A DNA stretch of 64,000 nucleotides from Kofleriaceae bacterium. GTDB taxonomy: Bacteria; Myxococcota_A; Polyangia; Haliangiales; Haliangiaceae. Both the position numbers and the translations under genes were made by a program. Location: positions 336,242 to 400,241 of the forward strand of contig DASTLB010000022.1 in NCBI GenBank assembly GCA_035715365.1, given 5' to 3'. Each line of letters starts with the position of its first letter. Positions within the stretch are counted from its first letter, which is position 1. Below, one piece after another: positions 1 through 64,000 of this stretch. A model generated the notes under the pieces. That model was given only the letters and a program-made list of their open reading frames with translations. It was not told the DNA's origin and made no database searches.

Positions 1-759
1 GCCGACCTTGCCCTTGCGCGCCTTGAACGACTCGGTGTCGCCGGCCTTGTGACGATCGAGCTCGGGACGATCGAAGCCCTTCTGCTCGATCTTGCGCATG
101 TTATCGAACCGGCCGTACTCGACCGCGCGCTCGAGCGACGCGCGCGATGCGTCGACGCCGACGGTGCGCATCACGTGATCGAGCTCGGTCACGGTGTCCG
201 CGTGCAGCTGCTCGTAGCGCACGACGTAGAACCGCTTCGGCACGTTCCGGTTCTCGGCCCAGACGTTGTAGTACGTCAGCATCGAGTCGAGGCCGCCGAT
301 CGGATGGCGGAGGAACTCGCCGGCGGTGCCGCTGAACCGGCCGCGGCGCTTCGACGCCTCGAAGTAATACGAGATGATCGCGTCGCGCGGATCGCGGACG
401 AGCAGCACGACGTCCTTCTTCGCGAACCGGCTCTTGTCGCGCTCGATCTCCTCGGGGCGCCGCAGCTGCGGGCTCGCGTCGTGGCGGACCTCGATCCGTG
501 GCACGTGCTTGCCGAGTCGCGCGAGCTCGGTGATCCGCGCCGGGTTCGCGTCGCCGAGGCCGCGCTCCTCGACGATCGCCTTGCCCATCAGCACGGTGAG
601 CCAGGTCCGGCCGCAGCCGGGAAACGACAGCACGTAGGCGTCGGTCTGCTGGTGGCTCCACCACTGACGAACGGCCTTCGTGACTTTACGAGCTCGGGCG
701 AGGTTCGCGGGCGAGTGCTCGCCGAGCTGTTGAACAACCCATTGACGCATGCGACGCAT
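1..759 (-). CDS. Sulfotransferase, 3'-truncated at the window edge (PAPS-binding P-loop FPGCGRTWL). Paralog of the sulfotransferase at 5482-6324. Not in the ORF track because it runs off the window.
   Basis: Manual translation of the minus strand from ATG at 759-757: MRRMRQWVVQQLGEHSPANLARARKVTKAVRQWWSHQQTDAYVLSFPGCGRTWLTVLMGKA...VRDPRDAIISYYFEASKRRGRFSGTAGEFLRH... This aligns at roughly 60% identity with the 5482-6324 product. The plus-strand ORF 49-762 is its antisense. Confidence 0.75.
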   Translation of the reverse strand, partial: MRRMRQWVVQQLGEHSPANLARARKVTKAVRQWWSHQQTDAYVLSFPGCGRTWLTVLMGKAIVEERGLGDANPARITELARLGKHVPRIEVRHDASPQLRRPEEIERDKSRFAKKDVVLLVRDPRDAIISYYFEASKRRGRFSGTAGEFLRHPIGGLDSMLTYYNVWAENRNVPKRFYVVRYEQLHADTVTELDHVMRTVGVDASRASLERAVEYGRFDNMRKIEQKGFDRPELDRHKAGDTESFKARKGKVG

Positions 760-837
760 TAGATGACCTCGGCTCGTACCACGTTCATTCGAGGCTGGCC
801 GGAAAACCGGTGCCGGAAACCAGTGTAGATTGCAGCG

Positions 838-1503
838 ATGCCGCTCCTGCGCCAGCTCGGAACCCTCGTCGGGAAAGGGGCCAAATCGGTCTCGCGCCAG
901 GGGATCTATTCGTTCCTCGAGGCGCAGCTCGCGCAGCTCCAGCCCGGTGAGCGCGTCCTCTCGATCGGAGCCGGCGGCGAGATCGGCACGCGCATCATCG
1001 CCGAGCGCGCGCGCGGCGTGAACATCCTCCAGCTCGACATCGACGACAAGCGCGGCGCGGACATCGTGGCGGATCTTTGCAAGTGGCGCGCGGACGAGCC
1101 GTTCGACGCGATCATCTGCTCCGAGGTGCTCGAGCACGTCTGGGCACCGCACCTCGCGGTCGAGAACATGTTCGCGAGCCTGCGCGAGGGCGGCAAGCTG
1201 ATCCTGACCGCGCCGTTCGTGCTGCCGATCCACGCCGCGCCGAACGACTTCTTTCGCTACACGCGGCACGGCCTCGAGGTCCTGCTGCGCGACTTCAAGC
1301 AGGTCACGATCGAGGATCGCAACTCGTGGGCGGAGTCGCTCGGCGTGCTCGCGGTGCGCATGGTGCGCAAGCGCAAGACGCGCGCGCTCGAGGCGACGGT
1401 CGTGCCGTTCGTCGCCGCCGGCTATCCGCTGCTGCGCGCGGTCGGCAAGCTGTTCCCGGCGAACGAGATGCCGACCGGCTACAACGTGATCGCGATCCGC
1501 TAG
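838..1503 (+). CDS. Class I SAM-dependent methyltransferase (Methyltransf_11/25-like)
   Basis: Motif I VLSIGAGGEIG, acidic loop LQLDID, and motif post-I/II DAIICSEVLEHV. Its stop overlaps the stop of the convergent 1500-2363 gene (CTAG). Confidence 0.8.
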   Translation: MPLLRQLGTLVGKGAKSVSRQGIYSFLEAQLAQLQPGERVLSIGAGGEIGTRIIAERARGVNILQLDIDDKRGADIVADLCKWRADEPFDAIICSEVLEHVWAPHLAVENMFASLREGGKLILTAPFVLPIHAAPNDFFRYTRHGLEVLLRDFKQVTIEDRNSWAESLGVLAVRMVRKRKTRALEATVVPFVAAGYPLLRAVGKLFPANEMPTGYNVIAIR

Positions 1504-2363
1504 GCGCCGTAGCCGTAGTAGCGATTGAGCGCGCCGCCGACGAGGTTGACGATCCGCTGATCGCGCTTCGGCATCTCGCGCCGCCACTTCTCGTCGAGCC
1601 GGATCGTCGAGTCCGTGCTCTTCGCCATCCGGTTGCCGCCGAGCCCGAGCCACGTGTGATCGCGGTAGCGCAGCATCTGCGGGTCGTACGCGAGCCCCAT
1701 CAGCGAGCAGATCTGCGCGAGCGTCGCCGCCGGATCCGTGACCAGGTCCTCGTACCGCACGCGCATCCAGCGGTCGCCGAACCGCGGCTGCAGCGCCATC
1801 GCGCCGGCGTTCGACTTCAGCCACTTCGACAGTCCGTAGCGCACGACCTTGTACTTCTTCGTGTACGAATGAACGATCCCGCGCGCATCGCGCACCAAGT
1901 GGACGACGCGAAGGTCGAACAACCCCGAGCGGTCCATGAGGTAGAGCTGGTGCCACGACTTCGACGCGTCGATGATCCACGGCTTGCCGGTCACCTGCGA
2001 CAGGCACTCGAGCAGCGCCGCGCGCGGCCGGGTCCACTCGGTCACGCGCTCGCGCGACCACCGCAGGAACGTCTTCACCGACGGGTGATAGAGGTCGAGG
2101 TCGGCGAAGCGCAGGTGCGTCCGCTGCTCGAAACAGCGTGCCGCCTCCTGCCACGCGGGCTCGGCGAGCACCGGGTCGTGATCGCGGATGCAGTCCTTGA
2201 GCGCCCCGAGCTCGCTGACCGCGACGCAGTCCGGATGTCCGTTCAACAACAGGCTGAGCAGCGTCGAGCCGCAGTGCCCCGCGCCGAGGATGAACAACAC
2301 GCGCTGCCGCTCGGGGCTGGTGACCACCGAGTGCTCGTACCACACGCGTCGAGAGGGGAGCAA
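1500..2363 (-). CDS. Sulfotransferase family protein (P-loop LGAGHCGSTLL; stand-alone Sulfotransfer_3-like)
   Basis: N-terminal 5'-PSB-like loop ILGAGHCGSTLLSLLL followed by RDxRG-type region LVRDARGIVHS. The start at 2363 is TTG; a GTG start (VWYEH...) about 18 nt downstream is an alternative. Confidence 0.7.
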   Translation of the reverse strand: MLPSRRVWYEHSVVTSPERQRVLFILGAGHCGSTLLSLLLNGHPDCVAVSELGALKDCIRDHDPVLAEPAWQEAARCFEQRTHLRFADLDLYHPSVKTFLRWSRERVTEWTRPRAALLECLSQVTGKPWIIDASKSWHQLYLMDRSGLFDLRVVHLVRDARGIVHSYTKKYKVVRYGLSKWLKSNAGAMALQPRFGDRWMRVRYEDLVTDPAATLAQICSLMGLAYDPQMLRYRDHTWLGLGGNRMAKSTDSTIRLDEKWRREMPKRDQRIVNLVGGALNRYYGYGA

Positions 2364-2365
2364 CG

Positions 2366-3775
2366 ATGCTAAGTTCGCCCGCGATGATCAGGTCGCTGTC
2401 GTCGGACGATGCGCCGAGCGAGATCGACACCGACGTGTGCGTGATCGGTTCGGGCGCCGCCGGCGTCGCGGTTGCCCGCGAATTTCTCGGAACCGGCACG
2501 CGCGTCACCGTGCTCGAGAGCGGCGGTCGCAAGCCGACGCCGTCGCCGGATCCGCTGTACGACCTGCAGACCTCGCACCTCCCGATCCCGACCGACTCGC
2601 GCGTGCGCTCGTTCGGCGGCACGACGACCGTGTGGTCCGGACGCTGGAAGCGCTTCGATCCGATCGACTTCGTGCCGCGCGACTGGGTGCCGCGCTCCGG
2701 CTGGCCGATCGCGTACGACGCGCTGACGCCGTACTACGAGCGCGGCGCGCGCGCGGCGAAGGTCGACGACCGGCCGAAGCCGGGCGATGTCCCCGAGCTG
2801 CTGCGGTCGTCGATCGTCGTGCCGACGGTGTTCCACACCTTGACCGAGGCCGAGCGTGACTTCGGGATCGCGACCGGGCCGCGGTTCGAGCGCGCGACCA
2901 ACGTCGAGGTGCTGCTCGACGCGCACGTCGTCGGCTACGACACCGCGAACCGCAGCGTGTCGCGCGTGCTCGTGCGCTCGGGCGCGAGGTCGATCGGCGT
3001 CCGCGCGAAGCTCGTCGTGATCGCGACCGGTGGCATCGAGAACGCGCGCCAGCTGCTGATCGCGAACGCCGGCAACGACCACGATCAGGTCGGCCGCTAC
3101 TACATGGATCACCCGAAGGCGAAGATCGGCGTGATCGAGACCTACGAGCCGATCGACACCTCGTCGTGGAAAGGCCTCGACGAGAGCGCGCCGGTCTGGG
3201 TCGGCTTCCGGCTCGCCGACGACATCCAGCGCGAGCGCCGCATCCTCAACAGCTATGCATTCCTGGCGCCCGCGTTCGAGCGCGATCTGCCGCGCCGCAT
3301 CCTGCGCCGGCTCGTCAAGCCGAAGATCTGCCGCGTGCTCGACGTCCGCAACTACCTCGAGCAAGAGCCCGATCCCGACAACCGCGTCTACCTCGGCGGC
3401 GACAGCGATCCGCTCGGCCTGCCGAAGGCGAAGGTCGCGTGGACGATCCGCGACCAGGACCGGCGCACGATCGTCGAGCTCCATCGCCTGCTCGCACGCG
3501 AGCTGCAGAAGAACAAGGTCGGCGAGCTCCACAGCCCGTTCCTCGACGGCCGCGAGCCGCCGCCGTTCCAGGATGCCTCGCACCACATGGGCACGACGCG
3601 CATGGGCACGGACCCTCGGACGTCGGTCGTCGACACCGAGTGCCGCGTCCACACCGTCGACAACCTGTTCGTCGCCGGCAGCTCGGTGTTCCCGACGAGC
3701 GGCTACGCGAACCCGACGGCCACGCTGGTCGCGCTCGCGATCCGGCTCGCCGATCACCTGAAGACCCGCCTATGA
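2366..3775 (+). CDS. GMC-family FAD-dependent oxidoreductase (glucose-methanol-choline type)
   Basis: N-terminal FAD fold DVCVIGSGAAGVAVAREF...VLESG, central ATGGIENARQLL, and C-terminal GMC signature HHMGTTRMG...VDNLFVAGSSVFPTSG. Confidence 0.85.
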   Translation: MLSSPAMIRSLSSDDAPSEIDTDVCVIGSGAAGVAVAREFLGTGTRVTVLESGGRKPTPSPDPLYDLQTSHLPIPTDSRVRSFGGTTTVWSGRWKRFDPIDFVPRDWVPRSGWPIAYDALTPYYERGARAAKVDDRPKPGDVPELLRSSIVVPTVFHTLTEAERDFGIATGPRFERATNVEVLLDAHVVGYDTANRSVSRVLVRSGARSIGVRAKLVVIATGGIENARQLLIANAGNDHDQVGRYYMDHPKAKIGVIETYEPIDTSSWKGLDESAPVWVGFRLADDIQRERRILNSYAFLAPAFERDLPRRILRRLVKPKICRVLDVRNYLEQEPDPDNRVYLGGDSDPLGLPKAKVAWTIRDQDRRTIVELHRLLARELQKNKVGELHSPFLDGREPPPFQDASHHMGTTRMGTDPRTSVVDTECRVHTVDNLFVAGSSVFPTSGYANPTATLVALAIRLADHLKTRL

Positions 3776-4788
3776 ACAACGTGCTCGTCATCGGCGCCGG
3801 CAAGCGCACGCTCGGCGCGGTGCTGCCCGCGCTGCACTGCATGCCGGATCGGTTCCGGGTCGCCGGCGTCGTCGCGCGCAGCGTCAAGCAGGTCTCGTAC
3901 GGCCTCGGCACCGTGACCACGCGCGACTCGCTCGACGGCATCGACTGGAAGGCGATCGACCTCGTCATCACCGCGGTCTCGATCAGCCAGGTGCCGCGGA
4001 TGCTCGCGAGCCTCGCGCGCCGCGACGTCGGCCACGCGGTGCTGCTGCACGACACGCCGGTGCTGCCGCCGTCGGGGCTGCCGGCCGCGCGCCACTTCGC
4101 CGCGTTTCGCCGCGCGTACATCTCCGAGGACAACATCGCGCTGCCGCCGCTGCTGCTCGCGAAGCAGCTGATCGACGACGGCGCGATCGGCCAGCTGAAG
4201 AAGATCTACTTCTTCCACAACGGCTACAAGCACCACGCGCTCGCGAGCCTCAAGCTCCTGACCGGCTCGACGATCGAGCGCATCGTCAGCCGCAAGTTCG
4301 CCGGCAAGCTGCGCCAGAAGACGATCGACTTCGCGAGCGGCGTCACCGCGCTGATGTACGAGCCGCGCGACTACGCCACCGGCCGGTTCCTGATCGAAGG
4401 CGACCGCGGCGCGATCGCGGACTACGACTACGCGAACGGCTCGGTGCGCCGCATCGGCTACGTCGTCGACGGCGACGTCTACCGCGGGCTGACGCTCGAC
4501 GGTGCGCCGGTGCCGCCGGCCGGCCTCGACGCCGACTACCTCGCGCGGATCGGCCCCGGGATCCCCGAGGCCTCGCCGATGAACACGATGAAGCTGCGCG
4601 GGCTGATGGATCTGATCGTCGGTGCGCTCGATGATCGGTCGCCGTTTCACTACACGCCCGAGGACGGCATCGCCGATCACCTCGCGATCCGGATCGTCGA
4701 TCGCGTCGGCTACGTGCCGGCGCAGCGCACGCTCGCGCGGCTCGTGCCGCTCGCGAAGCGCGTGCCGTTCGTGCAGCGCGCCCTATGA
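3772..4788 (+). CDS. Gfo/Idh/MocA-family NAD(P)-dependent oxidoreductase (sugar dehydrogenase-like)
   Basis: Start ATG at 3772 overlaps the GMC stop (ATGA). N-terminal Rossmann VLVIGAGKRTLGAVLPAL. The six-frame ORF 3166-4788 carries an R-rich spurious N-terminal extension. Confidence 0.7.
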   Translation: MNNVLVIGAGKRTLGAVLPALHCMPDRFRVAGVVARSVKQVSYGLGTVTTRDSLDGIDWKAIDLVITAVSISQVPRMLASLARRDVGHAVLLHDTPVLPPSGLPAARHFAAFRRAYISEDNIALPPLLLAKQLIDDGAIGQLKKIYFFHNGYKHHALASLKLLTGSTIERIVSRKFAGKLRQKTIDFASGVTALMYEPRDYATGRFLIEGDRGAIADYDYANGSVRRIGYVVDGDVYRGLTLDGAPVPPAGLDADYLARIGPGIPEASPMNTMKLRGLMDLIVGALDDRSPFHYTPEDGIADHLAIRIVDRVGYVPAQRTLARLVPLAKRVPFVQRAL

Positions 4789-5120
4789 ACGTCGACGAGC
4801 TCGTCACGCCGACCCTGGACCGGATGCGGTCCCGACGGAATCCGCTGATGCCGGACCGCACGTTCAAGGATCTGTTCGCCTTCATTCTGGGCCTGCTGGA
4901 AGGACTCCAGCTGACGCAACATGACGTTGCTAGCTCGCAACTCAATCGCTTCATCTGCGAGCTCGATTCGATCAAGTTTCCCCACAACTGGAAGCACGTC
5001 CTGTCTCGGCGGGCTGTCGCGGACAACGAAGCCGCGATTGCACAGTTCTTCTCGCTCTGGGAGAGCTATCGCGATACCCAGCAGGTGCCAGCCGTGCCAA
5101 GTCTGGACGACGCCGTCTAG
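4785..5120 (+). CDS. Hypothetical small protein (111 aa), coupled by ATGA overlap to the upstream oxidoreductase; markedly lower GC than neighbours
   Basis: ORF with ATG at 4785 overlapping the TGA of 3772-4788. Composition is AT-richer than the flanks. No recognisable motif. Confidence 0.35.
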   Translation: MNVDELVTPTLDRMRSRRNPLMPDRTFKDLFAFILGLLEGLQLTQHDVASSQLNRFICELDSIKFPHNWKHVLSRRAVADNEAAIAQFFSLWESYRDTQQVPAVPSLDDAV

Positions 5121-5485
5121 TCGGCCGAGATATTGCCCGCGAGCTGCCAGATCGGCCGGTAGCCGAAGTACACGGTGAACACGAGCGCCGCGACGATCGC
5201 GCCAATCGCCGCGAGGTAAATCCACAGCGGACCCGGTCGCTTCACGACGAGCCACGCGACCACGGCCGCACCGACGGTCGGCACGCCGATCAGCCACGGC
5301 GGGCGGATCGCGAAGATCGTCGCGTGCGAGATCTGCGCGTGCGGGCCCATCTCGCGATACATCGCCTCGAAGCCCGAGAACCACCACGACACGAGGCCGT
5401 GCACGGCGACGAGCAGCGCGAGCGCGCCGGTGAGCATGCCGCGGCCGAAGCCGGAGGTGTCGTCGGGTGGTGGCGGCGCCGTCAT
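5117..5485 (-). CDS. Small integral membrane protein (122 aa, about 3 TM helices), last gene of the minus-strand glycan operon
   Basis: C-terminal portion of six-frame ORF 5117-6256: MTAPPPPDDTSGFGRGMLTGALALLVAVHGLVSWWF...AAIGAIVAALVFTVYFGY. Start ATG at 5485-5483 overlaps the upstream stop (ATGA). Confidence 0.5.
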   Translation of the reverse strand: MTAPPPPDDTSGFGRGMLTGALALLVAVHGLVSWWFSGFEAMYREMGPHAQISHATIFAIRPPWLIGVPTVGAAVVAWLVVKRPGPLWIYLAAIGAIVAALVFTVYFGYRPIWQLAGNISAD

Positions 5486-6324
5486 CGCGGCGGCAGGTAC
5501 TCGGCGTAGAACGGCGACAGCGTCGACGCGATGCGCTCGTTCAGGTAGGCGATCTCGTCGGGCGACAGGTACTCGCGGAAGCCGCCGACCTTGCCCTTGC
5601 GCGTCTTGAACGACTCGGTGTCCGCGGCGTCTCCTGGCTTGAGGCGCGCGGCGGCGTCCTTCGCGGCCTGGGCCTCGAGCTTGCGCATGTTGTCGAATCG
5701 CGAGAACTCGACCGCGGCCTCGACGACCGCGCGCGGCGGGACGGTGCCAACGACGCGCAGGCAGCGCTCGACCTCGGTGACCGGATCCTTGTGGAGGTCC
5801 TCGTAGCGGACGAGCGTGAACGACCGCGGGATCGTGCGCGCCTCGGCCCACACGTTGTAGTAGGCGATGATCGTGTCGAGCGAGCCGACGTCGTGGCGCA
5901 GGAACTCGCCGGGCGTGCCGTGGAAGCGATCGCGACGGCGCGACGCCTGGAAGTAGTAGGAGATCATCGTGTCGCGCGGATCGCGGACGAGGAAGATGAT
6001 GTCCTTGCCGGCGTAGTGCGTCTTGTCGCGCTCGACCTCGTCGGGGCGCTTGAGCTGCGGATTGTCGTCGTGGGTGACGCGCATCCGCGGCAGCTGCTTC
6101 GCGTGCTGGTAGAAGCGCGCGAGGTCCATCGGGTCGATGTCGAGGTGGAGCTCGTCGGCGAGCGCCTTGCCCATCATCAGGCGCAGCCAGGTGCGGCCGG
6201 TCTTCGGGAACGAGAGTAGATACAGCGACGTGCGCTGGTGCGTGTACCAGCTCCACGCGCGCTTGCCGACGTCGGTCTCGCGGACGTACTTGCGCAGGTT
6301 CGACGGCAGTGCGGTGAGGTTCAT
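5482..6324 (-). CDS. Sulfotransferase (PAPS-dependent; P-loop SFPKTGRTWL, 3'-PB motif VRDPRDTMISYYF)
   Basis: Six-frame ORF 5482-6915 has an R-rich spurious N-terminus. The true start MNLTALP... (ATG 6324-6322) overlaps the TGA of the upstream dehydrogenase (ATGA). It shows sulfotransferase 5'-PSB and 3'-PB signatures. Confidence 0.8.
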   Translation of the reverse strand: MNLTALPSNLRKYVRETDVGKRAWSWYTHQRTSLYLLSFPKTGRTWLRLMMGKALADELHLDIDPMDLARFYQHAKQLPRMRVTHDDNPQLKRPDEVERDKTHYAGKDIIFLVRDPRDTMISYYFQASRRRDRFHGTPGEFLRHDVGSLDTIIAYYNVWAEARTIPRSFTLVRYEDLHKDPVTEVERCLRVVGTVPPRAVVEAAVEFSRFDNMRKLEAQAAKDAAARLKPGDAADTESFKTRKGKVGGFREYLSPDEIAYLNERIASTLSPFYAEYLPPR

Positions 6325-7313
6325 GCGTTCACTCGATTCCATGCCGGCTCGCCGCGCAGGATGCGGAGCGCTTCCTCGGCGGCCTTCTTGCGCATCTCGG
6401 CCATCGCCTCGAGCGAGTAGAACGCGGCGTGCGGCGTGATCACGAGCCGGTCCTGCGCCTCGGGGTGGTTCGCGAGCCACTTCGCGAGCAGCGGGTCGTC
6501 TGGATCGAGCGGCTCGGACGGCAGCACGTCGAAGCCGCCGGATGCGACGACGCCGGCGTCGAACGCCTCGCGGAATGCCGGCCAGTCGACGACCGGGCCG
6601 CGCGCGGTGTTGATCAGGACCATGCCGCGCTTCGCGGCCGCGAAGAACCGCTTGCCGATCAGGCCGCGCGTCTCGGACGTGAGCGGCGTGTGCAGGCTGA
6701 CGACGTCGCAGCTCGCCGCGAGCTCGTCGAGCGAGTGGTAGCGCGCGAGGCCGAGCGCCTTGTCCCAGCCCGCCGGGCGGTACGGATCGTAGAACCCGAC
6801 CTGCATGCCGAACGCCTTCGCGCGCAGCGCGGTCGCTGCGCCGATCCGCCCGAGCCCGACGATGCCGAGCTTCTTCTCGGTCAGCCGGAACGTGTGCGTC
6901 ACGCCCCACCGCCACTGCGCGGGGCCCGAGCGCACGGCGCGATCGTGACCCGACAGGCCGCGCGCGAGCGCGAGCAGCAGCGCCATGGCGTGATCGGCGA
7001 CGTCGTGCGTCCCGTAGTCGGGGACGTTCGCGACGACGATGTCACGCTTGCGGGCGGCCTCGAGATCGACGTTGTCGAACCCGACGCCGACCCGCACGAT
7101 CGCCTTGCACTTCGGCATCGCGGCGATCGTCGCGGCGTCCCACTTGAGGTCGTGCCACGCGAGGATCGCGTCCGCGTCCTCGATCTTCCCGGCGAGCTCG
7201 GCGTTCGTCTTCGCCTGCAGCAGCGTGACGCGCGCGAGCGTGCCGAACACGGCTTCTTCGATGTCGGCGGGCGGTGCGAGCCGGTCGGGAACGATGACGT
7301 GCCATTCAGCCAT
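6321..7313 (-). CDS. D-isomer-specific 2-hydroxyacid dehydrogenase family (glycerate/phosphoglycerate/4-phosphoerythronate dehydrogenase-like)
   Basis: NAD-binding GIVGLGRIGAATALRAKAFGMQV, catalytic region LINTARGPVVD, and HAAF near the C-terminus. ATG at 7313 lies in an 8-nt overlap with the FAH gene stop. Confidence 0.85.
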   Translation of the reverse strand: MAEWHVIVPDRLAPPADIEEAVFGTLARVTLLQAKTNAELAGKIEDADAILAWHDLKWDAATIAAMPKCKAIVRVGVGFDNVDLEAARKRDIVVANVPDYGTHDVADHAMALLLALARGLSGHDRAVRSGPAQWRWGVTHTFRLTEKKLGIVGLGRIGAATALRAKAFGMQVGFYDPYRPAGWDKALGLARYHSLDELAASCDVVSLHTPLTSETRGLIGKRFFAAAKRGMVLINTARGPVVDWPAFREAFDAGVVASGGFDVLPSEPLDPDDPLLAKWLANHPEAQDRLVITPHAAFYSLEAMAEMRKKAAEEALRILRGEPAWNRVNA

Positions 7314-8163
7314 CGCGAGACTCCTCTGCCACGTGATTGACGAGCGTGCCGATGCCCTCGATGACCATCTCGATTCGATCGCCGGGCTTCACGATCGACT
7401 GCCGCGCGCCGACCGGGGTGCCGGTCAGGATCGCGTCGCCGGGCTCGAGCGTCATGATCCGCGACGCGAGCGCGACCGCCTCGTAGGTGTCGAGCACGCG
7501 GTCGCCGGTCATCGCGTCCTGCGTCGTGCGATCGTTGATCTTCGTCGACACGCGCACGTTCGTGTCGTCGAGGCCGGTCACGAGCTCGGGGCCGAGCGGG
7601 CAGAAGCCGTCGAGGCTCTTGCTGCGCGCGAGGTGCCAGTCGCGGCCGAGGATGTTGAGCGCGGTGACGTCGTTACCGATCGTGATCCCGGCGACCACGT
7701 CGCGCGCGGCCGCGGCATCGCGCAGGTGGCGCGCACGCCGGCCGATGATCGCGGTGACCTCGACCTCGATCCACACCTCGGAAGCGGGCGGGACGTGGAT
7801 CGTGCCGCCGGGATGCGTGACGCAGTTCGGGCCCTTCAGGAACACGAGCGGCTCGAACCCGACGTCTGTGTAGTGCGCCTCGCTCTTCTTCGCGAGCGCC
7901 GCGGGGTCACCGAACAGCGACTTGTAGTTGTACGCGAGCGCGAGGATCTTCGTCGGCTCCGCCGGCGCGAGCAGCTCGACGTCCGCGAACCGGACGGTCT
8001 CGCCGGTGCGTTGCGTGCTCACCCACGGCGCCGCCGCGATCACGTGGATCGTGTCGGCCTCGCGAATGCCCCACGCCGGGCCGGCCGGAGGCGAAAGCGT
8101 CCGGCCACCCGGCACATCCGGACGATGACCGCGCGCGCCGCGAAATCGGACGTAGCGCGTCAC
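7306..8163 (-). CDS. Fumarylacetoacetate hydrolase (FAH) family protein (2-keto-acid hydratase/decarboxylase-type)
   Basis: FAH-fold motifs KILALAYNYKS, GFEPLVFLKGPN and TGTPVGA...PGDRIEMVIEGIG. GTG start at 8163 overlaps the upstream TGA (GTGA). Confidence 0.8.
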   Translation of the reverse strand: MTRYVRFRGARGHRPDVPGGRTLSPPAGPAWGIREADTIHVIAAAPWVSTQRTGETVRFADVELLAPAEPTKILALAYNYKSLFGDPAALAKKSEAHYTDVGFEPLVFLKGPNCVTHPGGTIHVPPASEVWIEVEVTAIIGRRARHLRDAAAARDVVAGITIGNDVTALNILGRDWHLARSKSLDGFCPLGPELVTGLDDTNVRVSTKINDRTTQDAMTGDRVLDTYEAVALASRIMTLEPGDAILTGTPVGARQSIVKPGDRIEMVIEGIGTLVNHVAEESRDG

Positions 8164-8897
8164 TGCTTGTCGTACGGCGTCGACGACTCGGTGAAGCCGG
8201 CGTTACGCAGGAAGTACTCGACCATCGGGAACTGCCACTCGAAGTCGACGTCGCAGCCGCCTTCCTGGTGCAGCGGGTGCACGGTCTTGCCGATCCAGCG
8301 GAACGGGATCTCGCCGCGCGAGTAGTCGAAGCAGTGCGGGCGCAGCACGAACACCGAGCAGTCGACGAAGTACGTGTCGCCCTGGCTGTCGCGATCGCAG
8401 GTCGCGCCCGCGAACGTCTCGGGATCGATGAACGGCTTGACGAGCCCGCCCTCGATCCGGCGAGCGCGCAGCGCGCTGAACATGTTGTACTTGCTGACCG
8501 AGACGGCGGAGTCGTACTCCGGGTGCTCGCGCAGCCACTTGACGCCCTCGTCGATGATGCCGGGCGTGATCGTCGCGCCGTTCGCGAATAACAGCACGAC
8601 GAACTCGATGGGTTCTTTCGCCTGGGCCACGATCTGCTCGTAGCCGTGCTTGAACGCGTCCTCGGCGAGCGCCTCGTTCGTCGCGAGGAACGCCGGGCGC
8701 TCGATGTACGTGCAACCCTGTTGCAACGCGATCTCGCGGATCGCCTCGCTGTCCGTCGAGACGAACACGTGGCTCACGGCCTTCGCATGCTTCGCCGCGA
8801 GGATCGGATACAGCGCGAGCGGACGTCCGAGGATCGGACGCACGTTCTTGTCCTTCACGCGGCTGCCTTTACGACCGATGATCAAAGTCGGGATCAC
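8160..8897 (-). CDS. Acylneuraminate/3-deoxy-manno-octulosonate-type cytidylyltransferase (CTP_transf_3, NeuA/KdsB family): CMP-sugar-acid synthetase
   Basis: Real start is GTG at 8897 (VIPTLIIGRKGSRVKDKNVRPILGRPLALYPI = the IPARxxSxRxPxKNxxxLxGKPLI signature) with an AGGAG RBS 7 nt upstream. The longer track ORF 8160-9137 has a spurious R-rich N-terminus. The GTG overlaps the HAD gene stop (GTGA). Confidence 0.75.
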   Translation of the reverse strand: MIPTLIIGRKGSRVKDKNVRPILGRPLALYPILAAKHAKAVSHVFVSTDSEAIREIALQQGCTYIERPAFLATNEALAEDAFKHGYEQIVAQAKEPIEFVVLLFANGATITPGIIDEGVKWLREHPEYDSAVSVSKYNMFSALRARRIEGGLVKPFIDPETFAGATCDRDSQGDTYFVDCSVFVLRPHCFDYSRGEIPFRWIGKTVHPLHQEGGCDVDFEWQFPMVEYFLRNAGFTESSTPYDKQ

Positions 8898-9652
8898 GAT
8901 GCAATCTCCTCTGCGTGGCGTGCGAGCGCCCGCTCCAGATCGGTGAGCTGAAGGCACGGTAACCCGCCCGCCTTCGCGTTGTGAACGTCGTCGGCGCCGA
9001 GATAGCCCCACAGCGCCAGGTGCGCGGAAATCCCGCGCTTCAGCGCCGGGAGTGCGTGGTGCGCGTAGTCGTCGAGGAAGAACACCGCGCTCGCCGGCAG
9101 CCCTCGCGCCTCGGCGGCCTCGACGAGGATCTGCCACTTCTCCTTCGTCCCCGAGCGCGGCAGCAGCGTCGGCGTGATGCCCGCGAAGTGGCCGAGGATC
9201 CGCTGGATCGAGCGATCGTCGCGCGTCGACAGGATCACGGCGTCACCGCCGAGCTTGCGAAACGCCTGCACGGCGTCGGCGAACGGCTCGATGACGGAAC
9301 ACCAGGTCGCGACGTCCTCGGACAGCTCGCCGCGTGTCGCGAAGTAGAGGTCGGTGAACGAGGCGAGCTCGGCCTTGCGCGCGTTCGCGATCGCGAGGAA
9401 CTGCTCGGTCGTCGACGGTAACTGCTCCGTCGCCAGCAGGTCGAGCAGCACCGCGTACTGCCACGGCGGACCGACCCAGTGGCGGTGCGCGAGGAACGCG
9501 GTCGCGAGCTCCGGCGTCGGCGACGCGACATCACGCCAGCGCTCGGCCGCGGGACCCGGGCGCTTCCTCGACGCCGCGTACGCGACCGCGAGGCACTCGC
9601 GCGCGGTGTCGAACAGCACGCCGTCGAAGTCGAACACGTAGAGCGGCTTCAC
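8894..9652 (-). CDS. HAD-superfamily phosphatase (DxDGV motif; KdsC / sugar-acid-phosphate phosphatase-like)
   Basis: N-terminal FDFDGVLFDT (HAD motif I), later ILSTRD and FFLDDYAHH (motifs II-IV). GTG start. Confidence 0.75.
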   Translation of the reverse strand: MKPLYVFDFDGVLFDTARECLAVAYAASRKRPGPAAERWRDVASPTPELATAFLAHRHWVGPPWQYAVLLDLLATEQLPSTTEQFLAIANARKAELASFTDLYFATRGELSEDVATWCSVIEPFADAVQAFRKLGGDAVILSTRDDRSIQRILGHFAGITPTLLPRSGTKEKWQILVEAAEARGLPASAVFFLDDYAHHALPALKRGISAHLALWGYLGADDVHNAKAGGLPCLQLTDLERALARHAEEIAS

Positions 9653-9659
9653 CGGACCC

Positions 9660-10697
9660 TCAGCGGAACAGGTCGACCGCGTCGGCGACGCGCGACGAGT
9701 AACCCCACTCGTTGTCGTACCAGAGCACGACCTTGAGCTGGCGGCCGCGGTTCAGCATCAGCCACCGCGTGTCGATGATGCAGCTGTGCTCGTCCTTCAG
9801 GTAGTCGACCGAGATCAGCGGCTCGTCGGTGATCCGCACGACGTGGCGGCCCTGCTGCGAGGCCTCGAGCGCGTGTAGCGCCTCGAGCACGGTCTGCTCG
9901 GTCGCGTCGCGCTCGAGGTGCAGCGTCATGTCGCCGCTCGACACGCATGGCGTCGGCACGCGATAGGACATGCACTTGAGGCGCCCGGCGAGCGCCGGCA
10001 GGATGCGCTCGCACGCGCTGACGACCGTCGTCGGCTTCGGGATCAGCGCGCCGACCGACGACCGGCCGAGCGGATAGTGCGAGTACGTCGCGCCCGGGTA
10101 CGCCTGCGAGCGCGCCGGACCGTCCATCAGGTTCTGGTACGACAGCCACGGGTGCAGCGTCGTGATGAAGCCGAACTCGACGCCGAACCGCTCGTCGAGC
10201 GTCTTCAGCACGGGCGCGGCGGCGATCGCGTCGCAGATGCTCGTCGACACGACGCGATGCTTCTTCGCGTCGAAACCCTGCTCGGTCGCACCGAACACGA
10301 GCGTGTAGTCCGCGCTCGGCGCGGCGTGCGTGATCAGGACCGGCGCGATCGAATCCGCGACCTTGCGCGCGTGCTTCTCGTTCAACGACGTGCCGGTCGC
10401 CTCGATCACGACGTCGACCTCGCCGTGCTGCCAGTCGACCGCGGCGATGTCGTTGACGTGCGTGACGCGGATCGACGCGTCGCCGACGTGCAGGCCCTCG
10501 TACGTCGCATCGACCTTCTGCGCGAGCCGGCCGTACGTGGTGTCGTACTTCAGCAGGTACGCGAGGTTCTCCTTGTCGACGTTCAGATCGTTGATGTGGA
10601 CGATCCGGTGCTTGCCGCTCTCGAGGAGGATCCGCGTGACCGCGCGGCCGATGCGGCCAAAGCCGTTGATCCCGATTCGCAAGGCGCGTGTGCTCAT
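9660..10697 (-). CDS. Glyceraldehyde-3-phosphate / erythrose-4-phosphate dehydrogenase family protein (divergent catalytic region)
   Basis: N-terminal RIGINGFGRIGR (GAPDH NAD-binding signature). The catalytic-Cys region reads STSICDAIAAAP rather than canonical ASCTTNCLAP. ATG at 10697 with a GGAGG RBS overlaps the upstream stop (ATGA). The track ORF 9660-11930 is a read-through artefact. Confidence 0.8.
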   Translation of the reverse strand: MSTRALRIGINGFGRIGRAVTRILLESGKHRIVHINDLNVDKENLAYLLKYDTTYGRLAQKVDATYEGLHVGDASIRVTHVNDIAAVDWQHGEVDVVIEATGTSLNEKHARKVADSIAPVLITHAAPSADYTLVFGATEQGFDAKKHRVVSTSICDAIAAAPVLKTLDERFGVEFGFITTLHPWLSYQNLMDGPARSQAYPGATYSHYPLGRSSVGALIPKPTTVVSACERILPALAGRLKCMSYRVPTPCVSSGDMTLHLERDATEQTVLEALHALEASQQGRHVVRITDEPLISVDYLKDEHSCIIDTRWLMLNRGRQLKVVLWYDNEWGYSSRVADAVDLFR

Positions 10698-11857
10698 GAT
10701 GACCTCCGGCTGCGTAGCTCGAGCAGCGTGCTGGCAATCCGATCCGCCGCCTGACCGCGATGGGCCAGGTGGCGCTCCAGAAACGAGTCGGCGCGCGGGC
10801 GCTCTCCCGCGACGAGCGCGGGCAATTCGCGCGCGAGGTTGTCGAGCGTCAGCCCGACGGCGGCGCCGCGCTCGACGTACTCGAAGATGTGGCCGTACTT
10901 CGGCAGCGCGAGTACCCCGAGCGGCAGCCCGAACGCGAGCGCCTCGAGGCCGACGGTCGACGCGAGCACGACCGCGGCCTGCCCCATCGCGAGCACCTCG
11001 AACAGCGGCTCGCTGCCGTCGAGCACCGTGACGTTTGCCTGCGGCGTGTGCTTCGCGGTGTTGCGAAACCCGGCGACGCTCTCGCGCGGGTGCAACTTGG
11101 CGACGATCGGCCGGCCTGCGAGCACCGGCGCCGCGCGCTCGAGGAACGCGTGGAACAGGTCGTACTTCTCGGCGGTCGTGCAGAAGCCCTGATCGTCGAT
11201 CGTGTTCGACAGGAACAGCAGCGGTCGCTCGGACAGGCCGAGCTTTGCTTGCAGCGCTTCGCCGCGCGCGCGCCACTGGGCGGGATCGACGTCGTCCCAG
11301 CGCGGCGTCCCGGTGATCACGACGTTCGCGCCGACCTTGCGAAAGTGCTCGGCGCTCGCCTCGCCCCACACGCACACCGCCGACGCGCCGCCGCCGCCGT
11401 ACGGCGCGCCCGCCGCCTGCTCGGTCGGCAGCGGAAACCGGATCCCCTCCTGGAGCAGCGCGAACGGCACCTCGGCGCGGCGCAGCTGCTCGGCGAGCTG
11501 GCCGTACGGGAACGCGGCATCGTTCGGCAGCACGACGACGTCGCTGCCGCGCAACAGCCAGCGCAAGCGCGGCGCGAGCACCGTGTGCCACGCGAGCTTC
11601 TGCGCCGTCGACCGCGCCGCGGCGCCGCCCGCGCCCTCGAGCCCGGCACCGACCGACGGATCCTTGCGGATCCAGCGCGGCAGCGCCTGCTTCACCGTCG
11701 TGTGCGGCACGAGCTTCGGCAGATCCGGCGTCTGGAAGCCGCGCAGCTCCGCCAGGGACACGAACCGCGTCGGCTCGCCCTGCGCCGCGAGCTTCTTCGC
11801 GACGGGCACCATCATGTCGACGTGGTGCCGCGGGTTCGTGAACACGAACGTCACCAT
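10694..11857 (-). CDS. Capsule-polysaccharide-biosynthesis-like transferase (KpsS/KpsC- or TagF-like, about 387 aa)
   Basis: Size and architecture resemble Capsule_synth/Glyphos_transf proteins: N-terminal Rossmann-like block, central LLFLSNTIDDQGF, C-terminal HPRES. Recognition is by general family resemblance only. The 7-nt ATGGTGA overlap links it to the upstream GT4. Confidence 0.45.
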   Translation of the reverse strand: MVTFVFTNPRHHVDMMVPVAKKLAAQGEPTRFVSLAELRGFQTPDLPKLVPHTTVKQALPRWIRKDPSVGAGLEGAGGAAARSTAQKLAWHTVLAPRLRWLLRGSDVVVLPNDAAFPYGQLAEQLRRAEVPFALLQEGIRFPLPTEQAAGAPYGGGGASAVCVWGEASAEHFRKVGANVVITGTPRWDDVDPAQWRARGEALQAKLGLSERPLLFLSNTIDDQGFCTTAEKYDLFHAFLERAAPVLAGRPIVAKLHPRESVAGFRNTAKHTPQANVTVLDGSEPLFEVLAMGQAAVVLASTVGLEALAFGLPLGVLALPKYGHIFEYVERGAAVGLTLDNLARELPALVAGERPRADSFLERHLAHRGQAADRIASTLLELRSRRSS

Positions 11858-12969
11858 GCCGCCGCTGCCTCGCCGAGCATCGCGCCCTGGTACTTCGCCA
11901 TCGCGGCGACAGTCGTGAACCGCTCGGCACCGCGGCGGGCGGCCTCGCTCATCCGGGCGTGGAGCTGCGCGTCGTCGAGCAAGCGCGCCGCGCGGTCAGC
12001 GAGCACGTGCGGATCGCCGACCGGCACGAGGAAGCCGGATACACCGTTCTCGATCACCTCGCGCGGCCCGAAGTCGGCATCGGTCGACACGACCGGCACG
12101 CCGCACGACATCGCCTGGATGATCCCGCCCGGCAGGCCCTCGGCGCGGCTCGCGTGGATCAGCAACTTCGAGCGCGCGAGGTACTTGAACGGGTTCGGAT
12201 CGAAGCCGTGGAACACGACGTCGTCGGCGAGGCCGAGCTGCTGCGCCTGCGCTTCGAGCTCGCGGTGCAGCGGGCCCTCGCCGAGCACGAACAGCCGGAC
12301 GCGCCGGCTCGCGCGCACGATCGCGAACGCGCGCAACATCGTGGGATAGTCCTTGATCGCGACGAGGCGGCCGATCGCGAGCAGCACCGGCACGTCGCCT
12401 CCGAACCACGGGTGGTCGACCGGCTCGGCGGCCTGGCGGCGCGTCTCGTCGTCGACGAGTGGGTTGTAGACGACGTGGACCTTCGTCTTCGCGAGGCCGA
12501 GCGCGCTGACGAGATCGTCGGCGACGCCGCGCGATACCGCGGTGACGACATCGGCGAGCCGGTAGGTCGCCATCTTCGCCGGCAACTCGATCGCCATGCG
12601 CGTCGGGCTACGATCGACGCGGCGGAGCGCGCTGCGCTCGGACACGACGAGCCGCGCCTTCGAGCGCGCGAGCACGTGCGCCATCGCCGCGACGATGTTC
12701 GCGCCGCCCTGCATCGCGAACACGACGTCGGGCCGTTCCTGGCGCAGCACGCGCGCGAGCGCCGGTACCGAGACCGCGAGCCGGCGCGTGCCGAGCTCGA
12801 TCGTCCGGACGTCCGGCGGGATCTCGCCGACGAACGAGCCCTCGCGGCGCAGCAGCGCGATCGACGGCTCGAACTTCGTGCGATCGAGGTGGCGCAGCAG
12901 CGTGATCGTCACGCGATCCGCGCCGCCCGACGCCAGCGTCGGCGTGAAGAACAGGACGCGTGTCGTCAC
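11851..12969 (-). CDS. Glycosyltransferase family 4 (GT-B, retaining)
   Basis: C-terminal EX7E-type motif [24 protein letters not shown]-terminal [21 protein letters not shown] start at 12969 overlaps the APS kinase stop (GTGA); the track start at 13014 would overlap cysC by 48 nt. Confidence 0.85.
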
Positions 12970-13496
12970 GCCAGCTCCAGCCGCTCCAGCGTGGCGATGA
13001 TCTCGCGCTCGCACTCGGCGAGTGGCTTCAGATCGGTGCGGACCTCGAGCGTCGGCGCCGGCGGCGGCTCGTACGGATCCGAGATCCCGGTGAAGCTCGC
13101 GATCTCGCCGGCCTGGGCCTTCTTGTAGAGGCCCTTCACGTCGCGCGCGATCACGGTCTCGAGCGGCGCGTTCACGAACACCTCGACGAACGGGTGCCCG
13201 GCGGCCTCGCTCGCGGCCTTGAGCTCGGCGCGCGTGTCGGCGTACGGCGAGATCGCCGCGACGAACACGAGCACGCCGTGTTTCGCGAGCAGCCGGCCGA
13301 CGTACGCGATCCGGCGGACGTTGGTGTCGCGATCGGCGCGCGAGAATCCGAGGCCCGCGGTCAGGAACATGCGGACCTCGTCGCCGTCGAGCAGCTCGAT
13401 CGGGCGCCGCGTCGCGAGGCGCTGCGAGACCGCGGTCGCGAGCGTCGACTTGCCCGCGCCCGACAGGCCGGTGAGCCAGACGATCCCGCCGCGCAT
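12966..13496 (-). CDS. cysC: Adenylyl-sulfate kinase (APS kinase; makes PAPS)
   Basis: Walker [20 protein letters not shown], and [16 protein letters not shown], a textbook CysC. ATG at 13496 (the track's 13499 is a GTG) overlaps the upstream TGA by 1 nt. Confidence 0.9.
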
Positions 13497-14704
13497 CACG
13501 CCGCTGCCTTCGGTGCGATCACCGGACGCACCACGGGCTTGCGCGCCGCAGCGGCGAGCTTGTCTTCTTCACGCAACGAGACGACGACGCCGAGCAAGAC
13601 CCACATGAGTGCAAACCGTAATCCTTGATGGGTCATGCCGTAGGCGAAGGCCGGGCCGACGACCATCCACGTCTGGAGAGGCGTTCGTTTCATGACGAAC
13701 CACATGAAGATGCCGAACAGCACCGTGCCGACGATGCCGTAGCAGAAGAACATCGTGCCGAGCGACGAGTGCAGCTCGTGCGAGCCGATCACCGTCGTGT
13801 CCTTGAACCGGCGATACGCGCCCTCGCCCGAGCCGAGCACCCAGTACTCGGGGTTGTTGACGATGCGGTCGTAGCCGCGCTCCTCGAAGAAGTCGTGCGA
13901 CTCGTCGCGATCGATGCGCTCCTGTGCGCGCTCGAGCGCGGCGGAGAACGGGTTCGGCGTCACGAGCAGGACGACGAACACGAGCGCCGCGACGATCATC
14001 GTGCGCAGCCGTCCGATCAGGATCGCGATCGCGAGCATCGCGATGCTGGCGAGCGCGGCCTTCGACGCCGACAGCAGCGCGAGGTAGCTCGCCATCGTCA
14101 CGCCCGCGAGCACCGCGACCGTCGACATCTTCGTGCGGCGCTGGCCGAGCAGCAGGATGCACGCGCACAGCAAACCGTAGTAGCCGAGCTGGTTCGGCTC
14201 GTTGAACGCGTTCGTCGAGCGCATGCGGCTCGAGCCACCGAGGCTGACGAGGATCTGCAGCCCGAGCGACACGAGGATCACGCGCGTCGTCAGCCACAGG
14301 AACTTCAGGCCGTATCGCCGGTGCAGCAGCAGGATCGTGAAGAACAGCAGCAGGTTGAAGATGTAGAACAGCGGGCTGAGGATGAAGCTGTCCTTGAGAT
14401 CGACCGAGATCTTGCCGACCCACACCGTCCACAGCAGGTTCGCGATCACCGCGTAGAGCACGAACCGCGCGAGCGCCATCAGCGTCCGGCGCGTGTCGGT
14501 CATCAGCTTGCCGTCCCACGACGCGAAGATCGACGGCATCAGCACGACGAGCAGCCACACCGCGGGCTGCGGCAGCCCGTTCGGCACGACGTAGAACGGG
14601 AAGAAGATGATGAAGAGGCTCCACGCGAGCAGCCGCGGATCGCGACAGATCGCGATCGCCTCGGCCATCGTGTGACCGAGCGAGGGAGGAACCCGGAACT
14701 TCAT
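13496..14704 (-). CDS. Wzy-like polysaccharide polymerase / O-antigen-ligase-family membrane protein (first gene of the operon)
   Basis: About 10-12 predicted TM helices and a large periplasmic loop ...[20 protein letters not shown]... typical of Wzy_C proteins. Conspicuously AT-richer (TTT/TTC codons) than neighbours. Confidence 0.6.
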
Positions 14705-14801
14705 CTGCAGAGCCGACGGTTTATAGCGTAGTTAGTCGTCGCGGCGCGCCCGAACGTTCGCGTCCACGGCGCAGGTTTGTGGCTCGTAAATTCGAGGATC
14801 T

Positions 14802-14847
14802 AGGCCCGAAAATGACGACGGGCCCGAGGCCTTGGCAGCCGCGGGCC
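14802..14847 (-). terminator. Candidate terminator hairpins after the repeat-lipoprotein gene (GGCCCG-n10-CGGGCC and GGGCCCG-n15-CGGGCCC)
   Basis: Two overlapping GC-rich inverted repeats 20-60 nt downstream of the stop at 14867 (minus strand). The minus-strand reading has a TTTT within or after the stem. Confidence 0.35.
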
Positions 14848-14866
14848 CGTCGAGCGCAGGCCGTGC

Positions 14867-17800
14867 CTACTGGCAGACGTGCGGTGCGCCGGTCACGTCG
14901 TCCGGCGGGCACACGCCGGTGCCACCGACCGACGTCGTGCACGCGATGCCCTGGCGGCGACCGATGTCGTCGGGGCACGTGATGTTGACGCCGTCGCACT
15001 TCTCCTGGCGGTCGCAGAACGTGTCCGCGTACGGCCGGCAGACCTTGCCGAGCAGCGTCGGTGCGCACACGCCGTCCGGCTGCCCGGTCAGCGTGCTCTT
15101 GCAGCTCTGGCAGTCGATCGCGTTGCCGCCGCAGGCGCTCTCGCAGCAGCGGCTGTCGACGCAGAACCCGCCGGTACCGCACTGCGCGTCCGTGCTGCAC
15201 AGGCTGCCGGTCGTCGCCGAGACCGTGATCTGGCGCGACACGACGCGGACCGTCTGCAGATCCGGGCGCTCCTTGACGTACGCGATGCGCGAGACCTTCG
15301 CCGCCGACGAATCGCCGAGCGCCGGGGTCGTCTCGTTCTCGGGGCCAGCGGAGATCACGAACTCGGGCTCGCCGACCGCACCGGTGGTGCCGATGCCGAT
15401 GCCGAAGATGTCCGAGCCGGTCGTCGCCGCATTGCGGCCGTCCTGCCACGCGACGAGGAAGCTACCGACGTTCTGCGCGACGGTCGGCGACGACTGCGCA
15501 CCGGTGGTGCCGCCGATGCCGAAGCCGCTCGGGTCGAGCACGTTCAGCGACGCGCCGGCCTGGATCCGAGCACCGAAGATGTCGCCCTCACCGTCGCTGC
15601 GACGGTCCTGCCACACCGCGAGGAAGATGCCGCCGGTGAACGCGAGGCTCGGCGTGAACTGGCTGCCAGTCGCGCCACCGCTGACCAGGACGCCGTTCGC
15701 ATCGAGCACGGTGCCCGTCGCGTCGATGCGCGCGCCGAAGATGTCGAAGTCGGTGTTGACGCGACCGTCCGACCACACGACGACCCACTGCTGGTTGTTC
15801 GTGTCGAACGCGACCGCGGGGCGGTTCTGATCACCGGCGGCGTCGCAGATCACGATGTCGTTCTTGATGATGTTGCCGCTCGCGTCGAGCAGCGCGCCCA
15901 TAATGTCGAAGCTCGTGCCGCGACGGTCCTGCCAGACCACGAGCGCGGCACCGGCAGCGGTGCCACCCGGGTTCGACACCGCGACGGCCGGCGTCAGCTG
16001 ATCGCCCGCGGCCTGCGCGAGCGGCGTACCGGCCGCGCTCGTCACCGAGCCATCGGTGTTGATCTTCGTCATGAACAGATCGGCGTCGACGCCGCTGCGC
16101 GTGTCGGACCAGATCGCGAACATCTGCGTGCCGCCCGAGCTCGAGATCGCCGGCGCGAACTGCGCGTTCGCGGAGCCGTTGAGCGTCAGCGCGTTCGCGT
16201 CGAGCTTCGTCAGGCCGTTGAACCGCACGAACATCACGTCGGTCGAGTCGTTGCTGCGGCTATCGGTCCACGCGACGACGTGCGTGTTGCCGGCGTGGCC
16301 GACCGCGGGGTTGAACTCGCGGTTGTTGCCGGTGACGAGCCGCAGGTTCGCGCCGACCGCACCCGCCGCCGAGACGGCCGAGCCGAACACGGTCTGGATG
16401 CGCGCGTCGCGCGAGTCGTGCCACACGCTGAAGAAGTTCGAGCCGTCGGTCGCGACCGCCGGCGCCTGCTGCGCCTGGTTCGCCGTCGCGATCTGGAGCT
16501 CGCCGCCCGCGAGCGTGAAGTCCGGGTTCAGGCGCTGGCCGAAGATGTCGAAGCTCGCGGTCGCGAAGTTGCGACGCTCGCGCCACACGACGAGGCAGGT
16601 CGCCGCGGTGCACGCGATCTTCGGCTGCTCCTGGCTATCGGCCGCGGTCGTGACCGGCACGCCACCGACGGTGAGCGTGTTCTCGACGCGCGTGTCGAGC
16701 ACCGCGCCCGCGGTCGTGACGCGCGTGCCGAAGATGTTGAGGCCGCCGTTGTTGTTGCTCCACGCGACCATGAAGTTCGTGCCGTTGAACGCGACCGTCG
16801 GGTCGAACTGGCGGTTCGCCGCGGCCGAGATGTCGAACGCCGCGCCGACCGAGCCGCCGGTCGTCACGATCGAGCCGCGCAGGTTCGCATCGGTCTGCGC
16901 GCCTTCCGACCACGCGACGAGGAACCCGGTCCCGGGCGCGCCCGCGACCGCCGACTGGATCTCGACGTTCGCCGAGGCCGCGACGTTGAACGGTGCGCCG
17001 AACGTGGTGCCGTTGAAGATCGCGCCCTGGATGTTCGCGGCGCCAACCGTCCACGTCAGCAGGCCCGTGCCGCCGGCGCTACCGAGCGCGGGCTCGGTCT
17101 CGCTCGTCGTGGTGCCCGCGATCGTGCCGAGCTGGGTGACCGCACCCGCGGACGACACGCGCGCAGCGACGATGTCGGACTCGGTGCCGTCGGTGACCTT
17201 GAAGTCCTCCCACGCGACGACGTACGTGCCGCCGGCGAACGTGACGGTCGGGTGGGTCTGGATGCCGGGGCCCGAGCCGATTAGGATGCCATCGGCGTCG
17301 AGGATCGTGCCCGACGGTGAGATCCGCGTGCCGAAGATGTCGGCATCGGTCGAGAGCCGGCGATCCGACCACACGACGAGGTAGTTCGTGCCGTCGGACG
17401 CGATCGCGGCCTGATTCGCGCCGGTGCCGGTACCGCCGTTGACCGGCGCATCGACCGCGACCTCGGCGGTGACCGTCGGATCGAGGACGGCCGGGAACGT
17501 CGAGGACTTCACGATGTCCTCGGGAACCGTCATGACGATCTGGCCATCGACGTAGCGCGCGTCGATCGGCCACGTCGTGCCCTTCGCATCGACCCACGTC
17601 GCGTCGCTGTAGCGGAAGCCGAGCGCGGTCGGCGACTTGAAGTGGAGGCCGGTCGCGGTGTCCGCGACGAACGTCTGGCCGACCACCGAGACGGAGACGA
17701 CGAGATCGCCATCGGCGAGCGGCGCGCTATCGAAGCGCCACGCCTGCTCGATGCCGTCCTCGCGGTTCGTGATCGTCTCGATCGCCGCGCCGCGCGTGGT

Positions 17801-18178
17801 CTCGGTGATGCCGTTGACGAGCGTCGTCGCGACCGGGCCGTCGATCGACGTGTCACCCATGGTGATCGTGCCGGTGCGCAGCGCCATCGCGCCGCCGGTG
17901 ATCTTCGTCGTGCCGTCGTAGTGATACGGCGTGACCTCGACGAAGCCCTCGGACACCTTCACGTCGTGCGTCAGGTAGCCCGCGCGATACGTGCCGCTGT
18001 CGTTGCGGAACGCGGTGATCGCCTTCTGCGCGAGCAGCTGGAGATCCCGCTCGGGGCCCGCCACCAGCGTACCGGTCTCCGTCGGCGCCGGCTCCGTCGG
18101 CTGGGTTGGCTTATCGGAGCCCTGGCAAGCCGCAAGTCCGGCTACCAGCGCCAACTGGAAGAAGCGTGTGCTGTTCAT
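14867..18178 (-). CDS. Large secreted lipoprotein with about 14 tandem 50-aa repeats ([FYL]xVxWxDxRxxxxDIFGxR...) and a C-terminal Cys-rich domain of Myxococcus type
   Basis: Lipoprotein signal MNSTRFFQLALVAGLAAC|QG (start ATG 18178; the track start 18208 is upstream). The repeats are visible by eye. The C-terminal CSTDAQCGTGGFCVDSRCCESACGG...C-x-C pattern resembles the myxobacterial Cys-rich repeat. Confidence 0.7.
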   Translation of the reverse strand: MNSTRFFQLALVAGLAACQGSDKPTQPTEPAPTETGTLVAGPERDLQLLAQKAITAFRNDSGTYRAGYLTHDVKVSEGFVEVTPYHYDGTTKITGGAMALRTGTITMGDTSIDGPVATTLVNGITETTRGAAIETITNREDGIEQAWRFDSAPLADGDLVVSVSVVGQTFVADTATGLHFKSPTALGFRYSDATWVDAKGTTWPIDARYVDGQIVMTVPEDIVKSSTFPAVLDPTVTAEVAVDAPVNGGTGTGANQAAIASDGTNYLVVWSDRRLSTDADIFGTRISPSGTILDADGILIGSGPGIQTHPTVTFAGGTYVVAWEDFKVTDGTESDIVAARVSSAGAVTQLGTIAGTTTSETEPALGSAGGTGLLTWTVGAANIQGAIFNGTTFGAPFNVAASANVEIQSAVAGAPGTGFLVAWSEGAQTDANLRGSIVTTGGSVGAAFDISAAANRQFDPTVAFNGTNFMVAWSNNNGGLNIFGTRVTTAGAVLDTRVENTLTVGGVPVTTAADSQEQPKIACTAATCLVVWRERRNFATASFDIFGQRLNPDFTLAGGELQIATANQAQQAPAVATDGSNFFSVWHDSRDARIQTVFGSAVSAAGAVGANLRLVTGNNREFNPAVGHAGNTHVVAWTDSRSNDSTDVMFVRFNGLTKLDANALTLNGSANAQFAPAISSSGGTQMFAIWSDTRSGVDADLFMTKINTDGSVTSAAGTPLAQAAGDQLTPAVAVSNPGGTAAGAALVVWQDRRGTSFDIMGALLDASGNIIKNDIVICDAAGDQNRPAVAFDTNNQQWVVVWSDGRVNTDFDIFGARIDATGTVLDANGVLVSGGATGSQFTPSLAFTGGIFLAVWQDRRSDGEGDIFGARIQAGASLNVLDPSGFGIGGTTGAQSSPTVAQNVGSFLVAWQDGRNAATTGSDIFGIGIGTTGAVGEPEFVISAGPENETTPALGDSSAAKVSRIAYVKERPDLQTVRVVSRQITVSATTGSLCSTDAQCGTGGFCVDSRCCESACGGNAIDCQSCKSTLTGQPDGVCAPTLLGKVCRPYADTFCDRQEKCDGVNITCPDDIGRRQGIACTTSVGGTGVCPPDDVTGAPHVCQ

Positions 18179-18271
18179 GGATGCTCCCATGCAAGATCGA
18201 ATGCTCATGATACTCGCTTCCCGGTCGTCTGGAGTCGACCATACCCCGTTGTTATCCGACTGCTTTGTGGT

Positions 18272-19390
18272 CTAGGTCTCTCGTGTAATGGCCGAGAGCA
18301 CCCGGTCCTGATCAGCAATTCCGAGCGACGAGCCACTCGGCAGACACACGCCATGGCGAAACAGTGATTCGGCCACCTCGCCGCGAACGGTGGGTGCGCC
18401 GGCAAAGGCTGGCTGTAGGTGCAGCGGCTTCCACACCGGCCGCGCCTCGATGTCGGCGGCGGCGAGCCGCGTCAGGAGCGCGTCGCGATCCTCGCCGTGG
18501 GCCGGATCGATCGTCGCGCAGGTCAGCCAGAACGTCGCGCGGCCGAACTTCGCCTCGGGCATGAACGACCACCCGGGCCGGCCGGCGAGCGCCTCGCGGT
18601 AGCGGCGGTTGATCGCGCGGCGCGCCTCGACGCGGCGGTCGAGGTCGGCGAGCTGCGCGCGCCCGACCGCAGCGAGCAGGTTCGAGAGCCGGTAGTTGTA
18701 GCCGACGACCTTGTGCTCGTAGTGCGCGACCGGCTCGCGCGCCTGGGTCGCGAGGTGACGCGCGCGATCGATCAACGCCTGATCGCGGCCGAGCAGCATG
18801 CCGCCGCCCGACGTCGTGATGATCTTGTTGCCGTTGAACGACAGGATCGAGAGCTCGCCGAACGATCCGGCGGGACGGCCGCCATAGGTTGCCCCGAGCG
18901 CCTCGGCCGCATCCTCGACGAGGATCACGCCATGCCGGCGGCACGCGGTGACGATCGGCTCGTAGTCAGCGCACTGGCCGTAGAGATCGACCGCGATCAG
19001 CGCCTTCGGCAGGCTGTTCGTGCGCGCCGCGCGGTCGAGCTCCTCGACGACGAGGCCGGGATCGAGGTTCCAGCTCGCGGTGTCGCTGTCGACGAACACC
19101 GGCGTCGCGCCGACGTACGCGATCGCGTTCGCGGTCGCCGCGAACGTCAGCGTCGAGCACCACACGCGATCGCCGGCCCCGATGCCGAGCGCGAGCAGCG
19201 CGAGGTGGAGCGCGGCGGTGCCACTCGCGGTCGCGAGCGCGTGCGGCATGTCGAGCCGCGACGTGATCTCGCGCTCGAACGCGTCGACCTCGGGACCGAG
19301 CGGCGCGATCCAGCCCGATGCGAGCGCCTCGGTCAGGCGCTGGAGCTCGGCGCCCGATAGCTCGGGAGGAGACAGGTAGATCCGAGCCAT
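18272..19390 (-). CDS. DegT/DnrJ/EryC1/StrS-family PLP-dependent sugar aminotransferase (PglE/WecE-like)
   Basis: Motifs LSFNGNKIITTSGGGMLL (PLP-Lys region), VGYNYRLSNLLAAVGRAQL and GVCLPSGSSL. Confidence 0.9.
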   Translation of the reverse strand: MARIYLSPPELSGAELQRLTEALASGWIAPLGPEVDAFEREITSRLDMPHALATASGTAALHLALLALGIGAGDRVWCSTLTFAATANAIAYVGATPVFVDSDTASWNLDPGLVVEELDRAARTNSLPKALIAVDLYGQCADYEPIVTACRRHGVILVEDAAEALGATYGGRPAGSFGELSILSFNGNKIITTSGGGMLLGRDQALIDRARHLATQAREPVAHYEHKVVGYNYRLSNLLAAVGRAQLADLDRRVEARRAINRRYREALAGRPGWSFMPEAKFGRATFWLTCATIDPAHGEDRDALLTRLAAADIEARPVWKPLHLQPAFAGAPTVRGEVAESLFRHGVCLPSGSSLGIADQDRVLSAITRET

Positions 19391-19399
19391 CGTCCTCGC

Positions 19400-21313
19400 T
19401 CAGGCTCCGACGACCAGTTGCGATCCGGTGGTGGCCTCGACCCGGCGGGGCTTCGTCTCGCGCGGCAGCTCGGGCGCGCCCGTGTACTCGGGCACGAGCG
19501 CGTGCAGCGCGTGGCGGATCCGATCACCGTCGAGCTCGACCGACGCGATCAGCTCGTCGACGCTGCGCGAGGCCTCGGCCCAGCCGACCGGCGCGATCCG
19601 GCCGATGAAGATCTTCGGGTGCTTCGTCTTGGACGCGTGCTCGGTATCGGTCGACAGCTCCTCGAACAGCTTCTCGCCCGGGCGGATGCCGGCGAACTCG
19701 ATCGCGATGTCCTCGTCGGGGCGCAGGCCGGAGAGCCGGATCAGGTCGCGCGCGAGGTCGACGATCTTCACGGGCTCGCCCATGTCGAGGATGAAGATCT
19801 CGCTGCCCTCGCCCATCGCGCCGGCCTGGAGCACGAGCTGGCTCGCCTCCGGGATCGTCATGAAGTAGCGCTTCATCTCGGGGTGCGTGACCGTGACCGG
19901 GCCGCCGCGCGCGATCTGCTCCTTGAAGATCGGGATCACCGAGCCGTTGCTGCCGAGCACGTTGCCGAACCGCACGGTCACGAACCGCGTCTTGCTGCGC
20001 TGGCCGAGCGCCTGCGTGTAGATCTCGGCGACGCGCTTCGTCGCGCCCATCACCGACGTCGGGTTGACCGCCTTGTCCGTCGACACGAGCACGAAGCGAT
20101 CGACCTCGTACTTGTCGGCGAGCGTCGCGAGCACGCGCGTGCCGCCGACGTTGTTCTTCACGGCCTCGCCCGGGTTCGCCTCCATCATCGGCACGTGCTT
20201 GTGCGCGGCGGCGTGGAACACGACGTTCGGGCGGTGCTCGGCGAACACCTGATCCATCCGCTTGGCATCGGTGACGTCGGCGATGCACGGCTCGATCGCG
20301 AGCGTCGGGTGCTCCTTGCGCAGCTCGCGATGGATCTCGAACAGCGCGTTCTCGAACCGCTCGACGAGCACGAGCCGCTTCGGCGCGAACCGGCAGACCT
20401 GGCGGCAGAGCTCGCTGCCGATGCTGCCACCGGCCCCGGTGACGACGACGATCTCGTTGCGGATCGAGTGATTGATCGAGACCTCGTCGAGCTGGACCGG
20501 CTCGCGGCCGAGGAGGTCCTCGATCGCGACCTCGCGGATCCGCGACAGGTTCACGCGATCGTCGACGATCTCGTAGATGCCCGGGATGATCTTGGTGTCG
20601 AGGTTCGCTTCCTTGCACGCCATCGCGATCCGGCGGATCTCCGAGCCACCGGCGTTCGCGATCGTGATGAGGACGCGGGCGATCCGCTTGCGCTGCGCGA
20701 CCTCGACGAGCTGTGCCGTCGTGCCGAGCACCGGCAGGCCGCCGATGTTCGCGCCGACCTTCAGCTTGTCGTCGTCGAGAAAGCCGACCGCCTGCAGCCC
20801 GAGGTCCGGGCGGCGAGCGATCTCGCGCGCGACCATGACGCCGGCCTCGCCGGCACCGATCAGCAGCACGCGCTTCTTGTGACGATCCTTGCCGCGGCGC
20901 TTCTTGTCGCGCGCCTCGACGTAGCCGCGCCGGGTCGCGCGCACACCGACGAGCGCGCCGATCGCGAGCACGAGGTTCGCGCATAGCACGCCGAGCGGGA
21001 GGAACAGGAACTCGAGCGCGATCCCGTCGAGCAGGCGCGGGATCAGCAGCAAGCTCGACGCGACCGTCATCGCGAGCACGACCGTCGCGGCTTCCTTGAA
21101 GCTGATGTAGCGCCACGCGTACTTCGGGACGCCGAAGACGACGAGCGCGCCGTACTCGAGACCGAGCACGAACGGCCAGCTGATCGACGCGATCTGGAGC
21201 CAGTAGCTCGGGATCGAGAACTCGAAGCGGATCAGGAAGGCCAGCCAGAACGCCGCCGACAGCACCCCGAGATCGACCGCGATCTGCAGACCTCTAGTAA
21301 GAAAGCGGGGCAT
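19400..21313 (-). CDS. Membrane-anchored UDP-sugar 4,6-dehydratase (CapD/PglF/WbpM family)
   Basis: Four N-terminal TM helices, then two Rossmann/SDR-like domains with VLLIGAGEAG and VTGAGGSIGSEL plus the catalytic region VSTDKAVNPTSVMGATKR. Confidence 0.9.
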   Translation of the reverse strand: MPRFLTRGLQIAVDLGVLSAAFWLAFLIRFEFSIPSYWLQIASISWPFVLGLEYGALVVFGVPKYAWRYISFKEAATVVLAMTVASSLLLIPRLLDGIALEFLFLPLGVLCANLVLAIGALVGVRATRRGYVEARDKKRRGKDRHKKRVLLIGAGEAGVMVAREIARRPDLGLQAVGFLDDDKLKVGANIGGLPVLGTTAQLVEVAQRKRIARVLITIANAGGSEIRRIAMACKEANLDTKIIPGIYEIVDDRVNLSRIREVAIEDLLGREPVQLDEVSINHSIRNEIVVVTGAGGSIGSELCRQVCRFAPKRLVLVERFENALFEIHRELRKEHPTLAIEPCIADVTDAKRMDQVFAEHRPNVVFHAAAHKHVPMMEANPGEAVKNNVGGTRVLATLADKYEVDRFVLVSTDKAVNPTSVMGATKRVAEIYTQALGQRSKTRFVTVRFGNVLGSNGSVIPIFKEQIARGGPVTVTHPEMKRYFMTIPEASQLVLQAGAMGEGSEIFILDMGEPVKIVDLARDLIRLSGLRPDEDIAIEFAGIRPGEKLFEELSTDTEHASKTKHPKIFIGRIAPVGWAEASRSVDELIASVELDGDRIRHALHALVPEYTGAPELPRETKPRRVEATTGSQLVVGA

Positions 21314-21526
21314 TGCGCGTGGGGGATTAGTGGATGGTCAGCCAAGGACCGTTCACGGCGAAACGTCGCGCACCCTAACATGGGCGTCCTGATTTGCGCC
21401 TGTGAATCCGAGCACTTCCACCGCGCTGGCCGTGAGGGCACGGTAAGCCGGGCAAACTGCGCGAACGAACGAGAAATCCGGACGGACCGGTCACGATCTG
21501 ATGAATGTTCATTCGCGGAACGGAAA

Positions 21527-21556
21527 CAGCCCGGGGGAGGCCATCCCGCCGGGCTG
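21527..21556 (-). terminator. Candidate intrinsic terminator after the TSP3/LamG lipoprotein gene (8-bp stem CAGCCCGG/CCGGGCTG, extendable to about 11 bp, followed by UUUCCGUU)
   Basis: Inverted repeat seen 22 nt downstream of the stop at 21578 on the minus strand. The U-tract is imperfect. Confidence 0.4.
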
Positions 21557-21577
21557 CATCGATCGATCGGAGCTTGG

Positions 21578-23326
21578 CTACGGGCAGACGCCGTTCGCGC
21601 TGCCGAAGATCTGCGCGACCTCGCCCGCGGTGATCGCGCGCGAGAACACGTTCACGTCGTCAAGCGAGCCGTTGTAGCGCAGGTTCTCGGCGCGGTTGAC
21701 GCCGAGCTTGAGCGCGCTGAACGACAGCGTCGGGCCGGTCCACACCGCGGCGTTCGTCTGCACGCCGTCGAGGTAGACGACGAGGTTCGAGCCACCGTCG
21801 TAGGTGACGACGATGTGCTGGAACGCGGTCGTGCTCGCGTTGCCGATGTTGACGGCGAGGTTCGGCGCGGTCGTGCCGCCGACCTTGAGGCGATAGCCCT
21901 TCGTGCCGTTCCAGTCGACCTGGAACGTGTCGGTCGTCGCGACGTTGCCCTCGGTCGACGACACGAGGCCGGTGTTCGCGGACTGGAACGCGTTCGCCTT
22001 CGCCCAGAACGAGACCGAGAACGCGCCCGTGCGATCGAACGCGGCGGCCTTCATGAAGTTCGTGCCGTCGAACGCGAACGCCTGGCCGAGCTGGCCGGCG
22101 CCGAACAGCGCGCTGCCGGAGAACGTGCCGTTCGCGCCGCCGATGCTGTCGTTCGCGTTGCCGTCGCCGGCCCAGTGACCGATCGCGCCGGGAACGATCG
22201 CGCAGTTCGTATCGCACGCGTCGCCGATGCCGTCGTTGTCGGCGTCCGCCTGGTCCGCGTTCGCGGTCGTCGGGCAGTTATCGACGTTGCCACACACGCC
22301 GTCGCCGTCGACGTCGTTCGCGGCATCGAGCGGGCACGCATCGCACGCGTCGCCGGTGCCGTCCGCGTCGCTGTCCGCCTGGTCCGCGTTCGCCGCCGCC
22401 GGGCAGTTGTCGACGTTGCCGCACACGCCATCGCCGTCCGCGTCGTTCGCGGCGTCGGCGGGGCACGCATCGCACGCGTCGCCGATGCCGTCGAGATCGC
22501 CGTCGAGCTGGTCGGAGTTCGCGACCGTCGGGCAGTTGTCGACGCTGCCGCACACGAGGTCGCCGTCGACGTCGTTCGTCGGATCGGTCGAGCACGCGTC
22601 GCACGCATCGCCGATCCCGTCGGCGTCGAAGTCCGCCTGGTCCGGGTTCGGGTTCGCCGGGCAGTTGTCGACGCCGTCCGCGACGCCGTCGTTGTCGGTG
22701 TCGACGATGTCGCACGCATCGCCGATCCCGTCGGCGTCGGCGTCCGCCTGGTCCGCGTTCGCGACGAAGTCGCAGTTGTCGACGTGGCTCAGCACGCCGT
22801 CACCGTCCGGATCGAGGTTCTCGAGCCGGAACGCGATCGTCGTGTTCGCGCCGAGGCCCCACTTCTTGTAGCCCGCGGGCGCGACCGACGTCGTGCCGGT
22901 CGGCAGCACCTGGACGTCGCGGAAGCCGAGCGCCGCGCCGTCGAGCCGCGGGATCACGCGATAGCACTGGTTCAGCGTGTACGGCGGACTCGACACGTTG
23001 AGGTTGACCTTGTACTGCTGGCTCGTCGGATAGACGAACACGGTCGAGAACGTCTGCACGACGTTGCCGACGATGCCCGCGTTGTTGCAGTCGACGTCGT
23101 GCACCGTGATCGTCAGCCGCTTCTGGAAGCTGCCGTCGAACGTGCCCGGAAACGTCGGCGGTGGATCGCCGAGCGGTGCCAGGAAGAAGAACCCCGGAGT
23201 CCCACCCGTCGTCGCGTCGCTGACGAGTGCTTGATCGGCGGCGGATAGCTCGTCCCCTGACGACGCGCACCCGGCAACCAGCACGACCCCTAACAGCCCT
23301 GTTACGCCATGAATGATCTGTTTCAT
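21578..23326 (-). CDS. Lipoprotein with thrombospondin type-3 (calcium-binding) repeats and a C-terminal LamG/concanavalin-like domain
   Basis: Signal/lipobox MKQIIHGVTGLLGVVLVAGC|AS (ATG 23326). Eight or more DxDxDGxxDxxDNCPxxxNxDQxDxDxDGxGDACD repeats. The C-terminal approx. 200-aa beta-sandwich-like segment ends ...LDDVNVFSRAITAGEV. The track fuses it into a 1364-aa read-through ORF (21578-25672). Confidence 0.75.
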   Translation of the reverse strand: MKQIIHGVTGLLGVVLVAGCASSGDELSAADQALVSDATTGGTPGFFFLAPLGDPPPTFPGTFDGSFQKRLTITVHDVDCNNAGIVGNVVQTFSTVFVYPTSQQYKVNLNVSSPPYTLNQCYRVIPRLDGAALGFRDVQVLPTGTTSVAPAGYKKWGLGANTTIAFRLENLDPDGDGVLSHVDNCDFVANADQADADADGIGDACDIVDTDNDGVADGVDNCPANPNPDQADFDADGIGDACDACSTDPTNDVDGDLVCGSVDNCPTVANSDQLDGDLDGIGDACDACPADAANDADGDGVCGNVDNCPAAANADQADSDADGTGDACDACPLDAANDVDGDGVCGNVDNCPTTANADQADADNDGIGDACDTNCAIVPGAIGHWAGDGNANDSIGGANGTFSGSALFGAGQLGQAFAFDGTNFMKAAAFDRTGAFSVSFWAKANAFQSANTGLVSSTEGNVATTDTFQVDWNGTKGYRLKVGGTTAPNLAVNIGNASTTAFQHIVVTYDGGSNLVVYLDGVQTNAAVWTGPTLSFSALKLGVNRAENLRYNGSLDDVNVFSRAITAGEVAQIFGSANGVCP

Positions 23327-23400
23327 CGGACGCCCTGGGTAACACGCGGACGTGCGCGCGATGGGGTATCCGTGGGGTGCTGTCGGGCGAGGAGAGATCT

Positions 23401-25746
23401 CTACTCGTAGCGGCGCAGTGACTGCAGCAGCCACGATCGATTCGGTGCGCGCGTCGCGATCGGACGCAGCACCGCAGCCGCTCCGGAGCGATCCCCGAGC
23501 GCGGCGAGCAGCGCGGCGTGCTCGCATGCGGCCCACGTCGCGACGAACGGCACGTGATACGCGGCGTAGAAGTCGAGCGGCGCGCGATACGCCGCCTCGA
23601 GTGCCCGATCCGGGTGCGTCGCCGGATCCGGCGCGGCGATGCACGCACCGCCGAAGAACGTCGCGCGCGCTCGCACGAGCTGCGCGAGCGACGCCGGGGC
23701 ACCGTACGCCGGCCTGACGTCGGTCGCCTCGGCCGCGAGCTTGTCGAGCTCGGCGGCGACCTCGGGCGCGCGCGCCGGCTCGATCACGCCGGCGACGAAC
23801 AGGCACGCGCCGCGCTCGCGCACCGCCGCGTCGCTGCCGCCCGGCAAGCACGGCGCGACGGTCTTCGCGGCCTCGGGGTCGCCGTCGATCCACTGCAGCA
23901 GCGCGAGCGCCGCACGCCTCACCGGCCGCCGCGATGCGCCCGCGCGCTCGAGCGAGCGCTGGTAGAGCTCCTTCGCGCGCTTGCGATCGCCGGACAGCGC
24001 GACGACCTTCGCGAGCCCGGCGAGCGTGTCCTCGCCCTCGGCGAGCCGCAGCGCTTCCTCGGCCGCGGCGATCGCCTCGTCGAACTTGCCCACCGCCGCG
24101 AGCGTCGTCGCGTAGACGCCGACCGCATCGGCCTCGCCCGGGAACGCGTCGCGATACAGCGTGCCGACGCGCAGCGCCTCGTCCGGCTCGTCGAGGTAAA
24201 GCAGCACCGCGGAGTCGTGATCGTAGATCCGGCCGCGCAGCGCGGTCGCCGGATCGGCGAGCAGCGCGCGGTACTCGTCGCGTGCGATCGCGTAGTGGCC
24301 CGCGCGGTAGTCGAGCTCCGCGGCCCAGAACGCGAGCTCGCGATCCGCCGGCTCGACGATCGCGGCGCGCGCCGCCGCCGGTCCGCGATCGACGAGCGCG
24401 ATCGCCGCATCGAGCAGCGTGCGGTCCTTGCCGGTCGCGGCGTCGCGCGCGCGCCCCGCCGCCGCCCGCGCCTGCGCGAGATCGGACTCCGAGCCGCCGC
24501 CGAACAGGATCATGTACGCGTTCGCGCGCGGATGATCCGGCGCGACCCGGAGCGCGGCGCGCAGCGACGACAGCGCCTTGTCGTTGTAGAACACGTCGTA
24601 CTCGGCGAGCGCGCGCGTGACGTACTCGTCGCCGGGGCGCACCGGCTCGGTGCGATGCGAGCGCCACCACCAGAGCGCGACGACCGCCGCAATCGCGAGC
24701 ATCGCGGCCGCGACCGCGATCGGCCACCGGCGCGCCGGCGGTGCGAACAGTCGCTTGCGCTCGGCCGCGACCGCATCGCGCAGCGCGCGCATCGTCGGCC
24801 ACCGCTCGGCCCGGGCCTTCGCCATCGCGCGATGCACGATCGCCTCGATGCGATTCGGGACGTCCGGCAGCGGCGGCGGCGCGTCCTTGACGATCTGCTG
24901 GAACAGCGCGTCGATCGTCTGTGCCGCGTACGGCGGCTTGCCGGTCAGGATCTCGAACGCGAGCACGCCGACCGAGAACACCTCGGTCTGCTCGTCGGGC
25001 ATCGCGCCGCCGACCTGCTCGGGCGCCATGTAGAGCGGCGTGCCGAGCAGCTGACCCGCCTGCGTCCGATACGTATCGATCGGTCCGCGCGGCGAGCGCG
25101 CTGGATCCGAGCGCACCGTCGCGTCGAGCGAGGCATCGGCCGGCCGCACCGTCGCGTCGAGCGACGCATCGGCCACCGGCCCCGAGCGCACGGTCGCGTC
25201 GAGCGATCCGTCGGGCGTCGCGACTGCGGCGGCGCGCCGCTCGCCCGGCGGGATCGTGACCGGGCCTTCGTGCAGCAGCTTCGCGAGCCCGAAGTCGAGG
25301 ATCTTCACGCCGTCGCCGGAGATCATGATGTTCGCGGCCTTGATGTCGCGATGCAGGATGCCGCGCGCGTGCGCCGCGACGAGCGCATCGCAGATCTCGT
25401 GGATCCAGCGCAGTGCCGTCTCGAGCTGCGGCGGCCCATCCCTGTGCAGCGTGTCCGACAGCGTGCGGCCCTCGACGAGCTCCATCACGAGGATGTCGGT
25501 GCCGCGATGGGCGACGATGTCGAACAGCGTGACGACGTGCGCGTGGCGAACCGCCGCGGCCGCGCGAGCCTCGCGCAGCATCCGGGCGCGCAGCTCGAGC
25601 TCGCCCGCGTCCTGCTCGGGCAGCACCTTGATCGCGACGTCGCGATCGAGCCGCTCGTCGCGCGCGCGCCACACCTCGCCCATCGCGCCCTTGCCGAGCT
25701 GCGAGATCAGTCGGTACGGACCGATCAGATCACCGGGCTCGACCAT
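23401..25746 (-). CDS. Ser/Thr protein kinase with a single TM segment and a C-terminal TPR-like helical repeat domain
   Basis: Hanks kinase motifs GKGAMGEVWRA, VAIK, HRDIKAANIM, DFGLA and GTPLYMAPE. A TM segment WPIAVAAAMLAIAAVVALWWW is followed by an Ala-rich helical repeat region. Confidence 0.85.
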   Translation of the reverse strand: MVEPGDLIGPYRLISQLGKGAMGEVWRARDERLDRDVAIKVLPEQDAGELELRARMLREARAAAAVRHAHVVTLFDIVAHRGTDILVMELVEGRTLSDTLHRDGPPQLETALRWIHEICDALVAAHARGILHRDIKAANIMISGDGVKILDFGLAKLLHEGPVTIPPGERRAAAVATPDGSLDATVRSGPVADASLDATVRPADASLDATVRSDPARSPRGPIDTYRTQAGQLLGTPLYMAPEQVGGAMPDEQTEVFSVGVLAFEILTGKPPYAAQTIDALFQQIVKDAPPPLPDVPNRIEAIVHRAMAKARAERWPTMRALRDAVAAERKRLFAPPARRWPIAVAAAMLAIAAVVALWWWRSHRTEPVRPGDEYVTRALAEYDVFYNDKALSSLRAALRVAPDHPRANAYMILFGGGSESDLAQARAAAGRARDAATGKDRTLLDAAIALVDRGPAAARAAIVEPADRELAFWAAELDYRAGHYAIARDEYRALLADPATALRGRIYDHDSAVLLYLDEPDEALRVGTLYRDAFPGEADAVGVYATTLAAVGKFDEAIAAAEEALRLAEGEDTLAGLAKVVALSGDRKRAKELYQRSLERAGASRRPVRRAALALLQWIDGDPEAAKTVAPCLPGGSDAAVRERGACLFVAGVIEPARAPEVAAELDKLAAEATDVRPAYGAPASLAQLVRARATFFGGACIAAPDPATHPDRALEAAYRAPLDFYAAYHVPFVATWAACEHAALLAALGDRSGAAAVLRPIATRAPNRSWLLQSLRRYE

Positions 25747-25780
25747 CGCCGGTCATAGTAGCCGCGATCGATCGCCGCGA

Positions 25781-27217
25781 TCAGGGCGTCGCGGTCGACT
25801 TCGGCCCGACCGGCCGCGCGCGCATCGGCACGAGCTTGACGCCCCGGCACGCCGCGCGCTGGGTCGCCGGGCCATCGGACTGGATGTCGTCGAAGCCGTC
25901 TGGCTTGCCCTTGCACTCGACGCTCGTCGGGGTCTTCGGCGCCTGGTTGCCGCCGACCTCGACGCGCCGGATCACGTGCTGTGCGTTCTTCACCGAGACG
26001 ATCGCGCCGGCATCGCCGGTGACCTCGTTGTCGGTGACCGCAACGTCCTCGACATCGGCGAACACCGCGACGACGTTCACGATCGGCATCCCGCGGTCCG
26101 CACCGGTGTACGTGATCTTGTTGCGCCGCACGCTGACCCCGCCGACCGACGTCATGTTGACGACGATCGCCGGCGTCTCCTGACGGACGACGTTGTCCTC
26201 GAACGCGATGCCGTGCGGGACATGCTTCGCGAGGTGCGTCGCCGCGAGCACCGGGCCGGCCTCGGCGCCGGCGGGCCGCGTGATCGTGTTCTTCGCGATC
26301 CGGACGTTCGCCACGCGCCGCATGATGTTGATCGTCGGCGCCTTGTTGCGCGCGCCGTAGTCGATCGTGTTGCGCAGCAGCACGACGTCCTCGGCATCGA
26401 TCATCCGGATCCCGCCGCCCTCGATCTTCGAGTCGACGACCGTGATCCGGCGCGCCGGATACGGGCCATGGCCGCCGATCGTGATCGCGTCGGAGCCCTG
26501 CGCTGTCGGGTCGTGCTTCACGGTGACGCGGCTGATCACGACGTCCTCGATCGAGCCCTTGCCGGTCGGCTCGAAGTCGATGCCCTGATCGCCGGTGCGC
26601 TCGAACGTGTCGTTCGCGATCACGATCCGGCGCAGCGACCGCTGCAGCGAGATCCCCGAGCGATCGCAGTCGACGAACTTCGTGTTCACGATCGTGACGT
26701 CCTCGACCTCGCCACCGAGCTTGCCGAGGATGCGGATGCAGTCGCCGCCGATGCCCTTGCCGATCGGCTGTCCCGGCTTGCGCATCGGCCCGAGCGCCAT
26801 GTTCGCGATCGTGATGTCGCTCGACTCCGGCGCGATCTCGATCAGGTGCGTCTGCTCCTCGGTGTCGTACGCGTCGAGCCCGTCGATCTTGAAGTCGTGC
26901 AGGTACACGCCGCCGGTGCGCAGGATCCGGATCGCGCGCCAGTCGTCGTGGCCGCCCGAGCCGGTCATCCGCAGCACGGTCTCGGGTCCGGTGCCGTAGA
27001 TCTCGACCGGCCCCTTCGAGATCAACAGCGACGCGAACTCGCGCACCTTCTCGACGTGGAACACGCCCTTGCCGAGGCAGACCTTGCCGCCCTTCGCGGC
27101 GGCCGCATCGATCGCCTTCTGGATCGCGTCGGTGTCCGGCTTGCCGTCATTGGCGACGGCACCGTAGGTCGACGGGTCGATACAGCTGGCAGCGGCGGTC
27201 AGAAGCGCGAGCAGCAT
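25781..27217 (-). CDS. Secreted lipoprotein with a right-handed parallel beta-helix (pectate-lyase-superfamily / glycoside-hydrolase-28-like)
   Basis: Signal MLLALLTAAASC. DTDAIQKAIDAAAAKGGKV is the hallmark N-terminus of pectate_lyase_3/tailspike-like beta-helix proteins. Repeated short beta-strand-rich segments follow. Confidence 0.65.
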   Translation of the reverse strand: MLLALLTAAASCIDPSTYGAVANDGKPDTDAIQKAIDAAAAKGGKVCLGKGVFHVEKVREFASLLISKGPVEIYGTGPETVLRMTGSGGHDDWRAIRILRTGGVYLHDFKIDGLDAYDTEEQTHLIEIAPESSDITIANMALGPMRKPGQPIGKGIGGDCIRILGKLGGEVEDVTIVNTKFVDCDRSGISLQRSLRRIVIANDTFERTGDQGIDFEPTGKGSIEDVVISRVTVKHDPTAQGSDAITIGGHGPYPARRITVVDSKIEGGGIRMIDAEDVVLLRNTIDYGARNKAPTINIMRRVANVRIAKNTITRPAGAEAGPVLAATHLAKHVPHGIAFEDNVVRQETPAIVVNMTSVGGVSVRRNKITYTGADRGMPIVNVVAVFADVEDVAVTDNEVTGDAGAIVSVKNAQHVIRRVEVGGNQAPKTPTSVECKGKPDGFDDIQSDGPATQRAACRGVKLVPMRARPVGPKSTATP

Positions 27218-27282
27218 GGTGGTTAGTGGCCCGAACAGGGCTCGGGTTCAGCCGGGAAACGATAAAGATTTCGCAAGGACCG

Positions 27283-27669
27283 CTATTCCGCGGCGGTCAC
27301 GGCGACGACGACCTGGTCCATCGCGAGCCCGCACAGCCCACTCGCCCTCGCGCGCAGCGTCGCGGTCGGTGTCGTGACCGAGATCGCGTCGAACACCACG
27401 AGTCCCGCGCTGTCGGCTGCCGCCTCGTAGGTGTCGACGAGCCGCGCATCGGGCCCGAACACCTCGAGCTCGACGGTCTCTCCCTCGCGCAGCGAGGTCT
27501 GGACCTCGACGTCCGCCTGGACCCCCGCCGCGACCGGATCGACATCGCCCGTGATCTGCGAGGTCTCGATCGCGAGCGTCACCGGCCCCGTGCACTCGGG
27601 CACGTCCTCGCACGCGGCGGCGCACGACAGCACCACCACGATGGCTGCGAGCCCGGGTTTGCCCATCAT
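27283..27669 (-). CDS. Small putative lipoprotein (128 aa)
   Basis: Signal peptide with Cys-containing lipobox-like LSCAAAC. No other motif. Confidence 0.4.
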   Translation of the reverse strand: MMGKPGLAAIVVVLSCAAACEDVPECTGPVTLAIETSQITGDVDPVAAGVQADVEVQTSLREGETVELEVFGPDARLVDTYEAAADSAGLVVFDAISVTTPTATLRARASGLCGLAMDQVVVAVTAAE

Positions 27670-27687
27670 GCAAATCGTATCAACCCA

Positions 27688-28527
27688 TCACCGCGACAGG
27701 AAGTCCAGGACCGCCTTCGTGAACGTCGTCGGGTCCTGCCAGTGCGCGAAGTGGCTCGTGTCCTCGAACACGACGAGCTTCGCGTTCGGGATCAGCTGGG
27801 CCATCTCCTTGATGTGCGCCAGCTCGATCAGCTCGTCGTGCTCGCCGTCGGCGATCACCGTCGGCGCCTGGATCGAGCGCAGCTCGGCCTTCGTGTAGCC
27901 CTTCGAGCTCCGCCACAGCGGCAGCAGCGAGTCGACGACCTCGTCGTAGAGCGCGGCGTCGGCGGCGAGCTTCTTGTAGTCGGCGCGGCACTTCGCCATG
28001 TAGGCCGAGAACGTCGCGGTCGTGCCCTTGCGCGGCTTGCTGCCCGAGGCGTCGTAGTTCGCGGCGAACACGAACAGCTTCGTGACGCGGTCGGCGTGGT
28101 GGATGCCGAGGTCGAGCGCGACCTCGCCGCCGTCGGACCAGCCGACGATCGCGGCGCGCTCGAGCTGCAGCGCGTCCATCACCGCGACGACATCGTTCGC
28201 CATCGTCGGGTAGCTGACCTTCGTCTTCGCGTACGTGCTGCGGCCCTGGTTGCGGCTATCGATCACGATCACGCGATACTTCGCGGCGAGCTCGGGAACC
28301 TGGAACGCCCAGTGATCCGAGTTGCCGAGCCCGCCGTGCAGCAGGATCACCGGATCGCCCTTGCCGTAGCTGCCCCACCAGATCTTCGCGTCGCCGACGG
28401 TCACCGTGCCCGCGCTCGCCGGCTTCGGCATCGCGGGAGGCAACGGCAGCATCTGCCAGCGCGGCTTCGCGTGCGCGGTGCCGACCGGCAAGATGCCGAG
28501 GACCAGGCCGAGCACGAGCGCGCGCAT
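27688..28527 (-). CDS. Secreted alpha/beta-hydrolase-fold protein
   Basis: Signal peptide MRALVLGLVLGILPVGTAHA (start 28527; the track start 28647 has a junk extension). HGGLGNSDHW oxyanion region, nucleophile elbow GWSDGG, and a C-terminal His in SHFAHWQDP. Confidence 0.75.
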   Translation of the reverse strand: MRALVLGLVLGILPVGTAHAKPRWQMLPLPPAMPKPASAGTVTVGDAKIWWGSYGKGDPVILLHGGLGNSDHWAFQVPELAAKYRVIVIDSRNQGRSTYAKTKVSYPTMANDVVAVMDALQLERAAIVGWSDGGEVALDLGIHHADRVTKLFVFAANYDASGSKPRKGTTATFSAYMAKCRADYKKLAADAALYDEVVDSLLPLWRSSKGYTKAELRSIQAPTVIADGEHDELIELAHIKEMAQLIPNAKLVVFEDTSHFAHWQDPTTFTKAVLDFLSR

Positions 28528-28565
28528 CCTTCGATCATGCGGCAGACCGCGCGCGAAGGCGAGTC

Positions 28566-29855
28566 TCAGCTCGACTTCAGGACGAGCGCGATCTTGAACG
28601 CCGCGTCGGTCGGCTCGCCGTTCTGCTTCGGCTGCGGGAACCGCCACTTCGCCATCTGACCGGCGATGCAGCCATCGACGCCGGATGTCAGGCCGTGCGC
28701 GGACACCTCCGACGTCGCGCCCTGCTCGGTGACCGTGAACTCGATGTCGACGCGACCACCGAGCCCCGCATCGCCGGTCAGCCCGAGCCGGTAGCAGCGC
28801 TGCAGCCCCGCCATGTACGACTCGTTGATCCGGCGGATCACCATCTCGGCGGTCAGCGTCGAGTCCGGGGGACCGGGCGGATGCTTCGGCGGGACGAGCG
28901 TGATCCGGATCGGCGGCGCATCCTCGTGCTTCGGCGACACGTGCTCGCCGACCGGCGCGTCGATCGTCGGGCCGGGCGGGCCATTGCCGATCCGCGTCGG
29001 CAGCTCGCGCGTCGTGTGGCTCGGATCGCCGATCTCGAGGTTGCGCTCGCGAACGTCGCGGATCTGGCTGTCGAGCGCGGCGCCGGGGATCCGGTTACTG
29101 ATCTCGGGCTGGCCGTTCGGGCCCGACTCGTTGCCCGCCATCACGCGCGCCCACGCGGTCGGGTCCTCGTTCGACGGCATGCGGTCGTTGCGCACGCGTC
29201 CCGGGGTGCGGTTCGGCACGATCGGCGTCGCGGTCTGCGACGGAGCGACCGGCGCCGCGATGCCCGGTTCCGACGACGGCGCGGTCGGCGCATCCGGAAC
29301 GAGGTCACCGACGAACAGGTCGTACTTCGGCGGCTCGTACGCGGCGAGCGCCTCGGGGCTCGACGGATCGCGCTCGAGCTCGGTCATCCACGCCCAGGTC
29401 GCGATCCCGATGTGCGCGAGCAGCGACGCCGCGACGATCACCGCGAGCCGGCGGTCGACGCGATCGAGCAGCGAGCCGCGCACCGACGGCGGCAGCTGCG
29501 GGCGAGGCGCGGCGATCGGCGCGGCGATCTCCTGGAACAGCAGCGTCGCGCTGCCGAGCACGAGCTTGCCGCGCGCGCCGCGCTCGAGGACGATGTCACC
29601 GGCCGGCAGCTCGGTGCGGATCGTGCCCGCCTGGGCGAGCCGGCCGCTCGCGGATCTCGGCACGCGCAGGATCACGCGGCCTTGATCGGGGGCGAACAGC
29701 AGGTGCTCGTGAGGCACGCCGTCGACGGGGATCGACAGCTGACAGCGCAGCGACTGCCCGATCGAGACCGGGCTGTTCGCCGCGAACACACGCTCCTCGA
29801 CGAGGTTGTCGCCGAGGAGCACACCGACGCGGAGGGCTCGTGGAGAGGACGCCAT
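28566..29855 (-). CDS. Glt/Nfs-type motility-complex protein: cytoplasmic FHA-like domain, one TM, periplasmic Pro-rich linker, C-terminal TonB-C/AgmX-PglI-like domain (GltJ/GltG-like)
   Basis: ALRVGVLLGDNLVEERVF...VSIGQSLRCQLSIPVDGVPHEHLLF (FHA-like), TM VIVAASLLAHIGIATWAW, C-terminal INESYMAGLQRCY...VDIEFTVTEQG. Paralogous in architecture to 29952-31349. ATG 29855 preferred over the track's TTG 29900, which lies inside a terminator hairpin. Confidence 0.55.
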   Translation of the reverse strand: MASSPRALRVGVLLGDNLVEERVFAANSPVSIGQSLRCQLSIPVDGVPHEHLLFAPDQGRVILRVPRSASGRLAQAGTIRTELPAGDIVLERGARGKLVLGSATLLFQEIAAPIAAPRPQLPPSVRGSLLDRVDRRLAVIVAASLLAHIGIATWAWMTELERDPSSPEALAAYEPPKYDLFVGDLVPDAPTAPSSEPGIAAPVAPSQTATPIVPNRTPGRVRNDRMPSNEDPTAWARVMAGNESGPNGQPEISNRIPGAALDSQIRDVRERNLEIGDPSHTTRELPTRIGNGPPGPTIDAPVGEHVSPKHEDAPPIRITLVPPKHPPGPPDSTLTAEMVIRRINESYMAGLQRCYRLGLTGDAGLGGRVDIEFTVTEQGATSEVSAHGLTSGVDGCIAGQMAKWRFPQPKQNGEPTDAAFKIALVLKSS

Positions 29856-29898
29856 GGGTTGCAAACGCACGCCTCGGACGTCCGATCTGATTTCGGGC

Positions 29899-29931
29899 AA
29901 AAAAAGACCCGCGGGCCCAAGCGCGCGGGTC
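29899..29931 (-). terminator. Rho-independent terminator (8-bp GC stem, 10-nt loop, U7 tail) downstream of the GltG-like gene
   Basis: Minus strand reads GACCCGCG-cgcttgggcc-CGCGGGTC followed by TTTTTTT. Seen directly in the sequence. Confidence 0.7.
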
Positions 29932-29951
29932 GATGCGGGGTTAGGCCGCGC

Positions 29952-31349
29952 TCAGTCCGGAACCAGCTGCAGCGTGATCGCGAAGCTCGCCTCGGTCGCC
30001 TCGCCGTCCTTGTCCTTCGGGATCGGGAACCGCCAGCCGCCCATCTGCGCGCTGATGCAGTCGTCGACCTCGCCGGCGAAGCCGTTCGCCTTGCCGTTCA
30101 CCGTGCGGCCGGTCGCGTTGACCGTCAGCGACAGCGTGACCTTGCCGCGCGCGCTCGCGTCCTTGTTCAGGTAGTTCTTGTAGCAGCGCTTCAGGCCGGC
30201 CATGTAGGCGGTCTGGATCTTCGACAGCACGAGGTCCGGCGTCAGCGTCGACTCGTCGAACGACTGCTTGTCGCTCACCGAGATGCGACCCGAGGGGCCC
30301 TTCTCGACGGTCTTGCCGCCACCCGCGCTGTCGATGCCACCGGGGCCATCGATCTTCGGGCCGTTGCCGGTACCGACGCGCGCATCGCCGTCACCACGCG
30401 AGCCGCGGCCGGCGCCGCCACCGACGGCGACCGTCTTGTTGCCCTCGCGGACGTTGTTGATCTCGGTCTCGAGGTCGGCGCCCGGACGGCGGCTCGACAT
30501 GTCGCCGGCGTCGGTGCCGTTCGGGCCGTCGAACGCGAGCTTGTTCGCGAACGCCGCGGCGTCGTCCTCGGTCATCGCGACGTTGTCCTTGTCGCTGCGA
30601 CCACCGCTCTTGCCGGCGTCCTTCGTCGGCTTCTTGTCGTCGCCCTTGTTCTTCTGCTCCGCCGCACTGCCCGCTGCCGAGCCGCCATCGGCGACCGGCT
30701 CGGGCTCGGGCGTGATGTCGACCTGGTACTTCTCGGGCTCGAAGGTCTGCTCGTAGGCCTTCTCGGCCATGCCTTCCTTCTCGATGTCGCCCATCCACGC
30801 GACGATCACGACCGCGAAGTGCAGGATGATCGACGCGCCGAGGATCACGAACAGCCGCGGATCGAAGCGGTCCGCGAACGTGCCGCGCACCGACGCCGGC
30901 AGCATCGGCTTGGGCTGCCGCGGCGGCTCGGTGACGAACTGGAACAGGATCGTCAGGTCGCCGAGCGACAGCTTGCCGCGCGCGCTCTCGGACAGCGGCA
31001 CCTGCCAGTAGTCACCGTGGCTGTGCGCGCCCTTTGCCTTGAGCGCGTCGAGCGTGTTGACCTGGCCGCCGGAGTCGCTGAGCCGGCCGTCCATCTTGTT
31101 GAGGAACCGCAGCGAGTAGCGGCCCTCGTCGAGCGCGAACAGCGTGAACTCGAGCGGCAGCCCCTCGATCGGGATCGAGAAGGTGTTCTTCATCGACTGG
31201 CCGATCGAGACCGCGGTGCGCTCGCGGATCAGCCGCTCCTCGACGATCTTGCCGCCGAGCAGGATGCCGATGCGCAGGATGCGAGGACGCGGCCCGTTGC
31301 CACCGGGCTGCGGCTGCTGCGGAGGACGCGGTTTGTTCGGAGCCGCCAT
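29952..31349 (-). CDS. Glt/Nfs-type motility-complex protein (GltG/AgmX-PglI-like): FHA-like N-terminus, one TM, Gly/Asp/Lys-rich periplasmic linker, TonB-C-like C-terminus
   Basis: ILRIGILLGGKIVEERLI...VSIGQSMKNTFSIPIEGLPLEFTLF, TM LFVILGASIILHFAVVIVAW, C-terminal IQTAYMAGLKRCY...VTLSLTVNATG. ATG 31349 overlaps the upstream stop (ATGA). Confidence 0.55.
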   Translation of the reverse strand: MAAPNKPRPPQQPQPGGNGPRPRILRIGILLGGKIVEERLIRERTAVSIGQSMKNTFSIPIEGLPLEFTLFALDEGRYSLRFLNKMDGRLSDSGGQVNTLDALKAKGAHSHGDYWQVPLSESARGKLSLGDLTILFQFVTEPPRQPKPMLPASVRGTFADRFDPRLFVILGASIILHFAVVIVAWMGDIEKEGMAEKAYEQTFEPEKYQVDITPEPEPVADGGSAAGSAAEQKNKGDDKKPTKDAGKSGGRSDKDNVAMTEDDAAAFANKLAFDGPNGTDAGDMSSRRPGADLETEINNVREGNKTVAVGGGAGRGSRGDGDARVGTGNGPKIDGPGGIDSAGGGKTVEKGPSGRISVSDKQSFDESTLTPDLVLSKIQTAYMAGLKRCYKNYLNKDASARGKVTLSLTVNATGRTVNGKANGFAGEVDDCISAQMGGWRFPIPKDKDGEATEASFAITLQLVPD

Positions 31350-31669
31350 CAGAAGGGCTCTTTCTTCACGGTCGCGATGATGAGCGGCATGAAGTCCTGC
31401 TTCAGGCTCTCCCACTCGTACGTGATGTCTTTGGCCGTGAGCACGTAGACCACGCTCGGACGCGGAACCTTGCCGCACACCGAGACGACGGTGTCGATCA
31501 CGGTGACCGGCTTGCCGTTGACGTACTCGATGTGGAACTTGCCCTGCTTCTTCTCGCCGGTCTCGGCGGCGTCATCGGGGCAACCCTCGGCGCGCGCCTT
31601 CGCCGGCAGCGCCGTGACCAGCGTGGCCGCGGTCAGCGCGATCAGAGACAGAGGTCCGAGTGCTCGCAT
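31349..31669 (-). CDS. Small secreted protein (106 aa) in GltF/NfsF position
   Basis: Signal peptide MRALGPLSLIALTAATLVTALPAKA and a GGGAGA RBS. Position between TPR lipoprotein and GltG-like gene matches gltF/nfsF. Confidence 0.45.
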   Translation of the reverse strand: MRALGPLSLIALTAATLVTALPAKARAEGCPDDAAETGEKKQGKFHIEYVNGKPVTVIDTVVSVCGKVPRPSVVYVLTAKDITYEWESLKQDFMPLIIATVKKEPF

Positions 31670-31688
31670 GGGGTCTCCCTAGTATGAC

Positions 31689-32816
31689 TCAGGGGTTCTT
31701 CGGTGCAGGCGTCTTCGCGTTCGTCTTGCTGTTCTTCTTCTGTTTCTTCTGTTCGCGCTTGATCGCCTTGTCGACATCCTTCATGCGCTGGTCGTACAGC
31801 TTGATGTCCACGCCCGGCATGTTCTTGTACTGATCGAAGTACGACTTCGCGGCGTTCAGGCGCTGCAGCTCGTCGGTGATGCCCGGATACGGCGACGTAT
31901 CGAGGTAGAGCAGGCCGAGGTTGTAGTAGGCCGGCCCATAGTTCGGGTTCGCTGCGAGTGCGCGCTTGTAGGCAGCCTCGGCGGTGCGCACGAACTGATC
32001 GCGCTCGGCCGCGCCCTGCGGATACTCCGCCGACCGGCCGCGATACGACGAGCCGAGCGACGTGAGCGTGATCGCATCGTTGCGGCCGAACTCCTTCGTC
32101 AGCCGCTCGAACGTCTGCTGCGCCTCGGCGTACTGGCTGTTCTTCAGCTGGTGGACGCCGAGGTTGACGAGCGCGCTCGCGTGCTTGCCGTCGAGCTCGA
32201 CCGCCTTCTGGTAGGCGACGCGCGCCTTCTCCGGGCGGTTCGTCTTGTCGTAGACGAGGCCGTAGACGTAGTAGACGTTCGCGTTCTGCTTCGCCGCCTC
32301 GCGCCGGAACAGATCGTCGAGCACGAGCTCGGCCGTGTCGTAGAGCTTCTTGTGGTAGTACGCGAACGCGACGTACGAAGCAGCTTCGATGTTCGCGGCG
32401 TCGATCGCGAGCGCGGCGCGCGCCTCGCGCAGCGCGGTGTCGGCATCCGGGTTCGCCTGCGACAGCGCGTTCTTCGCGATCACCAGGTGCGCGTCGACCT
32501 GGGTCTTCGCCTGCGCCGGATCGGGATCGAGGTTCGGCGGCACGACCGGCGGGCCGTCACTCGAGCCCGCGCCCGTGCCCCCGGTATCGCCGGTGCCGCC
32601 GGTGCCGCCCGGACCGCCGGGACCGCCGGCACTGCCGGTGCCCGGACCGCCCGGCTCGCCCTTGTCGTTCATCGACTGCGAGTCACCCGAGCCGGTCTTG
32701 TTCGTGTCCGGAGTCGTCTTGCCCTTCTTGCCACCGCCGCACGCAACGAGCGCGAGGCCGAGCAGGAGGGCGGCGAACCGGGACGACATATAGATCGATA
32801 CGCGCGACGCGGTCAT
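31689..32816 (-). CDS. TPR-repeat lipoprotein (GltE/AglT- or NfsE-like)
   Basis: Lipobox LLLGLALVAC|GG after ATG 32816 with a strong GAGGAGA RBS. Gly-rich linker, then TPR-like repeats (AYYNLGLLYLD...). Confidence 0.55.
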   Translation of the reverse strand: MTASRVSIYMSSRFAALLLGLALVACGGGKKGKTTPDTNKTGSGDSQSMNDKGEPGGPGTGSAGGPGGPGGTGGTGDTGGTGAGSSDGPPVVPPNLDPDPAQAKTQVDAHLVIAKNALSQANPDADTALREARAALAIDAANIEAASYVAFAYYHKKLYDTAELVLDDLFRREAAKQNANVYYVYGLVYDKTNRPEKARVAYQKAVELDGKHASALVNLGVHQLKNSQYAEAQQTFERLTKEFGRNDAITLTSLGSSYRGRSAEYPQGAAERDQFVRTAEAAYKRALAANPNYGPAYYNLGLLYLDTSPYPGITDELQRLNAAKSYFDQYKNMPGVDIKLYDQRMKDVDKAIKREQKKQKKNSKTNAKTPAPKNP

Positions 32817-32827
32817 CGGGTCTCCTC

Positions 32828-35800
32828 TCACGGGGCCTCGGTGCCCTGGACGATCTCCTGGCGCAGCACCGTGAATTCCTGCGGGAACTCGCGTCCGAGA
32901 TTCTCCTGCGCGAGCCGGCTCCACTTGTTCGAGATGCCACCCTTCTTGGCCGCGTCGAGCACCGCGATCCACTGCGCCTTCGCCTCGTCGAGGTACTTCT
33001 TGACGTTCGCGTCGAGCTGGGCCTGGTACTTCTCGAGGATCTCCGGGTTCGAGGCGTTCGCGACCGGCGTCGGGATCGGCGCGTTCGCGAGCTTCGTCGC
33101 GTACGAGTACTGGATCTCGGCGTAGCGGACCTTCGCCGCCATCGACATCTCGGCGACGCCGTACTGATCGAGCTTGAGGTACTGGTCCTCGGCCTTCGTC
33201 TTCTCGGCCTGCAGCGCCTTACCCTGGGCCTCGGCTTCCTTGATGTTCTTCGCCGCCTTCTTGATCTCGTACGGCTCCCACTTGCTCGCGTAGTAGTCCT
33301 CGGCGAACGAGAGCTCCCACTCACCGGCCAGCTTCGCGCCGGCGCTGCCCTTCGTCGCGCCGAGCCGCTTCCACTCCTTGATCGTGTCCTCGCCCGCCTT
33401 CTTCGCGGCGACGGTCTGGCCCTTCTTCTTGCGCAGCGCCGCGGCGTCGTAATAGGTCTGCACCGAGAAGTCGGCGTTCTCGGGCGAGTCCTTCGCGTAG
33501 CGCGCGCGCCACTTCGCGTACGTCTCCTCCATCGAGTTGACGTCGCCGGACTGCCGGTAGATGCCGCCGATCGACTTCAGCGCGCGATCGAGCTTGGTGC
33601 GATCCTTCTCCTCGTTGCCGTACTGCTTGTAGAGGTCGATCGCCTTCTTGAAGTCGCGGTTGAGCTCGGACGCGAGCGCGGCGTTGTACAGCGCGTCGAG
33701 TCCGATCTGATCGAGCGTACGCGGCTGCTCGCCCGGCAGCGGCTCGGGCGGCTTGATCTTGAGCTGCTTCGCCTTCTTCACCGTGGCGTGCAGATCGAGG
33801 TACGTGCGAACCGCGTTGTTGTAGTCGAACGCGGCCTGGTACGTCGATGCCTGCAGCCGGAGCGCGTCGAGGTAGTACGGGCTCTCGCGGAAGTTCTTCG
33901 CCGGGTTCGCGGCGAACTCCTTGAACAGCGAGATGGCCGTCTTCGGACGATCCGCGAGCTTGTAGCTGACCGCGGCGTTGTAGAGCGCGACCGGCAGATC
34001 CGGATCGGTCGGCGGCGCGGTCTTGTAGAACCGGTAGAACGCCTCGGCCGCCTGCGTGTACTGCTTCTCGGCGTACAGCGCATTCGCGCGCGAGAAGTTC
34101 AGCGACCGGTTCTGCGCGATCGCCGCGTCGAGCGTCGCCTTGTCACCGCACTTCGCGTTGATGAAGCGCTTGTTCGTGGCCTCGATCGCGTCGAAGTTCG
34201 ACTGCGCCTCGTAGATCGCGAGGATGCCGTCCTTCGCCTTCGCGGCGTACGCCTGGCCGCAGAACTTGTCCATCACCTTCGTGAACCGCGCGATCGCGTC
34301 GTCGATGTGGAAGTACGCGAGGCTGATCAGCGCCGCGTTCGTGCCCTGCTGCGGTGCCGCGGCCGGATCGTTGACGACGTTCTGGTAGTTGTCGTACTCG
34401 GCCTGCAGCTTGAGGTAGATGTCCGGGATCGGCTGCGGCTGCCACGGCTGCGGCAGCGCCTTGAGCTCGGCGCTCGTCGGGATCTTGAGCGGCTGGAGCT
34501 TGCCCTCGGCGACGAGCTTCTGCGCCTCGGCCTCGTACGACTGCACGATCGAGCGCGCGGCGTCGATGTAGAACGCGGTGCCGAGATCGCGGTGATCGCG
34601 AACCCACGTGTACGCGACGATCGCCTCGGGGTAGCGCTCGCTCCAGTACAGCGCCTCGCCCTGGTTGTACGTGAACTCGTACGTGTAATCGGACTCCGGG
34701 TACGTGTTGACGAACTGGCGGTACAGATCGACCGCCTTCGCGTACATCGCGAGGTACTCCTGCTTCGCGGCGGGGTCCTTGCTCTTCGCCGCCTCGTAGT
34801 CCTTACGCATCTGGGTTGCAGCTGCATGCGTGTTGCGGGCAGCCGCGTACAGCGCGCGCTCGGCGATCCGGCGCTGGTTGTCCATCGCGACGCGGTCGTG
34901 CTCGTTCGCCTGGCACCACGCCGTGCCCGGGCACGCGTACTTGGTCGCGAGCTCGGCGGCCGCGTTGTCCGCGGCGTACTTGTCGCCCTTGAGCTCGAAG
35001 ACGTTGACGATCTCCTGGTGGACGACCGGGTTGTTCGGGTGGAGCTCCCACGGTGGGCCGATCGCGATCCGGTACGCGTCGACCGCCTGGTCCCACGCCT
35101 GGAGCTCGGCGAACGCCTTGCCCATCGCGACCCAGACGTCGCGCACGTGCGGCTCGTTCTCGCGTCCCTTGTAGAACGCTTTGGCGCGCTCCATCGCCTT
35201 GACCGGGTTCGTGTCGGTCTCGCCCTCCCACGGATCGGTCATCGCGACCGAGATGTACTGGATCGACTCGTCGCGCAGCTCCAGCGCCGGGATGCCGCCC
35301 TGGGCGACGATCTGATCGTAGAGCTTGACGCTCTGATCGAAGCGCTTGATCGAGTCCTCGAGCTTGTCGCGCTTGTAGTAGCTCCACGCGAGCTTGTAGA
35401 GCGACTCGGCATAGAGCTTCGAGTCCTGGCCACCCTCGGCGACCTTGAGGTACGCCGCGATCGCCTCGTCGAGCTCGCCCGGGACCGTGAAGTGATAGTC
35501 GGCGATGCCGCGCACCCACGCGTGGCGGATCAGCTCGACCTCGCTGTTCGGGTACGGCTGGCAGGTCGCGTACGGATCGCGGAGCTGCTTGCGCTCGACG
35601 CGCTTGAGCGCCTCCTCGCGCGTCGGCGGCTTCGGCGGCGCGCCGTTCCACTTGTACTGGTTCGCGCACGCGAGCGCGAGGAACACCTGGAGCGACTTGC
35701 GCTCGTCCTTCGTCTTGCCGTAGTAGGCGAGCAGGTAGAGCGTCGACGGCGTCTGCCGGTAGTTCGGGAACTTCGTCAGGATCTGTTCCCACAGCGCGAG

Positions 35801-36505
35801 CGACTTCGAGTAGTCCGCGGTGATCGCGGTCTGCTCGGGCGCGTTCGGATCGGGCGGCGCCTTCTCGTTCGCGGCGAGCCGCGCCTCGACCTCCTCGTCG
35901 GCCTGATCGAGGTAGAGGTCGGCCAGCCGGAACATCGCGTCCGGCGTGAACGTCTCGTGCGCCGGGTGGTTCTGGAGGAACGCCTCGAGCAGCGCGATCG
36001 TGTCGCCGTGGTGCTTGCTGCGCGACGCCTCGATCTTCGCGATCCGGTCGGCGTACTTGTTGTTGAGATCGGTCGTGCGGGTGTCGAACTCGCGCTTGGC
36101 GATCGTTCGCATCCGCGTGTCCTGCTCGTTCGCGGCCTGGATGAAGCGCTCGTACTCGCCCTCGATATCCTTGAGCGCCTCGAGCTCCTTCGCGTTGAGC
36201 GTCAGCGGCTTGATATCGACGGGCTTCGCCGGCTGCGTCGGCTGGGTCGGGACCGGCTGCTTGCCGAGCCCTGGACCGTTCGGCGCATCCTGGACCGGGA
36301 CCGGGTTCGCCGAGCCCGAGCCGTTGCCGGTCGGTGCCGGCGGCGTCGTTGTCGTCGGTGCAGAACCACTGCCGCTGCCGGTCGGCGCCGGTGCGCTGCC
36401 GCTGTCGGTGGTCGTCGGCGTCGAGCCCGGCTGCGCGATCGCGAGCGTCGAGGCGACCGTCGTCGCGATCAGCGCGGCGAGCACCGCGCGAGTGCGTGAC
36501 TTCAT
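32828..36505 (-). CDS. Large (1225 aa) secreted TPR-rich protein, same size and architecture as AgmU/GltD (NfsD)
   Basis: Signal peptide MKSRTRAVLAALIATTVASTLAIA, Thr/Pro/Gly-rich linker, then extended TPR-like helical repeats throughout. ATG 36505 overlaps the upstream stop (ATGA). Confidence 0.55.
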   Translation of the reverse strand: MKSRTRAVLAALIATTVASTLAIAQPGSTPTTTDSGSAPAPTGSGSGSAPTTTTPPAPTGNGSGSANPVPVQDAPNGPGLGKQPVPTQPTQPAKPVDIKPLTLNAKELEALKDIEGEYERFIQAANEQDTRMRTIAKREFDTRTTDLNNKYADRIAKIEASRSKHHGDTIALLEAFLQNHPAHETFTPDAMFRLADLYLDQADEEVEARLAANEKAPPDPNAPEQTAITADYSKSLALWEQILTKFPNYRQTPSTLYLLAYYGKTKDERKSLQVFLALACANQYKWNGAPPKPPTREEALKRVERKQLRDPYATCQPYPNSEVELIRHAWVRGIADYHFTVPGELDEAIAAYLKVAEGGQDSKLYAESLYKLAWSYYKRDKLEDSIKRFDQSVKLYDQIVAQGGIPALELRDESIQYISVAMTDPWEGETDTNPVKAMERAKAFYKGRENEPHVRDVWVAMGKAFAELQAWDQAVDAYRIAIGPPWELHPNNPVVHQEIVNVFELKGDKYAADNAAAELATKYACPGTAWCQANEHDRVAMDNQRRIAERALYAAARNTHAAATQMRKDYEAAKSKDPAAKQEYLAMYAKAVDLYRQFVNTYPESDYTYEFTYNQGEALYWSERYPEAIVAYTWVRDHRDLGTAFYIDAARSIVQSYEAEAQKLVAEGKLQPLKIPTSAELKALPQPWQPQPIPDIYLKLQAEYDNYQNVVNDPAAAPQQGTNAALISLAYFHIDDAIARFTKVMDKFCGQAYAAKAKDGILAIYEAQSNFDAIEATNKRFINAKCGDKATLDAAIAQNRSLNFSRANALYAEKQYTQAAEAFYRFYKTAPPTDPDLPVALYNAAVSYKLADRPKTAISLFKEFAANPAKNFRESPYYLDALRLQASTYQAAFDYNNAVRTYLDLHATVKKAKQLKIKPPEPLPGEQPRTLDQIGLDALYNAALASELNRDFKKAIDLYKQYGNEEKDRTKLDRALKSIGGIYRQSGDVNSMEETYAKWRARYAKDSPENADFSVQTYYDAAALRKKKGQTVAAKKAGEDTIKEWKRLGATKGSAGAKLAGEWELSFAEDYYASKWEPYEIKKAAKNIKEAEAQGKALQAEKTKAEDQYLKLDQYGVAEMSMAAKVRYAEIQYSYATKLANAPIPTPVANASNPEILEKYQAQLDANVKKYLDEAKAQWIAVLDAAKKGGISNKWSRLAQENLGREFPQEFTVLRQEIVQGTEAP

Positions 36506-39012
36506 GGCGTACCTCCGCCCGTCTTCGGCTGCGTCGTCGTCTTCTTGGCCGGCGTCTTGGCCGGCGCCTTCTTCGGCTGCGTCGTCGTATCGCCGGGCTT
36601 CACGGTCGGCTGCGCGGGCGTCTTGTCGCCCTCGCCGCCGGGCTTGATCCGACCCTCGCCGTTGCCCTTGTCGGGGCTGCCGGCGGGCGGCTTCGGCTCG
36701 GTGCCGGGCTCGGTCGTCGGCGCCGGCTTCGGCGTCGGCTGCAGCACGGTCGCGGGCTGGAGCACGTCGCGGAACTCGTCCTTGAGCTGCTTGAGCTCGC
36801 GGGCGCGCGACAGGTTCAGCCGCTTCAGATCGTCGTCGTCATCTTCCTTCTGGGCCCAGCTGACGTCGACGTTGCCGACGTCGGTGCGGATCACGATGTC
36901 GTAGAACTTGTCCTTGACGTCCTTGAAGCTCGCGCCGAGCACGGTGCCACCGATCGAGCGCGACTCCGCGGACAGCTCGTCGAGCTCGCGCTTCATCCCG
37001 CCGAGGCTCGCCTTCTCCTGCGCGAGCGAGGTCTTGACCTGCTGCATGCCGGTGTCGACCGCGGCGTCGATCGCGGCCTCGGTGCGGTCGAGATCGTCGG
37101 CGAGCCGAGCCGCGCGCTCCGCGAGCTGCGCCGCCTTGCCGCTGCCGCGCAGCGACTTGAATTCCGCGTCCTCGGCGGCCTTGACCTGCGTGCGCAGATC
37201 GCGCGCCTTCTTCGTGTTCTCGTCGCCGACCGCGGCGAGGTCGCGGCCGAGCACGATCTCGCGCTGGACATCCTGGATCTCGTCCTCGATCGCCTGCGCT
37301 TCCTTCGCCGCCTCGTCGAGCGACTTGATGAGGTTCGTCTTCGCGGTCGCGTCCATCGCCGGCTTCGCGTCGGTTGCGTACTTGCGCATCGCGACCGCCA
37401 TCGCCTGCGTCGAGTCGATCGCGCTCGACACCTCGCCGGCCGCGGTCTCGACCGCGTCGTAGTCCGCCTGTGCCTTCGAGATCATGTCGACGCGCGCCTG
37501 CTCGGCGTTCGGCATCGCGAGGTACTGACCGACGAGCGCCTTGCGATTGGCGTCGCTGCCGCCCAGCTGATCGTGGAGATCGCTGCGCAGCTTGATCAGC
37601 TCGCGCTGCATCTCGCCGATCCGCGACCGCCGCGTCTGCAGCGCCGGATAGACCGCGGTGCGATCGTTCGCGGCGAGCACGCCCTCGAGCCGCGCGATGA
37701 TCGCCTCGGACTGCGCGATGTTCGACTCGACCTCGCCGAGATCGGTCTCGACCTCGAGCGCGCGCTGGACCTCGGGCTCCTCGCGCAGGTACTGCGCGGC
37801 GGCCTCGGGCATCGGCGCGGTGGTCTGGAACACGTGCGCGTTGCGGCCCGCGAGCTGCGAGAGGTACTGGCCCGCGTCGGCCTTCGTGTCGACCATCTGC
37901 GCGAGCGCCTCGTACGACGGCGCGTACATGTCGTGGGTCTCGGTGAAGACCTTGTTCGCCTTGTCGTACTCGGCGGCGGGGTCCGCGTTGCGGACGTTGA
38001 CGTCGAGCGTGCCGATGATCTGCGCCTGGCGGATCATCTGCGCCTTGCGGATCCGCAGGTTGCCCTCGAGGATGCGCACGGTCGGCGTCTTGTGCGACTC
38101 GGGCTCGGACTGCGCGAGCAGCTCGAGCGCGCGCAGCGCCTTGTCGTACTGCTTGCTCTTCACGTAGACCCACGCGACCTCGTACAGCGCGTCCGGGAAC
38201 AGATCGCTGTGGCGATCGACGAGCAGGTAGCTGTCGATCGACTTCGAGGGCTGGTTCTGCTCGTAGTAGAGCCGGCCGAGCGCGAGCTGCGACAGCTCGA
38301 TGATCCGGCGATCCTGCGCGGTCTTCGGCTTGCGGCCGACGAGATCGACGTAGATCTCGGTCGCCTTCGCGAGCTCCTTCTTCGCGACGAGCGTCGTCGC
38401 GGTGTAGTACGCGGCCTGCATCTCGTGCTCGTTGCCCTTCGGCACGAGCGCGAACGCGGCGAGCGCGTCGTCGAGCTTGCCCTCGTTGAACGCGAGCTTG
38501 CCCTTGACGTACGCGACGTCGGTCGCGTGCGGACCGCTCGCCATGCCGTTGAGCTGCGAGACGTACGGCGCGACCGCCTGGGTATCGCGCTGCGCGATCC
38601 CGATCTCGACGATGCGCAGCACCGCGGTCTGGTAGTACTTGCCGCCCGCGTTGTTCTGACCGGCGAGCTGCTCGAAGTACGTGCGCGCGCCGCCGCGATC
38701 GCCCTTCTGGTACAGCGACTCGGCGAGGTAGTACGTCGCGGTCTCCTGATCGGGCCCGGGCTTGCTCGCGAGATCGAACAGTGCGAGCGCCGCCTCGTCG
38801 TAATCACCGAGCGAGAACGCGATCTGCGCGTCGACGAGCTTGCGCTGATGCTGCGCACCGGACAGCTGGTTCGGCGTCGGCAGATCGGTACCGAGCTGGC
38901 GCGCTTCGGACTCGAGCGCGGTCAGGCGTTGTTCGGCGTCGGCGCCGGCCGTGCTCGGCAGGCACAGCGCGCCCAACGTACCCAGGAGGAACGACGCAAG
39001 CCTGCGATGCAT
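36502..39012 (-). CDS. TPR/coiled-coil periplasmic protein (836 aa; GltC/NfsC-like) with a Pro/Thr/Lys-rich C-terminal tail
   Basis: Signal peptide MHRRLASFLLGTLGALCLPSTAGA, N-terminal TPR repeats, a long coiled-coil middle, and C-terminal PTPKPAPTTEPGTEPKPPAG... low-complexity tail. Confidence 0.5.
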   Translation of the reverse strand: MHRRLASFLLGTLGALCLPSTAGADAEQRLTALESEARQLGTDLPTPNQLSGAQHQRKLVDAQIAFSLGDYDEAALALFDLASKPGPDQETATYYLAESLYQKGDRGGARTYFEQLAGQNNAGGKYYQTAVLRIVEIGIAQRDTQAVAPYVSQLNGMASGPHATDVAYVKGKLAFNEGKLDDALAAFALVPKGNEHEMQAAYYTATTLVAKKELAKATEIYVDLVGRKPKTAQDRRIIELSQLALGRLYYEQNQPSKSIDSYLLVDRHSDLFPDALYEVAWVYVKSKQYDKALRALELLAQSEPESHKTPTVRILEGNLRIRKAQMIRQAQIIGTLDVNVRNADPAAEYDKANKVFTETHDMYAPSYEALAQMVDTKADAGQYLSQLAGRNAHVFQTTAPMPEAAAQYLREEPEVQRALEVETDLGEVESNIAQSEAIIARLEGVLAANDRTAVYPALQTRRSRIGEMQRELIKLRSDLHDQLGGSDANRKALVGQYLAMPNAEQARVDMISKAQADYDAVETAAGEVSSAIDSTQAMAVAMRKYATDAKPAMDATAKTNLIKSLDEAAKEAQAIEDEIQDVQREIVLGRDLAAVGDENTKKARDLRTQVKAAEDAEFKSLRGSGKAAQLAERAARLADDLDRTEAAIDAAVDTGMQQVKTSLAQEKASLGGMKRELDELSAESRSIGGTVLGASFKDVKDKFYDIVIRTDVGNVDVSWAQKEDDDDDLKRLNLSRARELKQLKDEFRDVLQPATVLQPTPKPAPTTEPGTEPKPPAGSPDKGNGEGRIKPGGEGDKTPAQPTVKPGDTTTQPKKAPAKTPAKKTTTQPKTGGGTP

Positions 39013-39015
39013 GAT

Positions 39016-39846
39016 TCACTTCCCCGGCGGTGGAGTGGTGGTTCCGGTGGGCGTCGGCGCGGGCGGAGTCGGCGCGGGCTTGTCCGGCACGACCTCGGTC
39101 ACCTTGCACTCGACCGCGGCGCGCTTCTCGAGCGGCACGGTCGGGCCACCCTTCTCGTAGCCCTTGCAGTCGACCTTCTGGACCTTGCCCTCGCCGGCGA
39201 CGAACGACTGCGCGCCCTTCGCGGTGAACGTGTACTTCGAGAGGTACTCGAACACGCCGTAGCCGTGACCGCGGTAGATCGCGACGACGCTGAGGTTGTG
39301 GTTGCCCGGCGCGATCGGCCCCGAGAAGATGTCGAAGCTCTTCGTCTTGTAGAGGCTCTCGCCGGTCTCGTCGGTGCGCGCGAACACCTGCGTACCGTCG
39401 AGCGAGTAGATCAGCTTCGTCAGCCGGAACGAGCTGCCCATCTCGTTCGAGTGCGTGACGAGCGTCTGCGCGCCGACGCCACCGCCGAGCATCTGCTCCT
39501 TGAGCATCTGCACGCGCGCCTTGAGCTGCCACGCGCGCTCCTTGAGCGCCTGCGTCTTCTGCTCGAGCCGGCGCATCCGCACCGCGGTCGGCATATCCGC
39601 GGGCGGCACCGTCGACGGATCGGTCTTCGCGACGGGCGTCGGAGCCGGCGTGTTCGACGCGGTCGGTCCCGCGCTACCGGTGTCCGATCCGCTACCGGTC
39701 GCCGGCGCCTTGTCCTTCGAGGGCGTGCCCTTCGCCGGGGTCTTGGCAGTCGTCCCCGTGCCCTTCTTGTCCGCCGCTGGCTGCGCCGTGACAGCGCCCG
39801 CGATCAACAGCGACGACATGACCACAACACTCGAAGTAGCTCGCAT
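39016..39846 (-). CDS. Secreted protein (276 aa), first gene of the Glt/Nfs-like operon; Thr/Pro-rich N-terminal region, short coiled coil, C-terminal globular domain
   Basis: Signal peptide MRATSSVVVMSSLLIAGAVTA. No recognisable catalytic motif. Confidence 0.45.
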   Translation of the reverse strand: MRATSSVVVMSSLLIAGAVTAQPAADKKGTGTTAKTPAKGTPSKDKAPATGSGSDTGSAGPTASNTPAPTPVAKTDPSTVPPADMPTAVRMRRLEQKTQALKERAWQLKARVQMLKEQMLGGGVGAQTLVTHSNEMGSSFRLTKLIYSLDGTQVFARTDETGESLYKTKSFDIFSGPIAPGNHNLSVVAIYRGHGYGVFEYLSKYTFTAKGAQSFVAGEGKVQKVDCKGYEKGGPTVPLEKRAAVECKVTEVVPDKPAPTPPAPTPTGTTTPPPGK

Positions 39847-39991
39847 GCCTGGCTCTCCAACCGGCTCTCACCGGTTCTTGATTTGCGCTGGATGTACCGT
39901 GTCTCTCAGCGCAGTTTTTCCGTTTGGAATGGCCCGGTTGTAACACCCGGTTCCGGGCTTCTCAAGCAGACCGCTCCTCGGTTTTCGCATC

Positions 39992-41014
39992 TCACCCGTG
40001 CCTCTTGTCGCCGGGCCTCACGAGATGGGACCACAACGTCTCCAAGATCACAGCGATCCCTTCGCCGGTCGCTGCGGACATCGTGAATAGCTTCACGCCG
40101 ATCGCCTCGAACGCGGCCACGATCTCGTCGATCCGATCACGCTCGAGCGCATCGACCTTGTTGAGCGCGACGACTTGTGGCTTGTCCGCGAGGTGCGGGG
40201 CAAACCGCCCCAGCTCCGCATTGATCACGTGGAAGTCGCGCACCGGATCGCGATCCGGTCCGGTCGTGAACGTCGCGTCGATGATGTGCAGCAGCACGCG
40301 GCAGCGCTCGACGTGGCGCAGGAACTGGAGCCCGAGCCCCGCGCCCTCGGCCGCGCCTTCGATCAGCCCGGGGATGTCGGCGATCACGAAGTTGCGCTCG
40401 TCGGACAGCGGCACGACGCCGAGGTTCGGCACGAGCGTCGTGAACGGATAGTCCGCGATCTTCGGCCGCGCGCGCGACACGTGCGAGATGAACGTCGACT
40501 TGCCGACGTTGGGAAACCCGAGCAGCCCGACGTCGGCGAGCAGCTTGAGCTCGAGCCGCACCGTGCGCTCCTCGCCGGGAGTTCCGGGCTCGGCGTCGCG
40601 CGGCGCCTGGTTCCACGGCGTCTTGAAGTGGATGTTGCCGCGCCCGCCCTTGCCACCCTGCGCGAGCACGAACGACGCGCCATCCTCGGCGAGATCGGCG
40701 AGGGGCGTCTCGCTGCCCTCCTCGAAGATCATCGTGCCGACCGGGACCTTCAGCGTGAGATCCTCGCCGCGCGCGCCGTATTGATCCTTGTTGCGGCCGT
40801 CCTCGCCGCGATCGGCCTTGTAGTGCCGGCGATACTTGAAGTCGAGCAGCGACGACAGCCGTGAGTCGGCGAGCACGATCACGCTGCCGCCATCGCCACC
40901 GTCGCCGCCGGAGGGCCCACCGCGCGGCACACCATCCTCGCGCCGGAACGCAGCGGACCCGTTGCCGCCGTCCCCGGCCTTCACGTGGATGAGGGCCTCG
41001 TCGATGAACTGCAT
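39992..41014 (-). CDS. obg: GTPase ObgE/CgtA
   Basis: Obg fold N-terminus FIDEALIHVKAGDGGNG...GGDGGDGG. G-domain motifs GFPNVGKST (G1), DIPGLIEGA (G3), NKVD (G4). Confidence 0.95.
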   Translation of the reverse strand: MQFIDEALIHVKAGDGGNGSAAFRREDGVPRGGPSGGDGGDGGSVIVLADSRLSSLLDFKYRRHYKADRGEDGRNKDQYGARGEDLTLKVPVGTMIFEEGSETPLADLAEDGASFVLAQGGKGGRGNIHFKTPWNQAPRDAEPGTPGEERTVRLELKLLADVGLLGFPNVGKSTFISHVSRARPKIADYPFTTLVPNLGVVPLSDERNFVIADIPGLIEGAAEGAGLGLQFLRHVERCRVLLHIIDATFTTGPDRDPVRDFHVINAELGRFAPHLADKPQVVALNKVDALERDRIDEIVAAFEAIGVKLFTMSAATGEGIAVILETLWSHLVRPGDKRHG

Positions 41015-41161
41015 CAGCCGATCGAGATCTATGGCTGATCCTCGACGCGATCGCCAGCGCGGATGCCACGTGAAACGGTTGCCTGCACGAGCGCGCCTCC
41101 GTCATGCAGATCACGCGCGTTGCGCGATTGTCGGATCTGCAGTTTTCGGTAACGTGCATGC

Positions 41162-42382
41162 ATGCCCGCGCGCGACGCCGCGAGCGATCCGCAGCCGCCG
41201 AAGGTCGCGAGCGAACCGCCGAAGGGGATCGCGCGTCCGCCGATGACGACGACCGGCGTCGTCGCGCTGCTGCACGGCCGCGTCGCGCCGATCGTGCTAT
41301 CGCGCGCCGCTCGTGCGCGCTGGCTCGATGTGTGGACGCGCGCGGTGATCGTGCCAGCGTGGCGCCGCGCCTCCGCCGTGTGGGTCGGCACCGCGATCGT
41401 CGCAGCGGTCATCTTCGGCCCGACCGGCATGAGCCCCGGCGATCTCACCGGGCTCGCGCTGCACAACCCCGGCGTCGGCGCGATGCTCGGCACGACGTGG
41501 CTGCTCGTGTTCGCACCGACCGCGCGCCTGCTCGTGCGCGGCGATGCCGCGAGCTACCTGCGGTCGCTGCCCGGCCCGACCGTGGCGCCGATCGTGCTCG
41601 CCGTCGCAGCGCTCGTCGGGCTCCAGCTGCCGTGGCTCCTGCTCTGGGTGATCGGCGAGGGCCTGCTCGGGCTCGGCGTCGTCGCCGCGCTCACCGCGGT
41701 GATCCTCGTGCTCGCGCGCTGGCGCCCGCCGCAGCTGCGCGCGAGGTGGCCGGGCTGGAAGCGCGATGGCGAGGCGCTGCGGGCGATCCATGTCCGCGCG
41801 CTGCGCCGGCGCGCCGGCGACGCGATCGTGCGCGGCGCGGGCCTCTCGATCCTCGCGGGCGTCGCGGCCGGCCTGTTCATCCGCAACAACGCGCTCGCGG
41901 GCGCGGACGCCGCGACGATCGGCGCCTCGGTGATCGTGATCGTGCTCGTCCCCGCGCAGGTCGGCGTGCTGCTCGTGATTTTGGCGACCCATCGCTCGAC
42001 CGCGTGGCTCGCGAGCTCGCTCGGGATCTCGCACGCCGCGCGCGTCGCCGCCGTGCTCTACGCGATCCTCGTCGTCGAGCTTGTCGCGACCGCGATCGCC
42101 GTCGGTGCTGCGTGCGTGCTCGTCGAGCCCGATCCGCGGACCGCGACGTGGCTCGCGTCGACCGCGGGCGTCGTCGCGGTCGCCTCGGCGATGGCGACCA
42201 CGCGCGTGCTGCTCGGCGACGAGGCCTCGGTCACGATCGCGTCGCGCGCGGTCGCCGGCTCGGTCCTCGTCGCCGCGATCGCCGTGCTCTGCCTCGGCAC
42301 GTTCGGCGAGCTCGGCGCGATCGCGTTCGTCGCGACCGCCGCGCTCGCGCTGTTCACGGTCAAGCCCGTGGTGCCCGCATGA
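41162..42382 (+). CDS. Polytopic membrane protein, probable ABC-transporter permease partner (start uncertain; an alternative ATG is at about 41243)
   Basis: Ten or more hydrophobic helices. Stop overlaps the start of the downstream ABC ATPase (ATGA). Confidence 0.55.
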   Translation: MPARDAASDPQPPKVASEPPKGIARPPMTTTGVVALLHGRVAPIVLSRAARARWLDVWTRAVIVPAWRRASAVWVGTAIVAAVIFGPTGMSPGDLTGLALHNPGVGAMLGTTWLLVFAPTARLLVRGDAASYLRSLPGPTVAPIVLAVAALVGLQLPWLLLWVIGEGLLGLGVVAALTAVILVLARWRPPQLRARWPGWKRDGEALRAIHVRALRRRAGDAIVRGAGLSILAGVAAGLFIRNNALAGADAATIGASVIVIVLVPAQVGVLLVILATHRSTAWLASSLGISHAARVAAVLYAILVVELVATAIAVGAACVLVEPDPRTATWLASTAGVVAVASAMATTRVLLGDEASVTIASRAVAGSVLVAAIAVLCLGTFGELGAIAFVATAALALFTVKPVVPA

Positions 42383-42996
42383 GCCTGCTCGACCTCGAAC
42401 GGCTCACGATCCGGCGCGGCGGCCGCACGATCGTCGACGACATGGCGCTCGCACTCGCGCCCGGCGAGATCCTCGGCGTCGTCGGCAAGAACGGCTGCGG
42501 CAAGACCACGTTGCTGTCGTGCATCGCCGGCGTCCTGCCTCCGCACGACGGCCGCGTGCTCGTCGACGGCGCCTCGGTGTGGGGCTCGCGCCGCGAGCGT
42601 CAGCGCGCCCGCCACACGCTCGGCTACGTCCCCGAGGCTGCGGACCCGCCCGGGTTCTTGCTCGGCACCGAGCTGTGGTCGCTGTGCGCCGCCGTGCGCG
42701 ATGCCGGCCCGCCGTCGCAATCGCTGCGCGACGCGCTCGGCCTCGACGAGTTGCGCGACGTCGCGCTCGAACGGATGTCGCTCGGCCAGCGCCGCCGCGC
42801 GTGCCTCGGCGCCGCGTTCGTCGGACCGCCGAAGCTGCTCGTGCTCGACGAGCCGGACAATGGTCTCGACATCAAGCGGCTCGACGCGATCGTCACGCTG
42901 ATCAAGGCGCACGCCGACGATGGCGGCGCCACGATCCTCGCGTCGCACGATGCGGCGCTGCTCGATCAGCTCGGCGCGCGCATCGTGACGATGTAG
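42379..42996 (+). CDS. ABC transporter ATP-binding protein
   Basis: Walker A GKNGCGKTT, signature LSLGQRRR, and Walker B LLVLDEPDNGLD. True start MSLLDLERL; the track ORF 41104-42996 has a spurious N-terminus. Confidence 0.85.
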   Translation: MSLLDLERLTIRRGGRTIVDDMALALAPGEILGVVGKNGCGKTTLLSCIAGVLPPHDGRVLVDGASVWGSRRERQRARHTLGYVPEAADPPGFLLGTELWSLCAAVRDAGPPSQSLRDALGLDELRDVALERMSLGQRRRACLGAAFVGPPKLLVLDEPDNGLDIKRLDAIVTLIKAHADDGGATILASHDAALLDQLGARIVTM

Positions 42997-42999
42997 CGC

Positions 43000-44790
43000 T
43001 CAGCGCACGAGCTGCATCAGGTGCCAGCGCTGCGCGTGCACGCGATCTTGCGCCGCCTCCTGCGCCTGCTGCGAGGTTCGCGTCACCATCACCGTCAGCG
43101 TGAACTGCGCGCCGATCACGAGCGACAGCACGAGCGCGGTCACGAGCGGCGTCAGCTCGAGCGTCCACGATTGCAGCACGAGCTGGCCGCCGCGCGTCGT
43201 GAACGTCGACGGCAGCACGCCGACGAGCTCGAGCCCGATGAGCAACACGAACGGCGCGAGGTGGCCGGCGACGGTGACCGCTGCGGAGTAGCGCACCGGT
43301 TGCGACAGGAACACGCCGAGCGATCCGATCAGCAGGATCGGCATCGCGAGCAGCGGACCGAAGATCAGGCCGGCGCCGATCAGCAGCAGGCTGTTGAGGC
43401 CGAGCAAGACGAGGTACCACGGCGTGCGCATCGAGCGCGGCGCGCGTGCGACGTACGCCGTCGTCACGGCCATGACGAGGCACAGCCCGATCGTCGAGAG
43501 GATTGGCCACACCGCGTGCGTTGGCATCAGCAGCAGGATCGAGGCGAGCGCGGCGATCCCGATGTAGCTCGCGACGCCGAGGCGCAGCGCGTGCTGGCGT
43601 GCGATCGCGCGCTCGTGGTCGGCAGCGGCGAGCGCCTCGGCCGGGACCGTTTCGGGCGCGTCGATCAGCAGGCGCGCGAGCACCTGCTGGGCATCCTGGT
43701 TCGTCGCGTCGAGCGCGATCGCGCGGCCGGCCTCGCGCATCGCGAGCGCGCGCGCGTCGTCGCCGGCGCGGGTCATCGCGTCGCGGGCGAGCCGCGCGTG
43801 CTCGGCCGCGAGCTCGCGCCGGCGCGTCGTGTCGCGATCGCCGTCGAGATAGGCCTGGATACCGTCGGCGAGCTCGCGCGCGGTCGGCCGTGCGGCGGGA
43901 TCGAGCGCGGTCGCGCGCGCACACAGCGCGTCGAGCTCGGGCGGCACGTCGGGCGAGCGTTCGCCCGGACGGTGGCACGTGGCCTCGAGGACCGCGGTGA
44001 TGCCCGCGGCTCCGCGCGGCAACGCGGCGCTGCCGGCCACGATCTCGTAGAGCACGAGCCCGAGCGAGAACACGTCGGCCGGGGGGCCGACCGTGCCACC
44101 GCGCGCTTGCTCCGGCGCCATGTAGCCCGGCGTACCGAGCAGCTCGCCCTCGGCGGTGTGCGTATCATCGAGCGGCAGCACCGGACGAGCCGCGCGCGGC
44201 TTGCCCGGGATCGAGGAGTCGCCGTCGCGCTTCGCGAGGCCCCAGTCGAGGACGTAGACCTCGCCGAAGTCGCCGAGCATGATGTTCGATGGCTTGACGT
44301 CACGATGGATGATGCCGCGCGTGTGCGCGAGCTCGAGCGCGAGCGCGACGTCGACGAGCCGGCCGAGCAGCAGGCGGCGCGGCCAGCGCGCGTCGCCGTC
44401 GAGCAGCGCGTCGGCGAGCGTCGTGCCGGCGAGCCGCTTCATGACGAAGAACGGCGTGCCGTCGCGATCGACGCCGAGATCGTGGACCGGCACGATCGCG
44501 GGATGCTCGAGCGCGCCCTGAAGCTGGGCTTCGCGGACGAACCGCGCAGCGATCACGCGATCGCGCATGTCGTCGCGCAGTCGCTTCACCGCGACCTCGC
44601 GATCCATCCGCAGATCGCGCGCGGCGCGGACCTCGCCCATGCCGCCGCGACCGAGCACGGGGCCGAGGTCGTAGCGAGCGCCGTCGTCGCCGGCGATCAG
44701 CGACGCCAGCGAGGTCCGCGACGTCGTCGACGGTGACGCCGGCGTGCCCTCGGCAGCCAGCGTCTCGGGAAGCGTATCGTCTTCGCTCAC
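43000..44790 (-). CDS. Ser/Thr protein kinase with a C-terminal polytopic membrane domain
   Basis: Motifs GRGGMGEVRAA, VAVK, HRDVKPSNIM, DWGLA and GTPGYMAPE. About 5 C-terminal TM helices. Confidence 0.85.
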   Translation of the reverse strand: MSEDDTLPETLAAEGTPASPSTTSRTSLASLIAGDDGARYDLGPVLGRGGMGEVRAARDLRMDREVAVKRLRDDMRDRVIAARFVREAQLQGALEHPAIVPVHDLGVDRDGTPFFVMKRLAGTTLADALLDGDARWPRRLLLGRLVDVALALELAHTRGIIHRDVKPSNIMLGDFGEVYVLDWGLAKRDGDSSIPGKPRAARPVLPLDDTHTAEGELLGTPGYMAPEQARGGTVGPPADVFSLGLVLYEIVAGSAALPRGAAGITAVLEATCHRPGERSPDVPPELDALCARATALDPAARPTARELADGIQAYLDGDRDTTRRRELAAEHARLARDAMTRAGDDARALAMREAGRAIALDATNQDAQQVLARLLIDAPETVPAEALAAADHERAIARQHALRLGVASYIGIAALASILLLMPTHAVWPILSTIGLCLVMAVTTAYVARAPRSMRTPWYLVLLGLNSLLLIGAGLIFGPLLAMPILLIGSLGVFLSQPVRYSAAVTVAGHLAPFVLLIGLELVGVLPSTFTTRGGQLVLQSWTLELTPLVTALVLSLVIGAQFTLTVMVTRTSQQAQEAAQDRVHAQRWHLMQLVR

Positions 44791-44845
44791 ATCGACGAGC
44801 TTAGGCGGAGCGCCGGCTCGGACGTGAAGAAACGACGCGCGGGAA

Positions 44846-45118
44846 TCAGGCAGCGGCGGCGGCGGCGGCCGGGTAGACCGCGACGCGCGTGCGCGACTTG
44901 CCGTGACGCTCGAACTTGACGACGCCGTCGACCTTCGCGAACAGCGTCCAGTCGCGGCCGATGCCGACGTTCTCGCCCGCGTGGTACTTCGTGCCGACCT
45001 GGCGAACGAGGATCGAGCCCGCGGTGACCTGCTCGCCGGCGAACCGCTTCACGCCGCGCATCTTGGGCGCCGAGTCGCGCCCGTTCCGAGTGGAGCCTTG
45101 TCCTTTTTTGTGTGCCAT
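44846..45118 (-). CDS. rpmA: 50S ribosomal protein L27 (with a short poly-Ala C-terminal tail)
   Basis: [16 protein letters not shown]...GSILVRQRGTKYHAG signature. Confidence 0.95.
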
Positions 45119-45131
45119 GACGCGTGTGCCT

Positions 45132-45449
45132 CTAGCTCTGGATGTCCGCGATCTTCACCGCGGTGTAGTCCTGACGATGCCCGTTGCGACGGACGTAGTT
45201 CTTGCGGCGGCGGAACTTGAACACGACGAGCTTGTCGCCGCGGCCCTGCTCGACGATCTGACCGGTGACCTTCGCGCCGGCGACCATCGGCTTGCCGACG
45301 TTGACGTTGCCGCCGTCTCCCGTCGACACGAGCAGCACCTGGTCGAACACGACCTGGGCGCCCTCGTCGCCGGCGAGCTTCTCGACCACGACAGTCTTGC
45401 CGGGCTCGACTCGATACTGCTTTCCACCCGTCTGGATCACCGCGTACAT
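45132..45449 (-). CDS. rplU: 50S ribosomal protein L21
   Basis: [17 protein letters not shown]...VKIADI signature. Confidence 0.95.
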
Positions 45450-45482
45450 GACATTGCTCCGAAAACGCTTTTGGGAACGCGC

Positions 45483-45511
45483 ACTTTACTTATCGGCGCT
45501 CCGCCGTCAAG
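45483..45511 (-). promoter_or_regulatory. Sigma70-type promoter of rplU-rpmA: -35 CTTGAC (45511-45506), 17-nt spacer, -10 TAAAGT (45488-45483)
   Basis: Read on the minus strand about 35-60 nt upstream of the rplU ATG, in an AT-richer intergenic stretch. Confidence 0.45.
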
Positions 45512-45561
45512 CGCGACGCGCGACCCTGGCATGGATCGCCCGAAGATCAAGCGCTTAGCGC

Positions 45562-47019
45562 CTACCGGCCGAGACGTTTTCGCAGCAGATCCGACGTCAT
45601 GATCGGGTTCGCCCGGCCTTGCGTCTGCTTCATGACCTGGCCGACGAAGAACCCGAACAGCCCGTCCTTGCCCGCGGCGTACGCCTCGGCCTGCTTGGGA
45701 TTCGCGCTGACGACGCGATCGATGATCTCCCACAGCTGCGGCTCGTCGGAGATCTGCTGCACGCCGCGGCGCTCGACGATGTCGCGCGGCGGCTCGCCGG
45801 TCTGGTAGCTCTCGGCGAAGATCTCCTTGCCGATCTTGCCGCTGATCGTGCCGTCCTCGACGAGCACGACGAGCGCGGCGATCGTCGCGGGCGGCATCGG
45901 TGACTGCGTGATGTCCTTGCCGTCGGCGTTGAGCGCGCCGAGCAGCTCGGTCAGCATCCAGTTCGCGATCGTGCGGCCGCCGCGCTCGCTCGGGTGCGCC
46001 TCGCACGCTGCGTCGAAGTACTCGGCCATCGCGCGCTCGGAGACGAGCGTGCGCGCGTCGTCGGGCGATACGCCGTGCACGCGCTGATAGCGCTCGAACC
46101 GCGCGACCGGCAGCTCGGGCATGCCGCGCAGCGTGCTCGCCATCAGCTCGCCGTCGACGACGAGCGGCGGCAGATCGGGATCGGGAAAGTAGCGATAGTC
46201 GTTCGCCTCTTCCTTCGAGCGCAGCGGCGCGCTCTGTCCGATCGTCGCGTCCCACAGGCGGGTCTCGCGCTCGATCCGCCCGCCACCGTCGACGATCCGC
46301 AGCTGCCGCACGATCTCGTGATCGACCGCGTTCTGGACGAACCGGAACGAGTTGATGTTCTTCAGCTCGGTGCGCGTGCCGAGTCGATCCTCACCGCGCA
46401 TCCGCACGCTGACGTTCGCGTCGCAGCGCAGCTGGCCCTTTTCCATGTCGGCCTCGGAGATGTCGAGCCAGCGCACGAGCCGGTGCAGCGAGCGCATGAA
46501 CTCTGCCGCTTCTTCGGCCGACGTCAGCTCGGGCGCCGACACGACCTCGACGAGCGGCACGCCCGCGCGGTTGAGATCGACGTGCGACAGCGTGCCGACG
46601 TGCGTGTTCTTGCCCGCGTCTTCCTCGAGGTGGATCCGCGTCAGCTTCACGCGCTTGACCGCGCCTGCGATGATCAGATCGAGGTGGCCGTGCTCGCACA
46701 GCGGCTCGTCGTACTGCGAGATCTGATAGCCCTTCGGCAGATCGGGATAGAAGTAGTGCTTGCGCGCGAACCGCGAGCGCGCGCGGATCTGCGATTCGGT
46801 CGCGACACCGAGCCGGAGCGCGAGCTCGAGCGCGGCGCGATTGAACACCGGCAGCGCGCCGGGCAGGCCGAGCACGATCGGATCGGTCAGCGAGTTCGGT
46901 GGCTCGCCGAACCGGGTCGCGCTCGGCGAGAACGCCTTGCTCTTCGTCGCGAGCTGGACGTGGACCTCGAGGCCGATCACCGGCTCCCAGTCCGCGAGCA
47001 TCTCGGGGACCGATCTCAT
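45562..47019 (-). CDS. gatB: Asp-tRNA(Asn)/Glu-tRNA(Gln) amidotransferase subunit B
   Basis: [13 protein letters not shown]..., GatB/YqeY C-terminal domain. ATG 47019 overlaps the gatA stop (ATGA). The track ORF 45562-48045 is a read-through artefact. Confidence 0.95.
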
Positions 47020-48473
47020 GCGATCCCTCGTGGCCGGCGGTCGACGACGTCCGCGGTCTGCTCGATCACGCGGCCGACGCGGAGCAGCGTCGCCTCGTCG
47101 AGCGGCTTGCCGAGCAGCTGCGCGCCGATCGGCAGCCCTTCGCGCGACAGCGCGCACGGCACGCTGATCCCCGGCAGCCCGGCGAGGCTGCACGCGAGCG
47201 TGAACACGTCGGCGAGGTACATGTCGAGCGGCGTCGTCTTCGCGCCGAACGCGAACGCGACGGTCGGGGTCGTCGGCGTGAGCAGGACATCGACCGCCTG
47301 GAACGCGGCGTCGAAGTCGTGCTTGATCAGCGACCGTACCTGCTGCGCCTTCTTGTAGTACGCGTCGTAGTAGCCGGAGCGCAGCGCGTAGGTGCCGAGC
47401 ATGATCCGGCGCTTGACCTCGGGGCCAAAGCCCGCGCCGCGTGTGCGCCGGTACAGCTCGAGCAGGTTGTCGGTGTCGACGCGCTTGCCGTAGCGCACGC
47501 CGTCGTAGCGCGCGAGGTTCGACGACGCCTCGGCCGGCGCGACGACGTAGTACGCGGGCAGCGCGAGGCTCGTGTGTGGCAGCGACACCTCGGACACGAT
47601 CGCGCCCTGGTCGCGCAGCGCGCTGACCGTGCGCTCGAGTGCGGCGCGGACGTCGGCGTCGAGCGTGCCCGCGTAGTACTCGCGCGGCAGGCCGATCTTG
47701 AGCCCCGCGACGCCGGCATCGAGCGTGCGCGCGTAGTCGGGCACCGGGACGTCGAGCGACGTCGCGTCGCGCGGATCGTGGCCGGCGATCGCCTGCAGCA
47801 TCGCCGCGGCATCGCCGACGGTGCGCGCGAGCGGACCGACCTGATCGAGCGACGACGCGAACGCGATCACGCCCCACCGCGACACCCGGCCGTACGTCGG
47901 CTTGAGCCCGACGACACCGGAGAACGCCGCGGGCTGGCGGATCGAGCCGCCGGTGTCGGTGCCGAGGCTCGCGGTGCACAGCCCGGCCGCGACCGCGGCG
48001 GCGCTGCCGCCCGAGCTGCCGCCGGGCACGCGCGAGGTGTCCCACGGGTTCTTCGTCTTCCGGACGCTCGAGGCTTCGGTCGAGCTGCCCATGCCGAACT
48101 CGTCGAGGTTCGTCTTGCCGATCACGATCGCGCCGGCCGCGCGCAGCTTCTCGACGACGGTCGCGTCGTACGGCGGGATCCAGCCCGCGAGGATCTGCGA
48201 GGCCGCGGTCGTCGCGATCCCGCGCGTCACGAGGTTGTCCTTGAGCGCGACCGGGACGCCGGCGAGCGGCCCCAGCGGCTCGCCCGCCGCGCGCTTGCGA
48301 TCGAGCTGCGCGGCCGCGTCACGCGCGCCGGCCTCGTCGAGCGCGAGGTACGCGCCGAGCTCGCCATCGATGCTCGCGATCCGCGCGAACATCGCGTCGA
48401 CGATCCGGACCGCGGTCGTCTCACCGGCGGCGATCCGGCGCGCGATGTCGGCGGCCGTCCAGTACTCGGTCAT
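47016..48473 (-). CDS. gatA: Asp-tRNA(Asn)/Glu-tRNA(Gln) amidotransferase subunit A (amidase signature family)
   Basis: Amidase signature [32 protein letters not shown]. Confidence 0.95.
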
Positions 48474-48769
48474 TCGCTGCCCGGAATGATCGCCGGCACG
48501 ACGATCAGATCGCCATCGCGCTTCGGTGCGCCGCGCAGCGCGTCCGCGACCGCCAGCGACGGCTCGGGCGTGTCCGACCGCAGCGCCATGTCCATCGGCA
48601 CGGCGTGCGTCATCGGCGCGACGGCCGTGGTGTCGACCGCCGCGAGCGCGCCGAAGCTCTCGAGGATCACGCCCAGCTCGGCGCGCATGCGCTCGAGCTC
48701 CTCGTCGTCGAGATGCAGCCGCGCGAGGAGCGCGATCTCCTCGACTTCCTGGCGCGTCAGCGTCGGCAT
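48470..48769 (-). CDS. gatC: Asp-tRNA(Asn)/Glu-tRNA(Gln) amidotransferase subunit C
   Basis: [39 protein letters not shown], 99 aa, ATGA-coupled to gatA. Confidence 0.85.
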
Positions 48770-48779
48770 CGCTCGGAGA

Positions 48780-49523
48780 TTATTCGAAGGCGGGCAACGG
48801 TTGCGGCTGGAGCTCGGGCTTTCCGCCCATCCGTCCGGCGAGCTCGGCGCCCATGCGCAGGTAGTCGTCGGCGACGCGACCCGCGGTCGCGGCATCGCCC
48901 TTCTCGAGCGCCGCGATCAGCTCGCGGTGGTGCTTGCGGACCGAGTCGCCGGGCGCCGCGAGGTTCGCGAGCAGCGGCATGAACCCGCGCACGCCGTCGC
49001 GCACGGTGTTGATCAACAGCAGCATGACCTGGTTGCCGGACAGCTGCGCGACCGCGACGTAGAAGTCGAAGTCGAGCTCGAACAGCTCGAGCGCGCCGGT
49101 CACCTGATCCGCGCGATCGGCGAGCGCGCGCAGCTTCGCGAGCCCGTCCTTGTCGGTGTTGCTGCGTGCCGCGGCCAGCCGCGCGAGCTCGCGCCCGAAG
49201 ATCCGCCGGAACTCGAGCAGGTCGCGGATCAGCTCGGGCTTGCCGCCGCCGAGCGGGAGCAGGTGCTGCACGAGCTCGATGCCGCCGGTCTCCATGAAGT
49301 TCTGGACCCGCGTGCCATCGCCCTGGCGGATGCGCACCAGCCCGAGGTGCTCGAGCTTCTTCAGCGCTTCTCGCAGCGACGCGCGATTGACGCGCAACCG
49401 CTTCGACAGCTCGCGCTCGGGTGGGAGCTTGGAGCCAGGTGGGTACTGTCCGCCGAGGATGAGTGATCGCAGTTGCTCGGCGATCTCCTCGGCGACGCGT
49501 TGCTTCTCGACCGGCTTGAGCAT
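48780..49523 (-). CDS. GntR-family transcriptional regulator (FadR-type FCD effector domain)
   Basis: Winged HTH PGSKLPPERELSKRLRVNRASLREALKKLEHLGLV plus a C-terminal all-helical FCD-like domain. True start MLKPVEKQ (ATG 49523). Confidence 0.8.
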   Translation of the reverse strand: MLKPVEKQRVAEEIAEQLRSLILGGQYPPGSKLPPERELSKRLRVNRASLREALKKLEHLGLVRIRQGDGTRVQNFMETGGIELVQHLLPLGGGKPELIRDLLEFRRIFGRELARLAAARSNTDKDGLAKLRALADRADQVTGALELFELDFDFYVAVAQLSGNQVMLLLINTVRDGVRGFMPLLANLAAPGDSVRKHHRELIAALEKGDAATAGRVADDYLRMGAELAGRMGGKPELQPQPLPAFE

Positions 49524-49535
49524 CCGCTTGCGTGA

Positions 49536-49595
49536 GGTTAACCCACCGCGGCGATTCCTAGAAGCCTTGAGGGCGCAATCACCTGCATGGTAACC
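49536..49595. promoter_or_regulatory. Two GntR-type GGT-n-ACC palindromes (GGTTAACC 49536-49543; GGTAACC 49589-49595) in the divergent gntR / small-ORF intergenic region
   Basis: Perfect palindromes matching the GT-Nx-AC core of FadR-subfamily GntR operators. The second overlaps the RBS/start region of the 49603 ORF. Confidence 0.45.
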
Positions 49596-49602
49596 GAGAG
49601 GC

Positions 49603-49899
49603 ATGTCGAGCACGGCCGCGCTGAGCGAAGCCTCGCCATCGCGCGTGCTGGTGGTCGCGGGCGACGACGGCCAGGCCCACGACGTGTTCGATCTGCTCGG
49701 GATCTCCGACGGCGTGGCCCGGGTCCGCTCGCCGTTTCTGTTCGAGGTCGGCGAGGAGCTGCCGGTCCGGATCGAGCAGGACGGGGCGGTCTCCGAGGCG
49801 GTCGCACGGGTCCGCGCCCACGTCGGGCCCGACGATGCCAGGATCACCGAGCTCGAGCTGTGCGATCGCACCGAGCCCCGCCGGCCGGCGAAGCCCTGA
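49603..49899 (+). CDS. Hypothetical protein (98 aa), divergent from gntR
   Basis: ORF with a GAGAGG just upstream. Coupled (TGATG) to the following ORF. No motif. Confidence 0.4.
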   Translation: MSSTAALSEASPSRVLVVAGDDGQAHDVFDLLGISDGVARVRSPFLFEVGEELPVRIEQDGAVSEAVARVRAHVGPDDARITELELCDRTEPRRPAKP

Positions 49900-50174
49900 T
49901 GCTGGTCGCCGACCTCGACGACGTCACCTACGACCTCGAGGTCGATGGCGAGCAGGTGCGCCGCCAGCTCCAGCGCAAGGTGTGGGAGCGCCACGGCTGG
50001 GCGACGGTCGCGATCCTGTTCGAGGAGCGCGACCGCGATGGCACGTCGTGGAAGCCACCGAAGCTCGCGCTGATCCGGCTGCAGCACGTCCGCGAGGCGT
50101 GGAAGAAGCACGCCGCGATCACGCTGTCGATCGACGAGGCGCGCGAGCTCGGCGCGTGGATCGCGGCCGAGTAG
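49899..50174 (+). CDS. Hypothetical protein (91 aa)
   Basis: MLVADLDDVTYDLEVDGEQVRRQLQRKVWERHGWATVAILFEERDRDGTSWKPPKLALIRLQ... Balanced charged composition, unlike R-rich artefact ORFs. Confidence 0.4.
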   Translation: MLVADLDDVTYDLEVDGEQVRRQLQRKVWERHGWATVAILFEERDRDGTSWKPPKLALIRLQHVREAWKKHAAITLSIDEARELGAWIAAE

Positions 50175-52124
50175 CTAGCGCCGGAGGCGGGATTCGAGCA
50201 GGCGCGCCTCGGTCGCGGCCTCGACGTGCTGCGGCTCGAGGCGCAGCACCTCCTTGAACAGCCGGAGCGCATCGGCATCGCGGCCGAGCATGCGCTCGAC
50301 CCGGCCGAGCAGGAACCGCGGGGTCACGGCGCGCACCGACCGGTTCATCGCCTTCGTCAGCGCGCCGCGGGTCGCGGTCGCGACCAGGGACTTGTCGGGC
50401 GCGGCGCAGAACTGCGACCAGGCGTGGAGCGCGTGGTAGTCGGGCTCCTCGGGGTTGAGCTCGACCGCGCGTGCGAACTCGGCGATCGCGGCCGGGAGAT
50501 CGTTGCGCCGCATCGCCTGCTCGCCGCGCAGGTAGGCGTCCTCGGCCTCGACGATCTTCTGGGCGAGCTGCTCGGCCTTCTGCTGCTCGGCGCGCACCGC
50601 GGCCTCACCGCCGCGCTTGAGGATGTCGGTGTAGTGCTCGCGGCGCTTCGCATCGGACAGCACGGCGAACGCGGTGTTGACCTGCGCGAACAGTCGCTGC
50701 GCGTCGCGGTTGTCGTCGGCGATGCTCAGCGCGGCGAGCCGATCCGGGTGGAGCTGGCGGGCGAGCGCGAAGTACGCCTTGCGGATGTCCTCGGGCTTGG
50801 CGTCCTGGGCCACGCCGAGCATCGCGTAGTGATCGGCGCCGGTCTTGAGCAGCTGCATGCGCTGGGCGATCAGCGCGCGGACGTCGGCGGCCTGCGCGGA
50901 CTCGGTCTTCTTGCGCTGCGGGATCGGCGTCGAGCTGCCGTGCCGACCACGCGCGAGCGGCGGTGGCTCGCTCGGCGCGCGGTCGCGGATCGCGGGAGGC
51001 TCGAGACGCTTGCCGTCACCGCGTGGCAGGGACTGGGTGCCCGGGGTGCCGAGCGGCGGCAGCTGGCCACTGCTGCGGCGATCCATGCGCGCGTGGCTGT
51101 GCGACTCCGCCGACGACGATGCGGGCACGCGCGCGACCGGCGTGTCGATCGTGGGCCGGACGAGCGGCTGCATGTCCGACGACGACCGCCGCGTCAGCAC
51201 GGGCACCTCGGTGCTCGCCTGGCGGACGACCGGATCGGCGGTGCGGCGAGGAACGCGCGAGGGCGCGTCGGCGGCGGGCGCGCCGGCGTCGTCGCTCGGG
51301 TCGATCAGATCCCGCGTCGCGCGGCGCGGCGGCACCGGCAAGCCCTTGCGATGGAGCGACGCGGCCTTCGCGACCTCGGTCGGCACGCTGGCCGGCGGCA
51401 CCGCGAGCGGCCGTCCCGGGACCTCGACCTCGCACGCGTTGCACGACACGAGCGCGTACACCGTCGAGCGCACGAGGCGCTGCTCGCCGCACTTCTCGAG
51501 CTCGCCGAGCGTCGCGCCCTGCAGCAGACGATCGATCACCGGCCGCTCCTGATCGCCGAAGCCGTACTGCGGCAGGTCCTCGAACGCCTCCGGCCGCAGC
51601 CGGAACCAGATGCCGAACTTGCCGAGATCGGAGGCGAGCCGCGCCTCGGACAGGTACTGGCGCGCGCCGAGATAGATCACCGCGCGGATGTCGAGCTCGC
51701 TGCCGGCGATGCACGGCACGGTGATCTCCTCGTCGATCACGAACTCGCCGCGATCGATCGAGAACGTGCGCGCGGCCCGCTGCGCGACGCACCGCCGGCG
51801 CAGCCGGATCGCCTGCTCCGGGGTCAGCCGCACGAGCTCGGCGATCACGTCGATCTCGTCGCGCTCCGGTGCCGCCGCCATCCGCCGCGCGACGTCCGCG
51901 GCGTGCGTCGACGACACGAGGCCGCCGGTCAGAGCGATTCGTACGGCGGCATCGGCCGCGAGCGGCGAGTGGGCACCGACGATCGCGCCGTACGAGAACC
52001 CGATGTGATAGCGCTTACCGTCGGACGCGAGGGTCAGCTGGCCGGTGACGCCGCGCAGGCCCAGCGTGCCGACGGTCCGCCCCCAGGGCCGATCTGCGAT
52101 CGTGCCGCGTGCGAGCTCGGCCAC
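50175..52124 (-). CDS. Multidomain J-domain protein: N-terminal DUF (about 230 aa, myxobacterial-type), Pro/Ser/Arg-rich linker, DnaJ J-domain, C-terminal TPR
   Basis: J-domain DHYAMLGVAQDAKPEDIRKAYFALARQLHPDR (HPD motif). C-terminal TPR-like LRGEQAMRRNDLPAAIAEFARAVELNPEEPDYHALHAW. Confidence 0.75.
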   Translation of the reverse strand: MAELARGTIADRPWGRTVGTLGLRGVTGQLTLASDGKRYHIGFSYGAIVGAHSPLAADAAVRIALTGGLVSSTHAADVARRMAAAPERDEIDVIAELVRLTPEQAIRLRRRCVAQRAARTFSIDRGEFVIDEEITVPCIAGSELDIRAVIYLGARQYLSEARLASDLGKFGIWFRLRPEAFEDLPQYGFGDQERPVIDRLLQGATLGELEKCGEQRLVRSTVYALVSCNACEVEVPGRPLAVPPASVPTEVAKAASLHRKGLPVPPRRATRDLIDPSDDAGAPAADAPSRVPRRTADPVVRQASTEVPVLTRRSSSDMQPLVRPTIDTPVARVPASSSAESHSHARMDRRSSGQLPPLGTPGTQSLPRGDGKRLEPPAIRDRAPSEPPPLARGRHGSSTPIPQRKKTESAQAADVRALIAQRMQLLKTGADHYAMLGVAQDAKPEDIRKAYFALARQLHPDRLAALSIADDNRDAQRLFAQVNTAFAVLSDAKRREHYTDILKRGGEAAVRAEQQKAEQLAQKIVEAEDAYLRGEQAMRRNDLPAAIAEFARAVELNPEEPDYHALHAWSQFCAAPDKSLVATATRGALTKAMNRSVRAVTPRFLLGRVERMLGRDADALRLFKEVLRLEPQHVEAATEARLLESRLRR

Positions 52125-52331
52125 GTCATCGCCCCCGTCGCCACAGCCGACGGGCCACGTAGGTCACGGCGGCGAGCACAATCACGACGACGACGATCAG
52201 TACGCCCGTCCGATTGCCCTCGGCGTATCCCCACATTGACTACAGAATGGAAGGATCGGAGACCCGAGTCAATCGGCGCGGGTCCGTGACTGGCTCGCGC
52301 TCGTGATGGTGGGCTACAATTTGCACGAATC

Positions 52332-53119
<788 letters not shown>

Positions 53120-53123
<4 letters not shown>

Positions 53124-53473
53124 AGGCGCTCGTCGTCGTGCTCGCGCTCGTCGCCGGCTGCAGCAAGCAGGAAGACGCGCCGAAGAAGCAGACCAAGCCG
53201 CCGGCGATCCCGGCCGTCGAGCTCCAGCGCGGCACCGACGCGTGCAACGACTACGTCAAGCGCGCGTGCGCGTGCGCCGAGACCGTGCCGGCCGCGAAGG
53301 AGGCATGCGCGCTCGGCAAGGCGCTGCCCGAGGCGATCGACATCGCGAAGCGGCTCGCCACGAATCCCGACGCCGACGACGAGGATTCGCACCAGGCCGC
53401 GGACAGCATCCGCAAGACCGTCAAGAACTGCATCGAGCAGACGGCGAAGCTACCGGCGCTCGGCTGTCCCTGA
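53120..53473 (+). CDS. Small Cys-rich lipoprotein, ATGA-coupled to the PP2C phosphatase
   Basis: MKALVVVLALVAGC|SK lipobox plus 8 further Cys. The track ORF 52751-53473 has a junk N-terminus. Confidence 0.45.
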
Positions 53474-54869
53474 GCCGGTGTAGCGGCGGGCCCTCGGTCT
53501 CGGCGAGCAGCGCCCGGCTGATCTCCGGGCAGATCGGCGCGAGCGCCTCGGCCGCGGCACGGGCGAGCGCGATCGGGGTCGCGAGCGCGCGGGCCGCCGC
53601 GGCGCGATCGGTCCTCGCGAGCCGCCACGGCGCCGTCTGATCGAGCAGCCGGTTCGCGGTATCGGCGACGTCGACGATCGCGGCCGCCGCCTCGTCGATG
53701 CAGAACGCGTCGAGCGCGGCGTCGATCCGCCCCGGCAGCGCGACGGCCTCGGGCGGGGGCGCGACGTCGACGCGGCCGACGCTCGCCGCGAGCGTGCGCG
53801 TGCGATGCACGAGGTTGCCGAGCCGGTCGACGAGGTCGCCGTCGTGCGCGGCGACGATCGCGTCGCGCGTGACGTCGGAATCGGCGCGCGTCCGGCAGCG
53901 CCGCGCGAAGAACCAGCGCAGCGCATCGCGGCCGACGTCGGCGACGACCGGCTCGACCGCGAACCCGCGGCCGGACTTCGCGATCTTCTCGCCGTCGACG
54001 GTGAGGTAGCCGTGGACGAAGATCCGGTCCGGCAGTGGCAGGTTCGCCGCCAGCAGGAACGCCGGCCAGTACACCGCGTGAAACCGCGTGATGCCCTTGC
54101 CGATCACGTGCGTGACCTCGGCGTCGCGCCACCAGCGCTCGACGAGTGGCGCGTCGCCGCCGAGCGACAGTGCGGACAGATAGTTCGCGAGCGCGTCGAA
54201 CCACACGTAGATCACCTGCGACGGATCGCCCGGGACCGGGATGCCCCAGCCCGAGCCGGCGCGGGTGGCGTCGCGCGACACGCTGAGATCGCGGACCTCG
54301 CCGTCGAGAAACGCGAGCGTCTCGGCGCGCGCCGCGTCGGGGACGATCGTCAGCCGGCCGCTCGCGATCGCGTCGCGGATCGGCGCGCGGTAGCGCGACA
54401 GCCGGAAGAACCAGTTGTCCTCGACGACGCGCTCGGGCGCGGTGCCATGCTCGGCGCACGGCGCGGCGCTGTCGACGAACGCCTCGCAGCCGACGCAGTA
54501 GTGGCCCTCCCAGGCACGGCGGTAGAGATCGCCGGCGCACGCGCGCCACAGGTGCTCGACGGCGACGCGGTGCCGCGGATCGCGCGACGTCCGCACGAAG
54601 TCGTCGATCGACAGCCCGAGCAGGTCGCCGAGCTGCGCGAACGCCGCGGCGTTGCGCTCGACGAGCGCGGCGGTCGCGAGGCCCTCGCGGGCCGCGGCGC
54701 GCACGTTCTTGAGGCTGTGATCGTCGGTGCCGGCGACGAGCTTCACCGCATCGCCGCGGCGCCGGCGATGGCGCGCGAGGATGTCGGCGAGCACGAGCTC
54801 GTAGGCGAACCCGAGGTGTGGGGTGGCGTTGACGTAGGGAATGGCGGTGGTGATGAACGACGTCGTCAT
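53421..54869 (-). CDS. Class I aminoacyl-tRNA-synthetase, methionyl-tRNA-synthetase-like (short form) with non-canonical HLGF and KIAKS motifs
   Basis: AIPYVNATPHLGFAYELVLADILARHRR resembles the MetRS PYANGxxHLGH region. WFDALANY and a KMSKS-position GEKIAKSG are present. About 480 aa with no C-terminal dimerisation/tRNA-binding extension. Confidence 0.6.
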   Translation of the reverse strand: MTTSFITTAIPYVNATPHLGFAYELVLADILARHRRRRGDAVKLVAGTDDHSLKNVRAAAREGLATAALVERNAAAFAQLGDLLGLSIDDFVRTSRDPRHRVAVEHLWRACAGDLYRRAWEGHYCVGCEAFVDSAAPCAEHGTAPERVVEDNWFFRLSRYRAPIRDAIASGRLTIVPDAARAETLAFLDGEVRDLSVSRDATRAGSGWGIPVPGDPSQVIYVWFDALANYLSALSLGGDAPLVERWWRDAEVTHVIGKGITRFHAVYWPAFLLAANLPLPDRIFVHGYLTVDGEKIAKSGRGFAVEPVVADVGRDALRWFFARRCRTRADSDVTRDAIVAAHDGDLVDRLGNLVHRTRTLAASVGRVDVAPPPEAVALPGRIDAALDAFCIDEAAAAIVDVADTANRLLDQTAPWRLARTDRAAAARALATPIALARAAAEALAPICPEISRALLAETEGPPLHRLRDSRAPVASPSARCSS

Positions 54870-55107
54870 GGCAGTCCTCCTCGCCGGAGGCCGCCCTCGC
54901 GTCACACGCCGCGCGCTGCCACGAGGGCAGCCGTCGGCCGTTTGATCAGATCGCGCGCACGGATGCCCGACTCCCGAAGGAGCTATCGACAGGCATCGAC
55001 ATTCGCGTCGCGCGGTTCACGAGCTGACCATAGCCGATCGCGCGCGTCCGGCCGAGCGGTTCGTGCGCGCGCTGGCCAACTGCGCGGAGAAGCGGCAGGA
55101 TCGAGGC

Positions 55108-55470
55108 ATGCGGATGCTCGTGCTCGCCCTGCCCTTCGCGCTCGGTTGCAGCCGCGGTGCCCCCGACGTCGACTGCGCGAGCGTCGGCAACGGTGTCCGG
55201 AAGTTCTGGACCGAGAAGGCGCGGACCGCCGAGACGCCCGAGGATCGCGCCGAGGCCGAGGCGATGGGCAAGCGGTCGGCCGAGCGGCTCGAGCGCCACT
55301 GCAAGGCCGACGGCTGGTCGGCGGACTTCATCATCTGCGCGCGTGCCGCGGTGCAGCCCGAGGAAGCCGGCTGCATGAAGTACCTGAGCCGCGAGCAGTC
55401 CGGAAAGCTGATGATGGATCCGGTCGATCAGACGCCGCAGACGCCCGGCGGCCTCAACGTCGGCGGCTGA
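55108..55470 (+). CDS. Small Cys-containing lipoprotein (120 aa)
   Basis: MRMLVLALPFALGC|S lipobox. The track start 55063 is upstream. Confidence 0.45.
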   Translation: MRMLVLALPFALGCSRGAPDVDCASVGNGVRKFWTEKARTAETPEDRAEAEAMGKRSAERLERHCKADGWSADFIICARAAVQPEEAGCMKYLSREQSGKLMMDPVDQTPQTPGGLNVGG

Positions 55471-55471
55471 G

Positions 55472-56431
55472 CTACGTGAGGATCGGTTCGGTCGGGGACG
55501 CCGTCACCGTCGCGCCGGCCCACACGACCGCGTTCGCGACCGACGCACGGACGTCGGCGCCGTCGCCGATCACGGCGTTCGGACCGACGGTGACGCCCGC
55601 GGCGATCCGCGCGCCGGCACCGATCTTGACCGGCGCGACGATCGTCGCGGTCGCCGCGATCCGCGCGGTCGGATCGACGCCGACGAGCTGACCGGGCGGG
55701 TGGCGCAGCCGCGTCCCGCCGAGCAGCGCGAGGTTCGAGGCGACGTAGCGCTCCGGCGTCGAGTGCTCGGCGAAATAGCCACCGATGTGCTCGTACGCGG
55801 CGACCCGCTCGCCGGCGCGCAGCCACGGCAGGTAGCCCTGGCGGATCGAGTCGCTCTCGCCGTCGGGCAGCCGGCGCATCACCGACGGCCGCGTCACGTG
55901 GACGCCGCAGAACATGTGCTCGCCGTCGCCGAGGATGTTGACGACGTGCGGGCCGCGCGCGTCGTGGCGGACGTCGACCGCGCCCCACGCGACCGCATCG
56001 GGCACGCGCTGCACGACCATCATGCCGAGGATCGGACCGCGCTGCTCCTCGGCGCGATACGCGGCGAGCAGCGCGGCGACGTCGAGATCGAAGATCAGCT
56101 TGCCGTTGTGCGAGACGAACGGCTCGTCGGTGCCGTCGGGATCGAGGAGCGCGAGCGCGTGCTTGAGCCCGCCTCCGGTGCCGAGCAACGTCGGCTCGTA
56201 CGTGTACTGGATGCGCGCGCCGAGGTGGCGGCCGTCGCCGATCTCGGTCGTGATCAGGTCGCGCTTGTGATGCGTGTTGATCACGATGTCGCGGATGCCG
56301 TGCGCGACGAGGTTCGCGATCCCGTACGCGACGATCGGGATGCCGCACACCGGCAGCAACGGCTTGGGTCGCTCGGCTCCGATCGCGCCGAGCCGGGTCG
56401 ACAGCCCGGCGCACAGCATCATCGCGCGCAT
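55472..56431 (-). CDS. Sugar-1-phosphate nucleotidyltransferase with a C-terminal left-handed beta-helix (GlmU/MurU/mannose-1-P guanylyltransferase-like)
   Basis: N-terminal MLCAGLSTRLG...KPLLPVCGIPIV (G-x-G-T-R-L signature). C-terminal hexapeptide repeats (VKIGAGARIAAGVTVGPNAVIGDGADV). Confidence 0.8.
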   Translation of the reverse strand: MRAMMLCAGLSTRLGAIGAERPKPLLPVCGIPIVAYGIANLVAHGIRDIVINTHHKRDLITTEIGDGRHLGARIQYTYEPTLLGTGGGLKHALALLDPDGTDEPFVSHNGKLIFDLDVAALLAAYRAEEQRGPILGMMVVQRVPDAVAWGAVDVRHDARGPHVVNILGDGEHMFCGVHVTRPSVMRRLPDGESDSIRQGYLPWLRAGERVAAYEHIGGYFAEHSTPERYVASNLALLGGTRLRHPPGQLVGVDPTARIAATATIVAPVKIGAGARIAAGVTVGPNAVIGDGADVRASVANAVVWAGATVTASPTEPILT

Positions 56432-56505
56432 GACGCCACCGTGGCACAGCTCGCGCGGTCGAGCGACAAACTCGCGCGCGCCGGCGGCGGTGCTAGCGTC
56501 GAGGC

Positions 56506-57386
56506 ATGCGCGTCGGCCCGATCGATCGCTCGCAGCTCGCCGCGGCCGAGCTCGTGCTCGCGGACGCCTGTGCGTTCGACCGCGCCACCGAGGTCGCCGA
56601 CGAGAAGCTGTTCGAGCCGGGCCCGACCGCGCCCGCGCTCGCGTTCGGCGCATGGGACGGCAACGAGCTCGTCGGGGTCGCGGCGGTGTCGGCTCGCTGG
56701 CTGCGCGTCCTCGCGGTCGTCCCGCGGTTCCGCCGGCGCGGCGCCGGCTCGACGCTGCTCGCGGCGTGCGAGGCGACCGCGCGCGATGCCGGCGAGACCC
56801 GGCTCCGCACGCTCGACCAGCCCGGCAACTACCTCGCGCCCGGCATCGACGAGCGCAACACGTACGCGATCGGCTGGCTCGAGCGCCGCGGCTGGCAGCG
56901 CCACGACGAGCGCCGCCACGACGTCCTGATCGACGTCCGCACGAACCCGCGCGTGTCCGCCGACCGCGCGGACGAGCTCGCGACCGCGGCCGCCGCGAAG
57001 GGCTACGAGATCCGGCGCGCGCGTGCCGACGAGCATCCGCTGCTCGACGCGGTCGCGGCCGAGTTCGGCGGCGCCTGGCCGTTCGAGCTCGCGCGCGCGC
57101 TCGGTCACGATCCGCCCGGCGTCCACGTCGCGGTGCGCGACGGCGCGTACTGCGCGTTCGCGGCGCACGACGGCAACAACCGCGGGCTCGGCTGGTTCGG
57201 CCCGACCGGCACGTGGCCGGCGCACCGCGGCCAGGGCCTCGGCGAGGCGCTGCTCGTCGCGTGTCTCGTCGACGTCGGCCGTGACCACCCGCGCTGCGAG
57301 GTCGCGTGGATCGGCCCGCGCCCGTTCTACGACAAGGTCGCCGGCATCGCCGAGGACCGCTACTTCGTGCTGCTGACGCGCGACCT

Positions 57387-57390
<4 letters not shown>
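56506..57390 (+). CDS. Tandem GNAT-family N-acetyltransferase (MshD-like two-domain architecture)
   Basis: Two acetyl-CoA motif-A-like segments, VVPRFRRRGAGSTLL and HRGQGLGEALL. Confidence 0.75.
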
Positions 57391-60353
<2,963 letters not shown>

Positions 60354-60465
60354 CCCGCGAGTTACTCACGCCGGACCCTGCCGTGCAACGTCGACCGTCG
60401 AGCCGCGGCGGTTTGCGCGAAGCGTGAACGCGCCTGCGCGAATGGACCCGAGAGGCCCGCAGACG

Positions 60466-61245
60466 CTACGCGACCGGCGGCGGGCCGTACGACAGCGTGA
60501 TCCAGCTCGACAGGTTCGTCGCCGACCACCCGACGCCGTACAGCCGCGGATAGATCACGCGCGGCTCGTCGCGCTCGACCGCGGCCAGGATCCGCCGCGC
60601 GAGCTCCTCGGGATCGCCGGTCGGCGCGAACCGACCGAGCAGCCCGCCACCGCCGTAGGCGTCGCGCGCGCCCTGCTCGAGCGCCGAGCGCACCGGCCCG
60701 GGATACACGGTCACGACCTGGACGCCGTGCGGCGCGAGATCGGCACGCGCGATCTCCGACGCCATCGCGAGCCCGGCCTTCGACGCGCCGTAGTACGCGC
60801 AGCCCTTGAGCGGCACCTTGCCGGCCATGCTCGCGACGTTGACGATCAGGCCGCGCCGGCGCTCGACCATCCCGCGCACGACGAGATCCTGCAGCCGCAG
60901 CGGCGCGAGCAGGTCGATCGCGACGAGGTCCTGCGCCTCCTGCCATTCCCACGTGTGCAGCTGCTGCACGCGCATCACGCCCGCACAGTTGACGAGACCG
61001 TCGAGCGCGCCGCCGGCTGCGACGACGGCTTCGACCAGCGACGGTAGCGTCTCGAGCGCGCGCAGATCGACCTCGTGGACGGTGACGTCCCCGCCGAGCT
61101 CGCTCGCGAGTTGCTCGATCGCCGGACGCTCGCGATCGAGCAGCGCGAGGCGCGCCGCCGGCCACGCGCGCCGCATCTGCCGCGCGAGCGCACCGCCGAT
61201 CGCGCCGGCCGCGCCGGTGATCAGCACGTGGTCGCGTGCGGTCAC
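60466..61245 (-). CDS. Short-chain dehydrogenase/reductase (SDR)
   Basis: VLITGAAGAIGGALA (TGxxxGxG), NCAG (NAG), and YYGASKAG (YxxxK). GTG start at 61245 overlaps the upstream TGA (GTGA). Confidence 0.8.
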   Translation of the reverse strand: MTARDHVLITGAAGAIGGALARQMRRAWPAARLALLDRERPAIEQLASELGGDVTVHEVDLRALETLPSLVEAVVAAGGALDGLVNCAGVMRVQQLHTWEWQEAQDLVAIDLLAPLRLQDLVVRGMVERRRGLIVNVASMAGKVPLKGCAYYGASKAGLAMASEIARADLAPHGVQVVTVYPGPVRSALEQGARDAYGGGGLLGRFAPTGDPEELARRILAAVERDEPRVIYPRLYGVGWSATNLSSWITLSYGPPPVA

Positions 61246-61781
61246 GAAAGCCTCGCGTCGAGCGCGAACCACAGCACGAGCGTCTTGTCGTCACCGCGCT
61301 TCCACATCGCGGGGCCGAGGAACAGCCCCGGCGAGATCTCGCGGATCTCGTCGTGGATCCGCCGGATGTAGCCGGGGTTGACGTCGAGGTCGTAGTCGAG
61401 CACGAGCGTCGGCTTGCCGTCGATCGCCGAGGCTCCGAAGCTCGTCTCGAACGGGAACAGGTTCTGGCGGCCGAATACGCCGGGCACGAACACGCGGTTG
61501 TGGCCGACGCCCCGTGTGTCGCTCGCCGCCTGGAACGTCTTGCCCTCCCACACGAACGAGCGCGACGCGGCGAATCGCTGGAGCGGCCCGCGCAGCGCTG
61601 CGGGCACGCCGCGGATCGCGAGCATGCGGCCGACGAGCTGGCCGTCCGCGGCGTGCATCGAGGACGAGACCGCGCCGGCGCGATACAGCGCGTCGAGCTC
61701 GTCGAGCGAGCGCTCCGCGAGCGTGTCGAGCGTGTGGACCGAGCGGGAAGTAGGCTGAGACTGGGCCTGCGTCGAGAGCAT
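61242..61781 (-). CDS. Hypothetical protein (about 179 aa) between the TetR regulator and SDR genes
   Basis: Start MLSTQAQSQP... The track ORF 61242-62072 has an R-rich junk N-terminus. No motif recognised. Confidence 0.4.
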   Translation of the reverse strand: MLSTQAQSQPTSRSVHTLDTLAERSLDELDALYRAGAVSSSMHAADGQLVGRMLAIRGVPAALRGPLQRFAASRSFVWEGKTFQAASDTRGVGHNRVFVPGVFGRQNLFPFETSFGASAIDGKPTLVLDYDLDVNPGYIRRIHDEIREISPGLFLGPAMWKRGDDKTLVLWFALDARLS

Positions 61782-61936
61782 GGTCGGGTTCCTTTCGTGG
61801 GCGGTAGCGAGCGTCGACGATCGGGCGGGGGTCGGCGCGGAGCGGGATCGGTTCTGACGGATGTCTTGCGGTCCGGAGTCCGGATGAGGTCGGAGGGGAT
61901 TCGGAGTGGATTCGAAGTGGCTGGTGGGAGGGCGGA

Positions 61937-62631
61937 CTAGCGAGAGCGGGCGCGCGGCAGGTCGGCGGAGATCATGCGCCAGCACGCGCGACCGGCCTCG
62001 GCGAGCCCCTTGTCGTCGAGCTGGAGGTAGCCGAGTCGGCTCGCCTTGATCACGCCGACGAACGCGCCCCACAGCAGCGCGATCAGGATCTCGACCGACG
62101 GTGACGGCGCACGCTCGCGCAGCTGCTTGCCGGCGACGAACAGCGGCGCGATCACGCTGAGCTCGAGCTGGCGGCTCTCGGCATCGAGGTACGCGACGTG
62201 ATCCTGCATCTCGAGGAACCGGAACGCCGCCGGCTCCGCGCGCGCGAACGCTCCGAGCCGCCGCCAGATCTCGTCGAACCAGCGCTGCGCGGAGTCGCCG
62301 TGGTAGCGATCCGGGCTCGCGACGCCATCGAGCAGCGCCGCGCGCAGCCGGAGCTTCGCGTCGCGATACACCTCGTTGACGAGCGCCTCCTTGTGCTCGA
62401 AGTACCGGTACAGCGTACCGGTGCCGACCTTCGCGGCCGCGGCGACTTCCGGAACCGACGTTCCGTGAAACCCGCGCTCCGCGAACATCTCGAGGGCCGC
62501 GTCGAGGATGATCCGGCGCTTGTCATCGACCAGCGGACGTCCCCGGCGGGCAGGCTTCGCCGTTCCGACCGGCGGCGACGAGCCACGCGCCGCCCGGGTC
62601 GCGCTCTTTGCCTTTCCGGACTGAACGTTCA
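61937..62631 (-). CDS. TetR/AcrR-family transcriptional regulator
   Basis: N-terminal HTH RIILDAALEMFAERGFHGTSVPEVAAAAKVGTGTLYRYFEHKEALV. Start MNVQSGK. The coordinate is +/-1 nt because the printed sequence and the track frame disagree near 62760. Confidence 0.75.
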
Positions 62632-62681
62632 TTCCGAAATATGTAGTGGACGGCGGGCCGGCTGTCAACCGCCGATCGAGA

Positions 62682-63440
62682 TCAGCGCGTGCGCAGCAGC
62701 AGCAGGTACTCGACGTTGCCGGCGGGTCCGGTGATCGGTGACTCGACGTGGTCGCCCGAGACAAAGCCGTTCGCCTCGGCCCAGGTCCGGATCTTGTGGA
62801 CGGCACCGAGCCGCGTCGCCTCGTCGCGCACGACGCCGCCCTTGCCGACCTGCTCGCGGCCGACCTCGAACTGCGGCTTGACGAGCACGACGATCGGCTT
62901 GCCGGCGGGTGGACGCAGCAGCTCGGCGACGCGCGGCAGCACGAGCGTCAGCGAGATGAACGACACATCGATCACCGCGAGGTCGCATGGCTCGGGCACG
63001 AGCGCGAGCTCGATGTTGCGCACGTTCTGACGCTCGAGGACGACGACGCGCGGATCCTGGCGCAGCGACCACGCGAGCTGGCCGTAGCCGACATCGATCG
63101 CGTACACGCGCGTCGCGCCGCGACGCAGCAGCACGTCGGTGAAGCCGCCGGTCGAGGCCCCGATGTCGAGCGCGACCTTGCCGGCAGGATCGATCGCGAA
63201 GCTGTCGAGGCCCTTCACGAGCTTGAGCGCGCCGCGCGAGACGTACGGATGATCTTCCTCGCGCAGCGCGAGCTCGACGGTCGGATCGAGCATCGTGCCC
63301 GGCTTGGTCTCGGGCTGACCGCGCACGAGCACGGCGCCGCTCATCACGAGCGCGTTCGCCCGCTCGCGGCTGGCGACGAGGCCGCGCTCGACGAGCAGCT
63401 TGTCGAGCCGCTGCTTCGCGCCGGGTTTGCCGCCTGCCAT
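62682..63440 (-). CDS. tlyA: TlyA-family rRNA 2'-O-methyltransferase (hemolysin-A-like; S4 + FtsJ fold)
   Basis: S4 domain RLDKLLVERGLVASRERANALVMSG. SAM motif ALDIGASTGGFTDVLLRRGATRVYAIDVG. Catalytic K in VLVKPQFE. Confidence 0.85.
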   Translation of the reverse strand: MAGGKPGAKQRLDKLLVERGLVASRERANALVMSGAVLVRGQPETKPGTMLDPTVELALREEDHPYVSRGALKLVKGLDSFAIDPAGKVALDIGASTGGFTDVLLRRGATRVYAIDVGYGQLAWSLRQDPRVVVLERQNVRNIELALVPEPCDLAVIDVSFISLTLVLPRVAELLRPPAGKPIVVLVKPQFEVGREQVGKGGVVRDEATRLGAVHKIRTWAEANGFVSGDHVESPITGPAGNVEYLLLLRTR

Positions 63441-63508
63441 CGCGCAAGCTTGGCGACTCGGCGCGATCGCATCAAGCGATCGCGTCGGCAACCGCGCGCC
63501 GCCGGCCG

Positions 63509-64000
63509 TCACGGCATCGTGCAGGCGCGCTGCAGCTCCGCGAGCGCGTCGGCGACCGGCGCCGACCACCGGCGCTCGCCGCTGCGAATCGCGAGCGAAC
63601 CGTCCGTCAGCTCGCGATCGCCGATCACGATCGCGAACGGGATGCCGTCCTGGTGGGCGCGCAGGATCCGCCTCGACAGCGTCGCGTCGTCGTCGAGCCG
63701 CGCGCGCATTCCAGCCGCGGCGAGCGCTTGCCGGACCTCGCGCGCGCGGTCGGCGTGCGCGGGGCCGACCGGCAGGACCGCGATCTGATCGGGCGCGAGC
63801 CACGCCGGCAGCGAGCCGCCGTGATGCTCGAGCAAGATGCCCAGGAAGCGCTCGATCGAGCCGAACAGCGCGCGATGCAGCATCACGACGTGGCGCGATT
63901 CGCCCGCGTCGCCGGTGTAGCGGACGTCGAACCGCTGCGGCATCACGAAGTCGAGCTGGATCGTGCCGCACTGCCACGCGCGGCCGCGGCGATCGCGCAG
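63509..64000 (-). CDS. thrS: Threonyl-tRNA synthetase, C-terminal part (5' end beyond the window)
   Basis: HRALFGSIERFLGILLEHHGGSLPAWLAPDQIAVLPV... is the class-II motif-3 / anticodon-binding-domain junction characteristic of ThrRS. Confidence 0.75.
   Translation of the reverse strand: MRDRRGRAWQCGTIQLDFVMPQRFDVRYTGDAGESRHVVMLHRALFGSIERFLGILLEHHGGSLPAWLAPDQIAVLPVGPAHADRAREVRQALAAAGMRARLDDDATLSRRILRAHQDGIPFAIVIGDRELTDGSLAIRSGERRWSAPVADALAELQRACTMP

Follow-up and report, generated by a model that had tools for sequence, protein, structure and literature searches.

Does a methionine–tRNA ligase (MetRS) gene with altered signature motifs encode the remnant of a lost enzyme or a working synthetase, and, if it works, is it the only MetRS of its host or a second one? 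This question is raised by a minus-strand gene in the stretch of Kofleriaceae DNA analysed here (64 kb, hereafter the window), which the initial annotation took for a truncated, motif-degenerate MetRS-like protein, being either a minimal MetRS or a repurposed paralog. We consider it very probable that the gene is a complete, functional full-length MetRS, predicted to be catalytically competent. The wider reading, in which this competent enzyme is also a second, accessory copy in the host genome, is one to which we give an even chance; its second-copy part is what we infer from related genomes.

The gene itself is well defined. The coding sequence (53424..54869, minus strand) encodes 482 aa, as given by the list of open reading frames and by a Pfam match to tRNA-synt_1g (PF09334, 1.5e-78), and is followed by a TGA stop codon (53421–53423), so that the frame with its stop spans 53421..54869. 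The start codon (ATG, 54867–54869) is preceded at a distance of 5 nt by a Shine–Dalgarno-like GGAGGA (54875..54880, minus strand), read from the sequence, and is backed by homologs that share the same first residues (MTTSF...). The GC3 is 0.93, and the frame of about 480 aa that was first proposed is borne out. An NCBI entry named methionine--tRNA ligase [Kofleriaceae bacterium] (P0001) has equal length and is 100% identical to the protein.

The protein was initially thought to end without the anticodon-binding and C-terminal extension of a full MetRS, and alignment to MetRS structures was proposed as a check for lost anticodon-binding helices. No such loss is seen. Pfam reports an Anticodon_3 domain (PF19303) above cut-off (E = 1.6e-5), and this match, together with helices at residues 335–455 of a structural model, defines a helical anticodon-binding domain at approximately residues 335–460 (53490..53867, minus strand). 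Within it, N352 and R356 (53802–53816, minus strand) are conserved in 120/120 and 119/120 clade members, respectively, and W415 (53625–53627, minus strand) in 120/120. The best PDB match found by phmmer is Brucella MetRS (3e-85, residues 5–456 against 28–494), PDB alignments extend to residues 456–463, and MetRS structures of ~500 aa from Brucella, Mycobacterium, Thermus and Aquifex can be aligned with the protein over its entire length. The AlphaFold (AF2) model is of high confidence (pLDDT 94.8, pTM 0.93) and is matched by Foldseek to whole MetRS chains with TM scores of 0.81–0.88, including the Aquifex MetRS:tRNA complex 2ct8. What is missing is the C-terminal tRNA_bind domain (PF01588) alone, which is optional and typical of longer MetRS. 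With its anticodon domain intact, the protein is not truncated, and the gene should be annotated as a complete MetRS and not as a truncated or dead paralog.

Of the two options offered originally, a minimal MetRS or a paralog, the first is the one that the architecture supports, as it is that of the ~500-aa MetRS with one zinc knuckle. These enzymes (MetRS1 type; Thermus thermophilus 1a8h, Mycobacterium 2x1l/6ax8, Brucella 4dlp and Aquifex 2ct8) share the domain order of the window protein, measure ~480–520 aa, and have in common with it a CxxC...CxxH knuckle, the methionine pocket, both KMSKS lysines and the anticodon-binding N/R/W residues. Identity is nevertheless just 34–36% in the Foldseek alignment, and the window protein differs in having Phe as the fourth HIGH residue, GTDDHSLKN in place of GTDEHG.K, and KIAKS in place of KMSKS. 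This minimal, zinc-binding layout comprises a Rossmann fold, a connective-peptide knuckle, a stem-contact fold with the KMSKS loop, and a helical domain for anticodon binding.

Alignment to solved MetRS structures places both altered motifs, HLGF for HIGH and KIAKS for KMSKS as initially read, in exact register. The HIGH signature, H18-L-G-F21 (54807..54818, minus strand), falls on HIGH/HLGH of the Brucella, M. smegmatis and Thermus enzymes, and the KMSKS signature, K295-I-A-K298-S (53973..53987, minus strand), on KMSKS/KMSKT. The CVGC of the connective peptide, also noted originally, pairs with a downstream C-A-E-H, forming a zinc knuckle (C125-x2-C128 ... C138-x2-H141; 54447..54497, minus strand; translation CVGCEAFVDSAAPCAEH) equivalent to the CxxC...CxxH of Thermus MetRS in the structure alignment. 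All four zinc ligands are invariant in the 120 closest homologs, as are K295 and K298, the two KMSKS lysines. The third KMSKS residue varies in the same set (S in 97, R in 12, A in 10 and G in 1), while I10, N14, H18, G20, D49, W223, A226, Y230, I260, H264 and W268 are near-invariant. The methionine pocket (I10, Y12 as Y/F, D49, W223, A226, Y230, I260 and H264) is kept in 119–120 of the 120; we take these residues to correspond to L13, Y15, D52, W253, A256, Y260, I297 and H301 of E. coli MetRS, D49 being presumably Asp52 and H264 His301. An enzyme with these residues would bind methionine and ATP to form Met-AMP and would then charge tRNA-Met, with N352, R356 and W415 reading the CAU anticodon.

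The altered HIGH motif is not a sign of decay either. HxGF is found in all 120 closest homologs (Kofleriaceae, 63–73% identical), which belong to a clade of more than 120 clusters at 90%. Since, in addition, this branch of MetRS shows natural variation at the fourth HIGH position, 'motif-degenerate' does not fit. Among 150 representatives clustered at 50%, this residue is H in 86, F in 29, T in 12, Y in 7, S in 4 and N in 2. As 54 aligned representatives of related MetRS thus carry F, Y, T, S or N, this branch cannot be defined strictly by HxGH. F also occurs at this position in members from CPR and DPANN genomes, and one canonical Myxococcota MetRS reads HLGT. The variation is coupled to a second site: F or Y at position 21 goes with L, A or I at position 25, and H at 21 mostly with F at 25. 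In our opinion, Phe21 is a tolerated packing variant, coupled to the residue that lies one helical turn further along. A point against full competence is that activation rates fall in E. coli MetRS when the second histidine of HIGH is mutated. Whole clades in which this histidine is replaced by Phe or Tyr, with an aromatic-to-aliphatic compensation one helical turn on, provide a testable statement on its real contribution in MetRS.

The window gene belongs to a distinct, little-studied short MetRS subfamily, which is recognizable by the signature TTAIPYVNAxPHxG[F/H/Y]A.E ... G[TS]D[DE][HN][SA]LKN ... K[IML]xK[ST]. Its protein reaches none of the curated NCBIfam MetRS equivalog cut-offs, narrowly missing that of metG TIGR00398 (335.7 bits vs 336.35), falling well short of that of NF008900 (348 vs 598) and scoring far below those of the other models; it is a divergent subfamily member of MetRS. 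Our literature search found no published description of a second or HxGF MetRS specific to this subfamily. CPR and DPANN genomes have MetRS of this short type, presumably as their sole one, and the same subfamily supplies plasmid-borne extra copies in rhizobia and actinomycetes.

These plasmid-borne copies speak for an accessory role. The closest relatives outside Myxococcota are plasmid genes of Rhizobium (sp. CCGE531/532), Sinorhizobium (sp. RAC02), Agrobacterium (A. pusense) and Streptomyces (sp. NBC_01558), with 48–53% identity and HxGF throughout. Like the window protein they are of the short type (~500–520 aa, HVGF/HLGF, K[I]xKS) and stand alone without conserved partners; they often have an Arg preceding the KMSKS motif (GRKISKS), where the window protein has Glu. 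They lie on plasmids or chromids, and we infer that their hosts also carry a chromosomal, canonical metG. Many actinomycetes have the short type too, as chromosomal homologs, according to the 600 matches listed in a scan of a genome collection (subfamily alignment as query); none of these matches is from a Kofleriaceae genome. Moreover, other Myxococcota, including Sandaracinaceae, encode a distinct MetRS of 660–690 aa in a conserved holB-metG-tatD synteny, and Sandaracinaceae also carry the short type, so that both types occur there at the family level. This canonical enzyme is of the same family, and a catalytic core of ~437 residues can be aligned with the window protein at 38–39% identity. 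It differs in its signatures (YYVNDRPHxGHAYS / GLDEHG / KMSKS), in ~190 additional C-terminal residues with PF01588 and in its TetR-holB-metG-...-tatD neighbourhood. The window gene lies outside this synteny, and its neighbours differ between members of the Kofleriaceae clade. Branches are furthermore long, and the GARP content is high, at 0.41 compared to at most 0.37 in canonical enzymes. The canonical 660–690-aa enzyme would then be encoded beyond the window, which holds no second MetRS, with the short form coexisting as an accessory isoform that may serve as a backup, under stress conditions or as an inhibitor-insensitive copy. We lean, at close to even balance, towards a host genome that also has the canonical MetRS. 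Against this accessory role stand the large clade, whose functional sites are all as tightly conserved as those of an essential gene would be, the presumed sole-copy status in CPR and DPANN genomes, and the lack of Kofleriaceae among the canonical enzymes listed.

Somewhat less probable, yet a serious contender, is that the short HxGF form replaced the long canonical enzyme in Kofleriaceae and is their only, housekeeping MetRS, charging both initiator and elongator tRNA-Met. Two dedicated searches for the canonical enzyme (a Myxococcales canonical query and a 30-sequence profile) returned no Kofleriaceae among ~19 taxon-labelled matches listed, while 13 of 14 taxon-labelled HxGF matches carry that label. 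This absence carries little weight, because the best 120 matches of each search lack cultured Polyangia as well. None of the canonical-protein loci examined lies in an assembly that also holds a short-type gene (JACKDU01, JAIOJK01, ERZ25039538), and no contig with both gene types is among the 120 matches listed in a metagenome DNA-pattern scan. A housekeeping role also agrees with the size of the clade and its invariant catalytic and anticodon residues, with HxGF members in CPR and DPANN genomes, which are unlikely to keep a spare MetRS, and with the NCBI name, strong ribosome-binding site and normal codon bias of the gene. However, the clade is nested among the plasmid-borne extras of rhizobia and Streptomyces, sister Myxococcota families keep the canonical enzyme (alongside the short type in Sandaracinaceae), and the protein scores under every equivalog cut-off.

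If the short form is indeed an accessory MetRS, what could it be selected for? One tentative and rather improbable generalization sees in the short HxG[F/Y] subfamily an alternative MetRS that moves horizontally among soil bacteria, on plasmids in rhizobia and Streptomyces and on the chromosome in Kofleriaceae and actinomycetes. Its remodelled adenylate site, in which Phe at the fourth HIGH position packs against a compensating residue one turn further along, would then confer a selectable property; by analogy with mupirocin and GXHH-IleRS2, the enzyme might withstand a natural MetRS inhibitor, or else oxidative or other stress conditions. Less probable still, and in fact unlikely, is the more specific proposal, related to the antibiotic resistance raised initially, that the window protein itself is an inhibitor-insensitive isoform, in which HxGF, GTDDHS and KIxKS would preserve activity and abolish affinity for a natural inhibitor. 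We know of no such inhibitor. There is a precedent in IleRS2, a class I synthetase that is fully active despite a HIGH motif altered to G/AXHH in whole clades, just as HxGF is fixed in the Kofleriaceae clade, and that raises the Ki of mupirocin up to 1000-fold (PMC10485003). In IleRS2, however, the first and third HIGH positions are swapped and resistance has been demonstrated, whereas the window protein is a different enzyme with a change at the fourth position only. Resistant aminoacyl-tRNA synthetase paralogs, MetRS included, are known to spread by horizontal gene transfer (PMC5388404), and the short subfamily is found on plasmids of soil bacteria, one of them conjugative. On the other hand, no biosynthetic cluster accompanies a short-subfamily gene here or at any locus examined, and H and F variants alternate across the subfamily, sole-copy lineages included. 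Should extra copies prove to make their hosts tolerant of inhibitors or stress, they could be used as pointers to MetRS inhibitors that are yet to be discovered.

The non-canonical HIGH and KMSKS motifs might also be read as those of an enzyme that activates amino acids for secondary metabolism, as initially suggested, and does so independently of tRNA, or as those of a decaying, inactive paralog. Both are very improbable, because the anticodon residues and the methionine pocket are invariant in 120 homologs. Repurposed MetRS paralogs do exist (PMC2922099; PMC12376268): cupin/MetRS-like hydrazine synthetases contain a MetRS-derived catalytic domain, are encoded by additional genes of actinomycetes and proteobacteria, derive from an archaeal-type MetRS branch and show strict linkage to both a cupin and a lysine N6-monooxygenase (PMC2922099). 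The window protein, in contrast, has bacterial one-knuckle MetRS as its best matches; neither it nor eight neighbouring proteins contain a cupin domain, no cupin or lysine N6-monooxygenase is encoded within 5 kb, and no lysine N6-monooxygenase, NRPS or PKS is found among the large open reading frames of the window. These absences, the invariant residues and the intact frame with its GC3 of 0.93 largely refute both a hydrazine-synthetase-like protein and a pseudogene.

The gene has no biosynthetic cluster or mobile-element genes around it, and an Rfam scan of 52000–57000 finds neither a T-box nor a SAM riboswitch nor any other leader. Across 34 loci, short-subfamily genes have no conserved neighbours beyond the genus level; in Nonomuraea, the order is permease-MetRS-PTE-STAS-sigma. 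In the window, the gene converges with a small Cys-rich lipoprotein gene (MKALVVVLALVAGC..., read from its translation; 53120..53473, plus strand; GC3 0.94), a neighbour without a Pfam family that is not part of the enzyme. Their 3′ ends overlap by 53 nt, close to the ~50 nt first reported, and this overlap is due to a non-conserved, 17-residue C-terminal tail of the MetRS (LRDSRAPVASPSARCSS; 53424..53474, minus strand; pLDDT 58–65). Among the 98 homologs in which the conserved PP..PR end motif was located, 82 end 0–9 residues after it, 14 end 10–19 residues after it, and 2 extend by at least 20.

The window gene encodes a correctly annotated yet atypical MetRS, a member of a known enzyme family. 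Its ORF lies on the minus strand, from an ATG at 54869 to a TGA at 53421-53423, and encodes 482 aa; an alternative GTG start is possible and would give 494 aa. The ATG is the better start, because a GGAGGA lies upstream of it at a spacing of 5 nt, because MTTSF... forms the common first residues of the protein and its homologs, and because NCBI holds a protein of identical sequence and length (methionine--tRNA ligase, Kofleriaceae bacterium, on a 620-kb MAG contig). GC3 of the ORF is 0.93, as a genuine gene should show at this genome's G+C content of 70%. Translation bears out every letter that the initial annotation had read (PYVNATPHLGF, CVGC, KIAKS, a length of ~480 aa), and the 3′ overlap that it described with a convergent lipoprotein gene (53120-53473) measures 53 nt.

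The same annotation called the protein truncated and lacking the anticodon-binding/C-terminal extension of a full MetRS. It is instead a whole MetRS: Pfam, PDB, model and Foldseek matches all cover the anticodon domain. Pfam detects the MetRS catalytic domain (1.5e-78) and, above its cut-off, the MetRS anticodon-binding domain. The best PDB sequence match is the ~500-aa Brucella MetRS (3e-85, query 5-456 on chain 28-494), with further top matches to MetRSs of similar size (~500 aa) from M. smegmatis, Thermus, Aquifex and M. tuberculosis. An AlphaFold2 model built from 58 homologs (mean pLDDT 94.8, pTM 0.93) contains the helical bundle at residues 335-455, and Foldseek superposes it on entire MetRS chains, including the Aquifex MetRS:tRNA-Met complex (TM 0.81-0.88, normalised on either partner). 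The one part of longer MetRS forms that is absent from the window protein is their optional C-terminal tRNA_bind domain (PF01588). The last 17 residues are a non-conserved tail of low model confidence, which gives rise to the overlap with the lipoprotein gene; 82 of the 98 homologs in which the conserved end motif PP..PR was found terminate 0-9 residues after it.

The description as motif-degenerate holds for the letters but not for the decay it implies. In the alignment to PDB MetRSs, HLGF falls on HIGH/HLGH and KIAKS on KMSKS/KMSKT, and both remain noncanonical with correct gapping. Sequence comparison argues that this is not decay, since HxGF occurs in 120/120 of the closest homologs listed (63-73% identical to the window protein; 13 of the 14 with an organism label are Kofleriaceae). 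These 120 also keep both KMSKS lysines, the zinc ligands C125/C128/C138/H141, and I10, Y/F12, D49, W223, A226, Y230, I260 and H264, which we take to be the equivalents of the E. coli methionine pocket. Of the counterparts of the CAU-anticodon readers N391/R395/W461, N352 and W415 occur in all 120 and R356 in 119. With a mutual identity of only ~72% among members of this HxGF clade, invariant anticodon contacts would be unexpected for a protein no longer charging tRNA-Met. Little is left of the notion of a truncated, degenerate paralog.

The fourth HIGH residue varies naturally in this part of the MetRS family. Counts at this position, taken over the query and the best 150 representatives after clustering at 50% identity, are 86 H, 29 F, 12 T, 7 Y, 4 S and 2 N, and one canonical Myxococcota MetRS (P0383, closed genome CP064980) reads HLGT. 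Phe also occurs in proteins of Saccharibacteria, Parcubacteria and Aenigmarchaeota, in whose small genomes a spare MetRS would be unlikely. In 94 subfamily sequences, an F/Y at position 21 is in 47/47 cases accompanied by L/A/I one helical turn further on, at position 25 (positions 21-25 correspond to 54795-54809), while with H at position 21 the later residue is mostly F (22 F, 12 L, 6 K, 5 Y). F/Y members also have an Arg directly before KMSKS more often (23/47 vs 6/47). We read the 21/25 covariation as a packing swap, in a comparison that controls only weakly for shared ancestry, which may partly explain the pattern, although H and F switch several times across the neighbour-joining tree.

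Residue conservation and the model support a MetRS core with intact Met pocket, ATP-binding KMSKS loop, zinc knuckle and anticodon domain. Such an enzyme would make Met-AMP and charge tRNA-Met, with Phe21 presumably taking over the His contact by packing, offset at residue 25.

The window protein belongs to a distinct short subfamily, with the signatures PYVNAxPHxG[F/H/Y] and GTD[DE][HN][SA]LKN. It reaches none of the NCBIfam MetRS equivalog cut-offs (TIGR00398, 335.7 vs 336.35; NF008900, 348 vs 598). Among the matches listed from a scan of GTDB species genomes, relatives 44-56% identical occur in one Myxococcales MAG, Rhizobium, Gemmatimonadota, Latescibacterota, Chloroflexota and many actinomycetes (Amycolatopsis, Streptacidiphilus, Nonomuraea, Longispora, Kibdelosporangium, Actinoplanes, Nocardia, Streptomyces), and relatives 36-42% identical in CPR bacteria and DPANN archaea. 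The neighbour-joining tree joins the Kofleriaceae clade to a short form from Sandaracinaceae and to the Myxococcales MAG, all within a high-G+C group that also contains the rhizobial and actinomycete copies; this group adjoins Chloroflexota, then CPR/DPANN, far from canonical Myxococcota MetRS. PLSDB contains plasmid-borne members (48-53% identical, HVGF/HLGF) from Rhizobium sp. CCGE531/532 (pRCCGE532c, L094) and ACO-34A, Sinorhizobium sp. RAC02 (conjugative plasmid pBSY16_2, L095), Agrobacterium pusense and Streptomyces sp. NBC_01558 (L096), as stand-alone genes whose surroundings are oxidoreductase, regulator and stress genes and include a cold-shock protein, a DEAD-box helicase and msrA. 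A chromosomal canonical metG is to be expected in rhizobia and streptomycetes as well, which would make the short form there an extra copy. In four Nonomuraea loci (L012, L016, L022, L040), the short MetRS lies in a conserved same-strand run (DUF998, universal stress protein, amino-acid permease, MetRS, phosphotriesterase-family protein, STAS protein, sigma factor), which hints at a stress context. In the literature searched, we found no description of the natural HxG[F/Y] signature or of the mobile, accessory distribution of this subfamily.

Myxococcales, Polyangiales and Sandaracinaceae MAGs carry a different, canonical MetRS of 660-690 aa with a C-terminal tRNA_bind domain, which reads YYVNDRPHxGHAYS, GLDEHG and KMSKS and shares 38-39% identity with the window protein; Sandaracinaceae have both forms at family level. 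In the loci compared (L084-L087, L092, L093, L217-L221), its neighbourhood is conserved and usually (AspRS-MazG-)TetR-holB-metG-(HEAT)-tatD-L3-FtsJ, with two loci lacking holB upstream while keeping tatD downstream. Unlike these, the window gene lies outside holB/tatD synteny, and no second MetRS, holB or tatD occurs within the 64-kb window. That it is a second copy in this genome we consider about an even bet, since it shares a clade with probably accessory copies, sister families have the canonical enzyme, housekeeping synteny is absent, and branches are long with a more G+C-driven composition (GARP content 0.41 vs ≤0.37 in canonical forms). That it is the organism's sole MetRS is a serious but lesser possibility, favoured by the large, strictly conserved HxGF clade and by the lack of a Kofleriaceae canonical gene among the matches listed; none of the ~146 canonical clusters listed bears a Kofleriaceae label, but the same lists also miss Sorangium, Chondromyces and other cultured Polyangia, so this is no proof that Kofleriaceae lack one. 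As an extra isoform, the enzyme might serve as a backup or confer tolerance to an inhibitor or stress. An inhibitor-resistance role, an unlikely special case that adds slightly to the second-copy reading, has an analogue in IleRS2, whose kcat is maintained despite a changed HIGH motif (G/AXHH) while its mupirocin Ki rises up to 1000-fold (PMC10485003). Repurposing for secondary metabolism, also raised initially, does not fit: cupin/MetRS-like enzymes, according to PMC12376268 now known as hydrazine synthetases, derive from the archaeal-type branch and always go with a cupin and a lysine N6-monooxygenase (PMC2922099), whereas neither of these is found in the protein or among its neighbours, the window holds no NRPS or PKS, and the closest structures are bacterial MetRSs. 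This and the remaining readings together are very improbable. The biochemical role of Phe21 and the sole-versus-second status merit simple follow-up.

The gene's neighbours (lipoproteins, PP2C phosphatase, nucleotidyltransferase, GNAT, M16 peptidase) are not those of the clade members L001 and L003, and no T-box or riboswitch was found upstream. It is bracketed by small Cys-rich predicted lipoproteins on the plus strand without a Pfam family (MKALVVVLALVAGC..., 53120-53473; MRMLVLALPFALGC..., 55108-55470), the first starting 4 nt within the 3′ end of the PP2C phosphatase gene (ATGA overlap). A 649-aa protein (50175-52124, minus strand) carries DUF4388, a J domain and C-terminal TPR repeats together with a long low-complexity linker rich in Pro/Ser/Arg; the MetRS homolog in L001 likewise has a DnaJ-family gene next to it, in divergent orientation. 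The 827-aa mechanical GatB (Asp/Glu-tRNA amidotransferase B) ORF (45562-48045, minus strand) has GatB domains at residues 356-825 only; translation probably begins further inside the ORF, or a second gene overlaps its 5′ part. Finally, the stretch 30001-40000 is set apart from the rest of the window by a strongly negative AT skew (-0.19 to -0.36) and coincides with two very large minus-strand TPR-repeat ORFs (32828-36505 and 36502-39012).
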